The position numbers and the translations under genes are program-made. Below the pieces are notes generated by a model. It ran no database searches and was not told the origin of the DNA. It saw only the letters and a program-made list of their open reading frames with translations. From Chloroflexota bacterium (GTDB lineage: Bacteria > Chloroflexota > Anaerolineae > Anaerolineales > Anaerolineaceae), in NCBI GenBank assembly GCA_012522475.1, contig JAAYKH010000030.1, forward strand, positions 22,063 to 86,062: a stretch of DNA of 64,000 nucleotides, in the 5' to 3' direction. Shown piece after piece: positions 1 through 64,000 of this stretch (positions are counted from its first letter, which is position 1; every line of letters begins with the position of its first letter).

Positions 1-750
1 GTCTTTATGCGCCACCTGGGCATTCAGTGCTGCCAGTTCGGGTTTTTGTTTTAGCAAGGCAATGATCTCAGCGAGTGAAAACTCGGTTGAGGGCTCAAAA
101 TACTTATAAATCTGTTTAATCAAAGCAAAATCTTCAGGTGTATCCACCGTCAGGCGGTATTGACTTAAATCTGGTTCATGCTGAAACACCACAACCTTGA
201 AATACCCTTCTCGCTGATAGAAATAGGGCATGACATGTTCCCGTTCATGTTTTTGGTCAGCCTCGTGCCAGGCACGCGCCAGGTTATCAAGGTTCACCAC
301 CTCGGTATCCATACCGATTGGCGTGGTACGCTTCCAGGGTGGGGGCAGGCGGTTGGCAGCAAAATCAACTTCAGCAGCGAAAAAGCCGCTCACTGTCGAA
401 TCAATCATCCGGGGGTCAATCACAGGACAGTCCCCGGTCAGCCTGACAATCGTTTTAGCATGAAACAACTGAGCTGCCCGGAAATACCGGTCCAGCACAT
501 CGTATGGGTCACCGCGAAAATAAGGGATGCCAAACGCCCGGCATACTTCAGCCACCCGGTCATCTTCCGGGCTGATTGTGGTCGCCACAACAACTTGCCC
601 CAGGGTGTTTGCCCTTCGAGCACGAATCACCTGCTGCACAAGCATTGGCTTTCCACAGATATCCATCAAAACCTTACCGGGCAAACGGCTGGACCCCATG
701 CGCGCCTGGATAATGGCAACAACTGAGGGATCACGTTTTGATATAAACAT
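1..750 (-). CDS. SpsF/PseF-type CMP-nonulosonic acid cytidylyltransferase (3' end runs off window)
   Basis: Not in the ORF track; translated manually from ATG at 750: MFISKRDPSVVAIIQARMGSSRLPGKVL...RLTGDCPVIDP...REHVMPY...YRLTVDTPEDF, typical of the SpsF/NeuA family. Open to position 1. Confidence 0.9.
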   Translation of the reverse strand, partial: MFISKRDPSVVAIIQARMGSSRLPGKVLMDICGKPMLVQQVIRARRANTLGQVVVATTISPEDDRVAEVCRAFGIPYFRGDPYDVLDRYFRAAQLFHAKTIVRLTGDCPVIDPRMIDSTVSGFFAAEVDFAANRLPPPWKRTTPIGMDTEVVNLDNLARAWHEADQKHEREHVMPYFYQREGYFKVVVFQHEPDLSQYRLTVDTPEDFALIKQIYKYFEPSTEFSLAEIIALLKQKPELAALNAQVAHKD

Positions 751-757
751 CGAACCT

Positions 758-1420
758 TCACTCCAGATCTTCAACCCGCAAAGAAGCGACGATGGCATCG
801 TAATTAGAGAGCTGCCCGGTTACTTCCTGCTGATCAGCATTGAACGCTACCAGGTATAACACACCTGATTCTTTAAACACATATGCTACCTGGGTAAGCT
901 CCAGCCCGGCTTCATTGGTGAGGGTGATCCACCGTAAAGTGTCACGCCCGGCAATCGTCAACCGGGTTTCCTGGAGGATTTCAACATTGTATCCAATTAT
1001 CGGGCCCGCCAGGCTCGAAATCAGCCCTAAAGGCATGGCTGCGTAGGTCTCATTTTTGATGACGACAAAGCTGGTTGGAATGACTGCAGCAGTATCGGCA
1101 TCATAACCCCACACAAGAACATCCGCCTGAGTGCTTCCTAAAATTCCTCTCAGATCAGTATCAATAACATCGAGTTCTTCAACAAGGTCGGCCAGTTCAG
1201 CGATAGAGCCACCCACGTAATAAGAATCGGGCACATACAGGGTGATCGTTCCATCCTCAACAAGTCTCTTTTCCTCCCGGTAGCCTGCAGAGAGTGCAGT
1301 AACAGCGGGAACCTCTTCCGCCTGGCGCCGATATGGCAAATTACAGGCCATCCCGGCCAAAACCAATGCGAATATTACGAAAAGAAATGTATATTTTTTT
1401 ATCATTTTTCCGCTAATCAC
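758..1420 (-). CDS. Hypothetical lipoprotein
   Basis: Signal peptide with lipobox LAGMAC; no recognisable catalytic motif. Confidence 0.7.
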   Translation of the reverse strand: MISGKMIKKYTFLFVIFALVLAGMACNLPYRRQAEEVPAVTALSAGYREEKRLVEDGTITLYVPDSYYVGGSIAELADLVEELDVIDTDLRGILGSTQADVLVWGYDADTAAVIPTSFVVIKNETYAAMPLGLISSLAGPIIGYNVEILQETRLTIAGRDTLRWITLTNEAGLELTQVAYVFKESGVLYLVAFNADQQEVTGQLSNYDAIVASLRVEDLE

Positions 1421-1515
1421 AATTCTTCTTTGTTTGCCTGTATCAATTTACGTATTGCATTCTAATGCATTTGCACCTGTTTTGCTACAGACTTGTAATT
1501 ATCCTTTGCACATGA

Positions 1516-2619
1516 TTAACAGGCTGCTCTCCGGGCTAATTGATAGGCATCAAGTAATTTTGGGAAATTTAAAGTCCAATCTGCACGTTCTTCAGCCAGT
1601 TTCCTGGCACGCCTGCCATAAGCAGCCAGGTTCGAATCAGCAGCTAAAGCCAGGATTTTATCAGCCAGCGCATTTACATCGCCGGTGCTGAACAAATGGC
1701 CCACATCGCCGGGCCGGACCCATTCACGATTGCTGGGAATATCTGAAACCAGGGTCGGGCGTCCACAAGCCAGCGCTTCTAACAGGGAAACCGACGAGCC
1801 ATCACAGTGCGAAGCGCTGATAAATAGATCGCCAGCTCCATAAAAACCAGGTAAATCCTCCCGGGTGATTCGACCGGGAAAGTGCACGGCGTCGCCTACA
1901 GGCGCCAAAATCGCCCGAATTTGTTCAGATTGTGGGCCATCTCCAGCCAATAACAGTCTTAAATTGGGATTGCGCTGATAAGCCAGCACAAAGGCTTGCG
2001 CCAGTTCGTCAACGCCATAGGGGACAGACCAGGCACGGTTGCAAAAGAGAACAAAACCCTCTTCCCAGCCCAAAGACTGTCTAAGAGCCTGCCCGGCATT
2101 ATTTGCGTTCCGGGGTGAGAAATGATCTAAATCCACACCCCAGGGGAACAGGATCATTCGCTCATGCGGGAAGCCGTATCCAGCGGCTTGCTCAGCAACC
2201 GTCTGGCAGTCAGCGACCAGGACTGCGCTGCGTGCCAGAGCACAGCGTGTGGCCCATCGCATCCAGGGGCTGCGATCAGCATTACGCAGAAGGTCAAATC
2301 CCCAAGACATGCTTACCAGCGGTTGAAATTTCGCCAGTGCTGCTACTAAGGCCGGCCCCTGGATCGGTCCGGCATGGACCAAGTCTGGTTTTAAATCCAA
2401 CAGGATATCTTCCAGTTGTTTAATGCCTGCTTGCCAGCCATTCCAAAACGACCAATCTGGCTGATTGCCCCCCCAGGTTAATTCTTTAATTCCCTCAGGG
2501 GTCTTCGGTTGGCAGGTGTACATGCGCAGGCTGAACACCTGAAGTGTGGTTCCTGCCAGGGCGGATAAAAACCGTTGATCATGCGGACTATCCTGTGCCG
2601 TGAAGTAAAGAACCCGCAT
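1516..2619 (-). CDS. Glycosyltransferase family 4 (GT-B)
   Basis: C-terminal ADLFISASHCDGSSVSLLEALACGRP (E-x7-E-like) motif; SDIPSNREW. Confidence 0.9.
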   Translation of the reverse strand: MRVLYFTAQDSPHDQRFLSALAGTTLQVFSLRMYTCQPKTPEGIKELTWGGNQPDWSFWNGWQAGIKQLEDILLDLKPDLVHAGPIQGPALVAALAKFQPLVSMSWGFDLLRNADRSPWMRWATRCALARSAVLVADCQTVAEQAAGYGFPHERMILFPWGVDLDHFSPRNANNAGQALRQSLGWEEGFVLFCNRAWSVPYGVDELAQAFVLAYQRNPNLRLLLAGDGPQSEQIRAILAPVGDAVHFPGRITREDLPGFYGAGDLFISASHCDGSSVSLLEALACGRPTLVSDIPSNREWVRPGDVGHLFSTGDVNALADKILALAADSNLAAYGRRARKLAEERADWTLNFPKLLDAYQLARRAAC

Positions 2620-2661
2620 CAGATCTCAATCCTTTTGCTAAGCATGTCAAGGGTCGTTTGA

Positions 2662-3732
2662 CTACTCGCCAAATTGCGTCCATGACAAAGCCTGCCCGCC
2701 TGGTATGTGCACCAAAGCGGTTAACCCGATCACTTTGCCAATTTCATAAGGTAAAATCGCACCCGGTGTAGCTGGCCTGAGAATATCAATCATCTCTCGG
2801 GTTATGATCTCTCCCGGTTCGATTTCTCGGGCTGCCCGCAGGCAGCGTCGCTGGACAATGGCGGTCTCCTGCTCGTTAGCAGCAACAAACTTGTCCCCGG
2901 AGCCCATGGCGCGTTCAAGCTGACGGGTGGCTTTCACCATCGCATCCCAGGTTTCAGGGTTCATAGCAAAAGAATGATCCGGACCGACCCGGTCATTGTC
3001 ATCGGTGAAATGCTTTTCAATCACCCGCGCCCCCAGCGCCACCGCCCCTAGCACCGTCGCATGTCCATGTGTGTGATCCGATAGGCCCAATACAGCATCG
3101 GGGAACATGTTCCGGTAAGTATTGAGAACATTCAAGTGAATGCTATCGAAATTGCTATCTTCAGCAGTATAGTTGGTGTTACATTGCATCAATACCAGCT
3201 GTGGATTAATCTCTAAAATAGCATGTACCGCCCGCTGGACATCACCAATATCCGACGCACCAGTTGCCAGCAACACCGGTTTTCCTTTGCTGGCAATTCG
3301 CTCAACCGCTTCGATCCAGGTAATGTCGCCCGAGCCAATCTTATAAGCCGGCATATACGCATCCAGCCTATCGATAGCTTCAAAATCATAAGGCGACGAG
3401 AAATAATGAATCCCCACTTCATCACAGGTGGCTTTAAGTGCCGGCGTCCACTCAAAGGGAATTGAGGCATCTGCGTAAACTTCAGAAACCGACTTTTTCC
3501 ATTTGGCCTGATGAGAGACCTGGGCATTCATATGAGCAAAACCATAATCCGAAACGATCTTCTGTGCCTGGAAATTTTGAAACTTGGCAGCATCTGCACC
3601 AGCGTCTTTTGCCAAACGGATTAACAACTTGGCTCGTTCCAAACTGCCATCATGGTTGGCAGCAATATCGGCAATAAAATAGGTGGGGTGTGCCGCGCCT
3701 ATCAGGCGTTCAGCAATTTTCAGGTCCATCAT
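2662..3732 (-). CDS. N-acetylneuraminate/pseudaminate synthase family (NeuB/PseI/SpsE) with C-terminal SAF domain
   Basis: IADIAANHDG, AAKFQ, YKIGSGD, GLSDHT, IEKHFT motifs and SAF tail (RRCLRAAREI...LRP). Start placed after the GGAGG RBS. Confidence 0.93.
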   Translation of the reverse strand: MMDLKIAERLIGAAHPTYFIADIAANHDGSLERAKLLIRLAKDAGADAAKFQNFQAQKIVSDYGFAHMNAQVSHQAKWKKSVSEVYADASIPFEWTPALKATCDEVGIHYFSSPYDFEAIDRLDAYMPAYKIGSGDITWIEAVERIASKGKPVLLATGASDIGDVQRAVHAILEINPQLVLMQCNTNYTAEDSNFDSIHLNVLNTYRNMFPDAVLGLSDHTHGHATVLGAVALGARVIEKHFTDDNDRVGPDHSFAMNPETWDAMVKATRQLERAMGSGDKFVAANEQETAIVQRRCLRAAREIEPGEIITREMIDILRPATPGAILPYEIGKVIGLTALVHIPGGQALSWTQFGE

Positions 3733-3765
3733 GCCTCCCAATTAATGAATTGTTTTTTACCCTCA

Positions 3766-4683
3766 TCAAGCTGCAAATATTTGAAGTTTTCTCGGATAAC
3801 CTTCCTGCCAGCGCCGAAATAAACGTGCGATACCAGCGTTTATCGAGGGCAGCGGTCGACCAAGCGCAGCTTGAACTTTATCCGGGTTTAATGCCAGGTT
3901 TAAAGCACGAGGTGCGCCGCGTGTCAGTTCTTGCATCCGGACAGGCTCGATCAAATCAGTGCTGAAACCAAACTGTTCAGCAATCCGTAGGCCAAAATCA
4001 TATTTGCTTAAATGTTCCGGGCTGACCACATGAAAAAGACCCGACAGCTCAACCGCCAACATCTCCAACAGGATCTCTGCCAGGTCCTCCGTATACAGGG
4101 GGCTGAAATAGGTGTCCGTGAAACCTTTGATGGATTTTCCATCACGCAGGTTGTTGAAGAAAAATTCTGCCAGGCTGCGTTTTCCGGTCATGCTCCAACC
4201 AAAGAACACCACCCGGGCAATCACCGCATTAGGGTGCGCTTCATGAACGCGTTGTTCGCCTTCCAGATAAGTTTGGGCGTAAACGCTCAGGGGGTGGGTC
4301 GGCGCGTTTTCGTCATAGCCACCCGTAAAGCCATCAAAGACGGCATCTGTCGAAATATGGATCATTGGAATGCCCCAGCGTGCAGCAGCAGAAGCCAGTT
4401 CAGCGGGGACGTCCCGGTTCATCTGATGTGCCAGCTCGGGTTTGTTCTCTGCCAGGTTCAAATCGGCAATCGCCGCACAATGGATGATAGCTTCAGGCCT
4501 GGTTTTTTCAATCGTGACCAGTGCATCTGCTATTTTAAGCAGGTCGACAGAATAAGTATCAAACGGGACTTCACGCAGGTCATGTTGATTGGTTAAACCG
4601 CTTACCAGGTGGCCCTGGGCAGTCGCAACCAAGCAGAGATTCAAGCCCAAAAGTCCGCTGGCGCCCGTCACCAGCAAACGCAT
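3766..4683 (-). CDS. RmlD-like NAD(P)-dependent sugar-nucleotide 4-keto reductase (extended SDR)
   Basis: GASGLLG, IHISTDAVFDG, P-LSVYAQT. The usual YxxxK Lys reads as Y (YAQTYLEGE). Confidence 0.85.
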   Translation of the reverse strand: MRLLVTGASGLLGLNLCLVATAQGHLVSGLTNQHDLREVPFDTYSVDLLKIADALVTIEKTRPEAIIHCAAIADLNLAENKPELAHQMNRDVPAELASAAARWGIPMIHISTDAVFDGFTGGYDENAPTHPLSVYAQTYLEGEQRVHEAHPNAVIARVVFFGWSMTGKRSLAEFFFNNLRDGKSIKGFTDTYFSPLYTEDLAEILLEMLAVELSGLFHVVSPEHLSKYDFGLRIAEQFGFSTDLIEPVRMQELTRGAPRALNLALNPDKVQAALGRPLPSINAGIARLFRRWQEGYPRKLQIFAA

Positions 4684-4684
4684 A

Positions 4685-5689
4685 TTACAACTCCCCCAAA
4701 CTCAAACCAGTTTCGTTGCTGCTAACCATCGCCTGGATTTCTTCCACGGTCAGCCATTCGGTATTATTGTCACTGGCATAATGGACACCTTCTTCAAGTA
4801 GCGTTCCTTTTTTAGACCAGTCATAACCAAACCACAATGCAGCTTGCGGCTGAACCACATACATATCTTCCAGTTCAACCGTAGAGCGTGCTTCATCCTC
4901 CGAAATCAGCACTTCATGCAGTTTTTCACCCGGGCGTATGCCGATGTTGCGAACTTTCGCTTCCGGGGCAATAGCTTTGGCCAGGTCTGTCATCTTCATG
5001 CTGGGAATTTTAGGTACAAACACCTCACCGCCCTGCATCGTTTCAATGCAGCGGATCACAAACCGCACGCCCTGTTCAAGAGAAATCCAAAAACGGGTCA
5101 TGCGATCATCGGTAAGGGTGATTTCACCTTTTTCCCGCTGTTGGATGAATAACGGCACCACACTGCCTCGTGATCCGACAACATTGCCATAGCGTACACA
5201 GCTGAAACGTGTAGCACGACCGCCGGCATAAGCATTACTCTGAATCATCAACTTCTCGGCTGCCAGCTTGGTAGCGCCGTACAGATTAATCGGGTTAACA
5301 GCCTTATCCGTACTGAGCGCAAGGACTTTCTTAACCCCCGCATCAAGGGCTGCATCTACCACATTACTGCTTCCTAAAATATTTGTTTTAACGGCTTCCA
5401 TCGGGTTATATTCGCAGGCCGGCACCTGTTTGAGCGCTGCCGCGTGAACCACCAGGTCCACACCATTTAAGGCACGGTGCAAGCGGTCCAGATCACGTAC
5501 ATCACCAATAAAATAACGTAATTTAGGATGGTTAAACCCGGACATGCGCATCTCGTGCTGTTTGAGTTCATCTCGGCTGTAAATAATTAACCTGGCCGGG
5601 TTATATTCACTCATAATGACTTCAATAAATTTTTTGCCAAAAGAGCCCGTCCCACCGGTCACCAGTATGTGTTGCTTGGTCCAATCCAT
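4685..5689 (-). CDS. pseB: UDP-N-acetylglucosamine 4,6-dehydratase (inverting)
   Basis: GGTGSFG, IIYSRDELKQ, HAAALKQVPACEYNP, LSTDKAVNPINLYGATK, RYGNVVGSRGSV, MTRFWI, GIRPGEKLHE. Confidence 0.93.
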   Translation of the reverse strand: MDWTKQHILVTGGTGSFGKKFIEVIMSEYNPARLIIYSRDELKQHEMRMSGFNHPKLRYFIGDVRDLDRLHRALNGVDLVVHAAALKQVPACEYNPMEAVKTNILGSSNVVDAALDAGVKKVLALSTDKAVNPINLYGATKLAAEKLMIQSNAYAGGRATRFSCVRYGNVVGSRGSVVPLFIQQREKGEITLTDDRMTRFWISLEQGVRFVIRCIETMQGGEVFVPKIPSMKMTDLAKAIAPEAKVRNIGIRPGEKLHEVLISEDEARSTVELEDMYVVQPQAALWFGYDWSKKGTLLEEGVHYASDNNTEWLTVEEIQAMVSSNETGLSLGEL

Positions 5690-5717
5690 TATATTCTCCT
5701 GGAAGTTTTGCTAAAAA

Positions 5718-6641
5718 TTATACTTCAGATGCGTTTTTTAGCGCTCCCTCAGTCGGCTTGCTGATCAGGATCAGCGGATATTGCCCAATCCGGCCTAATA
5801 GCCTGGGAAAGCATTCTTCCAACCAAAAGATGATTTTCAGCCAGAACTTACCACCCCAATCCGGGTAAATCACAGATCGCAAGAAGGCCACACTGACACT
5901 CCGCCAGACCAGGATTTCAAAGGGTATCTTCTCGGAAAGCAGCTCGATCAAGCCGTCAGCGTCAAATTTCTCCACAAACGTCCCCGCTGGTGAAGGTGGT
6001 CCCACCGGCTGCGCTTTTTCAAGAGCTTTATCAGCCAAGTTCTCAGGCTCGATATCCTCAGCCCCTGCTTGATTGGCCCTTTCATCTCGCCAGGCTCGCA
6101 GACGCTTAATGTAATTCATAAATCTAGCCAGGCCAATCATCAAGGGTGCACGGGTCCAACCATCCACCACCACCATCTGCTGTCCAGGTTTTAGCACACG
6201 GTAAAGCCCCTCGAAAGCCATAAGCTTTTCCCCCAGGGGGACGTGATGAATCGTATGCAAAGCTGAAACACCATCAAAGATTTCCGATTCAAAGGGTAGG
6301 TGAGCGATATCGCCCACCACGTAAAATCCATGTGCGCCCACACGCTTGCGCGCTTCCCTGAGGGCAACAATCGAAATGTCCATGCAAACCCGCGTCCGGT
6401 AGCCTTCAGAATAAGTCAGGTATTCCGGGTATTGAACCGGTCCGGATCCCGCATCCAGATAATATATTCCCTTTTGAGCCAGGTGGCGTTTGACTCGCAT
6501 ATGACAGCGGTGCAGATATTCCTGTGAAACCGGGCGTAAATCCTCATATTGGGCATTCTGATACAGGGTTTCGCCAATGGATTGCCAGCCAACCCGGTTG
6601 TAAAATTCTCGCACAGTCTGTTTAATATGCTCTTCATTCAT
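5718..6641 (-). CDS. Class I SAM-dependent methyltransferase
   Basis: YLDAGSGP motif I, VGDIAHLPF, LHTIHH, YRVLKPG. Start trimmed to MNEEHIK. Confidence 0.85.
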   Translation of the reverse strand: MNEEHIKQTVREFYNRVGWQSIGETLYQNAQYEDLRPVSQEYLHRCHMRVKRHLAQKGIYYLDAGSGPVQYPEYLTYSEGYRTRVCMDISIVALREARKRVGAHGFYVVGDIAHLPFESEIFDGVSALHTIHHVPLGEKLMAFEGLYRVLKPGQQMVVVDGWTRAPLMIGLARFMNYIKRLRAWRDERANQAGAEDIEPENLADKALEKAQPVGPPSPAGTFVEKFDADGLIELLSEKIPFEILVWRSVSVAFLRSVIYPDWGGKFWLKIIFWLEECFPRLLGRIGQYPLILISKPTEGALKNASEV

Positions 6642-6699
6642 GTTGGAAGTAAATACCAGCTTTCTCAAAAAGTATTGGCCGATCGCACAAATCGTTCAT

Positions 6700-8283
6700 T
6701 CACCAGGTCAGTGGTACGCCGGTCAGAGCATCAAAGGTCTGGCCGTATTTTTGTTCACCTTCATCGCTCAACACATACACCATGGGGTAGGTGTGAATAT
6801 CCTTTTTCAAGTCCAAAAGATGCCAGGGAAAGGGCTTCGGGAAGGCAAAGAAAAACAAATAAGCATAACGCCAGGCCAGTTCAACCTGCTCCTGGTTCAA
6901 CCGGGCAGAGGAAAGATCGGCCAGTTTTTCGTCCAGGCTCGAAAAATACATCTCCCAGGTTTCAGGGTCCGTGGTAAACCCGCGGCTCCGGTAATGGGTT
7001 TTGCCAGCAACGATCACAGGGATACCAACCATGGCCGCTTCTAAGCCAACCGTGGTGGAATATACCAGCACCAAGCTGGCGATATCTAAAATATCATAGG
7101 TGTTGACCTTAGCCTGGGCTTCAACCAGGTGAAAATGCTCCGGAAACTCACCAACTGCTTTTTCAACAATGGAAGCCATAGAGGTACCATGCATTAACTG
7201 TTCACCTGGATGCAAACGAATAATTAGTTGTACATCATCACGATCTGAAAAATAACGCAAAGTGCGTACAACCCACTCCTTCATGCTATCGCTAAATTTC
7301 TGTCGCCCCAAGGTTAAACTGTCGCCAAGCACATTGGAAGCCAGCAAAACGATTGGGCGGTCATCAAGGTTGAGGGCTTTCTTCACAGCCGCGCTGCCCT
7401 GGGTGGCTGTTTCCTGCCACTGACGGGTGAAGTTCTGCCAGGTTTTCGAATTCACCCGGGCGGCATACAGGTCGCGCAATGGGTTCAATTGTGCCTCAGT
7501 CAGGGCATCCTTCCCACGTGCTGCCCAAAGTGCGTCTGTATTATTTTTCATGATCTCGGAATCCTGAGCCAGCCAAATACGTTCGCGCTGTTCACTGAAT
7601 TCGAAGGTCACCGTTTGCAAGCCCAAATTCTGTGCAACCTGGTAAACCATACCCATCTCCTGGATGCTGCCATTGGGGACAACAACCACATCAGGTTGAT
7701 AGGTCATCAGCCAGGCGCGTGCATTCAACGCGGCTTCCCGATTGCGCTTGACCCGCTCTTGAAAAAGCGGTTCTTGTTTGTCAATATCCTCCACCTGGAG
7801 TGCGTATTGAGCATCAAAAATACTCACCTGCTCAACAGCCTGTTCCAATTCTGGCGGTAAATGTTTCGAAAAAGGCTTGACATTCAAAAGCGACTGTACC
7901 TTTAAAACCCTGCCCGCCGGGCTGAGTACATCCCGAGCATAAAGGTTTTGGCGTCGCAGATCAAATCTATCAATTGGTTCATCCCAGCTGGCATAGGGCA
8001 TAAAGGACAGAGTCACCTGGTGGCCTCGTCCAGCCAAAGCAACACCCAGTAAAGCCGCATATTCAATCCAATAATGCAGGGTCGCAAAAATAAATACCTT
8101 ATTACCGGTTTCCCGCTGCTGGCGTGCTTCCTCAGCTTGTTGAACCGCTTCGGGGAGCACAGATTCCAAAAGGTTCAGTTTAAAATGTGCCTCCCAGGGC
8201 TTATGGCGCTGCACCAGGTGCCAGTAAAGTTCAGCTGTATAGGGCAGTTGCCCCAGTATTTTCTTAACACTGCACCGCTTCAT
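6700..8283 (-). CDS. Capsule polysaccharide biosynthesis-type protein (KpsS/Capsule_synth-like), candidate ulosonic-acid transferase
   Basis: C-terminal LASNVLGDS...IIRLHPGE...VYSTTVGLEAAMVGIPVIVAG pattern; located in the glycan operon. Confidence 0.6.
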   Translation of the reverse strand: MKRCSVKKILGQLPYTAELYWHLVQRHKPWEAHFKLNLLESVLPEAVQQAEEARQQRETGNKVFIFATLHYWIEYAALLGVALAGRGHQVTLSFMPYASWDEPIDRFDLRRQNLYARDVLSPAGRVLKVQSLLNVKPFSKHLPPELEQAVEQVSIFDAQYALQVEDIDKQEPLFQERVKRNREAALNARAWLMTYQPDVVVVPNGSIQEMGMVYQVAQNLGLQTVTFEFSEQRERIWLAQDSEIMKNNTDALWAARGKDALTEAQLNPLRDLYAARVNSKTWQNFTRQWQETATQGSAAVKKALNLDDRPIVLLASNVLGDSLTLGRQKFSDSMKEWVVRTLRYFSDRDDVQLIIRLHPGEQLMHGTSMASIVEKAVGEFPEHFHLVEAQAKVNTYDILDIASLVLVYSTTVGLEAAMVGIPVIVAGKTHYRSRGFTTDPETWEMYFSSLDEKLADLSSARLNQEQVELAWRYAYLFFFAFPKPFPWHLLDLKKDIHTYPMVYVLSDEGEQKYGQTFDALTGVPLTW

Positions 8284-8289
8284 CGTTAT

Positions 8290-9573
8290 TTATCTTTCAA
8301 CCTTCCCAATCTTCCATGCCAATTTTGGCCGAACCGGTCCAAGGCGTGGTTCAGGCCATTGCGTTCCAGGTGCGCCAGTAGCGTCTACAGTGAATGTAAG
8401 CGCCTTATCGTCCTGAAAATAGCGTTGAATACGATAAGTACTGGCGTTAACACCCAGTATGTAGCGGCCTTCATTCATTAAATCTGGCGGGATTTCACAA
8501 CGACTGATATAGCGTCCCGGGCCGCGGTTCACGTATCTGTCATACAACCGAGCATCGTCCGTATCAAAGCTGGTGAATACAAATTCACCCCGGGTGGTCA
8601 TCATATAAATGCCTACCCGTAATCCGCTGATCTCTTTAGTCAGCTGATAAACCAACTCGATTGAAAAGCCCTCTGCAGCGTTAACAGTATCGACCACTTC
8701 CCCAGCCGGGTTTAATACCCGCAGCGCCACAGGAACAAAGTCAGCGCCATGTAAAATATACGGGTCTTGGTCCCAGTAACGTTCACCTTGTTTTGTCAGC
8801 CCCATATTCAGGTAATGATCCACCGCATCAGGTGTTGGCGCGCGCATCACCATTTTCCCCTGATCAAGAACAATCGTCTCTTGCGTCAACCGCAGGATAG
8901 CAGACATATTATGGCTCACAAACAATACGGCACGGCCTTCCTGGGCCACATCACTCATCTTTCCCAGGCACTTGCGCTGAAATTCGGCATCGCCTACCGC
9001 CAACACTTCATCCACCACCAAAATTTCCGGTTCCAGGTGCGCAGCCACGGCAAAAGCCAACCGTAAATACATGCCGCTGGAGAAGCGCTTGACCGGCGTA
9101 TCGATAAATTTGGCAACTTCAGAAAATTCAACAATTTCGTCGAATTTGCGGTCGATCTCTTCTCGGCGCATACCGAGGATGGCGCCATTCAGGTAGATAT
9201 TCTCCCGACCGGAGAGTTCGGGGTGAAACCCCGTGCCCACCTCCAACAGCGAGCCCACCCGTCCGCGAATCTCGCCAAAGCCAAGCGTGGGATCAGTGAC
9301 CCGCGAGAGAATTTTCAGCAAGGTACTCTTGCCAGCGCCATTCCGACCCACAATGCCCAGCACCTGGCCGCGTTCAACCTCAAAACTGATGTCCTTCAAC
9401 GCCCAAATATACGAAGGGCTGTCATCACGTCCAGTGCTACGTCGTGTAAACAGCCGGCCCGCTCGCTTGACGCTGGTTGTCAGTACATCTCTCAACGTGT
9501 CGGGGCGCTCTTGCAACATCCCAATACGGTACTGTTTGGAGATATTTTCTAAACGAATAACAGGTTCAGGCAT
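8290..9573 (-). CDS. wzt: Polysaccharide ABC exporter ATP-binding subunit with C-terminal Wzt_C domain
   Basis: GRNGAGKST Walker A, LLEVGTGFHPELSGREN, FSSGMYLRLAFAVA, VVDEVLAVGD; extra C-terminal domain of ~170 aa. Confidence 0.93.
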   Translation of the reverse strand: MPEPVIRLENISKQYRIGMLQERPDTLRDVLTTSVKRAGRLFTRRSTGRDDSPSYIWALKDISFEVERGQVLGIVGRNGAGKSTLLKILSRVTDPTLGFGEIRGRVGSLLEVGTGFHPELSGRENIYLNGAILGMRREEIDRKFDEIVEFSEVAKFIDTPVKRFSSGMYLRLAFAVAAHLEPEILVVDEVLAVGDAEFQRKCLGKMSDVAQEGRAVLFVSHNMSAILRLTQETIVLDQGKMVMRAPTPDAVDHYLNMGLTKQGERYWDQDPYILHGADFVPVALRVLNPAGEVVDTVNAAEGFSIELVYQLTKEISGLRVGIYMMTTRGEFVFTSFDTDDARLYDRYVNRGPGRYISRCEIPPDLMNEGRYILGVNASTYRIQRYFQDDKALTFTVDATGAPGTQWPEPRLGPVRPKLAWKIGKVER

Positions 9574-9579
9574 AAATTC

Positions 9580-10440
9580 CTATACAATATCGGCAAAGGT
9601 TTTTTCCATCCGCCGAAAATAATATAAACCGCTTACCAACAAGATCAACACCACCCCGGCAGAGATCAACATGGTCATATCGGGCGGTTCTGTACCCAAC
9701 AATGCCCAGCGAAATCCCTGAATCACCCCTACCATAGGGTTCAACCCATATAATAACCGCCAGGGGCCTGCCGGGATAATATCAATGGGGTAAACAATCG
9801 GAGAAGCATACATCCAAACCTGGATGATGAAGGGCACCATGTGCTGCACATCGCGATATTGCACATTCAACGCCGAAAGCCAGAGCCCAACGGCCAACGC
9901 GGTCAACAACGCCAGCAGGATAATCGGCAACAGCCACAGGTTATTCAGACTGGGCCAATGTCGATAGTAAATCATCACCCCCAGCAGAACCAGAAAAGAT
10001 ACTAAAAAATCCACCAGAGCTGCAAAAACTGTCGACAAAGGAATGGCGAGCCTGGGAAAGTAGATTTTGGTGATCAGGTTGGCATTTCCAACCAGGCTGA
10101 CACTCGACCGCTGCAAGGCCGTGGCAAACAACTGCCAGGGAAGCAGTGCAGACAGGGCAAATAATGGATAGGGCAGATTTTGGGAGGGTGTCTTTAACAA
10201 AATGCCAAAAATCATCGTGAAGATCAACACGGTTAATAATGGCTGCAGCAAAGCCCAGCTAACCCCCAGAATAGCCTGCTTGTACCGCACTTTGATATCA
10301 CGCCAGGTAAGGAAAAAGATCAACTCGCGATAACGCCATAGCTCTCGCAGGTCAAGCCCCAGCCAACCCTTTGCCGGACGCAGAAAGATCACAGGGGTCT
10401 GGTCTTTATTTTCTCGGGTAATTTCCGTCAACTTACACAA
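9580..10440 (-). CDS. wzm: Polysaccharide ABC-2 exporter permease
   Basis: RDIKVRYKQAILG, NLITKIYFPR, YRDVQH, LNPMVGVIQGFRWAL. Confidence 0.93.
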   Translation of the reverse strand: MCKLTEITRENKDQTPVIFLRPAKGWLGLDLRELWRYRELIFFLTWRDIKVRYKQAILGVSWALLQPLLTVLIFTMIFGILLKTPSQNLPYPLFALSALLPWQLFATALQRSSVSLVGNANLITKIYFPRLAIPLSTVFAALVDFLVSFLVLLGVMIYYRHWPSLNNLWLLPIILLALLTALAVGLWLSALNVQYRDVQHMVPFIIQVWMYASPIVYPIDIIPAGPWRLLYGLNPMVGVIQGFRWALLGTEPPDMTMLISAGVVLILLVSGLYYFRRMEKTFADIV

Positions 10441-11394
<954 letters not shown>

Positions 11395-11846
11395 TTAATC
11401 ATACCGATGTTTATCTTAGGTCATTCAATGTTTATCGTCAATCCACAACAATCGGGCAGGCATGCTGCAATTCTCTATTCAGTGGATCTGGTATTCAATA
11501 CAGGTCAGTCAAACGGACAAACTATAGACATTGCGATTCATCGCAGGATGAAATGTTAAATATAGTCCTGTATCATAACAGTGTAACGTACCAGCCTTCC
11601 AGCTGTAATTATATAGCCTAATTTGCGCCTTTGGCAGATTTTCTATCACTCAATCCAGAACTGTGCGTGTATTGAAAACACGCTTTACCGAAACCAATGA
11701 TCAAATTTTTCATTTCAGCCCTTGCAGGCCAAAAGGTATCAGGGTAATCATTGGCCTGAGAACGTAAAGCCTGGTCTTAATTAGGTTTTTTATCAGTTAC
11801 ATAAGTTATTAATTGCGTCATCACCAATTATTTTCTCGATGACCTG

Positions 11847-13859
11847 TTATTTAATTTTATCAATCGGTTTTGGGGCCAGGAGGGATATCTGACCATCATC
11901 GGCAGTAAACACAATCTCATAATACCGATCTATTGGCTTGGCAACGTATTTAACCCATGCATTATTTTCTTCAGCAAAAGGCTTTGTTTGATCTTTTAAT
12001 CCCAAGTGCAGGGGGCTAACAACAATCAAATCAAAGCGTTGTGTTTGGATATCGTTTTGGAATCTTTCTATATACGGCTCATTTTCTGACATTGCCATTT
12101 CCATCAAGAACACTTTCTCATATTCTGGCACCAATTTCACGCCCTCAATCAAACCAAAGGTGAGCAGATGGCGATCTTCGATGAAGAGCACTTCACCAGC
12201 TTCTTGAGTTCTTTGCTCGATTAATACTTGCATCTGTTCTATAACTTGCCAAGCCTTCGTTAAATCTGGGGTTGGATAAGGCCTCAAGGCATTGACGGTA
12301 AACAGAATTGGCAGTAACACAGCCAATAATATCAGTGTTAAAGGTGGATTCATCCGGGTCAATCGGGTCGGGTCATCTGCCGAAAACTGGTTAAATAGAA
12401 CGTAGACAGCCGTTACTGCCAGGAAAACCAGAAAAGCATCCAAATTGTGCAGGTTATTTCCCCCGCCGATCTTTGTGCTGACAACCAGGCCGGCAATTAA
12501 TAAAGCGGCGTGCAGGGTTAACAAAGCCAATAATCGCAGCGGTCGCCAAGCTTGTTTTGCAGTTAATACTCGCCAAAGGATGATAACAAACGCTGGTACA
12601 CTGGCAATCAACAACAGGTTGATTATACCCATGCCATAGGCTTCGTTTGGAAATAAGCGATAGATTAGTAACGGTGATTTAAAACTGGTAACAAAATCTT
12701 CTGCCGGTCGTCCGCTGAGAAAAATATAAGCCAGCGATGATCCAAATGCAATCAGCAAGCCTGAAAATGCAGTCAACACCGGCCAAAGCCAGTATTCCCA
12801 AAAGGATTGTTCATTGAGCGGTTTTTCTAAAATGTACATTGTGGCTGCCAGCATACCTGCCACGGGGAACCAGTTAACACGGCTGAAACCAGCCCATAAG
12901 GATGCCAACACCATTATAAAAAACGACCAGACAAGCTTATCCTTATTAAAGCCTAGCAATACAATAATGATGACTACCATCAAGTGAAAATAAACCGGGC
13001 CTTGAAAGGTAAACAGAGAAAACCAGGCAACAACACCCAGACCAATCCAAAAGTTTGCGGGTTTAATTCTTCTACTTAAAGCAATCCCCCCCGCCAGTGT
13101 CAATCCAATCCACAGCAATACTTGCCAAAGGCGATGACCCCATAACCCCAAACCTGGAATTAGAAATGCAGCAGATTGCATTAAATATCTTGAGGGATGC
13201 AAGGATGACCATGGCACCCGAAAACCATAAATCCTTTGTGAGAAAAATAAAGATGCATCATAAAACCATGTAGTTTCTGACCAGCCGATAGAAAATGGAT
13301 AAGCTTGAATATCAGGAATCCAGTACAGCACCCAAATTGCCAACCCGCACAGGCTGAAACCACCGATTAACGCCGATAAAGGTTTAACTCTTCCAGTGCC
13401 AATCAGCATCAGTGCACACAGCAGACTTAAATGCCCCAAAATAAAAAACTGCATCTGCTGATTCTGGAAGAGAAAAGATCCCTCAAAAAGGGTATGGTAG
13501 ATCAATAAGAAGATCAGAATTGTTACCAGCAACCAGTTTATAAAGCCCAGCTTTTTGAAGAGCTGGATTATTTTACGAGCAAATCGTATTGCTTGCACAC
13601 CAATACGTTGCTCTAGTAAAAATAGGCCTACCAATAAGGTCAGGGCATAAAGAAGTCCCGGCGACAATCTGACTAACATACTCCCCGAAAAACCCAGAAC
13701 AGACCCCAGCCCATAGGTTGCCAACAACGATGGTAAAACACTGATAAGAGTAACCAGTAAAGCCAAGAGGAGATAAACCCGCAGAATTGTCAATTGGCTC
13801 AGTTGAGGGCTTTCTGATGATGCGTTATTATGCAAGTTGATTTTATTCAGAAGAGGCAT
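11847..13859 (-). CDS. Multi-pass membrane protein, GT-C-like glycosyltransferase candidate
   Basis: Many hydrophobic segments; SIGWSETTWFYDAS loop; soluble C-terminal domain; sits in the glycan locus. Confidence 0.5.
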   Translation of the reverse strand: MPLLNKINLHNNASSESPQLSQLTILRVYLLLALLVTLISVLPSLLATYGLGSVLGFSGSMLVRLSPGLLYALTLLVGLFLLEQRIGVQAIRFARKIIQLFKKLGFINWLLVTILIFLLIYHTLFEGSFLFQNQQMQFFILGHLSLLCALMLIGTGRVKPLSALIGGFSLCGLAIWVLYWIPDIQAYPFSIGWSETTWFYDASLFFSQRIYGFRVPWSSLHPSRYLMQSAAFLIPGLGLWGHRLWQVLLWIGLTLAGGIALSRRIKPANFWIGLGVVAWFSLFTFQGPVYFHLMVVIIIVLLGFNKDKLVWSFFIMVLASLWAGFSRVNWFPVAGMLAATMYILEKPLNEQSFWEYWLWPVLTAFSGLLIAFGSSLAYIFLSGRPAEDFVTSFKSPLLIYRLFPNEAYGMGIINLLLIASVPAFVIILWRVLTAKQAWRPLRLLALLTLHAALLIAGLVVSTKIGGGNNLHNLDAFLVFLAVTAVYVLFNQFSADDPTRLTRMNPPLTLILLAVLLPILFTVNALRPYPTPDLTKAWQVIEQMQVLIEQRTQEAGEVLFIEDRHLLTFGLIEGVKLVPEYEKVFLMEMAMSENEPYIERFQNDIQTQRFDLIVVSPLHLGLKDQTKPFAEENNAWVKYVAKPIDRYYEIVFTADDGQISLLAPKPIDKIK

Positions 13860-14096
13860 CTTTATCTTTGACGATTAATGATGAGAGGCTGTCTATGGTG
13901 TTACTTTCAACATTAATTGAATTCGATGAACGGCACGGCTGGTGACATCTCTCAAACATCATTGAACATCCCCCTGGCAGAGGGGGGCGATGTTCGCAAG
14001 CGTATTTATTTGGAGCACTTTACTCAAAGGTCAGCCCGATCCTTGCGCAAAGTGCAATCATTTTTCAAACAAGCAATAATATGTTCGACAGACAAA

Positions 14097-15665
14097 TTAT
14101 AATGACGGGATATGATCTGTCAAGTCACCAGGCGGATGCTTGCGATCCCACAGCCAGCCGCCAACAATAACCCCCAAACTCAAGATAATGATCGCCCCAA
14201 CCATCTCCCACAAACCCAGCCGGGGAAAAAGAGGATAATAACGGCTTAGGTACCACTGGGTGAAAAACAACACAAAGATACCCTCAATTAAAAAAGTTCG
14301 TTTCAACCACCGATCGTGGGTATGCTTCGCAAAAGCCAAAGCCCAGCCTGACACAACTGCCATCCAGGGCAGAAAAAGTGTGCGGTAGCGTGGATTATCC
14401 CATTGGTCCCCTCCTGCACGGGCTGAAGCAATCAAAACCCAACCCCAAATAACAAGAACAAACGCCAGAATCATTTTACGTTGCAGAGACGGCGACAACC
14501 ACCAGGCTCGAAACAAGGCATAGGCTAATAAAGGAAATAGTAAATACCATCCCAAAGCCCTGAAGATGGCTAAACTATGCCATATTAGGGGAGCAGGTGC
14601 GGCTATTCCAGCTGGGAGTACGGGCTGTAAAACCCCATAGATAAAAATAAAGGGGAAGTGCAACCAGGTCGGTAGCTGACTCAGTTGAAATTGAACCCTG
14701 CCTGATTTAGTAATTGTTTGCTTGGCATCCCAATGCAAAACAGAGACCACCCAATCGCGCATAAGCCAAAATCCCAGCAGAATTCCAGCCAGGATCAATG
14801 CCCAGCCCAGTATTTTCATCCATTTTTTCGGCAACTCTGCTGATTTAATGACCCAAAGCCACAAAAACACAGCCCCAAATATCGGCAAAGCTGACCGGAA
14901 AGAAAACAAGAGCAAGCTGATAGTGCTGACCGCAAAGACAACCAGTGCTTTGCGATCTCGCGTTCTTTCCACCCATCGTGAAACCGACCAAAACAGCATG
15001 GTGAAAAACAGGATGATAAAGGGTTCCCGCATTTGCGATGCAGACAATAAAATACTTTCAGGGTAGAGAACCATAATCCAGCCTGCCCAGGTCGCGGCAC
15101 AAGGGCTGAGTTTACGGTTTAAACCCCTTATTAAAAATGGAATACTCAGCGCCATCGCACCGGCTGCCAATATCGTAATTAAAATTGGCCGGTGTTCATC
15201 TGGGCTAATATAGCGGTAAACAAAACTGCTTAACGCCAGCAAACCACCGTATTGATCAACCTCGTATTCTTCACTGAATGCCATTGACAATGGCTGGTCT
15301 GATTGTGCAAGCGCCCAGGCATTGCGATCCCGACGATAGGCGTCCTCAAAGACGTAACAAGCCTGTTGGATATCGATTTCATAACCAAATCGAGGCAAGC
15401 CCCAGGTCAAAATAACACCGTACCCCACCCTCAAGAGGAAAGCCAGAAACATCATTAAAGCCAGCGTCTTTCCAGTGCCGGCCTTCTTCCAAGCAACAAA
15501 TAAGATGCCTGCAACCACAATAATCATCAGCGAAGTTGATAAAAAGCCCCGCCAGAAATCACCCTGCTGCAAAACAGCCTGGATCAGGCCGCCCAGGCCA
15601 AGGCTGGCAAAAAAAACTATTCCGAGATGAGATAGCCATTGAGGACGCTGTTTTCGTTCAACCAT
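14097..15665 (-). CDS. Multi-pass membrane protein, GT-C-like/polymerase-like candidate
   Basis: Hydrophobic helices with an acidic loop (FEDAYRRD...EVDQYGG). Start trimmed to MVERKQ, overlapping the upstream stop. Confidence 0.5.
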   Translation of the reverse strand: MVERKQRPQWLSHLGIVFFASLGLGGLIQAVLQQGDFWRGFLSTSLMIIVVAGILFVAWKKAGTGKTLALMMFLAFLLRVGYGVILTWGLPRFGYEIDIQQACYVFEDAYRRDRNAWALAQSDQPLSMAFSEEYEVDQYGGLLALSSFVYRYISPDEHRPILITILAAGAMALSIPFLIRGLNRKLSPCAATWAGWIMVLYPESILLSASQMREPFIILFFTMLFWSVSRWVERTRDRKALVVFAVSTISLLLFSFRSALPIFGAVFLWLWVIKSAELPKKWMKILGWALILAGILLGFWLMRDWVVSVLHWDAKQTITKSGRVQFQLSQLPTWLHFPFIFIYGVLQPVLPAGIAAPAPLIWHSLAIFRALGWYLLFPLLAYALFRAWWLSPSLQRKMILAFVLVIWGWVLIASARAGGDQWDNPRYRTLFLPWMAVVSGWALAFAKHTHDRWLKRTFLIEGIFVLFFTQWYLSRYYPLFPRLGLWEMVGAIIILSLGVIVGGWLWDRKHPPGDLTDHIPSL

Positions 15666-17004
15666 TAATAACCTGAACCTTCTTTCGTTTCGGTAAAATC
15701 CACACTTCCCACGACCGATAAGCAGCCCACAACACCAAGAAAACCACGACTGTTTGCAGCGGCACCAGAAAGCGCGGATTGTCGCCATGGTCTATTAATG
15801 AGGAGGCCACAGCCGATGCCCAGACGGAACCTGCAAGTATCACATGGTAGGTCGTAATCTCCCATGCTTCCCATAGCCGTTTCGAAACCAAGATTAACAG
15901 GCTGGCAAAAACGAAGGTCAAATTGGCCACAAATAACAAAGCACGCATGCCAAGTATTAAAAGCGGCAACACGGAAGCCAATACTGGTGAGGAAATCCCG
16001 CCAGGGTTCCAGTAAACCGGCGCCCGCCAAAAGAGCCACCAACCCCTCAATACCCGAGAGAGATATTCGCCAGGGTGTGAACGAATCAGATCAATTGAGA
16101 TACTCTGTAACGTGCGTGAAAGCTGGTAAAAGTTTTGTCCGCTGGCCGCCTGCATGGCTGGGATCGCATCCCAGATGGCATTACCCTGGCTGCCTGTGTT
16201 AGCTATACGGGCATCTCGATAGTCCAGGTAGATTTCACGCAATTCAGCATAGTCATCCGGTACTGCCTCAAAATAATATCCAGTATGTTGCACCAGGTGA
16301 TAACCCGTCATGGTCGTCAGGCTAAACATATGATAGTTACTTTGTATCCAGCGCATCCACCCGCCAACCAACAGGATGGCTGGCAATAGCACCGCCACTA
16401 AAGGCTTCCATTGTATGTGGATCTTTTTTTTGTCAAAATTAATACCTAAGCTGAATGCCAGCCAGATCGGCATAAAAACAAACAACGGTCGGGCCAAAGC
16501 CGCCAGCGCGGCTGTTAGCCCAATTCCCAGCCCCAGCCACCAAGAACGGTGTTGGCGATCTTTGAGCCAAATAAATGCACCTAAAAAAGCCATCGTCAAC
16601 CAAAAAGTTGACAGCGTTTCAGTTAATAAATTTGCCTCAAAAAACAACTGCCCCGGGTTCAAGGTATGTGCTAGCGCTGCCAGCCCACCCACATAAGGTT
16701 TACCGCTTGCCCGATAGCCAATATAAAACCAGGCCAGGGTGATTCCTAAACCCAAAACCAATTGAGAGGCATAAACCACCCGATCAGAGCCAAAAAGCGC
16801 TATCCAGACGGGGTAACCTGGTGTACGTGTGCCGTCATAAACCTTAAATCCACCTAAAACAGCCTCAGCCGATCGACGATAACTATATGTATCGCTATAA
16901 GAAACTGGTGGATAACTGATGAACAACCATGCTCTCAGAACGATCGCAACGATCAAAACCATTGCCAACCAGATTAAAAGTCGTTTCTTTACCGGGTTAA
17001 TCAT
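15658..17004 (-). CDS. GT-C (PMT/ArnT-like, GT39/83) membrane glycosyltransferase
   Basis: YSDTYSY loop after TM1, RTPGYP, LLTETLS, ARP, and NPRF motifs typical of PMT_2-like proteins. Confidence 0.65.
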   Translation of the reverse strand: MINPVKKRLLIWLAMVLIVAIVLRAWLFISYPPVSYSDTYSYRRSAEAVLGGFKVYDGTRTPGYPVWIALFGSDRVVYASQLVLGLGITLAWFYIGYRASGKPYVGGLAALAHTLNPGQLFFEANLLTETLSTFWLTMAFLGAFIWLKDRQHRSWWLGLGIGLTAALAALARPLFVFMPIWLAFSLGINFDKKKIHIQWKPLVAVLLPAILLVGGWMRWIQSNYHMFSLTTMTGYHLVQHTGYYFEAVPDDYAELREIYLDYRDARIANTGSQGNAIWDAIPAMQAASGQNFYQLSRTLQSISIDLIRSHPGEYLSRVLRGWWLFWRAPVYWNPGGISSPVLASVLPLLILGMRALLFVANLTFVFASLLILVSKRLWEAWEITTYHVILAGSVWASAVASSLIDHGDNPRFLVPLQTVVVFLVLWAAYRSWEVWILPKRKKVQVING

Positions 17005-17030
17005 TAGCGCAATTTCACCACAAATTTAAT

Positions 17031-18155
17031 TTAAAGCAATCCCTCTAAAGCCCGTTCAGCCCGAGATTGCCAAGTATAAGCCTCAACCGCAGCCCTGGCA
17101 ACTTGCCCTAAAGCCCGGGCCGCGGCAGGATTGGCTTGCAGTTGCTCTAAAGCCATAACCCAGGTCTGCAGGTCATCTGGGGGGCAAAAAATTGCCATTG
17201 AATCGTTCAAGACTTCACGAATTACAGGCAGGTCACTGCTGATGATTGCCCGGCCTGCCGCCATATATTCAAACATTTTCATCGGGCTGGCGATTTTCGC
17301 TGAATCTCCGCCCCCGCTACCAGCAATTTGCCAGCCGTAGGGCATCAGAAGTACGTCTGCCGCCGCTTGATATTGCGGAAGAGCTGCATTACTCACAAAC
17401 CCGGTCAGGGTCAGGTTGTTAAGGCCCTCTGAAAGCACCCTGTGCTTCCAATAATCAACATCAGCAGCCTCGCCCCCAACCCACAGGAATTGCACCTGCG
17501 GCATGGTCTTTGCTAGGTTGAACATCAACGCCATCCCCCGTCCAGCATAAAAGTGCCCGGTGTATCCGGCTGTGAACCGCTCGGGTAAGCCCAGCATCTG
17601 GCGGGCTCGCGAAGCATCGGGTAAGCCCTGGTAACGCTCTAATTCAATGCCGTTGGGTGCGACCTGGATATCCAGGTCCCCCGATTTGAGATCAAAATTA
17701 TCCATCAACACTTGTTTGAGGGCATTGGTGTTGGTCAACAAACGCTGACGCGTTTTCGAGGCAGAAAAACGCCGGAATAACCACGGTCCAACTTTACCCG
17801 TCACACGGTCGTGCAGTTCAAGGACTGTCGGTATCTGGCTCCACAATGCTAATACAGCAACTTGGAGCATCCAGGTATATACGAGATCAGCGCCCATTTT
17901 TTGCGCCTGACCCACGGCTTTAAGGGCAAAGCCATAGCGTTTATGGGCCAGGTTTTCAGGAATCCAAACGATCTCCAAAGGGTGCTGAATCCCATAATGC
18001 GCCTGAAGGTTTTTTGAAGGTGTAGGTTGTTCACCCGGAACGATTAAGGTTACTTGATGCCCTAATTCAGCTAAGGCGTGGGTTGCTTTAACGACCTGAA
18101 GGCTGTTAGCAGCGTTGGATGGAACAAATGAAGCGCTAATGCTGACAATTTTCAT
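17031..18155 (-). CDS. Glycosyltransferase family 4
   Basis: ADVLLMPY...SPMKMFEYMAAGRAIISSDLP. Start trimmed to MKIVSIS. Confidence 0.9.
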   Translation of the reverse strand: MKIVSISASFVPSNAANSLQVVKATHALAELGHQVTLIVPGEQPTPSKNLQAHYGIQHPLEIVWIPENLAHKRYGFALKAVGQAQKMGADLVYTWMLQVAVLALWSQIPTVLELHDRVTGKVGPWLFRRFSASKTRQRLLTNTNALKQVLMDNFDLKSGDLDIQVAPNGIELERYQGLPDASRARQMLGLPERFTAGYTGHFYAGRGMALMFNLAKTMPQVQFLWVGGEAADVDYWKHRVLSEGLNNLTLTGFVSNAALPQYQAAADVLLMPYGWQIAGSGGGDSAKIASPMKMFEYMAAGRAIISSDLPVIREVLNDSMAIFCPPDDLQTWVMALEQLQANPAAARALGQVARAAVEAYTWQSRAERALEGLL

Positions 18156-18455
18156 AATTAATCCGTCGGATTGCGGCGCCAAACTGAGGGTCATTTTTTG
18201 AGATCGGCAAAAAGCAATTCCAACGAATGAAAATATACCACATGAAATCGTTTTTAACCGGCTGCAAAAATGATGTGCTCTCAAAAACTTGAACCCATAT
18301 CAGCAAACCCAAACAAAACGATATATTTTAATCTTATATTTAATATGTCAACAAAGTTTACAGAAATGAAGTAAAATCAACGTTCTAATGACACTTAATA
18401 AATTGCTGAGCGCAACCGCAAAACGGGTGTTTTTAATAACAAATCCATTCACAAG

Positions 18456-19358
18456 ATGAAATATCGAGAATTAAAACAACTTCCCTTTCTATTCCAGATT
18501 CTTATCCTGCTCGGAATGATTCTGCCAAGATGGCTTGGCTTATTAATGGCCAGTATCATTGGAACCGTTATGGGCAGCCTTAAATTATTGCCCCAGAATC
18601 GAGCTATTCGTGCGAATCAATGGGTGATTCATGACCAGCAGCTTTCTAAAAAAGAATTAAGGCAATACCCTCGGATTGTTTTTCGGTCGGTTTCCAAGTG
18701 TTTTTTCGATTATTTCTACTTTCTCACTCGACCAGAAAAATTAGAGGAAATTGTTCATTTCAGCCCCGAGGCACAAGCGGTTATCAAACGCATTGAAAAC
18801 AACGAGCCTTGTGTGATCGTCTGCCCTCACTTGAGTAATTTTGACCTGATGGGCTATGCATTGGCCATCCACAATGTCCGCATCCAGGTGCTATCTTTTC
18901 CAGACCCGGTGGCCACTTATCGCTGGCAAAATCAACTGCGTCATCGAGAAGGAATCGTCGTGACGCCCATGAGTCTGAGCGCATTTCGACAAGCCCGACA
19001 GCGTTTACGCGAAGGAGGCAGTGTGTTGACTGGTCTTGACCGTCCACTTGAAAAGGCTGCTCACGAAAAGTATCAGCCCCAATTCTTCGGGTACCCAACA
19101 CATTTACCGGTTGCGTATGCTCGCATGGCCTTAGAAGCCAATGTGCCTGTATTTGTGTTTGCCGCCGCTTACCTGCCTAATGGTAAATACTATTTGGAGG
19201 GTTCAGCGCCCATCTGGATGGAACCACACGATGACCTTGAAACAGAAATACTGGCAAACGTCCACAAAGTCCTCGATGTCGCTGAAGTGCTGATCAGAAA
19301 ATACCCCCAGCAGTGGGCAATGTTTTATCCTGTATGGCCTCAATTCCTGGGCATATAA
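18456..19358 (+). CDS. Lysophospholipid acyltransferase family (HtrB/PatA-like)
   Basis: PHLSNFD (HxxxxD) catalytic motif; FFGYPT; QWAMFYPVW C-terminus. Confidence 0.85.
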   Translation: MKYRELKQLPFLFQILILLGMILPRWLGLLMASIIGTVMGSLKLLPQNRAIRANQWVIHDQQLSKKELRQYPRIVFRSVSKCFFDYFYFLTRPEKLEEIVHFSPEAQAVIKRIENNEPCVIVCPHLSNFDLMGYALAIHNVRIQVLSFPDPVATYRWQNQLRHREGIVVTPMSLSAFRQARQRLREGGSVLTGLDRPLEKAAHEKYQPQFFGYPTHLPVAYARMALEANVPVFVFAAAYLPNGKYYLEGSAPIWMEPHDDLETEILANVHKVLDVAEVLIRKYPQQWAMFYPVWPQFLGI

Positions 19359-19376
19359 CCAGAAAGGTGAATTTAA

Positions 19377-20093
19377 ATGCCAAAAGTTGAAAAACATAAA
19401 AGAGAAAATAAAATCCTGCTGGGCTTTTTAGAACGACCCGCTCTGCGCTGGCTGGCAGCGCATATGCCCACCTGGGTGACCCCGGACATCCTAACCTGGA
19501 TCGGAATTGGCGCATCTGTTCTAATTTTCGTCAGTTATTGCCTCACCAACATCAGCCCCAATTACCTCTGGTTAGCCAATCTGGGTTTTTTTCTCAACTG
19601 GTTTGGCGATAGTCTGGACGGCACACTGGCGCGTTACCGCAAAATCGAACGTCCGCGTTACGGCTTTCTGATCGATCACTGGATTGATGCCATCAGCACC
19701 CTGTTGATCTTCCTCGGGCTGGGCCTCTCGCCCTATGTTAATTTGCTGGTAGCCAGCCTGGCTGTAATCAGCTATTTATTGGTGTCTATCATGGTGTACC
19801 TGATCACCTATGTGACCGGTATTTTCACCATTACCAACGCTTATATCGGCCCAACAGAAATCCGTCTGCTGGCTGTCATTATCAATATCATCATCTTCTA
19901 TAGCGGTGAGGTTACCTACAACCTGCCATGGGTGGGTGAGACAAGTTTGTTTACCCTGGTCACAGGTGCTCTGGCTTTAATCATGTTCCTCTACTTCATG
20001 ACCAATACTGCCATACAAGCCTACAAATTAAAGCTTTTAGATGAAAAGCGCCTTGAACGAAAACTGGCTAAAGAGCGCGAACAACAGGACTAA
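19377..20093 (+). CDS. CDP-alcohol phosphatidyltransferase
   Basis: DSLDGTLARYR...RYGFLIDHWID signature. Confidence 0.9.
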   Translation: MPKVEKHKRENKILLGFLERPALRWLAAHMPTWVTPDILTWIGIGASVLIFVSYCLTNISPNYLWLANLGFFLNWFGDSLDGTLARYRKIERPRYGFLIDHWIDAISTLLIFLGLGLSPYVNLLVASLAVISYLLVSIMVYLITYVTGIFTITNAYIGPTEIRLLAVIINIIIFYSGEVTYNLPWVGETSLFTLVTGALALIMFLYFMTNTAIQAYKLKLLDEKRLERKLAKEREQQD

Positions 20094-20192
20094 TGCTGGT
20101 CATTTTGCGGCTTTTTTTCGATGCGTATGATGCCGATAAAGTAAACTGCCTGTTCGCCGCACTGCCTATGATGAAAGTGTGAAAACAGTCTG

Positions 20193-21434
20193 ATGATCAA
20201 ATTCTTGCATTTTGCCGACGCCCACATCGATATGGCTAACTTTGGAAAGCAAGACCCGGAAACCGGCCTTCCGCTGCGGGTGATAGATTTTCTGAACTCC
20301 CTGGATGAAATTGTGGAATCTGCCCTCACCGAAAATGTTGACCTGGTGATATTTGCCGGCGACACCTATAAAGACCGCGCGCCCGCGCCCACCTTTCAAC
20401 GTGAATGGGGGAAACGGATCATGCGCCTCTCGCGGGCGGGTATCCTGACGCTCTTGCTGACCGGAAACCACGATATTTCCCCGGCTACAGGCCGTGCCCA
20501 TGCGATCCAGGAGTTTGACACTTTGGATGTTCCCCACGTGCGCGTGGTGCAACATCCTCAATTCCTCACCCCGGCTGACCTGGAGTACCTGTCAGTTCAG
20601 GTGCTGGCTCTGCCCTGGATTTCTCGCACCTGGATGCTAACCAACCTGAATTTTAGCGGGGTGGAACCTGGACAGGTCAATGCAGCTTTAAATACCCATC
20701 TGTTTGAATTGGTAAATACCTGGTTGGAAGAGGCTGACCCTGAGTTGCCAACCATTCTGACCGCACACGCATCCGTCGAAGGCGCAGCTTACGGTTCAGA
20801 GCGCATGGTCATGTTGACTAAAGATCTGGCTCTGCCATCCGAGCTGGTCAAAAACCCAAGGTTTGATTATGTGGCTCTCGGACACATTCATAAAGCTCAA
20901 AATCTGAATGAAGGTGCCCACCCACCCGTCATTTACCCGGGCTCCATCGAACGGGTTAATTTCGGTGAGGCTGGCGATCGTAAATTCTTCGTCACCGGGC
21001 AAATCAGCAAAGGTAACACACAGATCACCTGGCACGAGCTAAAAAACATCCGCCCCTTTCTCGACATCCATATCCAGCTGGAATCGGATCAGGCCATTAA
21101 CCGCACCCTCCAGGAACACCTCCCCCCATCAGAGGAATTGCTGGGCGCTATCCTGCGCATGGTAATCGAATACCCTCGTGAGTGGGAACCCCTGATCGAC
21201 GAAAATGAATTACGCACCCTGACTGCAGGCGCTTTTGAATTTCATTTGGTAAAACGTCCCCATGTAAAAACCCGAGTCCGCCTGCCAAAAGGGCGGACCG
21301 CCAACCAACTGAGTGTCATCGAACTCTTAGATATCTATTGGGAGACCAGCCAAAGCAACCTGGACGAGGACAAGAAGCAGACCTTAATTGATCTTGCTAA
21401 AACGATTATCGCCGAGGTGGGCAGCGAGGGTTGA
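20193..21434 (+). CDS. sbcD: SbcD/Mre11 family nuclease subunit
   Basis: LHFADAH, IFAGD, TGNHD, LTAH, YVALGHIH, YPGSIERVNFGE. Confidence 0.9.
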   Translation: MIKFLHFADAHIDMANFGKQDPETGLPLRVIDFLNSLDEIVESALTENVDLVIFAGDTYKDRAPAPTFQREWGKRIMRLSRAGILTLLLTGNHDISPATGRAHAIQEFDTLDVPHVRVVQHPQFLTPADLEYLSVQVLALPWISRTWMLTNLNFSGVEPGQVNAALNTHLFELVNTWLEEADPELPTILTAHASVEGAAYGSERMVMLTKDLALPSELVKNPRFDYVALGHIHKAQNLNEGAHPPVIYPGSIERVNFGEAGDRKFFVTGQISKGNTQITWHELKNIRPFLDIHIQLESDQAINRTLQEHLPPSEELLGAILRMVIEYPREWEPLIDENELRTLTAGAFEFHLVKRPHVKTRVRLPKGRTANQLSVIELLDIYWETSQSNLDEDKKQTLIDLAKTIIAEVGSEG

Positions 21435-21471
21435 ATATGGGGTTTGGTGAGTTTAGCCCACCCCAAAAAGC

Positions 21472-21500
21472 TTGACACTTAACCCGCTTTTCCGTATAAT
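21472..21500 (+). promoter_or_regulatory. Consensus sigma70 promoter of tRNA-Asn
   Basis: TTGACA (21472-77), 17-bp spacer, TATAAT (21495-500), 11 bp before the tRNA. Confidence 0.9.
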
Positions 21501-21511
21501 ACTTTACGCCT

Positions 21512-21584
21512 TCCTCGATAGCTCAATTGGCAGAGCGAGCGGCTGTTAACCGTTAGGTTCCAGGTTCGAGTCCTGGTCGAGGAG
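21512..21584 (+). tRNA. trnN: tRNA-Asn (GTT), CCA not encoded
   Basis: Acceptor stem TCCTCGA/TCGAGGA; D-arm GCTC-AATTGGCA-GAGC; anticodon loop CTGTTAA; T-arm CCAGG-TTCGAGT-CCTGG. Confidence 0.97.
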
Positions 21585-22105
21585 CTTTTTCTTTTAATGG
21601 TCATTGAAGAGTTTTTTCAGTTTCTATTTAGAAGGAATTACACAAACACCATATCTGACTGTTTTTTTTATCTATTTTGTGCTATCATTAATTCTGGTAG
21701 AATTACAATACCCGATCAATTTGTTTTGAAAGTTCCTCCACCCCTGGCAACGCCGGCTGGGGGTGATTGTTTTAAGCAAGCCCTGGGATGTGTTTGAATT
21801 CTGCCACAAGGTATAATCATAACAGTCCAATAAATACCTGTTGCCATTATTAAACGCTAGAAGCAGTATCAATGAGGTTTTATTGGATGAAGTCAAATTC
21901 AATACCCGCGCTTTTACTGCAGATGGCAGCCTGGCGGAATGCCCACTGCTGAGGTCATCCTGCCCTTCCATCAATTCATCTTGCAGTTGAACAAGCGCTG
22001 AGCCCGACTGCCTGAAAAGCTGAAGCCACAACCAGCAAACACGCGTAAAGCTGCTGGTGGTAGCAAAGTTAAAATTTGTCGATAGGTTTGGAAAAGGAGA
22101 TCGGC

Positions 22106-22804
22106 TTGAGGGACAATCAGGAGACATTAACCTTGCGTATGCTGATGTTGCTGCTGGTATTTGTGATCGGGATGCCTTTGCTGCCTTTGCTGATCTCCTG
22201 GCGTTGGAACTGGTGGGAAGCCTGGGTCAGCGCAGCTATCGCCATCTTCGGCTTTGCCATCAGCCGTTACCTGGCCAGTCGGCGCCATCCGGATTTGCTG
22301 GTTGAGCGCGGGCAATACCTGGAGAACCCCAACCCGGAGCCCTGGGATAAATATCTCTCGCCATTATCATCCTTAGGCGGGGCGTTAATCCCGCTGGTCG
22401 CTGGTCTGGATATGCGTTTTGGCCCATCGGCGCAGTTTGGGTTGGCGTTAAAGATCATCGCCATCCTGCTCATGCTGTCCGGTTATGCGCTGGGCGCCTA
22501 TGCGCTCATCACCAACCGCTATTTCTCCGGGATGGTTCGCATTCAAACCGAACGAGAGCACCACGTGATCAACACAGGCCCCTACCGGTGGGTGCGCCAC
22601 CCCGGATATGCTGGCGCGCTCATCAGCAACTTCGCCGCACCCTTCCTTTTAGGATCCTGGTGGTCTTTGCTGCCGGCCTTATTATTATTGGGGATCATTT
22701 TCTTGCGAACCTCCCTGGAAGATCGATTTCTGCAAGAGAAACTGGCCGGCTACCAGGAATATTCACACAAGGTCCGCTATCGTTTAATTCCAGGAATCTG
22801 GTGA
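22106..22804 (+). CDS. Isoprenylcysteine carboxyl methyltransferase (ICMT/PEMT) family membrane protein
   Basis: NRYFSGMVRIQ...HHVINTGPYRWVRHPGYAG...RTSLEDRFL...Y. TTG start placed after the AAGGAG RBS. Confidence 0.88.
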   Translation: MRDNQETLTLRMLMLLLVFVIGMPLLPLLISWRWNWWEAWVSAAIAIFGFAISRYLASRRHPDLLVERGQYLENPNPEPWDKYLSPLSSLGGALIPLVAGLDMRFGPSAQFGLALKIIAILLMLSGYALGAYALITNRYFSGMVRIQTEREHHVINTGPYRWVRHPGYAGALISNFAAPFLLGSWWSLLPALLLLGIIFLRTSLEDRFLQEKLAGYQEYSHKVRYRLIPGIW

Positions 22805-22873
22805 GATAGAAAAGGTCAATATGGGCGCATATTTTATAACTGAACACCAAGCCATTTTAAAATACGGCTAAGG

Positions 22874-23389
22874 ATGAAACGAATGATCAATGCTTTTCTC
22901 TTCTGGTTGTGGCGGGTTCTTCCTTTCCCGGGTTTTATCCGGGAAGGGATTATCTGGTTTCTTAATCCGAAGTACCTGGTTGCTGTCGATGCTTTAATCG
23001 TTAACGACGATAACGCTTGTTTACTGTTCAATCACCCCTATCGACAAAAATACACCTGGGGACTTCCCGGCGGTTATTTAAAAAGGGGCGAACATCCAGA
23101 AAACGCCATTAAAAGAGAAGTCTTCGAAGAGTCGGGGTTGGATATCCACGTTATCAGGTTGATCGATGTGGATATGAAAGAGAGTCATCCCCGGATCACA
23201 CTGGTGTATTCAGAAGAAATCGTCGGGGAATTAAAATTCACACCCTCCCCAGAGGTGTCTGAAATTAGCTATTTCCCGATTGATCAATTGCCAGGCTTAT
23301 TTCCCAATCAGAGAGCGCTTATTCACAAACATTGCTACCAGGTAGATGCTACAACGACAAAGGCGCCCCACGGAGCGCCTTTACTCTGA
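22874..23389 (+). CDS. NUDIX hydrolase
   Basis: Nudix box PGGYLKRGEHPENAIKREVFEESG. Confidence 0.9.
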   Translation: MKRMINAFLFWLWRVLPFPGFIREGIIWFLNPKYLVAVDALIVNDDNACLLFNHPYRQKYTWGLPGGYLKRGEHPENAIKREVFEESGLDIHVIRLIDVDMKESHPRITLVYSEEIVGELKFTPSPEVSEISYFPIDQLPGLFPNQRALIHKHCYQVDATTTKAPHGAPLL

Positions 23390-23414
23390 ATTACACCGGT
23401 TGTATTGATCAGTT

Positions 23415-24419
23415 TTACGGCATTTTATTATCGAAGGATTGCAGGGCCTTCATGTAATTCGCACGTTCGAAAACGGCCGGATTTTCCACATGTTTTTGGC
23501 TCATGCTGCCGCGCATGCGCTCAACTGAGATGTGATCATAGGCACTCATCCAATTCTCCATCTCTGCCAGCATCTCTCTTGCTCTGCCCAGGCCATTTGC
23601 CACAAACTCCGATGCCACCATGGCTACATTGGCACCAACCATAACAGCTTTGACCAGATCGACACCGGTATGGACGCCCGACGTCAGCGCCAGATCTGCT
23701 TTCACCCGTCCATAAAGGATGGCTGTCCAGCGCAGCGGCAATAATAATTCCACCGATGTAGAAAGATTCAGTGTAGGGTCAACTTCCATCTCTTCGATGT
23801 CAATATCGGGTTGAATGAAGCGATTAAAGAGCACCAGGCCCTGTGCTCCAGCACCAACAAGGCGCTGTGCCAGGTTTGGAAGTGCCGTGTAAAAGGGGCT
23901 CAATTTAACGGAAACGGGGACTTCAACATGTGCATACACTGCCTTCACCAGGTCAATCAGGTTATCTTCCAACTCACTGGCGCTCACCTCCGGGCTGGTT
24001 GGCAAATAATAGATATTTAACTCCAGGGCGTCCGCGCCAGCTTGAGCCATCTTTTGCGCGTATTCCACCCAGCCAGAATTGGATACGCCATTCAAACTGG
24101 CAATAATGGGAATTTCCACCGCTTCTTTATATTTTCGAATCTTTTCCAGGTATTCATCTGGGCCGACATTGTAACGATCAAGGGCAGGAAAATAGCTCAG
24201 TGACTCAGCATAACGTTCTGTGCCATGTTCCATAAAATAATTAAAGGCCAGGCTGTCATGGGTGATCTGCTCTTCAAACAACGAATACATGACGACCGCG
24301 CTGATCCCTGCATGTTCCATTTTCTTAACCGTGCTCAGTTTTTTCGAAAACGCAGAAGCCGCCGCCACAAGAGGATTCTTGAGCTCGAGTCCTAAATAAT
24401 GTGTTTTCAAGTCCGTCAT
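23415..24419 (-). CDS. Dihydroorotate dehydrogenase-like FMN protein (PFOR-associated type)
   Basis: LKNPLVAAAS, PIIASLNG, ELN, VSVKLSP, GLVLFNRF, SGVHTG; lacks the ELNxSCP cysteine. Confidence 0.85.
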   Translation of the reverse strand: MTDLKTHYLGLELKNPLVAAASAFSKKLSTVKKMEHAGISAVVMYSLFEEQITHDSLAFNYFMEHGTERYAESLSYFPALDRYNVGPDEYLEKIRKYKEAVEIPIIASLNGVSNSGWVEYAQKMAQAGADALELNIYYLPTSPEVSASELEDNLIDLVKAVYAHVEVPVSVKLSPFYTALPNLAQRLVGAGAQGLVLFNRFIQPDIDIEEMEVDPTLNLSTSVELLLPLRWTAILYGRVKADLALTSGVHTGVDLVKAVMVGANVAMVASEFVANGLGRAREMLAEMENWMSAYDHISVERMRGSMSQKHVENPAVFERANYMKALQSFDNKMP

Positions 24420-24461
24420 CAGTCCTCCAATTCGTATTAAGTGTAACGTGTCAAATTAACC

Positions 24462-24495
24462 ATAAATGGTGATGAGCATGCTCATCACCATTTAT
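24462..24495. repeat. 34-bp perfect palindrome between nifJ and the DHOD-like gene
   Basis: ATAAATGGTGATGAGCATGCTCATCACCATTTAT equals its own reverse complement. Confidence 0.97.
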
Positions 24496-24530
24496 TATAC
24501 TGTTTTTAACGATCAAACGGTTAGAAGCGC

Positions 24531-27500
24531 TTATTCTTCAGCTTCAGGCTCGGGTTTTTGGTAATGCATATCCGCCATTTGCTGGTAAAGGGTCCAGCGG
24601 CTGGCTGCATCCTGCTTGGCCTTCTCCATCAGCATTTCTGCGCGTGCCTCATTGCTCTGCAGGAGCATGCGGAAACGGGTTTCGTTATAAGCATAATCTT
24701 CCACCGGTATGGTGGGCTCTTTAGCGTCGATTGTCAATGGGTTTTTGCCTTCAGCACCCAATTCCGGGTTGTAGCGGTACAGAGGCCATACACCAGATTT
24801 TACAGCCAGTTCTTGCTGCTGAAGTCCCAGTCGCATATCGATGCCATGGGCAATACAGTGGCTGTAGGCAATGATTAACGACGGTCCTTCGTAGGCCTCA
24901 GCTTCCCGGATGGCTTGCAGGGTCTGGCGATCGTTAGCGCCCATAGCAATGCGAGCTACGTAAGTATATCCATAAGACATCGCCATCATGCCTAAATCTT
25001 TCTTGGGGAGGTTCTTACCGTCCGCGGCAAACTTGGCCACGGCTGCCCTGGGTGTTGCCTTGGAGGACTGACCGCCAGTGTTGGAATAAACTTCAGTATC
25101 CAGTACGAGGATATTAACATCTCGACCAGAAGCCAAAACATGGTCCAAACCACCGTAGCCGATATCATAAGCCCAGCCATCACCACCAAAGATCCACACA
25201 CTCTTACGGACCAGATAATCAGCAATGGGAAGCAAGTTGCGGGCTTCAGGCAGATCCAGTTTTTCTAATTTTGCCTTGAGTTGTTCAACACGTTCGCGCT
25301 GAGCTTCCAGTTCTTCTTCTGTTTTCTGGCTGGCATTCAGGATGGATTCGGCCAGATCGCGGCCAACCTGATCGGCCAATTTTTCCAGCAGCTCACTTCC
25401 GTATTCAACCAATTTATCGATCGTCAGGCGCATGCCCAAACCAAATTCGGCGTTGTCCTCAAACAACGAGTTCGACCAGGCCGGCCCGCGTCCATCAGTA
25501 TTGACGGCATAAGGCGTGGTTGGTAAGTTGGCGCCATAAATAGATGAACAGCCCGTAGCATTTGCAACCACCATGCGATCGCCAAACAATTGCGTCACCA
25601 GGCGGATGTAAGGTGTTTCACCACATCCTGCACAAGCGCCCGAGAACTCGAACAGGGGTTGCAAAAGCTGCGAGTTCTTAACAGTGTGTGCTGAAAAACT
25701 CTTACGATCGGGATAGGGAATCGAACTAAAGAAGTCCCAATTCTCAGCTTCCTGCTCTCGCAATGGCGGCTGGGGTGTCATATTGATCGCCTTACGGCTG
25801 GGGTTTTCTTTATCTTTAGCGGGGCAGTTTTCCACGCACAATCCACAGCCAGTGCAGTCTTCCGGGGCCACCTGGACGGTGAAAGCCCATCCATCCCTGA
25901 ATTCTCTGAATTTGGCATTGGTATGTTTGAAAGTTTCTGGTGCCTCGCCCAGGTAAGAATCTTCGTAGACCTTCGTACGAATGGCAGCATGCGGGCAGAC
26001 AAAGGCACATTTGCCGCACTGGATACAAAGATCAGGTTCCCACACCGGGATTTCGAGCGCCACATTGCGTTTTTCCCATTGAGTGGTGGCAGTGGGGAAG
26101 GTGCCGTCGACAGGCATTTCGCTGACGCGCACATTGTCGCCATCACGATCGATGATCTTACCGAGCACCTCGCGCACATACTCTGGCGCTTCTGCCGGTA
26201 CAGGGGGTTTCATGGGAATGGTGCTGGTGACCTTGTTGGGAATGTCAACCTTGAACATATGCTCCAGGGCACTATCTACAGCCGCAAAGTTTTGCTTAAT
26301 AACCGCTTCGCCGCGTTTTCCATAGGTCTCTTCGATGGACTTCTTGATCTGATCAATGGCCTGCTCCCTGGGGAGGATACCGCTGATTGCAAAGAAACAG
26401 GTCTGCATGATGGTATTGATACGCTGACCCATATTGGTCTTGTTAGCAACTTCGTAAGCGTCGATGATGTAGAATTGTAGATCCTTTTCAATCAAGGCTT
26501 CCTGAACCTTGGTCGGCAGGTGATCCCAGATCTCGTCCGGGCCATACAGGCTGTTGAGCAGGAAGATCCCTTTGGGTCGCAAGTATTTAAGCATGTCAAA
26601 TTTCTCAAGGAAACTAAATTGATGACATGCCAGAAAACTGGCTTCATTTTCAGCAATCAGGTAAGGTGCTCGAATCGGCCTTGGTCCAAAGCGGAGATGC
26701 GAAACAGTGACTGCGCCCGATTTCTTAGAATCGTACTGGAAGTACCCCTGAGCAAAGTTTTCGGTCTCTTCACCAATAATTTTGATGGAGTTTTTGTTAG
26801 CACTGACGGTGCCATCTGCGCCAAGCCCGAAGAACATTGCCTGGATTACATCTTTTCCTAAAATTTCGTAAGTGGGGTCCCAATCCAGGCTGGTGTGGGT
26901 AACATCGTCAATAATGCCAACGGTGAAGTGATTCTTTGGTGCCTCTTTACCCATCTCGTTGTAAATACCTTTGACCATCGCCGGAGTGAATTCTTTGGAA
27001 GAAAGACCATACCGACCACCGATGACCTTGGGCAGGGTTTCAAAAGGCGCAATTCCCGTTTCGAAGCCCTCTTTAACAGCATTCACCACGTCCAGGTAAA
27101 GCGGTTCGCCGCCTGCCCCGGGTTCCTTGGTCCGATCGAGCACGGCGATCACTTTCACTGTGCTGGGGAGCGCTTCCATCAGGTGCTTTGTTGAGAAGGG
27201 ACGATAAAGCCTAACAGCAACGACGCCAACCTTCTCACCCGCTTCAATCAGCATATTGGCGGTCTCTTCCACAGTTTCAACACCGGAGGCCATCACCACG
27301 ATCACGCTTTCAGCATCAGGGGCGCCCACATAGTCAAACAGGTGGTAAGAACGTCCAACTCGCTCGGCAAATTGGTCCATCACCTCCTGAACAATGTCGG
27401 GGGTTTTTTCGTAAAATGGATTGACCGTTTCACGCCCCTGGAAGAACACGTCGGGGTTCTGGGCCGTGCCGCGAAGCACCGGGCGGTCAGGTGTCAGGGC

Positions 27501-28124
27501 ACGTGCACGATGCTGAGCAACCAGCTCATCATCAATCAATGCCCGCAGATCATCTTCATCCAGACGTTCAATTTTGTTGATCTCGTGGGAGCTTCGGAAA
27601 CCATCAAAAAAGTGCAGGAAGGGTACCCGGCTACGCAGGGTAGCTGCCTGGGCGATCAACGTCATATCCTGTGCCTGCTGTACAGAATCGCTGGACAGCA
27701 GCGCAAACCCTGTTGCGCGTACCGCGGTGATATCAGAATGGTCACCAAAGATCGACAGCGCCTGTGCAGCTATTGAACGTGCCGAAACATTAAACACCGT
27801 TGATGTCAGCTCGCCGGCGATTTTATACATATTGGGAATCATCAAAAGCAAACCCTGAGAGGCCGTGAAGGTGGTGGTTAAACCACCTGCTTGCAGTGCA
27901 CCGTGCACCGCACCTGCAGCACCGCCTTCAGACTGCATTTCTGTCACATTCGGGACAGTTCCCCAAATGTTCTTAATGCCTTCAGCAGCCCATTCATCGG
28001 CAAATTCGCCCATGCCAGATGAAGGTGTGATAGGGTAGATCGCAATGATTTCGTTCAGTCGATACGCAACCCAAGCCGCAGCTTCATTGGCATCTGTCAT
28101 TATCATTTGACGTGTCATAAACAA
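24531..28124 (-). CDS. nifJ: Pyruvate:ferredoxin/flavodoxin oxidoreductase (homodimeric type)
   Basis: YPITPSS, EMQSEGGAAG, TTFTASQGLLLMIPN, two CxxCxxC ferredoxin motifs, FEFSGACAGCGE, GGDGWAYDIG TPP motif. Confidence 0.97.
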   Translation of the reverse strand: MFMTRQMIMTDANEAAAWVAYRLNEIIAIYPITPSSGMGEFADEWAAEGIKNIWGTVPNVTEMQSEGGAAGAVHGALQAGGLTTTFTASQGLLLMIPNMYKIAGELTSTVFNVSARSIAAQALSIFGDHSDITAVRATGFALLSSDSVQQAQDMTLIAQAATLRSRVPFLHFFDGFRSSHEINKIERLDEDDLRALIDDELVAQHRARALTPDRPVLRGTAQNPDVFFQGRETVNPFYEKTPDIVQEVMDQFAERVGRSYHLFDYVGAPDAESVIVVMASGVETVEETANMLIEAGEKVGVVAVRLYRPFSTKHLMEALPSTVKVIAVLDRTKEPGAGGEPLYLDVVNAVKEGFETGIAPFETLPKVIGGRYGLSSKEFTPAMVKGIYNEMGKEAPKNHFTVGIIDDVTHTSLDWDPTYEILGKDVIQAMFFGLGADGTVSANKNSIKIIGEETENFAQGYFQYDSKKSGAVTVSHLRFGPRPIRAPYLIAENEASFLACHQFSFLEKFDMLKYLRPKGIFLLNSLYGPDEIWDHLPTKVQEALIEKDLQFYIIDAYEVANKTNMGQRINTIMQTCFFAISGILPREQAIDQIKKSIEETYGKRGEAVIKQNFAAVDSALEHMFKVDIPNKVTSTIPMKPPVPAEAPEYVREVLGKIIDRDGDNVRVSEMPVDGTFPTATTQWEKRNVALEIPVWEPDLCIQCGKCAFVCPHAAIRTKVYEDSYLGEAPETFKHTNAKFREFRDGWAFTVQVAPEDCTGCGLCVENCPAKDKENPSRKAINMTPQPPLREQEAENWDFFSSIPYPDRKSFSAHTVKNSQLLQPLFEFSGACAGCGETPYIRLVTQLFGDRMVVANATGCSSIYGANLPTTPYAVNTDGRGPAWSNSLFEDNAEFGLGMRLTIDKLVEYGSELLEKLADQVGRDLAESILNASQKTEEELEAQRERVEQLKAKLEKLDLPEARNLLPIADYLVRKSVWIFGGDGWAYDIGYGGLDHVLASGRDVNILVLDTEVYSNTGGQSSKATPRAAVAKFAADGKNLPKKDLGMMAMSYGYTYVARIAMGANDRQTLQAIREAEAYEGPSLIIAYSHCIAHGIDMRLGLQQQELAVKSGVWPLYRYNPELGAEGKNPLTIDAKEPTIPVEDYAYNETRFRMLLQSNEARAEMLMEKAKQDAASRWTLYQQMADMHYQKPEPEAEE

Positions 28125-28341
28125 TTCTCCTTTAGAATGTTTTTAATTCTTTGTCTGTTTTCAAAACCCCGGGATCCTCCCGGAATGCTTAGTTACACAC
28201 AAGCAACGTTTGGTTTAATCCAAGTGTTAAGTATAACCGGTTTGCAAAACTTGATGATGTAATATCCTTCACATTTCGCGTTGTAACCTGTCACATTCAT
28301 CATCCGGAAAACGATTGTCAAACTATTTTAGCGCTGGGTCT

Positions 28342-28899
28342 TTAAAAATCAGTTGTGTTTAGTTGCCCGGGGTTGATAAACGGCATGGCCATTAAAAGTG
28401 CGGCCAGCGTTTTTCCATCCTGGATTTCTCCCGCAAGCGCTTTTTCAAAGGTCATTTCTACGGACATAGTGATCAGATTCAAAAATTCATCTTCATCCGG
28501 TTCCAGAGGCGAAAGAAAGAGGTCTCTGGCCAGAAAAATATACATATATTCATCGGTATATCCGGGCGCCAAATAAAAGCCACCCAAGGGGATGATGCTT
28601 TGCGCATCCATGCCGATTTCTTCGCGGATTTCTCGGCGGGCAGTTTCCAGGGGGGCTTCACCTTCTTCCAGCACGCCTGCCGGCAGTTCAAGCAACAGGG
28701 CATCCGCACCGACCCGGTGTTGCGTCACAAAGTAAACCTGGCCTTTTGCATCAACGGGAACAACTGTCACCGAATCGCCATGCTCTACCAATTCGTAGTT
28801 GCGTTCACGTCCGTCGGGCAAACGCACATGGACTTTTGAAATATCAAAAATTGGCCCAGAATACACTTTTTCTCTATAAAGTGAGTGATGGTTCATCAT
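28342..28899 (-). CDS. ADP-ribose pyrophosphatase-type NUDIX hydrolase
   Basis: ELPAGVLEEGEAPLETARREIREEIG; PDEDEFL; IQDGKT. Confidence 0.88.
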   Translation of the reverse strand: MMNHHSLYREKVYSGPIFDISKVHVRLPDGRERNYELVEHGDSVTVVPVDAKGQVYFVTQHRVGADALLLELPAGVLEEGEAPLETARREIREEIGMDAQSIIPLGGFYLAPGYTDEYMYIFLARDLFLSPLEPDEDEFLNLITMSVEMTFEKALAGEIQDGKTLAALLMAMPFINPGQLNTTDF

Positions 28900-29023
28900 C
28901 CTCCTCAGAACGTTAATCGTCAGGCCGAATTATGATAAGCCGACAGAAAGATCGCTGCGTTTTAACAAATCTGAATCGCAGCGATTAAATCTCGTGATTA
29001 TCTTTTATAACGGCACCGCGAGA

Positions 29024-29632
29024 TCATGGAATCTCAAGGGTCTGCCCTGTGGACAGCGAATAAGGTTCTTCCAACTGGTTGATAGCGATAATCGCCTCAG
29101 GCGAGACCGAACCATAAAAACAAGCGATGGAGTAGATGGTCTCACCTGCCCTGACGGTATGTGTGGTTGGGTGGGGCTGCAGCGAACGAGTACCTTCGCC
29201 CCAGGTGCCGGTCTGTGGGATCTTCAGGGTGGTACCCGGTTCTAAAAGTGTGTTGGGACTCAGGTTATTCAAGCTTAACAAATCTGCCGGGTCAACGTCA
29301 AAACGGCGGGCAATGCAGAACGGAAACTCACCTTCCTGAAGCGTATATTCCGCAGGGCGGGTTAATGTTGGCACCATAATCGTCGGCGTTGGTGCCTCCG
29401 TAGGTTCAAAGAAGTCCTCAATCAATTCCTCTTCCAGCTGACTGCCGGGTCCCTCCGTTCCCAAAAGCCCTCCGGCTATGCCCTCTGATGGACTGGTGAC
29501 GATGACGATCGGTGTGGTCCTCACGCCATCTTCAGGGATTTCGGGGGCTTTTGAGGCGGGCAGTTTGCAACCCATCAGCACCAAAGTCAACAGGGTCATA
29601 CTTATGAAAATTGCAATCATCTTCTTCTGCAT
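29024..29632 (-). CDS. Lipoprotein with two LysM domains
   Basis: Lipobox LVLMGC; YTLQEGE..FCIARRF..L..LN and HTVRAGETIYSIA..IN LysM repeats. Confidence 0.9.
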   Translation of the reverse strand: MQKKMIAIFISMTLLTLVLMGCKLPASKAPEIPEDGVRTTPIVIVTSPSEGIAGGLLGTEGPGSQLEEELIEDFFEPTEAPTPTIMVPTLTRPAEYTLQEGEFPFCIARRFDVDPADLLSLNNLSPNTLLEPGTTLKIPQTGTWGEGTRSLQPHPTTHTVRAGETIYSIACFYGSVSPEAIIAINQLEEPYSLSTGQTLEIP

Positions 29633-29881
29633 GAGAACATCTCCTTTTCAGGTAAATGTTAAATGAAAGGATAATAATTATCTGAATAACCTGATAATAC
29701 GATGGTAGCATAAACTTTTTTAAGCGTCAAGCATATCGCGTTAAGCAGCGCTTGTGATTAATAATTTACCGGATGTTACTGGCTAAAAACAAGGGGAAAA
29801 TCTGGATAAACTAAAAATAATACGTTCTGTTAAGAAATATTTTACTTTTTCAGGATATGATCATAGAAAAAAGATTAGACG

Positions 29882-31078
29882 ATGAAAACGAAAAACCTTA
29901 AATTCTGGCTTGTAATAATCACACTGATACTGTCAACCCTGGCCTGCGGCATCCCCGGGATGGCCCTTCCCTTCACAGCGGAGAAGGAAGAACAGGCTCC
30001 TGAAACCCTTGTTGCGCCACTCGTGCCAAAAGAAGAAGCCCCACCCACAACATTGATTATCCCCAACGAAGTTCTGCTGCAAGATAGTCTGGTTCAGCTA
30101 TATGAAACGGTCAGCCCGGGCGTGGTATCCATTCAAGTCTATTCCAATTTAGGGTCAGGGCTCGGCTCTGGTTTTGTGATCGACACCGAAGGTCATATTG
30201 TGACCAACTATCACGTCGTCGAAGTCGCTCAAGAGGTTGAAGTCCATTTTCAAAGCGGGCTCAAAGTTTACGGAAACGTGGTCGGCGTAGATCTGGATTC
30301 TGATCTGGCTGTAATCAAAGTGGATGCAGATCCGGGTGAGCTGCACCCGCTCTCCCTGGGCGACTCAGATCAGCTGCGCGTTGGTCAAACCGTGGTCGCA
30401 ATTGGTAATCCCTTCGGCTTGAGCGGGACAATGACGGTAGGAATCGTTTCTGCGCGAGGTCGGACATTAGAATCCATTCGTCAGACCGAAACCGGCGCCT
30501 TCTTTTCCGCCGGCGACCTAATCCAAACCGACGCCACAATCAATCCTGGTAATTCGGGCGGGCCCCTGTTGAACCTCAATGGCGAAGTCATCGGCATCAA
30601 CCGAGCCCTGCAAACCGGGGGGTTGAATATCGTCGGGTCATCATCTAACACGGGCATCGGCTTTGCAGTTTCATCCAATATCCTCAAGTTGGTTGTGCCA
30701 ACCCTTAAAAAAGGCGAGACCTATAATTACCCCTATTTAGGGCTCTCCAGTCTGCAATCGTTAAGCCTGGCACAGGCTGAGCTCCTGGAATTACCCAGGG
30801 CCACCGGCGCCTATGTTGTTGAAATTGTCTCAGGCGGCCCAGCGGATAAGGCGGGCTTGCGGGCTGGCACTCAGGCCACGTCTGTCGCCGGGTTATATGC
30901 TGGCGGCGATATGATCATCCGGGCGGATGATCTGGATATCCTGGAATTCAGCGAACTGCTCAGTTATTTGATGCTCAATAAAAAGCCGGGCGACACAATC
31001 GATGTCGTGGTTTTACGCAATGGCGAGGAACAAACCCTGACCATTACCCTGGGTGAACGTCCTTCACCCAGGCCATAA
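29882..31078 (+). CDS. HtrA/DegP trypsin-like serine protease with PDZ domain, lipoprotein
   Basis: GSGFVID..HIVTNYHVV, DLAVI, IQTDATINPGNSGGPL; C-terminal PDZ; lipobox STLAC. Confidence 0.95.
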   Translation: MKTKNLKFWLVIITLILSTLACGIPGMALPFTAEKEEQAPETLVAPLVPKEEAPPTTLIIPNEVLLQDSLVQLYETVSPGVVSIQVYSNLGSGLGSGFVIDTEGHIVTNYHVVEVAQEVEVHFQSGLKVYGNVVGVDLDSDLAVIKVDADPGELHPLSLGDSDQLRVGQTVVAIGNPFGLSGTMTVGIVSARGRTLESIRQTETGAFFSAGDLIQTDATINPGNSGGPLLNLNGEVIGINRALQTGGLNIVGSSSNTGIGFAVSSNILKLVVPTLKKGETYNYPYLGLSSLQSLSLAQAELLELPRATGAYVVEIVSGGPADKAGLRAGTQATSVAGLYAGGDMIIRADDLDILEFSELLSYLMLNKKPGDTIDVVVLRNGEEQTLTITLGERPSPRP

Positions 31079-31266
31079 TCCATTAAATAACGACGGGCTC
31101 AGGGGCTTTTCAGTCCAGGTTTCCTTTTTGAGGAGACGCTGTATTTTCGACATTAAGCCGTAGATACGCTAAAATTAATTAACCGGTTATTCCTGGCGGT
31201 CAATTGACATATAACTCTTGTTAACAACATCTACTTCAAAATTCTACAATACCGATGGAGGCAAGC

Positions 31267-32364
31267 ATGTTTTCCGAAAAAGACCTGAGTGAGCTTTTGG
31301 ATTATTCATCTCAGAGTGGCGTTCTGAGTGTTTATCTGAACACAAATCCCGTAGAGGTCCAAGCTGATACGGCAAAAATCCAGCTTCGCAACCTGTTAAA
31401 GACGATCGATCTTGTAGAAGACGTCCAGGCTGTTGAGCGGTACGTCGACCTGGAATACGATTGGTCATCCAAAGGGGTGATTGTGTTTTCAGATCAGCGC
31501 GGGGGCTTTTTCAAGGCTTATCAACTGGATATATCTGTACCTGATCGGGCTTTTTTGGGTCAACAACCCGTCATCCGTCCATTGGTCCAGTTAATGGAAA
31601 CTTACACAGGCTGGGGCGTGGTTTTAGTCGATAAACAGAGCGCCCGACTGTTTTCATTTAACCTGGGGGCACTGGTTGAAAGTGAGAGCATTCTTGGCGA
31701 TGAGGTCAAGCAGACCAAGAGGGGTGGCGGGGATACGATGTTCGGAAGGGGAAGCAGCTTAGACGCGAGCGGCAAGGTAGAAAGCATCATTGAGCGCAAT
31801 ACCAAAACCATCGTTGAATACGCCGCCAGTTTTTTCAAACAGCACCACATCCGCCGCATTTTAATTGGCGGCTCAGAAGAGAATATCGTTCGGTTCAAAG
31901 AAGCGCTGCCCAAGGCATGGCAATCACTGATCGTGGGCAATTTCCCGATTAGCATGACCGCCGGACACCCGGAAATACAAGGGCAAACCAGTCAGGCGGT
32001 CCTGGAATCACAAAGGAAAATCAACCGGAGATTGATTAACCAGGCCGTTACCCTGACAGCCAAAGGGGTCAATGGCGTAACCGGTCTGATTGATACGCTG
32101 AACGCCATCCACGAAGGTCGCGTAAAAATCCTGTTGGTATCACCAGATTTTGAACAAGCTGGCTTTCGCTGTGAAGGCTGCGGTTACCTGGCCGTGCAGG
32201 ACGTGAAAACCTGTCCCTTCTGTAACGGGAACTTCAAGCGCATTGATGACGCGGTTGAGATGGCTGTTCGCGAAACCCTGAGAAATAACGCTGAAGTGAA
32301 GGTGATTGGCGATGATCCCGCCTTGACGCAGGCCGGACAGATCGTCGCGATTTTACGGTATTGA
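31267..32364 (+). CDS. Bacterial archaeo-eukaryotic release factor (aeRF1-like; baeRF/Vms1-type) protein with Zn ribbon
   Basis: VLSVYL N-domain; VLVDKQSARLF; RILIGG; eRF1_3-like GLIDTLNAIHEGRVKILLV; CEGC/CPFC; C-terminal GQIVAILRY. Confidence 0.8.
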   Translation: MFSEKDLSELLDYSSQSGVLSVYLNTNPVEVQADTAKIQLRNLLKTIDLVEDVQAVERYVDLEYDWSSKGVIVFSDQRGGFFKAYQLDISVPDRAFLGQQPVIRPLVQLMETYTGWGVVLVDKQSARLFSFNLGALVESESILGDEVKQTKRGGGDTMFGRGSSLDASGKVESIIERNTKTIVEYAASFFKQHHIRRILIGGSEENIVRFKEALPKAWQSLIVGNFPISMTAGHPEIQGQTSQAVLESQRKINRRLINQAVTLTAKGVNGVTGLIDTLNAIHEGRVKILLVSPDFEQAGFRCEGCGYLAVQDVKTCPFCNGNFKRIDDAVEMAVRETLRNNAEVKVIGDDPALTQAGQIVAILRY

Positions 32365-32370
32365 ACACGA

Positions 32371-32652
32371 ACCCCGCTAATCAACGATGCTCGGGAGCCG
32401 TGCTGGCAGGGGCGAATCTCATCCCTTGGGAAAGGAAGGGTTGTTGCATAGCAAGTCCCTTCGCATGGTAGCACTTCCCAGGTGCACTTGGAAGAAGAGC
32501 GGGGTAAGAATCAGCGGAACCGCTGTGATCGTCTTCCAGGATGATCTACAGGTCTAACCAGTAGAGATGTTGTACCCTATAAGAATGGCTGCAGACCTGA
32601 GCAATAACTGCCCGAAATGGTCTCCACGACACAAAATGTGCTTTGCGAAGGG
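32371..32652 (+). ncRNA. Unassigned highly structured RNA candidate with partial c-di-AMP (ydaO/yuaA) riboswitch-like elements
   Basis: Stems: ACCCCGCT(32371-78)/AGCGGGGT(32498-505); CCCTTCGCA(32457-65)/TGCGAAGGG(32644-52); CAGCG-GAAC-CGCTG; GATCGTC/GATGATC; CAGGTCT/AGACCTG. G-U pairs favour the + strand. GGGGCGAATC at 32409-18. Confidence 0.55.
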
Positions 32653-32776
32653 TTCCCAATTGATTCGATTTTTTAATTCACACGTGCTTGATAAACAATT
32701 GTTTTTCATTATGCCAATCGCCCAAATTGGGTTGAAATAAGTATAATAATGGTCTTATAAGCCATATTGAGGAGCA

Positions 32777-33937
32777 ATGAAAAAGATTTTACTGGTTAGC
32801 ACCCTGGCGATTCTCATCAGCATATCAACTGGCGGGGTTTACGCACAAAACACAGCAGGGCTTACAGGCAATGCTTATTTTGAGCTGCCCCTGTGCCTGC
32901 CCGGCATGCCCGATGACGGGACATGCCTGATGCTCGGGCCTGCCCAGGTTGTCGTAGTGCTGAAGGCCTCGGGTTTTAGCTATCCACCCAGGGGGTTGCC
33001 AGCAGCCACGCCGCCTTCTGAGATGGGCATCATGCCCGTGTTTATTGCTCAAATCAATTTACCTGAAGACCAGCCAGCCCCCATTTACGAAAGTTATTTT
33101 AATGCTGTAGCAGGCACAAATCCGGTTAGCTATATCGCTACAGGGCGGATGCGTTATATCAGTTACAACGAACGTCGGGATGATAATAAGGGAAACGTCT
33201 ATGTTCAGTTAACATCAGGTGGCTGGACCCGTGCGTCGCCAGCAGCTTACCCAAAATTTCAGGGGTTAGAATTTTACGAGAACCCAAAAAACGATTTCGG
33301 CTGGGTGATTGAAGAATCTGAATCCTATATAGCGCCTTCTTTTAACGCGAAAACAACGGGGATCACCTACACTAAATACAGCCAGATCCAGGTTTACGAT
33401 ACAGTCGAAGCTGAAGGTTATTTATGGTATCAAATTGCCCCCGGGGAGTGGGTCAGCAGCCACAAAGCCAGGGTGGTCAACTTACGGCCGGATCCACCGG
33501 AGGGTGTTGCTGCCAATCGTTGGATTGAACTGGACCTTTTCCAGAAAACTATCATGGCTTATGAAGATGGTCAACTGCTGTTTGCAACCCTGACGACCAC
33601 GGGCATTGAGCCCTTCTACACCAAGCCGGGCGTCTTCACCATTTATGAAAAGAAGGCTTTAGCCGATATGTACGGCTCTTTTGAGGCCGATCGCTCCGAT
33701 TATTACTATTTTCAGGACGTCCCCTGGCAAATGTACTATGACGAAGCCCGTGCCATCCATACCGCTTATTGGCACACATTTTTTGGGCATGAAGGGTCGC
33801 ATGGCTGCGTGAACCTCTCCCCCGGTGATGCCCTGTGGATGTTCCTGTGGGCCGATGAGGGCGACTATGTCTGGGTGCACGACCCCAGCGGCAGAACGCC
33901 TACCGATCCCAGTTTATATGGGCCGGGCGCTCCTTAA
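32777..33937 (+). CDS. L,D-transpeptidase (YkuD) family, exported
   Basis: Signal peptide; WIELDLFQKTIMAYE, TKPGVF, AIHTAYWH...GSHGCVN catalytic His/Cys. Confidence 0.9.
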   Translation: MKKILLVSTLAILISISTGGVYAQNTAGLTGNAYFELPLCLPGMPDDGTCLMLGPAQVVVVLKASGFSYPPRGLPAATPPSEMGIMPVFIAQINLPEDQPAPIYESYFNAVAGTNPVSYIATGRMRYISYNERRDDNKGNVYVQLTSGGWTRASPAAYPKFQGLEFYENPKNDFGWVIEESESYIAPSFNAKTTGITYTKYSQIQVYDTVEAEGYLWYQIAPGEWVSSHKARVVNLRPDPPEGVAANRWIELDLFQKTIMAYEDGQLLFATLTTTGIEPFYTKPGVFTIYEKKALADMYGSFEADRSDYYYFQDVPWQMYYDEARAIHTAYWHTFFGHEGSHGCVNLSPGDALWMFLWADEGDYVWVHDPSGRTPTDPSLYGPGAP

Positions 33938-34055
33938 TCACCCTTGTAAATAAATATTTTATAGACCTGCCCCCCTGAAAGAAGGGCAATGATTGAGAAC
34001 GGAAGACGGGTGCTAACTTGCACCCTGATTCCAGTTCCCTTATCCCCCGTTCAGA

Positions 34056-34424
34056 TTAACGCGCCGGCATATCCCGGCTCGCCACCACATCAATTCCAGT
34101 TCCGAGCGCATCAGCCAGCAAAACCTGGTCGATTTTTACCGGCGCCGAAACTTCAACCTGCCGCAAAGCCTGTGCCAGACGCGGAATCAGAGGCTTAGGA
34201 AAGGCGCTGCGCGTGTAGACCGGCACCAGCGGGTGCAAACCGCCGTTAACCCGTACGGTTGAAGCAACCATGCGGCGCGGGTCCCCCAGCTCACTAATCG
34301 CATATTCCTGGCCCCGTTTGCAGCCGCTATTATGAACTTCAATAACCTCACTTCCCGCGTGTTTGACCCTTAACAAACACCCTTGCGGACAGGTTACACA
34401 GATGATTTCACTGATTTCTGCCAC
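34056..34424 (-). CDS. DUF1667 metal-binding protein (G3PDH-associated)
   Basis: CVTCPQGC...GCKRG..YA..E...PRRMV.STVRV. Confidence 0.88.
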   Translation of the reverse strand: MAEISEIICVTCPQGCLLRVKHAGSEVIEVHNSGCKRGQEYAISELGDPRRMVASTVRVNGGLHPLVPVYTRSAFPKPLIPRLAQALRQVEVSAPVKIDQVLLADALGTGIDVVASRDMPAR

Positions 34425-34457
34425 GTTGATTACCTCTCATTAATCTTTACGTTTACT

Positions 34458-35732
34458 TTACCGCCTGCGGACATTAACGGTAAGTCCGGTAGCCTTCTGA
34501 ACCAGTTCATAGGCTTGGGGCCTGATTGCCAGGGTCAGGATTTCTCCCGGGCGGGCATAGGCCCCTGCCTTCTTCGCCACCACCTCGCCATTCTGGTCTT
34601 CAACTGTCACCAGGACACGTTCTTCAATCGGGGCGATGGCACGCATCTGTAATCGTACCTGCTCCTCGGCCAGTCGAGCTTTGTCCAGCTTGTGAGGTAC
34701 CACGTAGCGAATGTTCTCACCAGCCGTCAAGGGGATGTGTTCACCGGGTTCAACATGTTTATCCCGGGCAAAGGCTGCCGCACCCTTCCCGGCCACATAA
34801 CCGGCCTCGGTAACCCAATCCACCAGGTCGTACACATGTACAACATTGCCAGCGGCAAAAATACCAGGGACATTGGTCATAAAACGATCATCCACAAAAG
34901 GCCCATTGGTCACCGGGTCCAATAGAACACCCGCCTGTTTGGAAAGCTCATTTTCCGGAATCAAACCCACAGAAAGCAGGAGTGTATCACAGGGGATCAC
35001 CTCTCGTGTGCCGGGGATTGGCTGCCAGGCTTCATCCACACTGACGGCTTCAATCGCTTCCACCCGGTCTTTTCCAATAATCCGGTTGACGGTGCGTTGT
35101 TTTTCCAGGATGATTCCGTAATCCAGCAGGCACTGTACATAGTTGCGCGTCAGGCCCGTCAGATAAGGCATAATCTCGAGGACGCGTTCAACCTTTGCAC
35201 CTTCAATCGTTAGCCGTCGCGCCATAATCATGCCGATATCACCGGAGCCCAGTATGACAAATTTCTCACCAGGCATAAAGCCCTCAACATTGACAAAGCG
35301 CTGAGCCGTGCCGGCAGTGTACACACCTGCCGGGCGAGAACCGGGTAATAAAATTTGGGCCCGGGTACGTTCCCGGCAGCCCATCGCCAAGACAATCGCA
35401 CGCGTCCTGAGTTCAAGGTAGCCCAATCCTTTGTTGATGGCGTAAATCGTCCGTTCGGGGGTGATATCCAACACCATTGTGTCCATCAGGGTTTCAACGC
35501 CATGTCCCCGCACGTCATCGATGAAGTGCTGAGCATAAGCGGGGCCGGGCAGGTCTTCGTTGAACAATTCCAGCCCGAATCCATTGTGGATGCATTGCAA
35601 CAGGATGCCGCCCAACTCTACATCCCGCTCGATCACCAGGACATGTTCTGCACCGTTTTCTTTGGCGGCAATTGCCGCAGCCAGCCCGCCAGGGCCGCTG
35701 CCGATGACGACAACATCATAGTCCCGTTTCAT
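34458..35732 (-). CDS. FAD/NAD(P)-dependent oxidoreductase (G3PDH-associated subunit)
   Basis: GSGPGGLAAA, GGILLQCIHNGFG, AMGCRERTR, ILGSGDIGMIMARR, IFAAGNV. Confidence 0.88.
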   Translation of the reverse strand: MKRDYDVVVIGSGPGGLAAAIAAKENGAEHVLVIERDVELGGILLQCIHNGFGLELFNEDLPGPAYAQHFIDDVRGHGVETLMDTMVLDITPERTIYAINKGLGYLELRTRAIVLAMGCRERTRAQILLPGSRPAGVYTAGTAQRFVNVEGFMPGEKFVILGSGDIGMIMARRLTIEGAKVERVLEIMPYLTGLTRNYVQCLLDYGIILEKQRTVNRIIGKDRVEAIEAVSVDEAWQPIPGTREVIPCDTLLLSVGLIPENELSKQAGVLLDPVTNGPFVDDRFMTNVPGIFAAGNVVHVYDLVDWVTEAGYVAGKGAAAFARDKHVEPGEHIPLTAGENIRYVVPHKLDKARLAEEQVRLQMRAIAPIEERVLVTVEDQNGEVVAKKAGAYARPGEILTLAIRPQAYELVQKATGLTVNVRRR

Positions 35733-37246
35733 ATCAACGCCTCCATGTTCAGATAATCCTGATCAACAGCCTTGGTCGAACGGTAAAGGAATTCCGACTG
35801 TCCACCCTTTTTAGTGACCTCCTCCGGAGTTTTCGCCAACGCCTCTGCAAGGATTGCCACAACGCGGGGTATGTCAAATCCGCCCTGGCAGCGTCCGGTG
35901 CCCAACCAGGTGCGTCGTTTGAGGGCATCGTAGGTGGTTGCCGGGATAGGCGCGTGGATTTCAGCTAAAATTTCACCTTCTGTGACCATTTCACAGCGAC
36001 AAATAATACGTCCATAAGCCGGGTTTTTGGCGATCAACGCGGCTTGTTCCTCGCGGCTCAGATTGCGAAACACCGGCCGGGGGGCGCGCACCGGGTTCCA
36101 GTCCGGTTTTTCCTGCAAATTTTCACCGGCGTTCTGCAGTAATTCAATCACTTTAAGCGCAATAGCGGGTGCTGCCGTAAATCCAGGAGATTCAATGCCG
36201 CCCAGGTTCACCAACCCGGAAACGTTGTTCGGAATTTCAATGATGAAATCCTGGTTGTAGTTCAGCGCCGGGTCTGGCGAGGGAGCGTTCCCGGTGGCAC
36301 GCAAACCGGCAAATTGAGCAATGATATGTTTACGAGAAATTGTCGGGATTAATGTATTACCACCCTCCCAAATCTCCTGGAGGCCCTCTGTGGTTGTATC
36401 TTTATTCTCTTTTGAATCCACAAAATTGGCATTCGGCCCCACAATGACATTACCGTGCAGTGTTCCTGATACCGTGATGCCCTTCCCCTTATCCGTTGGG
36501 GTCAGGAATATCACCGTGGTTTGGGTCAGCTGGAACTCGGCTTGATCCAGGATTACGTATTCACCACGTCGTGGGCGGATAATAAATTCGGGGCGCACGC
36601 CGGCTTTGTGCATAACCTCATCAGCATACAATCCGGCCGCATTGCTCGCCCAGCGGCAATGGAAGTCTCCCTGGTTGGTGCGCACACCGATGATCTGGTT
36701 GCCTTCCATCAAAAAGTCCTCAAAGGCGGTACCGCACATCAGTTCCACACCATTCATCACCGCGTTTTCTGCCGCTGCCACCGTGGCGGCAAAGGGGTCT
36801 CCAATGGCGCCGCTGGGCACCCACAAAGCAGCAACAATGTCCGGGCAGATTAATGGCTCTCGCCGGCGCATCTCGGTACCGCTGATGATCTCAATCTCCG
36901 CCACGCCATTACGCTGACCGCGTGCTAGCAACTCTTCCAGCACCTGTACTTCTTCCGCAGTGACCGCGACCACATAATCACCACAGCGGCTGTAACCGAT
37001 TCCCAACTCCTGAGATAAAACCGGCCACATCTCAACCGCCATCACATTGGTCAGGGCTTTGTTCGAGCCAGGGATAGGATCATAACCTGCATGGAGGATG
37101 GCAGAGTTCGCCGAACTGGCTCCCATACCAATATTAGCCTCTTTTTCAATCAGCAAAATATCCAGTTGATATTTGGATAAGAAACGCGCTACCAGGCTGC
37201 CGACAATGCCGGCACCGATGATGATCACATCATATTTTTTGGGCAT
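35729..37246 (-). CDS. FAD-dependent oxidoreductase, glycerol-3-phosphate dehydrogenase (GlpA/LhgO-like) with C-terminal BFD-like [2Fe-2S] domain
   Basis: GAGIVG, SANSAILHAG, GIESPGFTAAP, ICRCEMVTEGEI...GRCQGGF (last Cys reads D: GGFDIP). Confidence 0.85.
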   Translation of the reverse strand: MPKKYDVIIIGAGIVGSLVARFLSKYQLDILLIEKEANIGMGASSANSAILHAGYDPIPGSNKALTNVMAVEMWPVLSQELGIGYSRCGDYVVAVTAEEVQVLEELLARGQRNGVAEIEIISGTEMRRREPLICPDIVAALWVPSGAIGDPFAATVAAAENAVMNGVELMCGTAFEDFLMEGNQIIGVRTNQGDFHCRWASNAAGLYADEVMHKAGVRPEFIIRPRRGEYVILDQAEFQLTQTTVIFLTPTDKGKGITVSGTLHGNVIVGPNANFVDSKENKDTTTEGLQEIWEGGNTLIPTISRKHIIAQFAGLRATGNAPSPDPALNYNQDFIIEIPNNVSGLVNLGGIESPGFTAAPAIALKVIELLQNAGENLQEKPDWNPVRAPRPVFRNLSREEQAALIAKNPAYGRIICRCEMVTEGEILAEIHAPIPATTYDALKRRTWLGTGRCQGGFDIPRVVAILAEALAKTPEEVTKKGGQSEFLYRSTKAVDQDYLNMEALI

Positions 37247-37389
37247 AGCAACCTCCGTTTATGAATAGTTCGCCCAACATAATTAATTTTAGAAATTATA
37301 CTCGGGTTTATGTGACCAGCTACATTACCATAGGCAGTAGATTGATATTTTTCACAGAAAAGATGCTGGCTAGAAAAATAATTACTTGC

Positions 37390-38142
37390 TCAGGGGTTAA
37401 TCGTCAACGGCAGGCTGTCCAAGATAGCATCCACCCCTGGGAAACCCGTCGGTTGTCGGATAATCAATCGCATCTCCTGGGCTTCACGAAAAGATGGAAG
37501 CGCCAGGCGAACCTCAAAAGCCTGGGGGGTGCCGGGCACATCCACTGCCAGCTGTCGACTAACAAGCGCCGCGCCGCGCTCGTTGAGCACCTCAAAGACA
37601 ATTGGGTTGTGGTTCACCGGAGTAACAGTCCCCACAATGTCTAGCGCGGGTTCGTTGACCACAGCTCCAGGTTTGGGTTCGATGACCGTCAGCCAGGGTT
37701 CACTGGCAAACTGAACGCGGATCTGATCATCGCCGCTGCTCGCAAGGCTCAGCTCGATTGATCGCAACGCCAGCGGTCGATGTAAGCCATCCTGAGTTGC
37801 AATCGTAAGGATAGCCGAACTGGTTTCTAACGGGATTTCAAACATCAGGTTTGTGGAAAACTCAATTGCCGTATCACCGGTAACATCAACGCTGATTAAC
37901 TGCCTCGCCAGCACATTCTGCTTCCGGTCAACGAGCGTCAGCCTGACCAGGCCATCTTCGCCCGGGTAAATCGATGCATTAATTTCAATCGGTGAGGTCA
38001 CCAATGAATTTTCCCCAGGGGTGTACACTGTAATCAGTTGTACAGGCAGCACACTTGCAGAAAGTGCAAGCAATAAGGCCAAACTCAGTGTAATAAGCAA
38101 AAGACGGCAATCTTGCATACAGGAATTATACAACCAATGCAA
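37390..38142 (-). CDS. Hypothetical exported protein with two Ig-like repeats
   Basis: N-terminal hydrophobic segment; beta-rich repeats (VYTPGENSLVTSPI / VIEPKPGAVV). Confidence 0.5.
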   Translation of the reverse strand: MHWLYNSCMQDCRLLLITLSLALLLALSASVLPVQLITVYTPGENSLVTSPIEINASIYPGEDGLVRLTLVDRKQNVLARQLISVDVTGDTAIEFSTNLMFEIPLETSSAILTIATQDGLHRPLALRSIELSLASSGDDQIRVQFASEPWLTVIEPKPGAVVNEPALDIVGTVTPVNHNPIVFEVLNERGAALVSRQLAVDVPGTPQAFEVRLALPSFREAQEMRLIIRQPTGFPGVDAILDSLPLTINP

Positions 38143-38200
38143 TCGATAGCCACTTTATTGATTTCATTCGTAACGTTGCCTGTTTCTCTTAGGAAATAAT

Positions 38201-38233
38201 AAAAACAGGGCAGCCGCTGAACGCGACTGCCCT
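38201..38233 (-). terminator. Rho-independent terminator after the M32 peptidase
   Basis: Minus strand AGGGCAGTCGC-GTTCA-GCGGCTGCCCT followed by GTTTTT. Confidence 0.85.
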
Positions 38234-38254
38234 ATCTTCCATGCTCACAACTCT

Positions 38255-39775
38255 TTAAAGATCATAAATTTCTGCGTACTTCTTCCGCAGGTAAGCCATG
38301 TAAGGCTCCGGGGTAATCTTGCTGCCCGTCGCTTTAATCATGATTTCCTGAGGGTCATATTTTGCGCCATATTGATGGACGTGCTCACGCATCCACGCCA
38401 GGATGGTATCAAATTTTGCCTGTGCGATTTCATCCGGGACATTGGGATGCTCTTGCAACAATTTTTCCCACAATTGCACTGAAGCCAAGTTACCCAACGC
38501 ATAAGTGGGAAAATAACCGATCATCCCACCGCTCCAGTGGATATCCTGTAACACACCTCTGGCATCATCCGGCGGCGTAATACCGAGATAATCCTGCATC
38601 TTGTTATTCCAGATCTCCGGAAGGTCGCCGACATTGATAGTCCCTTCCATTAAGCCAATTTCAATTTCCAGCCGCAGCATAATATGCATATTGTAGGTGG
38701 CTTCATCGGCTTCAACTCGAATAAAGGAAGGCTCAACCCGGTTAATGCCGCGGTAAAAATCTGCCAGGCTGACCTCAGCCAGGTATTCAGGGAAGAGCAT
38801 CTGGAAGGATGGGTAGAAGTACGTCCAAAATTCTTTACTACGACCGATGATATTTTCCCACAAGCGGGATTGGGATTCGTGAATAGCCAGCGAAGCCGCA
38901 CCGCCAAGAGGATGGCGTTTATACTTTTCAGAAACACCCTGAGCATACATGGCGTGCCCCGATTCGTGCATTGTACTAAACAACGCTGAGCCAACATCGT
39001 CCTTTAGGTAACGAGTGGTGATGCGCACATCGCCCAGTCCAAATCCGGTTGTAAAGGGGTGCGGCGCCACATCCATGCGCCCGCGCTGCCAATCATAGCC
39101 AAAGCAGGTGATCACATGGCGTCCAAACAGATCCTGATAGTCCTCTTTATAGGGTTGCTTAATAAAAGAATTGTCGGGTAGTTCCTTTTCGGTAATTGCC
39201 TGTAATAGCTCAACCTGTTGTGGTCTGAGTTTGTCAAAGATTTCTTTGACGTCGGCTGTTTTCATGCCAGGTTCAAAGTCGTCAAGCAGTGGGTCGTAAA
39301 TATGGTCGTAGGGTTGAAACAGTTCAACGTATTGTTTACGCAGGTCGACGATCGTCTCCAGATGCGGCTTAAATATCGAAAAATCAGACCGGGCTTTAGC
39401 CTGCACCCAGGCCTCATGCGCCATGGTTTGTGCTTTGATAGATTCCATCAATAATGGCAAGGGCACTTTAACTTGTTTTTCATAATTCCTTTTGATGACT
39501 TTGACCGAGCGTGCCACGTCCGTTTCCGCATTCAAGTCCCCAATTTCATCCTCAAGATCAGCAATTAATTGACCAAACTCCTCGGTGGCGAATTTTTCGT
39601 GCAAAATGCGCCCCAAAGCAGCAGATTGCAAACCACGTTCCTCAGCACCCCCGGGCGGCATGTAGACTTGCTGATCCCATCCCAATAATGCCATAATGCC
39701 TTCGAGGTCTGAAAATTCTGCCACTCGTTCGAATAATGCTTGCATTTTTGGTGAATACTCTGTTTTCCCTGACAT
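38255..39775 (-). CDS. Carboxypeptidase M32 (Taq type)
   Basis: LLGWDQ, HPFTT, MHESGHAMY (HExxH), HESQSRLWEN, IRVEADE, QDIHWSGG..GYFPTYALG. Confidence 0.95.
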   Translation of the reverse strand: MSGKTEYSPKMQALFERVAEFSDLEGIMALLGWDQQVYMPPGGAEERGLQSAALGRILHEKFATEEFGQLIADLEDEIGDLNAETDVARSVKVIKRNYEKQVKVPLPLLMESIKAQTMAHEAWVQAKARSDFSIFKPHLETIVDLRKQYVELFQPYDHIYDPLLDDFEPGMKTADVKEIFDKLRPQQVELLQAITEKELPDNSFIKQPYKEDYQDLFGRHVITCFGYDWQRGRMDVAPHPFTTGFGLGDVRITTRYLKDDVGSALFSTMHESGHAMYAQGVSEKYKRHPLGGAASLAIHESQSRLWENIIGRSKEFWTYFYPSFQMLFPEYLAEVSLADFYRGINRVEPSFIRVEADEATYNMHIMLRLEIEIGLMEGTINVGDLPEIWNNKMQDYLGITPPDDARGVLQDIHWSGGMIGYFPTYALGNLASVQLWEKLLQEHPNVPDEIAQAKFDTILAWMREHVHQYGAKYDPQEIMIKATGSKITPEPYMAYLRKKYAEIYDL

Positions 39776-39826
39776 AAGACACCTCATTTCCGAATTATTA
39801 AATCAATTCCGCCGCCAAGCTTTTAG

Positions 39827-40768
39827 TTAAACCACCCGCCAGCGCAAAGGTTTTTCTTCAAGAGCAGCCAGCACTTCCGAAACAAGATCATGACCTGCCC
39901 GCAATTGTGCTTCTTTGGTTTGTGCGCCGATATGGGGCGTAGCCACCACCCTGGGGTGTGTTGATAAGGGATCTCCCGCAATAGGCGGTTCCACTTCGAA
40001 TACATCCAAAGCAGCACCAGCCACCTTTCCACTTTCGAGAGCTTCCAGCAAAGCGTTTCCCTCAATCACGCCTCCCCGGGATGTGTCAATGATCAGAACG
40101 CCATCCTTCATTTTATTGATAGATTCAGCATTGACCATATAATGCGTCGATGTCGTATGCGGCACGTGTATGGTAATTATATCCGATTGTTTTAGCAGTT
40201 CGTCAAAGGAAACTGAATTAACGCCAAGGCTCTGAATATCTTTTTCTGGGGAAGGGTAAGCATAAGTTAGCACTTTCATCCCAAAGGCTAAAGATCGTCT
40301 GCAGACCGCTTTAGCAATATTACCAAAACCTAAGATCCCCAAAGTTTTCCGATAAAGTTCAGTGCCAATCAAGTCTTTTTTAAGCCACTGTTCTGCCTTC
40401 ATCCCGGCATCAGCCCTGGGAATATCGCGAATCAGGCTTAACATCAACCCCATGGTTAGTTCTGCAACCGAGATTGTGGTTGAAACGGGGGTGTTAACCA
40501 CCGTGACACCCTGTGTCTCAGCTGCGATTAAATCAATATTATCCACACCCACACCCAACCGACCGATCACTTTAAGGTTTTTAGCGATAGAGATTACTTC
40601 TTGTGTGATCTTTGTGCGACCACGAATGACAATCGCATCTATTTCAGAGATCACCTCTACCAGCTCTTCTTGTGAAATTCCTTTTTTATCAATTAACTCA
40701 ACTGCAGCAAGCAAGTCCGGGTCATTGATTTCTGAAAGGCCGTCTGTAAGCAGGACTTTCCAACACAT
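39827..40768 (-). CDS. serA: D-3-phosphoglycerate dehydrogenase / D-2-hydroxyacid dehydrogenase (no ACT domain)
   Basis: IGRLGVGVDNID, GILGFGNIA, SDIITIHVP, IDTSRGG, ALDVFEVEP, TPHIGAQTKEAQ. Confidence 0.8.
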   Translation of the reverse strand: MCWKVLLTDGLSEINDPDLLAAVELIDKKGISQEELVEVISEIDAIVIRGRTKITQEVISIAKNLKVIGRLGVGVDNIDLIAAETQGVTVVNTPVSTTISVAELTMGLMLSLIRDIPRADAGMKAEQWLKKDLIGTELYRKTLGILGFGNIAKAVCRRSLAFGMKVLTYAYPSPEKDIQSLGVNSVSFDELLKQSDIITIHVPHTTSTHYMVNAESINKMKDGVLIIDTSRGGVIEGNALLEALESGKVAGAALDVFEVEPPIAGDPLSTHPRVVATPHIGAQTKEAQLRAGHDLVSEVLAALEEKPLRWRVV

Positions 40769-40899
40769 AATAAAAAATACTCCTAGCGTTTGATTTTAAG
40801 AACAACTTTCCATTTTACCCTAACTTAAACGCAGGTTTTCTCAAAAATAAAAAAACCTTGTTTACTCATAGAGAAATAATAATGTTGTGGATTAACATA

Positions 40900-42786
40900 C
40901 TAAGGTGTGAAGTTTTTGCCCAAAACCCTGGCCTCACCGCGGCGCATGGTAACCCCCATCTGATCCAAATATTCCAAAACAGCCACCGCATACTTGCGGC
41001 TGGTATCAAATTGATCTCTCAACTCCGCCAGGGTGATGCTTTCTTTTTGTTGAATTTGGCTGATCACAAATTGGCGCATCTCAGCCATAGCTTGGGGCAG
41101 GAATAGAATATCTTCGCCAATCCAAAGTAGTTTTCCTAACGAGATCAATGAAGTCAATAGCTCATCTCCGACAATATCTCGGCTCTGTTTGTACGAAGGG
41201 GGCGCATAGGCGTGGGCTTCAAAATCCTTTAACAGGTGCTCGATTTTTACTTCTTGTTCAACCGTAAAACGGATGCTGTGCTGGCTTAGCCACAAATCAG
41301 CGCCGGATTCAACCAGGATGCCCTCACCTGACAGGTGTGCCAGGAGGCTGTCGAAATCTCTGGCCGTTAAGCTCATCTGTGATTTAAGGCGCTCTCTCGG
41401 CATACCCTGCCTTAAGGGGTATTGCTGGTGATATTCATTTAATCTGGCGACCAGGTTTTCCCTGATCCGATCAAAACTCGCCCTCGTTAAGATCATGCGC
41501 CCACCCCTGATCAGAATCAACTCACCCCGGTCAATCAGTCCATCAACAGCCAATTGTGCCTGGTTTTGTTCCAACCCGCTGTTTGCCAAAAGATTCTGAA
41601 GCGAACTGGGCCCCAACTTCAGCGCCGTTTGCAGCAAAATATCTTCGGGTGTTCCCATCAATAAATGTTCTAATGCTTCTAAACGTTCTTGATTAAAGCG
41701 ACGATGTCGACGTGTGGGATGTGCATCCACAACCTGCCCCCCCCCAATGGTTGCAGGGGGAGATGGACGTCGCAGGATGAAACGATCACCGCGCAGTGCA
41801 ACGAGCGGTTTCTGCAGCATCAGTTGCAAAAAGGCTTCACCACCAGGGGGGCATTCCTGCATTCCCAGCACACGCACCCTGGCCATGACCTCAGCCGCAC
41901 CCAGGAAAAGCTTAACCTCCATATTGTGCTTCAACGGCGCGCTGGCATCTGGCAGTATTTTACAATACACGTCAATCATCTTGGTGGTCTGATAATCCCC
42001 TGGGTGAACGACCACATCGCCCCGGATGACCTCATCCACACTGACCCCGCTGATGTTGACCGCTGTTCGCCCTCCTGGCAGGGCTTTTTGTTCAGCCTGT
42101 TTATGCGTTTGCAATCCACGGATTCGACCTTTAATGCCGCGCGGTAAAATTTCAACTTCATCGCCAACGGATAGTTGCCCGTCAAGCAATGTCCCGGTCA
42201 AAATTGTGCCAAACCCTGGCAGCGTAAAGACCCGGTCTACCGGTAAGCGCGGGCGGCCCAAATCTAGACGGTGAGGATGTCGTTTGTTGACCTCTTGCAG
42301 AGAATTCACCAGGGTTTCGATCCCCTGGCCCGTCTTCGCACTGACCCTGATGATTGGCGCCTGCTCGAGAACAGTCCCTGACAGCACCACACGTAGATCT
42401 TCCTCCACCAGGTCAAGCCAATCCGTATCCTGGATCAAATCGATTTTTGTGAGTGCTACCACACCAGCAGGAATTTGAAGCAAGTTAACAATTGCCAAAT
42501 GTTCGCTGGTCTGCGGCATCACGCCTTCATCAGCAGCAACCACAAACAACACCGCATCAATTCCCCCAACGCCTGCCAGCATGTTTTCGATAAAATCACG
42601 ATGGCCCGGAACATCGACAATTCCTATTTCATTACCATCAGGCAGCGTGATCCAGGCAAAACCCAGCTCAATGCTCAATTCCCGGTCTTGCTCTTCTTTT
42701 AACCGATCCGGGTTAATCCCGGTTATCCGGTTGATGAGGCTCGATTTTCCATGATCAACATGGCCAGCGGTGCCTATAACCTGCAC
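40900..42786 (-). CDS. selB: Selenocysteine-specific elongation factor
   Basis: GTAGHVDHGKS, DRLKEEQDRELSIELGFA, DVPGHRDFIENMLAG; C-terminal winged helices ending TSRKYAVAVLEYLD. Confidence 0.95.
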   Translation of the reverse strand: MQVIGTAGHVDHGKSSLINRITGINPDRLKEEQDRELSIELGFAWITLPDGNEIGIVDVPGHRDFIENMLAGVGGIDAVLFVVAADEGVMPQTSEHLAIVNLLQIPAGVVALTKIDLIQDTDWLDLVEEDLRVVLSGTVLEQAPIIRVSAKTGQGIETLVNSLQEVNKRHPHRLDLGRPRLPVDRVFTLPGFGTILTGTLLDGQLSVGDEVEILPRGIKGRIRGLQTHKQAEQKALPGGRTAVNISGVSVDEVIRGDVVVHPGDYQTTKMIDVYCKILPDASAPLKHNMEVKLFLGAAEVMARVRVLGMQECPPGGEAFLQLMLQKPLVALRGDRFILRRPSPPATIGGGQVVDAHPTRRHRRFNQERLEALEHLLMGTPEDILLQTALKLGPSSLQNLLANSGLEQNQAQLAVDGLIDRGELILIRGGRMILTRASFDRIRENLVARLNEYHQQYPLRQGMPRERLKSQMSLTARDFDSLLAHLSGEGILVESGADLWLSQHSIRFTVEQEVKIEHLLKDFEAHAYAPPSYKQSRDIVGDELLTSLISLGKLLWIGEDILFLPQAMAEMRQFVISQIQQKESITLAELRDQFDTSRKYAVAVLEYLDQMGVTMRRGEARVLGKNFTP

Positions 42787-42806
42787 GTGAGTTTTTCTCC
42801 AGAGTG

Positions 42807-43997
42807 TTAACTTTTAAAGATCTTATTATAATTTTCAATGGATTCGCGCAATGCCATCAACTGGTTTTGCATGCGCTTAACATCATCCTTGGCCACCTGA
42901 TCGAAGGCTTCACTCAGTGTCTTAATCAAGTCTTCCAGGCTGGCAATCCGCTCGCCAAAACCTTCCAGGTCTCGGTTCATCTCACGGTGTTGTTCATCCT
43001 GGGCCAGGGTGTAGTTAGACCAGCGTTTCTGATCATCGGATTTGAAAGTCGTCCACTCCTGGCGAAAACGGTCTTCATTCAACCGCTGCACCTCGGTGAT
43101 CTCATTCACCCGGCGATCAAAACGTTGCGTAACCTCATCTAGGGCTTCGAGCGATTTATTGACCCCAGCATGTGTTGCTTCTAATTTGGTGATTTCGCCT
43201 TCTAAATCATGGGTAATGGTTTCAATCTTCTCAAAGCGATCAGACCACGCCCTGAAAGTGCGATCACGATCAACCTGAGCGACATTAATTTTTTCAATAA
43301 AAGCGGTTTGCGCTTCTTGTCGTTCCGATTCGGCATCCATCAATTCCTTGATGCGAATTTCAAGTTTGCGCACATTGTCGCCTGCCAGGTCTTGTTTTTC
43401 TCGCGCCTCGTTCAAACGTTTACGCAAGGCCGCCGTTTCACCCTGCAAATCGGTTAACCGTTTGGTCTCCTGACGCAAGTTTTCCTCCGTTATCTTTAAG
43501 GAGCGTTTATATTCCTCATCAAAGCGTGTCATATCGTTGATCTGAGCTTTTAATTCTTCAATCAACCTGGCCAGGCGAAAGTCTTCCTCTTTGCGTTCTT
43601 CCAGAAGTTCAGAAATTTGATCGATTCCTGCTACTTTTTTTTGCACCCCAATCACATCTAAATTAATGTCTTCAATCTGCTGAGTATGCTTTTCAGTTTG
43701 TAAGGATTTTTCAATCGTTGAATTTTTTACGTCATCGACTTGCCGGGATAAATCGGTGCGGACATTGCTGATATCAACTTCAAACTGGTTCACGCGCGCC
43801 ACAAGAGCATTAATACGTGAAATTTCATTTTCCAAATCAGACAAACGCATCCTCAAAGACGCGTTCTCTGTTGAGAGGTTTTCAATATTGTTTTGTAGGG
43901 TTGCCAGCATTGTTTTGTCGTCTCGACGTTCATTGTCAAGCCATTCAACACGCTGCTTAAGTTGTGACAAATTCGCGATGTCATCCATAATTTTCAC
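42807..43997 (-). CDS. Long coiled-coil hypothetical protein
   Basis: Almost entirely helical, E/K/R/Q/L-rich heptad pattern; no TM segment or NTPase motif. Confidence 0.75.
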   Translation of the reverse strand: MKIMDDIANLSQLKQRVEWLDNERRDDKTMLATLQNNIENLSTENASLRMRLSDLENEISRINALVARVNQFEVDISNVRTDLSRQVDDVKNSTIEKSLQTEKHTQQIEDINLDVIGVQKKVAGIDQISELLEERKEEDFRLARLIEELKAQINDMTRFDEEYKRSLKITEENLRQETKRLTDLQGETAALRKRLNEAREKQDLAGDNVRKLEIRIKELMDAESERQEAQTAFIEKINVAQVDRDRTFRAWSDRFEKIETITHDLEGEITKLEATHAGVNKSLEALDEVTQRFDRRVNEITEVQRLNEDRFRQEWTTFKSDDQKRWSNYTLAQDEQHREMNRDLEGFGERIASLEDLIKTLSEAFDQVAKDDVKRMQNQLMALRESIENYNKIFKS

Positions 43998-44134
43998 CTA
44001 TCATCAATGGGGTTTACAATCTCCTCCTGCACATATTGGGGTACAGGCAGTGATCCTGCACTAGCATTATACAAGAAAACCAGATTCTTCGTTCAAGGTT
44101 GAATAACCTGAATCAGGCGCTATCCCTCATTATT

Positions 44135-45550
44135 TTATTGTAAATGAGGGAAAGCAGTCAAGATATCGATTAATCCTGTAAAAAACTTACCCGGAAACAA
44201 GCCAAACGCCATTAATACAACCATCATTATGATGATCGGCGCATAGTGAGGAAGTTTTTCTTGAACATGCCAAATTTGATCATTTTCATTTTCACTTGGG
44301 TGGTAGAAGCTCAACAGCAGCCGAATTGAAAATAAAAATAAACCCAGGCTTCCAAAAAGGCTCCACACACCCAAACTGATGCTCTCAGATGCAGCCTGAG
44401 AGAGCAGAACAATTTTAATTGGGAAAGACGCCAAAAGTGGCAAGCCGGCAATACTCAGTTGAGCTAAAATTAATCCGGATGAAAGCCAAGGCGTCCTGCG
44501 TGCTGCACCTTGAATTGTTCCCAGACCGATTGAGGCGCCGTAATGAGTTTCGAGTCGAGCCAGGGTATAGCCCCATAACCAATACCCTAAAGCTCTTACC
44601 GGGAACATCATCAGCATCCAATGCAGGCCTCCCGAAGCGGCTAAACCAATAGCTAATAAAGAGTAACCCGTTTCAACCAGTATCGAAAACCCAAAGGCCC
44701 GTTTAAGCTCTTCCTGAACCGCAGTTGACACCCCGCCAAAAACAATCATCATCACACCGGTTAACCTGATGATATTAAAAATGGCTTCAGATGTTCTGAG
44801 AAATCCGTACCGATTGAGAAAATTTAATCCAAATACCAGAATGCCGGTAGGCAGAATAAACAATAAAAAACTAAATACCGTCGGATGACTGTGTTCGCTG
44901 ACCATAGGCACCCAGCTATGGAAAGGAAATACAGCCAGCCAGATAGCAAACCCAAGGCCTAAGACAACCGCACTTTGACCGATCAACGGGCTTTCAGGCG
45001 GCAGGGTAACCACCCCGGTTAACAACCATCCAGCAATCAGGATAAAGGGCATGGCAATGGTCATCAACCCAAGATAGCGCAAAACACCAGAGTGTTCACT
45101 TTTAACAGGGAACGTTATCATCGGAACAGAAACAAGAACTGCGGTTTCAATCAGCAAGGCAGCGTAAAGAAAGGGCTCAACGCCCAAAGCCGCTGTCAGA
45201 GCAGCAGTGATAATCAAGCTTGTCGGACGAAATGACTTTGGAACACTTTGGAGGTTGCTACTCAGCAACCACAAGCCCGTTGTCCCGTATAAAAAAGCAA
45301 CCATCGGAAGCATGGCAGACACCAAGGTGATTTTACGTCCAAAAAAGTTTAAACTTTCTTCTATGGAAATCGTCAACGGACCAAGCGAAAGGATCAGTTC
45401 CTGTGGTAAATAGGCTGCCAACAAAGCCAGTCCAAAAGTAAATACACAGGCAATAATCAGGCTTAATTGGCGGCGTTCAGCTGTAAGTGTGCAGACAACG
45501 GCTACCACCATGGGAACAATGACCCAGATGAGCGGCGTACTCAGCGTCAT
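44135..45550 (-). CDS. NuoN/MrpD-like proton-conducting membrane subunit (degenerate)
   Basis: FPFHSWVP, LKRAFGFSILVETG, SIAGLPLLASFPIK antiporter-fold motifs. Confidence 0.7.
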   Translation of the reverse strand: MTLSTPLIWVIVPMVVAVVCTLTAERRQLSLIIACVFTFGLALLAAYLPQELILSLGPLTISIEESLNFFGRKITLVSAMLPMVAFLYGTTGLWLLSSNLQSVPKSFRPTSLIITAALTAALGVEPFLYAALLIETAVLVSVPMITFPVKSEHSGVLRYLGLMTIAMPFILIAGWLLTGVVTLPPESPLIGQSAVVLGLGFAIWLAVFPFHSWVPMVSEHSHPTVFSFLLFILPTGILVFGLNFLNRYGFLRTSEAIFNIIRLTGVMMIVFGGVSTAVQEELKRAFGFSILVETGYSLLAIGLAASGGLHWMLMMFPVRALGYWLWGYTLARLETHYGASIGLGTIQGAARRTPWLSSGLILAQLSIAGLPLLASFPIKIVLLSQAASESISLGVWSLFGSLGLFLFSIRLLLSFYHPSENENDQIWHVQEKLPHYAPIIIMMVVLMAFGLFPGKFFTGLIDILTAFPHLQ

Positions 45551-46167
45551 TGCTGTTCTTCTTCCTGAATAACGCTGTCAGCTTCTTCGGCGGATACCAT
45601 CATAGACACACCTACAACTGCCATGCCTAGGGTTACAACAGCCAATAAGCCAGTTAATAATGTGGAAAGCTCCAAAGCAGCATAGATCACTTCAAAACCT
45701 GTCAGAAAGGTTAACAATCCGATAATAACTGGAAAAGGCTTTGAATTTAACCCCAATTGCATCAGTGCCATCCCCATCATAATCAATCCACCCTGGATGA
45801 TTAACAAATCAACATCAGGGAATACTCGGCGCTGCAAAGGGGGCGCTAAAATAAAAATCAGCACGATCATCAACAATCCAGATAACCCCTTAAAAAACAG
45901 GTTGGCAACATTTTCCGGCTGCAGCTCTTCCCGGCTGCAACGCAAACTGGTAAATACCATCACTGCCGTTGCCATCCATCCTGAAATTAATTTTACAATG
46001 GCCATATTAATCGGCCAGGAGAGTAAGACCAACACAAAAGCGCCTAAGTATTGAGCGCCTAAAGCTAGGGCAATAATACGCCAATCCCTGAAAATTAAAA
46101 CGATCATGACGGACAGCACAATTGCAATCAATGCCAATTTGGATATCACTTGCATCTTAGTTGACAC
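45547..46167 (-). CDS. Small multi-pass membrane protein (HyfE/NuoJK-like, tentative)
   Basis: About 6-7 TM helices; IIGLLTFLTGFE segment; coupled by overlaps to both neighbours. Confidence 0.45.
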   Translation of the reverse strand: MSTKMQVISKLALIAIVLSVMIVLIFRDWRIIALALGAQYLGAFVLVLLSWPINMAIVKLISGWMATAVMVFTSLRCSREELQPENVANLFFKGLSGLLMIVLIFILAPPLQRRVFPDVDLLIIQGGLIMMGMALMQLGLNSKPFPVIIGLLTFLTGFEVIYAALELSTLLTGLLAVVTLGMAVVGVSMMVSAEEADSVIQEEEQQ

Positions 46168-47779
46168 CCCCGCCCGTTAACAGGCTGATCAATAACGCCA
46201 AGGTTAACACCGTCCATAGGATGCCCCCCTCACCCTCAAAAATCGATGAGAACACCTTTAAAATCTGGCCGAAGAAATAATATAATTTCCAGGCCACCCA
46301 GTAAACCCACTCTAAACGGAATACCGGTTCAATACGTGGCAAGAGCCAGTCCGACACTTTTTTAATCGTGCTGTTGGCAGGTAACTGAAAATAGGGAGGG
46401 GAGATCCCAAAGCGTCGAGCAAGGATGAGCGCGGTTAGAATCAATATGTTACTAAGCAACGCCACCCACCAAACGCCCAAGGTGAACGCCCCTGGCCAGC
46501 CGAAGAAACCCAATATGATCATCGTTTGAAGAATCAGGATCAGTCCAATCGGGAAAACCACGCGCTCCCAGGGCTCTAGCACACCCGCTTCGACACCGGG
46601 TTTGAGTGCATGCTCCAGATAGCCCAAAACCATTAACCCGTGGACAATGATTAATAAAATTGTCCACAGCGTGAAACCGCCCCCAAGCAAACCAGACCAG
46701 CCCGAAGCGACCGGGGTAAAAGGCAGTCCCAAAAAACACAATGCACCAATCAGCAGTAAGAAATTAGTGGGTTGAATACGCGGATAATAAAGAAATAATA
46801 GACTGCCAGGCAAAATTAAAGCCATTCCCCAGGGAATACTGGACTGTGGCACCCCGTTCAACACCGACACCGTCGCAAAGCTCGACCAGGCGATAATCCA
46901 ATATTGCCGACCCTCTATCTCATTCACTGCTACCAACCAGCGAGAAGCTGCATAAATAGCTGCAAGCGTTAACAAGCCCGTTACCAAAGTTTTCCAATAA
47001 CCAGCCTCCGGCAAGAGCGCCTCGCCTGGTAAACGAGCCAGGAGCGTCAGGCTGGCTGCAACCGGTGTCAAACGCAAAACATTCCCGGCGCCTCTGCGTA
47101 AAACAGGCTCTCTGAGAAAGGGCAGGTTGAGGGGAATTACCCCCAGGCGCAATCCCGCTGCCATTAAGAAAATAAAGCCTGCAGGGTACGGCGCTTGTGC
47201 AAAATCGAAATTTCCATTAGCAGCCCATCCCAGCATGGTCCCTAAGAACAACAGCAAAATCGATGCCAAACGCACCCCGTAGGCAATGATGATCCGTTGG
47301 TTAAATTGTGTTGTTTCTTGAAGAGACAATAAAAGGAATAATTCCAGCAGGTCTACCAACACCCAGGCGGTCATCATGGTTAGGCTTGTACCTGATTGAA
47401 CGGCAAGCAACCCCAGCGCGATTATGACCAGGCTTGCAGCCCAAGCACGTGGTCTGCTATCAAAATGAGTGCGCGCGGCATCTGTGAAAACCATGGCCAA
47501 AAACACGGTGATCAATGCCAATGCATACGGCCAAGATTGATAGTCCAGTAACAGAGAAAGCTTTCCGACCTGGTTCAGGCTGGGGTGATCCCAGGAGAAT
47601 AAGGCTACGGTTGTGGGTAAGCGCAGCCTGGAGAAGATAATTATCATCCAGGCAAGAATGCCTGCTGTTACCGTAATCAACCAGCTTGTCCCGTATCGCG
47701 GATGAACCAGGTCCAATATAAAAACAGCCAGGCAGGCAATTAATAAAAATCCAATCGGGGCGAGGATTAACATAGCCAA
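46157..47779 (-). CDS. Highly divergent NuoL/M/N-like antiporter-fold membrane protein
   Basis: LSLLLDYQSW, AWVLVDLLE, AAGLRLGVIPL, LGLPFTP remnants of the antiporter fold. Confidence 0.5.
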   Translation of the reverse strand: MAMLILAPIGFLLIACLAVFILDLVHPRYGTSWLITVTAGILAWMIIIFSRLRLPTTVALFSWDHPSLNQVGKLSLLLDYQSWPYALALITVFLAMVFTDAARTHFDSRPRAWAASLVIIALGLLAVQSGTSLTMMTAWVLVDLLELFLLLSLQETTQFNQRIIIAYGVRLASILLLFLGTMLGWAANGNFDFAQAPYPAGFIFLMAAGLRLGVIPLNLPFLREPVLRRGAGNVLRLTPVAASLTLLARLPGEALLPEAGYWKTLVTGLLTLAAIYAASRWLVAVNEIEGRQYWIIAWSSFATVSVLNGVPQSSIPWGMALILPGSLLFLYYPRIQPTNFLLLIGALCFLGLPFTPVASGWSGLLGGGFTLWTILLIIVHGLMVLGYLEHALKPGVEAGVLEPWERVVFPIGLILILQTMIILGFFGWPGAFTLGVWWVALLSNILILTALILARRFGISPPYFQLPANSTIKKVSDWLLPRIEPVFRLEWVYWVAWKLYYFFGQILKVFSSIFEGEGGILWTVLTLALLISLLTGGGVN

Positions 47780-47789
47780 CTGAAATAAA

Positions 47790-49211
47790 TCATTTTAGGA
47801 TTTCACCCTCGCTTCGCTGTAAATAACGCCCTCCACCGGGTTTGCCATACCAGTTTTCGCCATCGACGATCTTCTGTCCGCGCAGAAATACCATCACTGG
47901 AAAGCCCCTGAGCTGCCATCCTTCATACAGGTTGTGGTCCGTGCGATGGTGCGCAACCTTAACCCCATAGGTAATCTCCTTATTGGGGTCCCACAGAGCG
48001 ACATCTGCATCTGCGCCAGGGAACAAGCTACCTTTCTTTGGATAAAGTCCAAAAATTCTGGCGGGGTTGGTGCAATGCATCGCGACGAATTGGTTGGGGG
48101 TTAACCGCCCGCTGCCCACCCCTTCCGTCCACAAAATCGGCATGCGGTCAGCCACACCGGGCAGGCCATTCGGGACCTTTGTAAAATTATTCTGCCCGAG
48201 TTCTTTACCCGGAATAGCCACGGGTTGCCCTTCGTACAAAATCGGGCGGGTGCCGTCAAAGAAGAAGGGGCAGTGATCCGTGGATATTACCGAGATGATT
48301 GAGCCTGAAACGCCCTCCCACAGGCGGAGGTTATCCCCGCGCTTGCGCATGGGCGGTGAGCAAATCCATTTTGCACCATCATCGCGGCGCAAGTCATTCT
48401 CGGTGAAGAAGAGATACTGCGGGCAAGTTTCCCCCATTATTTTCAAGCCGCGTTGCCGGGCATAATCCAGCTGATCCACCTCGCCAGCCGTGTTCATATG
48501 CACCAGGTAAAGCGGTGCATCACCTGCCTGGGCTGCCAGCGCAGCAACGCGCAGGGAGGCCTCAACTGCACCCCATGCAGGCCTGGTTTTAGCGTGAAAA
48601 TAGGGTTCCGTATTACCCGCGGCCAGGGCTTCATCGATCAAAATGTCGATAATATCGCCGTTCTCCGCGTGCACCATGGTCAAAATACCTGCAGCCCGGG
48701 CCAGGCGCATTACTCGAAAGATCTCACCATCGAATAAACGCAGACGGTTATTGTATGCCGTAAACACCTTCAGGCTGGTGATCCCTAAATCAGGCAGTGA
48801 AAAAATCTCTTTAGCCACTTCCTGATCAAAGCGGGTGATATTCATGTGGAATCCATAATCTACAGAAGCTTTTGGGTCAGCCTTAGCACGCCAGCGGGTG
48901 ATATTTTCCGCCAAGGTGCCTTCATCCTGGGGCACAAAGTCGATCACGGTTGTGGTGCCGCCAAAAGCAGCTGCCTTTCCGCCAGTGTAATGATCATCTG
49001 AAGAGACGGTATCGAACATGGGCAAATCGAGATGCACATGCGGGTCAACGCCACCTGGCAGCACAAACAAATTCGTAGCATCAACCACCTCTGCATTAGG
49101 ATGGGTCAGGTCTTTTCCAATCAGGTTAATCTGCTCGCCTTCAATCACAATATCTGCGATAAAGGTTTCGCTTGCGGTGATCAGGGTGCCGTTTTTAATG
49201 ATTGTTGCCAT
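47790..49211 (-). CDS. hydA: Dihydropyrimidinase / D-hydantoinase
   Basis: PGGVDPHVHLD, AAAFGGTTT, TSLKVFTAY (carbamylated Lys), VHAENG, LVHM, CSPP, STDHCPF, NPARIFGLYPKKG. Confidence 0.93.
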   Translation of the reverse strand: MATIIKNGTLITASETFIADIVIEGEQINLIGKDLTHPNAEVVDATNLFVLPGGVDPHVHLDLPMFDTVSSDDHYTGGKAAAFGGTTTVIDFVPQDEGTLAENITRWRAKADPKASVDYGFHMNITRFDQEVAKEIFSLPDLGITSLKVFTAYNNRLRLFDGEIFRVMRLARAAGILTMVHAENGDIIDILIDEALAAGNTEPYFHAKTRPAWGAVEASLRVAALAAQAGDAPLYLVHMNTAGEVDQLDYARQRGLKIMGETCPQYLFFTENDLRRDDGAKWICSPPMRKRGDNLRLWEGVSGSIISVISTDHCPFFFDGTRPILYEGQPVAIPGKELGQNNFTKVPNGLPGVADRMPILWTEGVGSGRLTPNQFVAMHCTNPARIFGLYPKKGSLFPGADADVALWDPNKEITYGVKVAHHRTDHNLYEGWQLRGFPVMVFLRGQKIVDGENWYGKPGGGRYLQRSEGEILK

Positions 49212-49367
49212 TGCATTCGCTCCTGGTACTCATCATACAAATGGGTATAGCTATGATTTTAGCAGATTATGCCTTAAAAGAAAAAGTCGGTTCTTAAATT
49301 TGTTGAATTCGGTCAATTTAAAAACGAAATAAATTATGCGTTAATTTTTTTCATATCTTCTAATGGA

Positions 49368-49395
49368 TTGACTTAATTGCTGAATGGGGTACTAT
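49368..49395 (+). promoter_or_regulatory. Putative sigma70 promoter of the cold-shock gene
   Basis: TTGACT, 16 bp, TACTAT; implies a ~150-nt 5' leader. Confidence 0.6.
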
Positions 49396-49550
49396 CTTTA
49401 TTGTAGTTAAGTCAATTTTGGTAATCGAAGGTAAACTTCGTGAAAGGTGATAACCGTCCAGACTTGCGGAGACTGGTCGGTTTTTTGTCACCAAACCAAC
49501 AGTGGCTTACGAATTAACTGTTTTAGTAACACAAAAAGGAAATATTTGGA

Positions 49551-49760
49551 ATGTCTGAAAAAGAAATTGGAACCGTAAAATGGTTCAACGACGCAAAAGG
49601 TTATGGTTTTATCGCTCGTCAAGCAGGCGATGATGTGTTTGTACATCACACTGCCATCTTGGGAAGTGGCTTTAAATCTTTGCGTGAAGAACAACAGGTT
49701 GAATTCTCCGTAGAACAGGGCCCCAAAGGCCTGCAAGCTGTTGAAGTGCAACCCCTGTAA
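49551..49760 (+). CDS. cspA: Cold-shock protein
   Basis: [24 protein letters not shown]1/RNP2 motifs. Confidence 0.95.
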
Positions 49761-49790
49761 GCCCCTAGGGCATCATTACTCAATAGAGAT

Positions 49791-49828
49791 TCCGGCCAGT
49801 TTTCCGCAACCTGGCCGGATTTGTTTTT
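49791..49828 (+). terminator. Rho-independent terminator after csp
   Basis: TCCGGCCAG-loop-CTGGCCGGA then TTTGTTTTT. Confidence 0.85.
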
Positions 49829-49836
49829 AAAATCTA

Positions 49837-50391
49837 TCAGCTGGTAATTTTTCCTAAAAGCGCCAGTATTGCCGGGTCCAGCAGTGAGGCGGGTAATTTT
49901 TGTGCCCGGTATTCATGCGCCCTGAGTGCACGCTCTCGCAGGGTGTGCCAGAGCACCTCGCGCTCATCCTGAGATTTAATCACCAGGTCGTTGATCGTCT
50001 GGGCGCCCGGGAACATCTCACCCGTGGTGTAAAAAAAGGTAATCCGCTTCCAATCCGTGGCCGGGATGGGTTTTTCCAGGCGTTGTAGGGGGCCAATTTG
50101 TAATTTAAAGTATTCTTCATCAGCTCGGGGATGGTCGGGTTCATCGCGGATCAAGTCACGCCGCCGGGTGAGTTCATGGCCGAGAAGTTCAGCCACGTAT
50201 GCAATCTGCCAGCGACCAGTATCTCCGAAAGATTTTGTTTGGTAAAAGGCCAGGTAATCAACTGAGATGACCTTGGGCGCATTTTTAAGCGGGATGCGAT
50301 ACCAACCAAACAAACGTGCGATATCAAAATCGCGTTGTGTGGGGAGGATTGCCACCAAAATTAAAGCGGTTTCGGGCAAGAGGCTGCTCAT
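49837..50391 (-). CDS. Conserved hypothetical protein, EVE/PUA-like fold candidate
   Basis: GWYRIP, YLAFYQ, IAYVAE, YFKLQIGPL...PI pattern resembles EVE-type domains. Confidence 0.5.
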   Translation of the reverse strand: MSSLLPETALILVAILPTQRDFDIARLFGWYRIPLKNAPKVISVDYLAFYQTKSFGDTGRWQIAYVAELLGHELTRRRDLIRDEPDHPRADEEYFKLQIGPLQRLEKPIPATDWKRITFFYTTGEMFPGAQTINDLVIKSQDEREVLWHTLRERALRAHEYRAQKLPASLLDPAILALLGKITS

Positions 50392-50761
50392 GGATCTCCC
50401 TGTGTTTTTTATCAGTATGCGAATTTTATCATAAAAGATGTGTGAGAGGCGAATGGCACTTAAGTAATTAATGCCATTTAAGCCATTGAATGATAAATAG
50501 TTTTTACAAAGCTGGATCTATGCTGTTTAACGAATCAAAGATCAGTTTTTTCGCCAAACACAGAATGAATTGCATTTCGACAATTAAAATTAGCGGTGCC
50601 ATCGTTCGGAACAGTGGAAATGGGTAATTATCAGCACAACAGGGTGTGCCTTTTACTTTGACACACCCTGGTACCCAGTTTATCGTTATAAATTAAGTGA
50701 TTAAACAGCCCCTAAGGGGAACCCAAATTACATATTATCCACCGCTAAGCATTCTCCAATG

Positions 50762-52228
50762 CTAGAGCAGCCCGACCAGGTCATTAAATTCCATGATCTT
50801 GGCATCCACCTCGGGGATTTGTTCCTGAAGCTCGGTCCAAAAATCACGGTCATACCACATTTCCTGGATCTCTTCAAAGGTCTTACCCTGCTGCTCAACC
50901 CAGGTGTAGTACTTCAGGTTGTGAACGCATTTCTTACCCAGGTAGGTTAACTCTTCCATGTTGTCTGTGGTGACGCTTTTCAACCAGCGGGCGTCATCGA
51001 TGGCAGCCTGCCTTTCAGAGTATGGGCCCATTTCATCGTGCAGTTCAGCCAGGCGGCTTTCATAAAGCTCCATACTGTCGGTCAACATCGTTACAACAAT
51101 ATCGTTTTCCGTCAGCTCCAGGTATTTCGCCATTTTAATCGCGCTCAGCAGATTTAATATGCTCAATAAACCCAGTAAATCGAGGTTTTCAACCAAATCT
51201 TCCGGCACCCCGACATCGACCAGATAAGCCTTCCCTTCGGGCTCGTTAAACAAGCGCGCCAGGTTGACAATCGCATTATCGTCTTCTGCGACGATGAAAT
51301 CCGTGTTGGCTACGTTATAAATCCAGGGAACGTGCTTGTCGCCAATGCCCTCAACGCGATGCGCACCAAAGCCATTATTCAGCAGCGTTGGGCATTGCAG
51401 GGCTTCAACCGCGGCAATGAAACTGGACGGGTAAAGCTGCTTCATGTAATCGCCGCTGGCGATCGTGCCTGCTGAACCGGTGGCTGAAACCATGCCCCGA
51501 TACACATTGTTTGGTCCAGCAATTTTATTAACCAGCTCTTCCATGGCATGGCCGGTTATGTCGTAATGCCACTGATAATTGCCAAACTCATCAAACTGGT
51601 TGAAGATCATCACATCCTGGCCCGAATTGCGCAATTCCCAGGTTTTATCGAAGATTTCCTTTACATTGGATTCAGATCCAGGGGTCCTGATGACTTCACC
51701 AGCGATATTCTTCAGCCACTCAAAACGCTCCTGGCTCATCTCCTCGGGCAAAATCGCAATCGATTCGCAAGCCAGCAATGCTGAATCGTACGCACCGCCA
51801 CGACAATAATTGCCCGTGGAAGGCCAGACGGCTTTTTGCTGGGTGGGGTCAAATTGTCCCGTTACCAAACGCGGCGCCAAACAAGCGTAGGCGGCGCCAA
51901 CTTTATGAGAACCGGTTGGGAACCACTTGCCCACCAGCGCCACAATTCGGGCAGGCGTACCGGTCAGGCTTTCGGGGAATTCTAAGTAATTCACCCCGCC
52001 AAATAAACCCCCACTGGATACGGGCTCATTATGCCAAGTGATACGAAATAGGTTTCGAGGGTGCAGATCCCACAAACCAATCCCTTTTAGTTCATCTTTG
52101 ATCTTATCTGGCACCTGGCTCGGGTTTCGCATTTGTTCAAAAGTGGGAAAGATGATATTTTGCTGGCGAACCCGTTGAACAGTTTGCTCAAGTCGACCCG
52201 GATACATGGTTAAATCTACTTTTGTCAT
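50762..52228 (-). CDS. Fold-type II PLP-dependent enzyme (cysteine synthase-like, long form)
   Basis: FPTGSHKVGAA (PLP Lys), WPSTGNYCRGG, NQF, SATGSAGT, HRVEGIG. Confidence 0.85.
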   Translation of the reverse strand: MTKVDLTMYPGRLEQTVQRVRQQNIIFPTFEQMRNPSQVPDKIKDELKGIGLWDLHPRNLFRITWHNEPVSSGGLFGGVNYLEFPESLTGTPARIVALVGKWFPTGSHKVGAAYACLAPRLVTGQFDPTQQKAVWPSTGNYCRGGAYDSALLACESIAILPEEMSQERFEWLKNIAGEVIRTPGSESNVKEIFDKTWELRNSGQDVMIFNQFDEFGNYQWHYDITGHAMEELVNKIAGPNNVYRGMVSATGSAGTIASGDYMKQLYPSSFIAAVEALQCPTLLNNGFGAHRVEGIGDKHVPWIYNVANTDFIVAEDDNAIVNLARLFNEPEGKAYLVDVGVPEDLVENLDLLGLLSILNLLSAIKMAKYLELTENDIVVTMLTDSMELYESRLAELHDEMGPYSERQAAIDDARWLKSVTTDNMEELTYLGKKCVHNLKYYTWVEQQGKTFEEIQEMWYDRDFWTELQEQIPEVDAKIMEFNDLVGLL

Positions 52229-52308
52229 TCAGCCTCTCCTTGTTAATTGATCTAATAAGCATGCATCTCATAATTCCAACCGTGATGGATGGAATTAAAA
52301 ACTCACTT

Positions 52309-53259
52309 TTATTCTTTGCTGTCTGGTAGATCTTCAGGCGCTTCTGCTACAATGTACAACGGCCGGTTCTTAGCCTCGTCATAAATTCGCCCGATATATT
52401 CGCCAATGAAGCCCAAGCTGATCAACTGCACCCCGCCCAAAAACAGCACCATGACCACCGTCGTCGCCTGCCCTAGGAGGGCTGTGCCGGTGAGCAAACG
52501 CAGGGTAGCTACCACGGGAATCGCCAGAACGCTCAACCCTGCTGCAATAAAACCGATATAAGTAGCCATCTGAAGGGGAAAGTAAGAGAAGCCAGTAACG
52601 GCATTCAAAGCCAGTTTGAGCATCTTTTTGAAAGGATATTTGGTTTCACCGGCAACCCGCGATTGCCTTTTATAGCTAACCCCTACCTGTCTGAAGCCCA
52701 CCCAAGCTGACATTCCACGCAGGAAGCGGTGCTTTTCGCGCATTTGCTGCATCACCTGCACCACTTTTCGATCCATCAAGCGGAAATCGCCGGTATCTAA
52801 GGGGATTTCCACATCCGTGATGCGGTAGATGAGCCGATAAAACAACGCGGCTGTAGTGCTTTTGAACCAGGTTTCGCCTTCGCGCTCTTCGCGCACGGCA
52901 TATACAACCTCGTAACCTTCGCGCCATTTGGCAATTAAATCAAGAATCACCTCCGGCGGGTCTTGCAAATCGGCGTCGATAATGATCACCGCGTCACCGC
53001 GACAGTAATCGATACCGGCGGAGACCGCAATTTGGTGCCCAAAATTTCGAGCGAAGATCACCGGACGCACCCGCGGGTCGTTCTCGGCCAGTTTCCGCAT
53101 CAGCTCGGTAGAGCCATCTGTGGAACCATCATCGATCAGGATTAACTCCCAGGGTTCGCCAGTACTTTCCATAACACTCTTAACTCGCTGATACAGTTCA
53201 GGAATACTTTCCAGCTCGTTAAAAATGGGTGCAATAACAGTAAAGGTCGGCATGGTCAT
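52309..53259 (-). CDS. GT2 polyprenyl-phosphate glycosyltransferase (GtrB/YkoT-like)
   Basis: [39 protein letters not shown]; two C-terminal TM helices. Confidence 0.93.
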
Positions 53260-54503
53260 CTAAGCTCCTTTATGACTGCTTCAAGGGTTGGTTCAATGAT
53301 AGGCGCGGTAGGGACAGCCCGCATAACAGCGTTAACGTCTTTAAGTCCGCTGCCGGTATTAAGCACCAAGACTGGCTCATCGGGTTCAACAATTTTTTCA
53401 GCAACCGCTTTGACCAGGCCGGCATAAGCAGTTGACGCAGCGGGTTCGGCAAAGATACCAACTCGGCCCAGTTCAGCAATAGCCCCCAGAATAGCTTCAT
53501 CGGGAACAGTCAGGTAGGTACCGCCAGTTTCACACGCTGCTCGCACCGCCCGCACCCCGTCGCGCGGCAGGTCTACAGAGATGCTGTCCGCCAGGGTCGT
53601 CGAGCGGACAGCGCGAATCTCTTCATCGCCGCGCTGAAAAGCATTGGCGATGGCCGCTGAACCTGTAGATTGTACACCAATGATGCGCGGCATTCTTGCC
53701 ATCCAGCCCAGGGCCATCAGGTCTTTAAATCCCTTGTGTATGCCAGAAATGATATTGCCATCTCCTACGGGAATAAAGACAGCCAGGTTTTTACTATCCG
53801 CAGGCAAACGGCACATAACTTGTTCCCAAATTTCAAAGGCGGCGGTTTTTTTACCTTCAGCTGTGAAGGGATTAAACCCGGTATTGCGATTATACCAGCT
53901 CAGGGCTTGCGTTACTTCGATGCTCAAATCAAAAGCCTGGTCGTAATTCCCATCCACCAGCAAAACCCGGGCGCCAAAGCCAATCAACTGTGCAATTTTA
54001 GCGGGTGGGGCAGTTTTCGGGGCAAAAATAACCGCTTTTGTTCCTGACGCGGCTGCCATGCCTGCCAATGCTGAACCGGCATTGCCGGTTGAGGCAGCCA
54101 CGATAACCTCGGCGCCAATTTCAGCAGCGCGGGCCACCACAATGGCACTGGCCCGGTCTTTGAAGGAGGCGGTGGGGTTCGGGCTCTCGTCTTTAATCCA
54201 CAAACGTTGCAATCCCAGTTGTTGTGCCAGGCGAGCGGGCTTATAGACAGGTGTCCATCCAACCCGACGCAAGGGCGTTCCCAGGTTTCCCGGATCGCTC
54301 ACGGGTAATACATTTAAATAACGCCACAGCGATGCCTCTGGCAGATGCATGAAATTCTGAGTATTGTATTGGGCATTAATGGCTTTGTAATCAAGAATAA
54401 CATTCAGGTTCCCGCCATCCTTAGGGCAAGTGTAGGTCACCGCTTCAGGTTCATACTCAGCTCCGCATAAGGAACAGGTGAAATGTGAAAATTTATGTTT
54501 CAT
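53256..54503 (-). CDS. Threonine synthase-like fold-type II PLP enzyme
   Basis: N-terminal Zn ribbon CSLC..CPKD; GWTP; [14 protein letters not shown]; ASTGNAG; PVGDGN; EPAAS; NTGSGLK. Start trimmed to MKHKF. Confidence 0.88.
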
Positions 54504-54583
54504 TGGGTTCCCGGTTGTTATCTTTCGTTTCAATATAAGCTGCATGAGCTGTCACCGTAAAGTGACAACCCATGAATACGCCT

Positions 54584-55531
54584 TTAAGGAACAATCCATG
54601 TGCCAGTCTTGCCTTCAAGGGCATCGCTGATGTGTTTCGGATCAGTGATCAGGGCTTTCTTGCCGCCCTCTTCAAAGTATTTGATGACCGCCTGAATTTT
54701 CGGCAGCATACTACCCGAAGCAAAATGCCCGGCTTCAATATACTGTTTGGCCTCCCCAACGGTCATCCTATCCAGGAAAACCTGGTTTGGCTGATTGTAA
54801 TGTAAGGCAACTTTTTCTACAGCAGTGCTGATGATAAATAAATCTGCTTTGATATGAGACGCGATAATGGCTGCACTGAAGTCTTTGTCGATGACGGCTT
54901 CAATCCCCCTGATATAGCCGGCTTCGTCTTCAATGACGGGGATACCGCCACCGCCCACAGCAACCACAATGGTACCGGCGTGGATGAGTATGTCAATCAC
55001 GTTGGCTTCAACAATATGGGTTGGAAGTGGCGATGGCACCACCCGACGCCATCCACGGCCAGCATCTTCCACAACAGCCCAGCCTTCATTCCCAACCCGC
55101 CGTTTAGCTTCATCTTCATCCATAAAGGAGCCAATGGGCTTGGTGGGGTTCTGAAAGGCCGGGTCATTTCGATTGACAATCGTTTGAGTCACCACCGTTG
55201 CCACATCTTTTACCATGCCGCGTCGTTTAAATTCATTGTAAAGCGCGTTTTCGAACATATACCCAATCGCACCCTGGGTATCTGCGCCGCAGTAATCCAG
55301 TGGGACTTCATGCAGTTCGTGTGCAGCGAGCTCCGAGCGGCGCAAAATGAATCCGACCTGGGGACCATTACCATGTGTTACAACCACATCCCATCCCTTT
55401 TGAATCATGTCTACAATGTGTGTCATCGTGTCATTAGCAGCATTGTACTGATCCTGAACGGATTGATGGCTTTTATCTTTGATTAATGCATTGCCACCCA
55501 CGGCGATAACAGCAATACCTTGTCTTTCCAT
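54584..55531 (-). CDS. arcC: Carbamate kinase (YqeA/ArcC)
   Basis: AVGGNAL, THGNGPQVG, PTKPIG, GWRRVVPSP, GGGGIPV, EAVIDKD, GSMLPK. Confidence 0.95.
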   Translation of the reverse strand: MERQGIAVIAVGGNALIKDKSHQSVQDQYNAANDTMTHIVDMIQKGWDVVVTHGNGPQVGFILRRSELAAHELHEVPLDYCGADTQGAIGYMFENALYNEFKRRGMVKDVATVVTQTIVNRNDPAFQNPTKPIGSFMDEDEAKRRVGNEGWAVVEDAGRGWRRVVPSPLPTHIVEANVIDILIHAGTIVVAVGGGGIPVIEDEAGYIRGIEAVIDKDFSAAIIASHIKADLFIISTAVEKVALHYNQPNQVFLDRMTVGEAKQYIEAGHFASGSMLPKIQAVIKYFEEGGKKALITDPKHISDALEGKTGTWIVP

Positions 55532-55567
55532 ATGATGTTGTGTTCCTGTTCAATAATATTTTTTAAT

Positions 55568-56548
55568 TTAAGCCATCGTCAGAGCCATGACAGCTTTTTG
55601 CGCGTGCAGCCGGTTCTCTGCTTCGTCGAAGACCACAGACTGCGGCCCATACAGAACGCCATCCGTCACCTCGATATCGCGGTCGGCAGGCAAGGGATGC
55701 ATGTAAATGGCATCATCTTTAGCCAGGGCCATTTTCCGCTCATCAGTAATCCAGCTCTCATATTTGTTCGTCACCCGGGTAATTTCATCAGGGTCAGTGA
55801 CTTTCACCAGAGGACCCCAGGATTTAGCGTAAACTATATCTGCGTCTTTAAAACCCTCTTCCATGCTGTCGACAACATCAAAGCCGGTCTTGTACTTGCG
55901 GGCCTGTTCGAGTGCTTGGTCCATAATTTCAGGCATCAATTCAAACTCTGGTGGGTGAGCCAAAACTACATCCAAACCAAAACGGGGCATCTGCAGAATG
56001 AGGGATTGCGGAACAGAAATGGGTTTGGAGTATGAAGACGCGTACGCCCAGGAAACAACGATCTTCTTGCCACGCAAATTGCGGCCTTTCTTTTCCCAGA
56101 TGGTCATCAGGTCTGCTAAACACTGCGGGGGATGGTAGACATCACATTGCATGCTCAACAAGGGAACCCGTGCAGCTTCTGCCACCTGGTTGAGGTACTG
56201 GTTGCCAACGCCCCAATCGCAGTGACGAATCGCAATGCCGTCAAAAAAACGACCGAGGATCTCGCCAATCTCTCTCTCGGTATCGCCATGGGAGATTTGA
56301 GTGGTCTGCGATTCAATAAAAGCAGCATGGCCACCCAGTTGCGCCATACCCGCCTCGAAACTGCAGCGAGTGCGCGTGCTGGAAAAAAAGAACAATAAGC
56401 CTAGAACCTTATCGCGCAGATAAGCATGCGGTTGACCAAGAGCACGCTTCATCTTCAGGTCAAAAGCAACATCTAAAACAGTTTCGACTTCTTCTTTACT
56501 GAAGTCAAGGTCGCTGATTAAATCTCGTCCACGTAAGTTTGTGATCAT
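55568..56548 (-). CDS. ygeW: YgeW-type carbamoyltransferase
   Basis: SSTRTR, HPPQCLAD, WAYASSYSKPISVPQS (YgeW-type loop), YAKSW, MHPLP (not HCLP). Confidence 0.75.
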   Translation of the reverse strand: MITNLRGRDLISDLDFSKEEVETVLDVAFDLKMKRALGQPHAYLRDKVLGLLFFFSSTRTRCSFEAGMAQLGGHAAFIESQTTQISHGDTEREIGEILGRFFDGIAIRHCDWGVGNQYLNQVAEAARVPLLSMQCDVYHPPQCLADLMTIWEKKGRNLRGKKIVVSWAYASSYSKPISVPQSLILQMPRFGLDVVLAHPPEFELMPEIMDQALEQARKYKTGFDVVDSMEEGFKDADIVYAKSWGPLVKVTDPDEITRVTNKYESWITDERKMALAKDDAIYMHPLPADRDIEVTDGVLYGPQSVVFDEAENRLHAQKAVMALTMA

Positions 56549-56609
56549 TTAGGTCTCCTTATTATTTTAGTAAAATTCTCATAATCGTTTTTGAACTAAG
56601 TGTTGATTA

Positions 56610-57342
56610 TCAGGTCTGAAAATTGCCAATTTTTCTGACAACGCATAACTTGAAATATCCGGGAAGAAAATAGCTGTATGAGAAATCGACCGGGATACGC
56701 TCGGTATTAAACAGCACACCAGAAAGGAGCAGCAAAGTATCGCCCCGTCTAACGTCCAGCGCTTTGGCAATTTCTGGGGGCGCGTGGATTGCGCTGATTT
56801 CCGTCCTCGATTCCGACAGGCCCGGATTCAAAACCTGGTTTAACAAGTCCAGTATCGATCCCGTGAACTGCTCTTCGATTATCTCAAGCGCAATGACATG
56901 TTCCGGGAGGATATCGATCAAATACGCCACAGGCACACTTTCAGCCCTGATCACACGGTTAACCTTATAAATAGGTGCGGCCAACCTCAATTTGGAGTTT
57001 TTCGGCGTGAATCTCATCGGCACTCGATCGGGTGATATCTAAAGCGCCCATGGTCACATCAAGACCAATTTTCTTGGCCAGTGTTTCAATGCTTTCTAAT
57101 GCTTCAAGCCCGGTTTCAAAAATATGGGTCGGCTTAACAACAAAGGTTCCTAAACCCTGCCTGCGTCTTAGAAACCCCTGGCTTTCAAAGGTTCGCATCA
57201 CTTCGCGCAAAGTGGCCCGTGATACGCCTAAGTCGGCAGCAAGTTGGGGTTCTGAGGGCAGTTTCGTCCCTTTAGGAGCGTTTTCAATAATTTCCCTCAG
57301 GTCGTTTTGCAATCGGTGATATGTCGAAAGATCTGAATTCAT
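56610..57342 (-). pseudogene. GntR/HutC-type regulator (wHTH + UTRA) split by a one-base frameshift near 56980
   Basis: KLPSEPQLAADLGVSRATLRE HTH in one frame and UTRA (APIYKVNRV...PVAYLID) in another. Deleting one G at 56979-80 restores EVG-APIYK. Confidence 0.85.
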
Positions 57343-57414
57343 ATTTTTGTGCAGCAGCAATTTAAAAACAATGGTCTTTCAGTGGTTTTGCTAAGCCATC
57401 CTTAACTATTTAGA

Positions 57415-58632
57415 TTATTGTGATTTTTCATTAATCAAATGGCTGATCAGGGCATAAAATTCAGTGGCCTTGACCACATCATCCAAATTCACACTATCCA
57501 TATTGGTGTGGGCAGTTTCTTCATCGCCAGGCCCAAAGCCAATCGATGGAATTCCGGCTTTCCCAGCCCAATAGATGCCATTGGTGGAAAAATTCCATTT
57601 GTCTGCGGGAGCATCCTCTAACCCAATCAAGGTGCGAGTTTCAAGGCCCGCTTGAACAAGATAATGATCTTCGTCTAAAGCCCAAGCAGGGAAGTATTTA
57701 TCAACCGGGAACACAAAACCTGTATAGGATGGTTCATCGTAAAAGAGTTCTTCAAGCGCGATCGCGTCGGAAAGTTCTAGGGGTATCAACGCCTGGATTT
57801 GGGCATAAGCTTCTTCTTTTGTTTCGCCGAAGGTTAATCGTCGGTCGATATAGATCACCGCTTCATCGGGAACGGCATTGATGGACGGTGTTTTAACAAC
57901 CATATCCGATACGGTAATTTTTCCATGTCCCAAAAATTCGTCATCCCCTAATTCAGGTTCAAGGTCTCGGATGCCCGCAATGATGGGCAACAATTGGTAA
58001 ATCGCGTTGACCCCCAGGTGGTTCGAAGCGGCATGTGCCGAACGACCTTTAGAGGTGATCTTTAACTCAACCCGGCCTTTATGCCCACGGTAAACCAGCA
58101 TTTTGGTGGGTTCCCCGATGATAGCATAATCTGGTTTCACACCGGGGTCTACTTCCACAAAGGTGTTCGGGGCAATTCCATCACACCATTCTTCCATGTT
58201 GCCAAAGTAATAAGCAGTCCAGCCATCCAATAATCCTAAATCTCGGGCAATGGCCATGCCGTAAACCATACCCGGTGTAGACCCCTTCTCATCACAAGCG
58301 CCGCGGGCAAAAAGAACCCCATCTTCGACTTTTCCGACAAATGGATCCCATCCCCATGATTCAGGGTCGCCAATTCCAACCGTATCGATATGTGAATCAA
58401 ACACGATTACGCGTTCGCCATCCCCAATGCGCCCCAGGATATTGCCCATCTTATCAAAACGGACTTCATCGAATTTTAATCTCCTCATTTCCTCGGCAAT
58501 GCGTTCGCCGACCGGGCCAATCTGAGATTCCATGCTGGGAATAGCAACGATGTCCCTTAGAAACTGGAGGATTTCCGCCCGTTGCTCTTCGACCTTACTT
58601 TGGATTTTACTGACAATTGTCGAGTCAACCAT
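57415..58632 (-). CDS. ygeY: YgeY family M20 hydrolase
   Basis: FDSHIDTVG, GRG-like ARGACDEKG, MEEWCDG, GEPT..VYRGHKGR, FSTNG, GFGPGDE. Confidence 0.88.
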   Translation of the reverse strand: MVDSTIVSKIQSKVEEQRAEILQFLRDIVAIPSMESQIGPVGERIAEEMRRLKFDEVRFDKMGNILGRIGDGERVIVFDSHIDTVGIGDPESWGWDPFVGKVEDGVLFARGACDEKGSTPGMVYGMAIARDLGLLDGWTAYYFGNMEEWCDGIAPNTFVEVDPGVKPDYAIIGEPTKMLVYRGHKGRVELKITSKGRSAHAASNHLGVNAIYQLLPIIAGIRDLEPELGDDEFLGHGKITVSDMVVKTPSINAVPDEAVIYIDRRLTFGETKEEAYAQIQALIPLELSDAIALEELFYDEPSYTGFVFPVDKYFPAWALDEDHYLVQAGLETRTLIGLEDAPADKWNFSTNGIYWAGKAGIPSIGFGPGDEETAHTNMDSVNLDDVVKATEFYALISHLINEKSQ

Positions 58633-58711
58633 TTTAACTATTTCTCCTTTATAGTTTTTTATTTTACAAAACAGGAACCCTATATTAACAAGTCATCATA
58701 CAAATGCTCGA

Positions 58712-60100
58712 TCAATCTCCGGTTAATAAACGTTTCGCAGCCTGGTTGTGTTTCTTCACCAAAGTCGGAACGTTAACGGTCATCAATTCGCCATCTTTGA
58801 CGATTATTTTTCCGCCGACAATGTTGATGTCCACCTTTTGAGGGGCACAGAACAAAGCCGCGGCCACAGGGTCGTGTAGGGCGCCGGCATAATCCAGGCG
58901 GTCGAGGTTAATGGCAAACAAGTCGGCACACTTTCCTACCGCCAGCGAGCCAATATCCTCCCGCCCCAGCACGGCAGCCCCTCCCCGGGTGGCAATTTCA
59001 AGCGCTTGCCGGGCAGTCATCAGCGGCGGCGCATCCTCACCAGACCTTGAAGCGCCCCCCAGCCCGGCGTTTAATCGGGCCAGCAACATTGCCAGGCGTG
59101 CCTCACCTAAAAGGTGAGAACTATCGTTGCTGGATGAACCATCCACCCCCAATCCAACCTTGACGCCCCTGGTCAACATTTCCAAAATAGGCGCAATTCC
59201 CGAAGCCAGGCGCATATTGGAACCGGGGCAGTGGGCCACACCACAACCTGTGTCGGCATATAACTGAATCTCTGCATCGTTCACATGCACACTGTGCGCA
59301 AACCACACATCCTCACCAATCCAGCCGACCTCCTGCATATAAGCCACCGGGCGGTGCCCGAATTTTTCAATACAGAAGTCCTCTTCATCCTGGGTTTCTG
59401 CCAGGTGCGTGTGTAAATGCACCCCGTATTCACGCGCCAGCAAAGCCGATTGTCGCATCAATTCGCCAGTCACACTGAAGGGTGAACAGGGCGCCAGCAC
59501 AACTTGCACCATGGAACCCGGTGAAGGGTCATGGTAGGTTTCAATCAAACGCTGGCTGTCTTTGAGGATATCCTCCTCCGAATCCACCACGCTATCCGGC
59601 GGCAGCCCCCCGGCAGATTCACCCAGGCTCATCGAACCGCGTGAGGCGTGCAAGCGCAAACCGATCTCAGCCGCCCCCATAATTTGGTCATCCAGCCGGG
59701 AGCCATTTGGAAACAGGTAAAGGTGGTCAGACGCCGTCGTACAGCCTGAAAACGCCAGTTCGGCCAGTGCCGTTTGGGTTGAGATGAAAATATCTTCCGG
59801 CCCCATCCGGGCCCAGATCGGGTACAAAGTTACCAGCCAGTTGAACAGGTTGGCATTTTGAGCCTTGGGCACAGCCCGGGTCAACGTTTGATAGAAATGG
59901 TGATGCGTGTTAACAAAGCCCGGAAAAACAATATGCCCGCAGAGATCGAGATCTTCGTCGACCTCTGCGGGCATATCCGTTAATGCGCCAATCGCTTGAA
60001 TGAAACCATCCTTTATGTAAAGGTTGGTGTTTTGCAGCTCCTGGCGTTGGTCATCCATCGTGACCAAGATTTCAATATTTTTTATTCTTAAGGTTGACAT
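58712..60100 (-). CDS. 8-oxoguanine deaminase / SsnA-AtzB family amidohydrolase
   Basis: PGFVNTHHHFYQTLTR, SDHLY, RGSMS, PCSPFSV, HTHLAET, WFAHSVH, HCPGSNMRLASG, GVDGSSSND. Confidence 0.88.
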   Translation of the reverse strand: MSTLRIKNIEILVTMDDQRQELQNTNLYIKDGFIQAIGALTDMPAEVDEDLDLCGHIVFPGFVNTHHHFYQTLTRAVPKAQNANLFNWLVTLYPIWARMGPEDIFISTQTALAELAFSGCTTASDHLYLFPNGSRLDDQIMGAAEIGLRLHASRGSMSLGESAGGLPPDSVVDSEEDILKDSQRLIETYHDPSPGSMVQVVLAPCSPFSVTGELMRQSALLAREYGVHLHTHLAETQDEEDFCIEKFGHRPVAYMQEVGWIGEDVWFAHSVHVNDAEIQLYADTGCGVAHCPGSNMRLASGIAPILEMLTRGVKVGLGVDGSSSNDSSHLLGEARLAMLLARLNAGLGGASRSGEDAPPLMTARQALEIATRGGAAVLGREDIGSLAVGKCADLFAINLDRLDYAGALHDPVAAALFCAPQKVDINIVGGKIIVKDGELMTVNVPTLVKKHNQAAKRLLTGD

Positions 60101-60235
60101 AAGCATCCATCTTTTTTAGTGAGTTAGCTAGATATTTAGTCAACCTAATTTTATCGAAAGAACGTGTTATCGTCAATTGTCTGACAAATTTAAAAATGCA
60201 CAACCCTTGATTCTTTAAGGGTGCAACGCCCCCGG

Positions 60236-61981
60236 TTACGAGCCGCAATATATATTTTGTTTAATTGTCTCAATGGCCTCATCAACCGACATAACCCAGC
60301 GCTCATCTTGTGTACGCCGCTTGAATTCAAAGCCCCCTCCCGTCAGCGAACGATCAGAGATGGTCACGCGCAACGGAATGCCAATCAGATCCGCATCATT
60401 GAACTTGACACCGGCGCGTTCATTCCGATCATCATACAACGGTTCCAATCCAGATTTAATTAATGCTTGGTAGAAGGTCTCAGCTTCTTTTTCTACAGAG
60501 CCGTCCTTGCTCCCCAATACCACCAGGTGTACCGGGTACGGCGTTATCGAGTCAGGCCAGATCAAACCCTGCGAATCGTGGTGTTCTTCGGCCACACAGG
60601 CCATCAATCTGCCCACATCGATCCCATAAGACCCCATGAGGATTGAGTGAGGTTGCCCGGCCTCATCCAGGTATGAGGCCCCCACGGCATCAGTATAACA
60701 GCTACCCAATTTGAAAATATTGCCCACTGTAACACCACATTGGGCCTTCAGCCGCCCCCCGCAATGCGGGCAGTGCGCGCCGTCCTCAGCCATAACAATA
60801 TCCGCGACAATGTCCGCCTGGTAATCCCGTCCCAGGTTGGTATTGCATAAGTGGTAACCTGGCTCATTCGCCCCGGCTACCAGGTTGGGCGCCCTTAAAA
60901 GCAAGTCATCAGCTACAACCCAGACTTTTTCACGCTCAATGCCAACCGGTGAGCCATATCCCGGACTGGCGCCAATGGCTGCAATTTCAACATCTGTCGC
61001 CGGCACCAGGTTTATAACGTTACCCTTTCCAGCTGCACTTAACGCGTTGCTCAATTTAGTTTCATTTAAGGTCATATCGCCCCGTAAGACGGCAAACACC
61101 ATACGGGGTGAGGGGTCTTCAGCCACTTCTGCCATTAAAAAGATCGCTTTCGCAGTTTTCGCCGGAGAAATACCCAGGTAAGCCGCCAACTCAGCAATCG
61201 TAGACGCCCCGGGCGTGGCAACTTTTTCCAGTGGTTGCAGCTCCTCAACCTCCGGATCAGGTTTTCTAAAAACAGCCACCTGGCGATTGGCTGCGTAATC
61301 ACATTGTGTGCAAAACAACAACGTCTCTTCGCCCCCAGGCGTCAGGTAGATATATTCGTGTGCCTCCAGCCCTCCCATCCTGCCCGCATCCGCCCCCACC
61401 GCCCTGACAGGTAAACCACAGCGATTAAAGATACGGAAGTAAGCTTCGTAATGTGCTTGGTATTGGCGATCCAACCCCTCTCGGTCGCGGTCCAGGCTGT
61501 AGCTGTCCAGCGTGGTAAATTCCCGAGCTCGAATCAACCCCGCCCGCGGTCGGGAATCATCCCTGAATTTGTCCTGAATGTGATAGAGCAGCTGGGGCAG
61601 CTGCCGGTATGATTGAATCTCTCGCCGTGTCAGGTGAGCCACCGCAGCCTCGAAAGCTGCAGCCAAAACCATGTCATGGTCGCTGCGATCTTTAAACCGA
61701 ACTGTCACATCATCCATTTGGCTCAGGCGGCTACCCTGCTGCCCGATATCCGCCGGCTGTACCAACGGCATTTTGAGTTCCTGGCCCCCAATCGCCGCCA
61801 TTTCCTCGCGCATGATGTTTTCAATGCGGGTCAACACCCGCTGAGCCCGAGGTAAATGGGCATAGATACCCGGCGCCAACGGGCGAATAAAACCTGCTCT
61901 GAGCAATAATTGATGGCTGGCGATCTCCACTTCGGAAGGCGCATCGCGCAGGGTTGTCCCGAACAGCTTCGACATGCGCAT
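60236..61981 (-). CDS. Prolyl-tRNA synthetase paralog (type IIa with INS editing domain), aminoacylation motifs degenerate
   Basis: Overall ProS architecture, but THEE->AFEA, WxESGRW->GQQGSRL, MKD->TLD, GxEVG->GVTVG, GIGxxR->GIDVGR. Confidence 0.85.
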   Translation of the reverse strand: MRMSKLFGTTLRDAPSEVEIASHQLLLRAGFIRPLAPGIYAHLPRAQRVLTRIENIMREEMAAIGGQELKMPLVQPADIGQQGSRLSQMDDVTVRFKDRSDHDMVLAAAFEAAVAHLTRREIQSYRQLPQLLYHIQDKFRDDSRPRAGLIRAREFTTLDSYSLDRDREGLDRQYQAHYEAYFRIFNRCGLPVRAVGADAGRMGGLEAHEYIYLTPGGEETLLFCTQCDYAANRQVAVFRKPDPEVEELQPLEKVATPGASTIAELAAYLGISPAKTAKAIFLMAEVAEDPSPRMVFAVLRGDMTLNETKLSNALSAAGKGNVINLVPATDVEIAAIGASPGYGSPVGIEREKVWVVADDLLLRAPNLVAGANEPGYHLCNTNLGRDYQADIVADIVMAEDGAHCPHCGGRLKAQCGVTVGNIFKLGSCYTDAVGASYLDEAGQPHSILMGSYGIDVGRLMACVAEEHHDSQGLIWPDSITPYPVHLVVLGSKDGSVEKEAETFYQALIKSGLEPLYDDRNERAGVKFNDADLIGIPLRVTISDRSLTGGGFEFKRRTQDERWVMSVDEAIETIKQNIYCGS

Positions 61982-61984
61982 TGT

Positions 61985-62455
61985 CTATTCCATCTCCTGG
62001 CGACCGTTTTCTTCGGCTGGCTGTTCCAGTTTATCAGGTTCATCGCCGGGTAAATCAGAAAGATCAATCTTTTCTTCCATGGTCACCTTGCCCCGCAAAA
62101 AAGCACCCTCATTAGTGGAAATTGATTGAATAATCACATCACCATACACCCGTCCGGTGGCACGAATTTCTAATTTTTCCGCGACAATCTGTCCGCTTAC
62201 CGACCCCGCCACAATCACCGTCCCCGCTTTAAGCACCTTGCAGGTCACCCTGCCAGTCTCACCAATTGTGACCAATCCGCGCACAGCAACTTCGCCTTCC
62301 AAGGCACCTTCAATGCGAACACCGCCTTTTCCGCGCAGATCACCTTTCCAGCTGATACCAGGCCCCAGTACCGAGGTCACCCGTTCAACCGGCTTGATTG
62401 AGGAAACGTCAGGAGTAGATTTCTTTTTTGCAAACATACGCTCACTGCCTTTCAT
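61985..62455 (-). CDS. Bactofilin (polymer-forming cytoskeletal protein)
   Basis: SVLGPGISWKGDL..GGVRIEG..V.I.ETGRV..VIVAGSVSGQI..LEIRATGRVYGDV. Start is 62455 or 62437. Confidence 0.92.
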   Translation of the reverse strand: MKGSERMFAKKKSTPDVSSIKPVERVTSVLGPGISWKGDLRGKGGVRIEGALEGEVAVRGLVTIGETGRVTCKVLKAGTVIVAGSVSGQIVAEKLEIRATGRVYGDVIIQSISTNEGAFLRGKVTMEEKIDLSDLPGDEPDKLEQPAEENGRQEME

Positions 62456-62501
62456 GGTAGATGCGTTTATTTTGTTGTTAACCAAGATTTCGAAAGCTGG
62501 T

Positions 62502-63614
62502 TCAGCGCCTTGGCGGCCAGATCGTTCCAGCAGGAACAATTCCGTCCTCGGGCACATCTGCTTTGACAGTTGCCCCGTTGCCAATGCGCGCCCGTTCGCC
62601 TATACGCACATTCAGGTTGACCGTGGCACGCATGCCAACCAGGGCTGCTTCGCCCACCTTCACACCGCCAGCCAGGGTTGCCCCCGGCGAAAGGTTGACA
62701 AAAGGCGCCAACTCACAATCATGTGAGATAATCACGCCAGTATTGATCAGGCAGCCAAAACCAACCCGAACCCTGATCCCAATGTACGCCAAGGGGAAAA
62801 CCTGAATACCATCATCCAGAACCGCGCTTTCTTCTAAAAAAGCGGTGCGGTGAACCACCGTGGGGCAATGGAAACCCGTTTCTGCCAAGCGTTCATACAC
62901 CTGCAAACGGGCTGGTAAATCGCTGATCCCACCCACACCATTTACCGCCAGGCGAACCCCATCCTGAGTCAGTTTACTCAGTTTTTCTCCCCCCCCTAAC
63001 ACGGACAACCCATCGATCTGCATGCCCGGCTGTAAGCCATCATCCAGGAAGCCAAGCAGCTCGTAATTTCCGGAATGGCGTATCAGGGCAGCTAATGAAC
63101 TGCCATGCCCACCTCCACCGTAAATCACCAGCCGTTTTTCTCCTTCCGGGATGGCTGCTCTGGCTGCCGGTTGATCCGCAGAAATAAGCGCCAGAACCAT
63201 TTCTCGGGTTACCAGAACACCCTGCGGTAACCCTTCCAGCGTCAGGCCCTTCGCCAGGGCTAATTCATGCGCCGGCTCGGTGATGCGTAAACCCGGCAGT
63301 GAGGGTTGTCCCCCGCCTTCTCTAAACAGGACATCTGCCCAGGGTGGCAGAGATGGGTCTTTGGCGTCAGGCGCAGCACCAATGTACCCCAGCACATCGC
63401 CTGCCTGCAAAGTGTCGCCTTCTTCATACAGCATCCCCACGAGATAACCGCTGGATTCTGCTCGAATTTCACCGGTAGATTTGGTTGTTTCGATCACTGC
63501 AACCATCTCTCCCCGGGTTATCACCGCTCCTTCTTTGACCGCCAGCGAAACAAGCAGGGCTTCTGGTTCGTTGGGGTTTACCAACGGGATTTTGATCGGG
63601 ATCAGTTTATCCAT
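62502..63614 (-). CDS. Fusion: lipoyl domain + E3/E1-binding (PSBD)-like segment + PglD/NeuD sugar acyltransferase
   Basis: VIETTKSTGEI lipoyl motif; RITEPAHELA..KGL..VTREMV PSBD-like; LVIYGGGGHG Rossmann domain; hexapeptide repeats with INTGVIISHDC. Confidence 0.85.
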   Translation of the reverse strand: MDKLIPIKIPLVNPNEPEALLVSLAVKEGAVITRGEMVAVIETTKSTGEIRAESSGYLVGMLYEEGDTLQAGDVLGYIGAAPDAKDPSLPPWADVLFREGGGQPSLPGLRITEPAHELALAKGLTLEGLPQGVLVTREMVLALISADQPAARAAIPEGEKRLVIYGGGGHGSSLAALIRHSGNYELLGFLDDGLQPGMQIDGLSVLGGGEKLSKLTQDGVRLAVNGVGGISDLPARLQVYERLAETGFHCPTVVHRTAFLEESAVLDDGIQVFPLAYIGIRVRVGFGCLINTGVIISHDCELAPFVNLSPGATLAGGVKVGEAALVGMRATVNLNVRIGERARIGNGATVKADVPEDGIVPAGTIWPPRR

Positions 63615-64000
63615 GATGAAACACCATTTCTCTTACTCGGGCAATGATATCTTCGTCACCGGGCAGGGATGCCAATTCAAGGTCAGGCGCCACAGGGATT
63701 ACACCCTCCCTGGCGGCCAGGCGTCCCGCTTGTTTTAAGTTTGTCCCCAGTTCCTCTGCCGTTCGTGCGACCACCTCCGCACCCCAACCCAATGAGAAAG
63801 TGCCTTCCTCAACCGTGAGCAAGCGGCCTGTGCACCTCACAGAGTCGAACACTTCCTTCAATTCAAAGGGCGCCAGCTGGGTAGGTACCAACAATTCACA
63901 GAAAATTTCCATTTCATAAGCCAGTTTGCGCATCGCACCAAGCGCCAAATGAGCCATATAGCCATAAGCTGCCAGGGTCAGTGTTGCTTGTGGCGCTGAT
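63607..64000 (-). CDS. 2-oxoacid dehydrogenase E1 beta / transketolase C-terminal domain (5' end outside window)
   Basis: Frame open to the window end: ATLTLAAYGYM...TGRLLTVEEG..GWGAEV..RLAA..IPVA..LE..LP. Confidence 0.85.
   Translation of the reverse strand, partial: SAPQATLTLAAYGYMAHLALGAMRKLAYEMEIFCELLVPTQLAPFELKEVFDSVRCTGRLLTVEEGTFSLGWGAEVVARTAEELGTNLKQAGRLAAREGVIPVAPDLELASLPGDEDIIARVREMVFHHG

Follow-up and report, generated by a model that had tools for sequence, protein, structure and literature searches.

The gene at positions 62502–63614 on the reverse strand of the window (the whole 64,000-nucleotide stretch of DNA analysed) encodes a 370 aa fusion protein in which a lipoyl domain, a linker and a PSBD-like segment precede a PglD_N domain and a left-handed beta-helix N-acyltransferase domain, and the gene is preceded by, and overlaps with, one for an E1-beta protein. 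We propose that this gene pair, or triple when E1-alpha is included, encodes a 2-oxoacid-dehydrogenase-like machine whose E2 core has been swapped for a nucleotide-sugar N-acyltransferase of the PglD/LegH type. Within the window lies the 3' part of the E1-beta gene (63607–64000, reverse strand), comprising its last 130 codons with the C-terminal Transketolase_C domain and running past the window end. The E1-beta TAA (63607–63609) and the fusion ATG (63612–63614) fall within an 8-nt stop/start overlap, ATGGATAA. The original prediction, made from the letters of the DNA, had described both this overlap and the absence of the usual E2 CoA-acyltransferase core, and the second point also held: the fusion protein gave no Pfam match to 2-oxoacid_dh, the E2 core, even at E<=0.1.

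An independent 3.7-kb contig (L001) encodes an identical fusion protein behind a complete E1-beta gene (351 aa) and part of an E1-alpha gene. Since the identical protein is found on a separate contig and hundreds of full-length homologues exist, an assembly chimera can be ruled out. The fusion has matches at E<=1e-30 in at least 293 clusters (50% identity), the best 150 of them mostly at full length, so that the possibility raised in the original prediction that the fusion is unique to one assembly falls away. Named family members come from seven bacterial groups. A contig scan with the single fusion protein returned two Anaerolineae MAGs only, and the pattern scan was run with a sub-alignment (A2), the broad alignment (A1) being too diverse; in the plasmid collection no full fusion was present, only stand-alone acetyltransferases. 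A canonical E2 was also considered and rejected, as an E2 catalytic domain is absent from the window protein and from all 95 loci examined; in eight related loci canonical E2 matches the lipoyl and linker part only (query residues 4–186) and never the catalytic core.

Residues 1–80 (63375–63614, reverse strand) constitute the lipoyl domain, which matches Pfam Biotin_lipoyl over residues 9–78 (E 1.1e-10) and has pLDDT values of 90–98 in the AlphaFold model. The ETTK motif to which the original prediction drew attention is E42-T43-T44-K45, in the context IETTKS, and the codon of the predicted lipoyl-lysine, K45, occupies 63480–63482. In two sets of diverse relatives, of 105 and 83 sequences and reaching down to 24–27% identity with the query, K45 never varies and E42 is kept in at least 98%; the lysine motif of the window protein is ETTKS, and that of the family ET[TS]K[AS]. 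The solved structures closest to this domain are lipoyl domains of E2 and protein X (1ghj, E 1.6e-5; 2dnc; 1pmr), and we infer from the sequence that K45 is lipoylated. A flexible Ala/Pro-rich linker follows (residues 81–107; 63294–63374, reverse strand), the sequence of which is not conserved and which contains the sole residues of the model (93–102) with pLDDT below 50.

The PSBD-like segment (residues 108–147; 63174–63293, reverse strand) gave no significant match to Pfam E3_binding, with E<=1 in just two of the 83 relatives, and a family profile built from 55 relatives (A4) was run against PDB sequences in its place. Solved PSBDs then came out on top (1w4i, E 3.9e-7, followed by 2eq9_C, 1w4h, 2cyu and 1bal, with E values ranging from 3.9e-7 to 1e-3), and two helices (113–121 and 137–146) are modelled at pLDDT 86–89, so that the PSBD assignment is upheld though Pfam E3_binding is silent. 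A115 is invariant among relatives; compared with canonical PSBDs, the loop lacks 3 residues. The same profile also retrieved 7qjm, a solved alpha/beta-hydrolase bearing a PSBD-like segment.

The remainder of the protein agrees with the Rossmann and beta-helix assignment of the original prediction. The PglD_N Rossmann-like nucleotide-binding domain (residues 161–243; 62886–63134, reverse strand; Pfam PglD_N, E 6.5e-11) carries the motifs GGGGHG (H170) and LDD (D191), and the left-handed beta-helix acyltransferase domain occupies residues 246–365 (62520–62879, reverse strand; Hexapep, E 2e-11). The NCBIfam model TIGR03570 (NeuD/PglB/VioB) matches residues 161–360 with 178.6 bits, above its curated cut-off of 160.8. 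In an alignment to PglD of C. jejuni, His125, Asn118 and Gly143 correspond to H298, N291 and G316, respectively, H298 being the predicted catalytic histidine (62721–62723) at the centre of the SHD motif (S297-H298-D299); PMC2943079 cites the role of His125. H298 and N291 are 99–100% conserved in the family and present in eight stand-alone enzymes too, whilst at least 90% of relatives keep G166, G168, G169, H170 and D191, which the stand-alone enzymes have as well; H298, N291, G316, H170 and D191 are shared by the fusion, PglD, PglB and the stand-alone enzymes. The AlphaFold model of the fusion protein (pLDDT 91.4) has as its top Foldseek matches PerB, the PglB acetyltransferase domain (PglB-ATD), Pcryo_0637, PglD, VioB and WeeI (TM 0.84–0.91), all of which N-acetylate the C4 amine of NDP-4-amino-6-deoxyhexoses. 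Four family-specific residues of the beta-helix domain (E261, S297, M328 and N346) occur without exception in 83 fusions and in none of eight acetyl-CoA-using relatives, and are stacked on successive coils of the beta-helix. We take M328 and N346 to correspond to CoA contacts of PglD, and the stripes of family-specific residues along the beta-helix presumably mark the position of the donor groove. The differences at these four positions suggest, from sequence comparison, a donor other than acetyl-CoA.

The E1-beta part in the window matches Pfam Transketolase_C (E 8.7e-14) and the NCBIfam PDH E1-beta model PRK09212 (E 4.5e-14), and shares 70% identity with its counterpart in locus L003. An E1-beta-like gene lies directly upstream of the fusion in 75 of 83 loci, the E1 being either split or, as in L093 and L096, fused alpha-beta, and E1 alpha and beta are both present in 48 of the 55 loci having enough flank; about 10% of loci are without an adjoining E1. 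Overlaps of 4–11 nt between the E1 and fusion genes are seen in the window, as also in L003, L007, L009 and L093–L096. The E1 and the fusion thus make up a translationally coupled unit that is conserved across phyla. Both E1 catalytic histidines, the ThDP motif and the activating Glu are approximately 100% conserved, and the E1-beta histidine, 100% conserved here, is to our understanding the one assigned to reductive acylation of lipoamide in work on the Geobacillus E1. The E1 is nearest to PDH E1, at about half the NCBIfam equivalog cut-off, and as it is PDH-like we take a C2 unit (acetyl or glycolyl) as the default acyl group, although polar replacements in the predicted E1 pocket give a hint that points away from plain acetyl.

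Gene neighbours, counted by tblastn and HMMs on six-frame translations, place the module in the setting of amino-sugar biosynthesis. The commonest neighbours other than E1 encode DegT aminotransferases, PglC-like sugar-phosphate transferases and SDR dehydratases, and in the largest neighbour cluster DegT lies immediately downstream of the fusion and the PglC-like Bac_transf directly upstream of E1. In one locus (L093) E1 and the fusion are accompanied by DegT, Polysacc_synt_2 and Bac_transf genes, and the fusion is the only N-acyltransferase; another (L095) resembles a legionaminic-acid cluster. The stand-alone relatives of cultured bacteria are encoded at an equivalent position, between a sugar transferase and DegT. 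Judged by their gene content, many of these operons are of the bacillosamine or legionaminic-acid type with the fusion as their predicted sole N-acyltransferase, and the module appears to take the place of PglD or LegH. In L047 the fusion gene overlaps a gene for an LplA-type lipoate ligase (E 9e-55), which in turn overlaps an E3 gene with a CLNYGC disulfide and an HPTVGE motif; this is the only one of 95 loci in which E3 and ligase adjoin the fusion. Some modules adjoin NRPS genes, and the acceptor is therefore not necessarily always a sugar; no recurrent ACP neighbour was found, and the PP-binding proteins seen all belong to NRPS genes, in L009 and L010.

The window's own surroundings are of another kind. 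In its Anaerolineae clade the module is flanked by GDPD, SDR, 3-methyladenine glycosylase, bactofilin and ProRS genes, with no DegT or Bac_transf within 10 kb of the module or in the whole 64-kb window; whereas in many relatives the operon also encodes a sugar 4-aminotransferase and a 4,6-dehydratase, the window and its Anaerolineae sister loci have just a nearby SDR. No E3 was found in the window. The original prediction had offered nonulosonate precursors encoded at 1–6 kb as possible acceptors. A functional tie to the NeuB/Polysacc_synt_2/Wzm-Wzt cluster (1–11 kb) was examined and found to be unsupported: the two lie 51 kb apart, what joins them is their presence in one window, DegT and Bac_transf are absent from that window, and in sister genomes the module keeps a conserved neighbourhood of its own, different from the NeuB cluster. 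A nonulosonate precursor can nevertheless be the acceptor in some relatives, of the L095 type, as their gene content indicates.

We consider it probable that the lipoyl arm receives an acyl group from E1 and that the trimeric beta-helix domain passes this group to an NDP-4-amino-4,6-dideoxy-hexose, which as the substrate class of PglD, LegH, PerB and VioB is the likely acceptor. In this scheme Lys45 would be lipoylated by a lipoate ligase, and the PDH-like ThDP E1 (alpha2beta2) would dock on the PSBD and decarboxylate a small 2-oxo acid, or cleave a related donor. Reductive acylation, to which the conserved E1 catalytic residues point, would then yield S-acyl-dihydrolipoyl-Lys45, and the flexible linker would carry the acyl-thioester to the inter-subunit donor groove of the trimeric beta-helix domain, the site at which PglD binds acetyl-CoA by its pantetheine arm; LpxA and LpxD, which use acyl-ACP, offer a parallel. 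The PglD_N domain would hold an NDP-4-amino-4,6-dideoxy-HexNAc, His298 would deprotonate its C4 amine and the acyl group would be transferred, giving an NDP-2-acetamido-4-acylamido-2,4,6-trideoxyhexose of the bacillosamine or legionaminic-acid precursor type. An E3 (dihydrolipoamide dehydrogenase) acting in trans would re-oxidize the dihydrolipoyl arm, and free CoA would not be required. Of the route put forward in the original prediction, from a ThDP E1 via the fused lipoyl arm and the PglD/NeuD domain to a sugar, bypassing CoA, the core agrees with the conserved coupled E1–fusion module, with its position in the PglD/LegH slot by DegT, Bac_transf and SDR genes, and with the LplA and E3 genes in one operon; the connection to NeuB is not supported. 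Plain acetyl transfer would duplicate the supply from acetyl-CoA, so that the benefit of such a machine is doubtful unless the acyl group is unusual.

Three other readings of the same data were weighed. The fusion retains all catalytic residues of the acetyl-CoA-dependent PglD, and could be an ordinary enzyme of that type in which the lipoyl/PSBD module just tethers or regulates E1, or acts as an electron sink, E1 itself doing another step such as ThDP-dependent C–C bond formation on a 4-keto sugar. AviB1/AviB2, an E1-like pair without a lipoyl partner, has reportedly been proposed in branched-chain sugar biosynthesis, and pairs of this type in branched-sugar pathways would favour a separate E1 step. 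Carboligation by E1, however, requires no lipoyl arm, yet the lysine is invariant over more than 100 divergent sequences, the E1-beta histidine presumed to act in lipoamide acylation is fully conserved, a lipoate ligase and an E3 share one operon with the fusion, and the donor-side residues are unlike those of every acetyl-CoA enzyme compared; we regard this reading as unlikely. It is also very improbable that the N-terminal domain bears biotin, or no modification at all, and serves as a carboxyl carrier or as a structural barrel-sandwich domain. The Biotin_lipoyl model does span both modifications, the canonical DKA motif is absent round the lysine, where TTKS or TSKA is found instead, and there are weak BCCP matches (NCBIfam NF005457, E 2e-6), but the lipoyl domain has no Met-Lys-Met biotinylation motif, the biotinyl domain 1dcz ranks lower (E 2.5e-3) than the E2 lipoyl domains, a PSBD follows the domain, and an E1 rather than a carboxylase precedes the gene. 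An LplA gene adjoins the fusion in L047, and neither biotin carboxylase nor carboxyltransferase is a recurrent neighbour.

The remaining reading, which we hold to be distinctly unlikely, is that the protein is a non-homologous E2, in which the beta-helix trimer would move the acyl group from dihydrolipoyl-Lys45 to CoA within a minimal complex resembling pyruvate or acetoin dehydrogenase and making acyl-CoA, possibly for local use. The order of lipoyl domain, linker, PSBD, linker and trimeric core is that of an E2, beta-helix acyltransferases bind CoA (the Foldseek matches were solved with CoA or AcCoA), AcoC is a precedent for a swapped E2 core, and the Anaerolineae neighbourhood is without an aminotransferase. 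Against this, the nucleotide-sugar acceptor apparatus (PglD_N, GGGGH, LDD, N291 and H298) is strongly selected, and in many phyla the gene lies in amino-sugar operons that otherwise lack an N-acyltransferase. The residues unlike those of CoA users run in stripes on the beta-helix, at what we take to be the donor groove, and E3 almost never adjoins the fusion.

In the literature searched we found no description of a lipoyl–sugar acyltransferase fusion or of its pairing with E1. Lipoyl arms are, to our knowledge, known almost only from 2-oxoacid dehydrogenases, glycine cleavage, acetoin cleavage and one natural-product route (Qnc), and the PglD/LegH-class sugar N-acyltransferases are generally regarded as acyl-CoA-dependent. 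The arrangement is widespread and uncharacterized, and probably moves acyl groups from 2-oxo acids to cell-surface sugars without coenzyme A. We put at about even the chance that it represents a new multienzyme class, found in at least seven named bacterial groups, in which E1 and a lipoyl arm on a trimeric beta-helix core channel an acyl group of 2-oxo-acid origin, without CoA, to amino sugars of the bacillosamine or legionaminic-acid type, the acyl group possibly being other than acetyl (for example, glycolyl) and one for which there is no acyl-CoA pool. If so, this would be the first beta-helix sugar acyltransferase supplied by a lipoyl arm, a second case of non-homologous E2-core replacement and a new route for N-acyl groups on bacillosamine and nonulosonate precursors. 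It would also account for the 'pyruvate dehydrogenase E1' that precedes hundreds of entries named only 'NeuD/PglB/VioB family sugar acetyltransferase'. Sugars of the bacillosamine and nonulosonate type serve many bacteria as glycan determinants in surface recognition, and the system would bring lipoate-dependent chemistry, and an unrecognized family of N-acyl glycan decorations, into cell-envelope biosynthesis.

Residues 161–365 of the fusion have the same two-domain fold as PglD of C. jejuni, the acetyltransferase domain of Neisseria PglB, LegH, PerB, VioB and WeeI, all of them NDP-4-amino-sugar N-acetyltransferases, and in relatives' loci the fusion gene, like genes of the PglD class, sits by DegT, dehydratase and PglC-like transferase genes. 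Unlike that class, the fusion adds an N-terminal lipoyl domain, a PSBD and a coupled E1, and its predicted donor is a protein-bound acyl-dihydrolipoyl group. With the E2 of 2-oxoacid dehydrogenase complexes it shares the succession of lipoyl domain, linker, PSBD, linker and oligomeric catalytic domain, as well as an adjoining heterodimeric E1 whose catalytic residues are conserved; it differs from E2 in being without a CAT-like core, in having TTKS or TSKA for DKA, in the shorter PSBD loop, in operons that are mostly without E3, and in a predicted acceptor that is an amino sugar and not CoA. In the biosynthesis of quinocarcin (QncN/QncL/QncM) and scleric acid (SclQ1-4), a PDH/transketolase-like ThDP enzyme puts a glycolyl C2 unit on a lipoyl domain (PMC6335953). 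These systems resemble the proposed one in that ThDP/lipoyl loading serves biosynthesis and not energy metabolism, and some fusion relatives adjoin NRPS genes, but QncL and SclQ4 still have the E2 acyltransferase domain in its canonical form and hand the unit to an ACP; the catalytic domain of the fusion is instead a sugar N-acyltransferase of beta-helix fold, and ACP genes do not recur beside it. In the acetoin dehydrogenase E2, AcoC, a lipoyl domain is joined to an alpha/beta-hydrolase fold, and the enzyme transfers acetyl to CoA. As in the fusion, an unrelated fold has replaced the E2 core while the lipoyl arm has been kept, but the replacement fold is other than the beta-helix, and the NF011457 match covers only the lipoyl part of the fusion. 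LpxA and LpxD, to which the fusion has weak sequence and fold matches, are likewise beta-helix enzymes that acylate a UDP-sugar from a thioester on a carrier-protein arm; theirs is a separate phosphopantetheine ACP, whereas the arm of the fusion is a built-in lipoyl domain that, in our proposal, would be charged by E1.

The fusion gene (62502–63614, minus strand) is an ORF of 370 aa in whose product Pfam detects Biotin_lipoyl (residues 9–78, E 1.1e-10), PglD_N (residues 161–243, E 6.5e-11) and Hexapep (E 2e-11), with no 2-oxoacid_dh core down to E<=0.1; against TIGR03570, the NeuD/PglB/VioB family of NCBIfam, it scores 178.6 bits (cut-off 160.8). Upstream, Pfam and NCBIfam matches identify the C-terminal domain of a PDH-type E1-beta (63607 to beyond 64000, minus strand), the TAA of which overlaps the ATG of the fusion gene (ATGGATAA). 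The gene anatomy in the original prediction, namely the E1-beta overlap, a lipoyl domain, a segment like a peripheral-subunit-binding domain (PSBD), a PglD/NeuD part and no E2 core, was right in every particular. That prediction had also suggested looking for E1-alpha beyond the window end, and this gene does precede E1-beta on a separate 3.7-kb contig from an anaerobic-digester metagenome (L001), where a partial E1-alpha and a whole E1-beta (351 aa) are followed by a fusion identical to that of the window. A bactofilin gene and proS lie 3' of the fusion in the window, and its nearest named relatives are from MAGs of Candidatus Brevefilum and Anaerolineaceae (Chloroflexota).

When 1.84 billion cluster representatives were searched exhaustively with HMMER, at least 293 proteins matched the fusion at E<=1e-30, so that, with the identical protein on a separate contig, the architecture is not unique to this assembly. 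Among the best 150 of the 293, most are full length (about 345–400 aa), matched from the lipoyl domain through the C-terminus, and identity falls to 28%. Lys45 is invariant in alignments of 105 and of 83 fusions, in which E42, A115 (PSBD), H170, R236, H255, N291 and H298 are invariant or at least 90% conserved. By source name, carriers include Anaerolineaceae, Armatimonadota, Phycisphaerae, Gemmatimonadetes, Betaproteobacteria (Rubrivivax) and Pseudomonadales; in the plasmid collection searched, no record from a cultured organism has the full fusion. As judged from these sequences, the family is large and old. The only annotations of its named members are 'NeuD/PglB/VioB family sugar acetyltransferase' and hypothetical. 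No account of the architecture was found in the literature searched, whose coverage was partial, and earlier publication is possible.

An AlphaFold2 model built with 83 relatives (mean pLDDT 91.4) comprises a lipoyl beta-barrel (residues 1–80), a disordered linker (residues 93–102, the sole segment with pLDDT <50), a small two-helix domain (residues 108–147), a Rossmann-like domain (residues 161–245) and a left-handed beta-helix that extends as far as the C-terminus. The two-helix domain is undetected by Pfam's own PSBD model, but a profile built on the same segment in 55 relatives has as its top matches solved PSBDs of PDH/OGDH E2 chains (1w4i, E 3.9e-7; also 2eq9_C, 1w4h, 2cyu and 1bal), and we assign it as a PSBD, with a loop three residues shorter than in those structures. 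The fusion-family profile also matches a PSBD-like segment (E 9.4e-6) at residues 39–76 of PDB 7qjm_A, a solved 'alpha/beta-hydrolase (202)' of 388 aa that is probably an AcoC-like protein and hence another E2 core replacement. Foldseek matches for residues 161–365 are PerB, the PglB acetyltransferase domain, Pcryo_0637, PglD, VioB and WeeI (TM 0.84–0.91), all of which acetylate the C4 amine of an NDP-4-amino-6-deoxyhexose. On alignment to PglD, H298 corresponds to His125, the general base (PMC2943079), N291 to Asn118 and G316 to Gly143.

The association with E1 recurs across a neighbourhood sample of 95 loci. Of the 83 loci whose upstream DNA exceeds 300 nt, 75 have an E1-beta-like sequence directly upstream of the fusion; of the 55 in which it exceeds 2.2 kb, 48 have both E1-alpha and E1-beta upstream. 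E1 is encoded by two genes or as a single fused protein of about 650 aa, and where genes were called, those of E1 and the fusion overlap by 4–11 nt. About 10% of loci have no adjacent E1. For six full-length fusions without a directly upstream E1 (L032, L058, L064, L081, L086 and L092) the E1 may be encoded elsewhere in the genome; an unannotated gene abuts the fusion in L032 and L058, and L064 lacks the upstream E1 yet has DegT downstream. In the module E1, conservation is ~100% for the ThDP motif, for the activating beta-Glu and for both catalytic histidines (44 alpha, 57 beta sequences), the histidines being equivalent to Geobacillus alpha-His271 and beta-His128 by alignment to a Bacillales reference sequence in L006. 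Papers from the Perham group reportedly assigned beta-His128 to dithiolane protonation during reductive acylation. Split and fused forms are both nearest to PDH E1 (TIGR03182, 190–228 bits, cut-off 394; E1-beta PRK09212), and make up a separate subfamily of PDH-like E1.

In the largest recurrent neighbour cluster, a DegT/DnrJ/EryC1 aminotransferase gene lies directly downstream of the fusion on the same strand; SDR epimerase/dehydratases come next, as does a PglC-like Bac_transf immediately 5' of E1. A flank census (HMMs on six-frame translations of 64 non-redundant loci with usable flanks) found DegT within 6 kb in 20 loci, Bac_transf in 15 and SDR in 14. The order DegT, Polysacc_synt_2, Bac_transf, E1, fusion in a Pseudomonadales MAG (L093) makes up a complete bacillosamine-type (pgl-like) set whose sole N-acyltransferase is the fusion. 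A Phycisphaerae cluster (L095: NeuC-type epimerase, E1, fusion, methyltransferase, CBS-NTP-transferase, SDR, DegT, Maf-like) is legionaminic-acid-like, and a cytidylyltransferase or CBS-NTP-transferase follows the fusion in L020 and L070. Stand-alone acetyltransferases related to the fusion, in cultured Deinococcus and Sulfitobacter, hold the same operon slot ('sugar transferase | acetyltransferase | DegT'). A marine polysaccharide cluster (L007) reads PIG-L, E1, fusion, WbqC, NTP-transferase, SDR, GFO-type oxidoreductase and glycosyltransferases; the PIG-L-family de-N-acetylase (198–851) is directly 5' of E1 and the WbqC-family protein (3984–4670) directly 3' of the fusion, and a possible variation here is that an N-acetyl group is removed and another acyl group put in its place. 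On Bacteroidota-like contigs (L009 and L010, 1–7947; L011; L012) the E1-fusion pair is preceded by a TonB-dependent receptor and by NRPS genes for adenylation, PCP and C-A-T proteins, which suggests that the amine acylated by some fusions is not on a sugar but, for instance, in a siderophore-like product.

In line with the original prediction, we hypothesize that E1 loads an acyl group on to the fused lipoyl arm and that the PglD/NeuD domain passes it to a sugar without CoA. This mechanism, which is probably correct, accounts most economically for the invariant carrier lysine, the PSBD, a translationally coupled E1 that seems catalytically competent, the intact amino-sugar acceptor site, the PglD/LegH slot in amino-sugar operons, and the one operon with its own lipoate ligase and E3. 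In that operon (L047, the only locus of 95 with an adjacent LplA or E3 gene) the fusion gene overlaps an LplA-type lipoate-protein ligase gene (LplA-B_cat, E 9e-55), which overlaps a gene for a dihydrolipoamide-dehydrogenase-type flavoprotein (LplA-E3 span 1124–3515) with Pyr_redox_2 and dimerisation domains, a CLNYGC redox disulfide, an HPTVGE C-terminal motif and 30% identity to Bacillales Lpd. These two genes speak for a working lipoyl arm, as do the conserved catalytic residues of the module E1 and an N-terminal domain closer to E2 lipoyl domains than to biotinyl domains; that this domain is not lipoylated is highly improbable. The family's lysine motif is ET[TS]K[AS], neither DKA nor the biotin MKM motif.

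It is rather unlikely that the fusion is an ordinary acetyl-CoA enzyme whose appendage serves for docking or redox, and a non-homologous E2 making acyl-CoA seems quite unlikely. Catalytic and acceptor-side residues are common to 83 fusions and eight acetyl-CoA-type relatives (six plasmid stand-alone enzymes, PglD and the PglB acetyltransferase domain), while E261, S297, M328 and N346, present in all of the fusions, occur in none of the relatives, which have A/S/G, D/E, A/V/I/T and A/G, respectively. Positions 261/279/297/315 and 310/328/346 are spaced by 18 residues and therefore stack on successive coils as two stripes along the helix. In the alignment, the counterparts of M328 and N346 are Ile155 and Gly173 of PglD, which we take to be contacts of the acetyl-CoA pantetheine arm. 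The pattern is no more than suggestive of a changed acyl donor. On alignment to human PDHA1, several module-invariant polar residues of E1 occupy human hydrophobic positions (Phe to Thr in GF(C)H, Tyr to His in YRxHG, Met to Gln in GGSMH and in ENNRYGMG), and these replacements hint weakly at a substrate more polar than pyruvate, for instance hydroxypyruvate giving glycolyl. The Qnc/Scl systems are a precedent in which a ThDP/lipoyl pair supplies biosynthesis with a glycolyl unit (PMC6335953).

The gene order conserved in Anaerolineae begins with FBP aldolase and ODP on the opposite strand and continues with GDPD, SDR (GalE/LegB-like, below cut-offs), 3-methyladenine glycosylase, E1-alpha, E1-beta, fusion, bactofilin and ProRS. 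No DegT or Bac_transf was found within 10 kb of the Anaerolineae module or in the whole 64-kb window, and the function in the window's organism is inferred from the family rather than from the genes around its own module. Pairing with bactofilin, a cytoskeletal polymer (61985–62449, minus strand), is conserved, the gene lying 47–77 nt after the fusion in eight Anaerolineae-clade loci (including L002, L003, L045 and L051) and about 2.25 kb away in a ninth. The 3-methyladenine DNA glycosylase gene, an odd partner, appears to share the operon; in L003 (7485–8078; TIGR00567, E 4e-57), and likewise in L002, it overlaps the E1-alpha start by 8 nt. The proposal that the module feeds the NeuB cluster near the window start is possible but unsupported, since the two are 51 kb apart. 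That polysaccharide cluster (758–11394, all minus strand) encodes GT1 (1516–2619), a NeuB+SAF nonulosonate synthase (2662–3741), an RmlD-like reductase (3766–4683), a Polysacc_synt_2 dehydratase (4685–5689), a methyltransferase (5718–6668), a Capsule_synth-like product (6700–8283), Wzt (8290–9573), Wzm (9580–10440) and an SDR epimerase (10444–11388); no aminotransferase or N-acetyltransferase was seen in it, and it may continue past the window start. An in-frame stop (10687–10689, minus strand) leaves the epimerase gene as two same-frame pieces of 233 and 81 aa; a pseudogene, a strain variant, or an error of sequencing or assembly could account for it. Beside the cluster, three large minus-strand ORFs (670, 563 and 448 aa; 11847–17004) have no Pfam match at E<=1e-5.

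The fusion family predicts new, easily testable enzymology and is therefore of high interest. It extends two known kinds of system, 2-oxoacid dehydrogenase complexes and PglD-type transferases: lipoyl domain, linker, PSBD and beta-helix together give exactly the chain layout of an E2 subunit, in which the trimeric CAT-like core has been exchanged for a trimeric beta-helix sugar N-acyltransferase.
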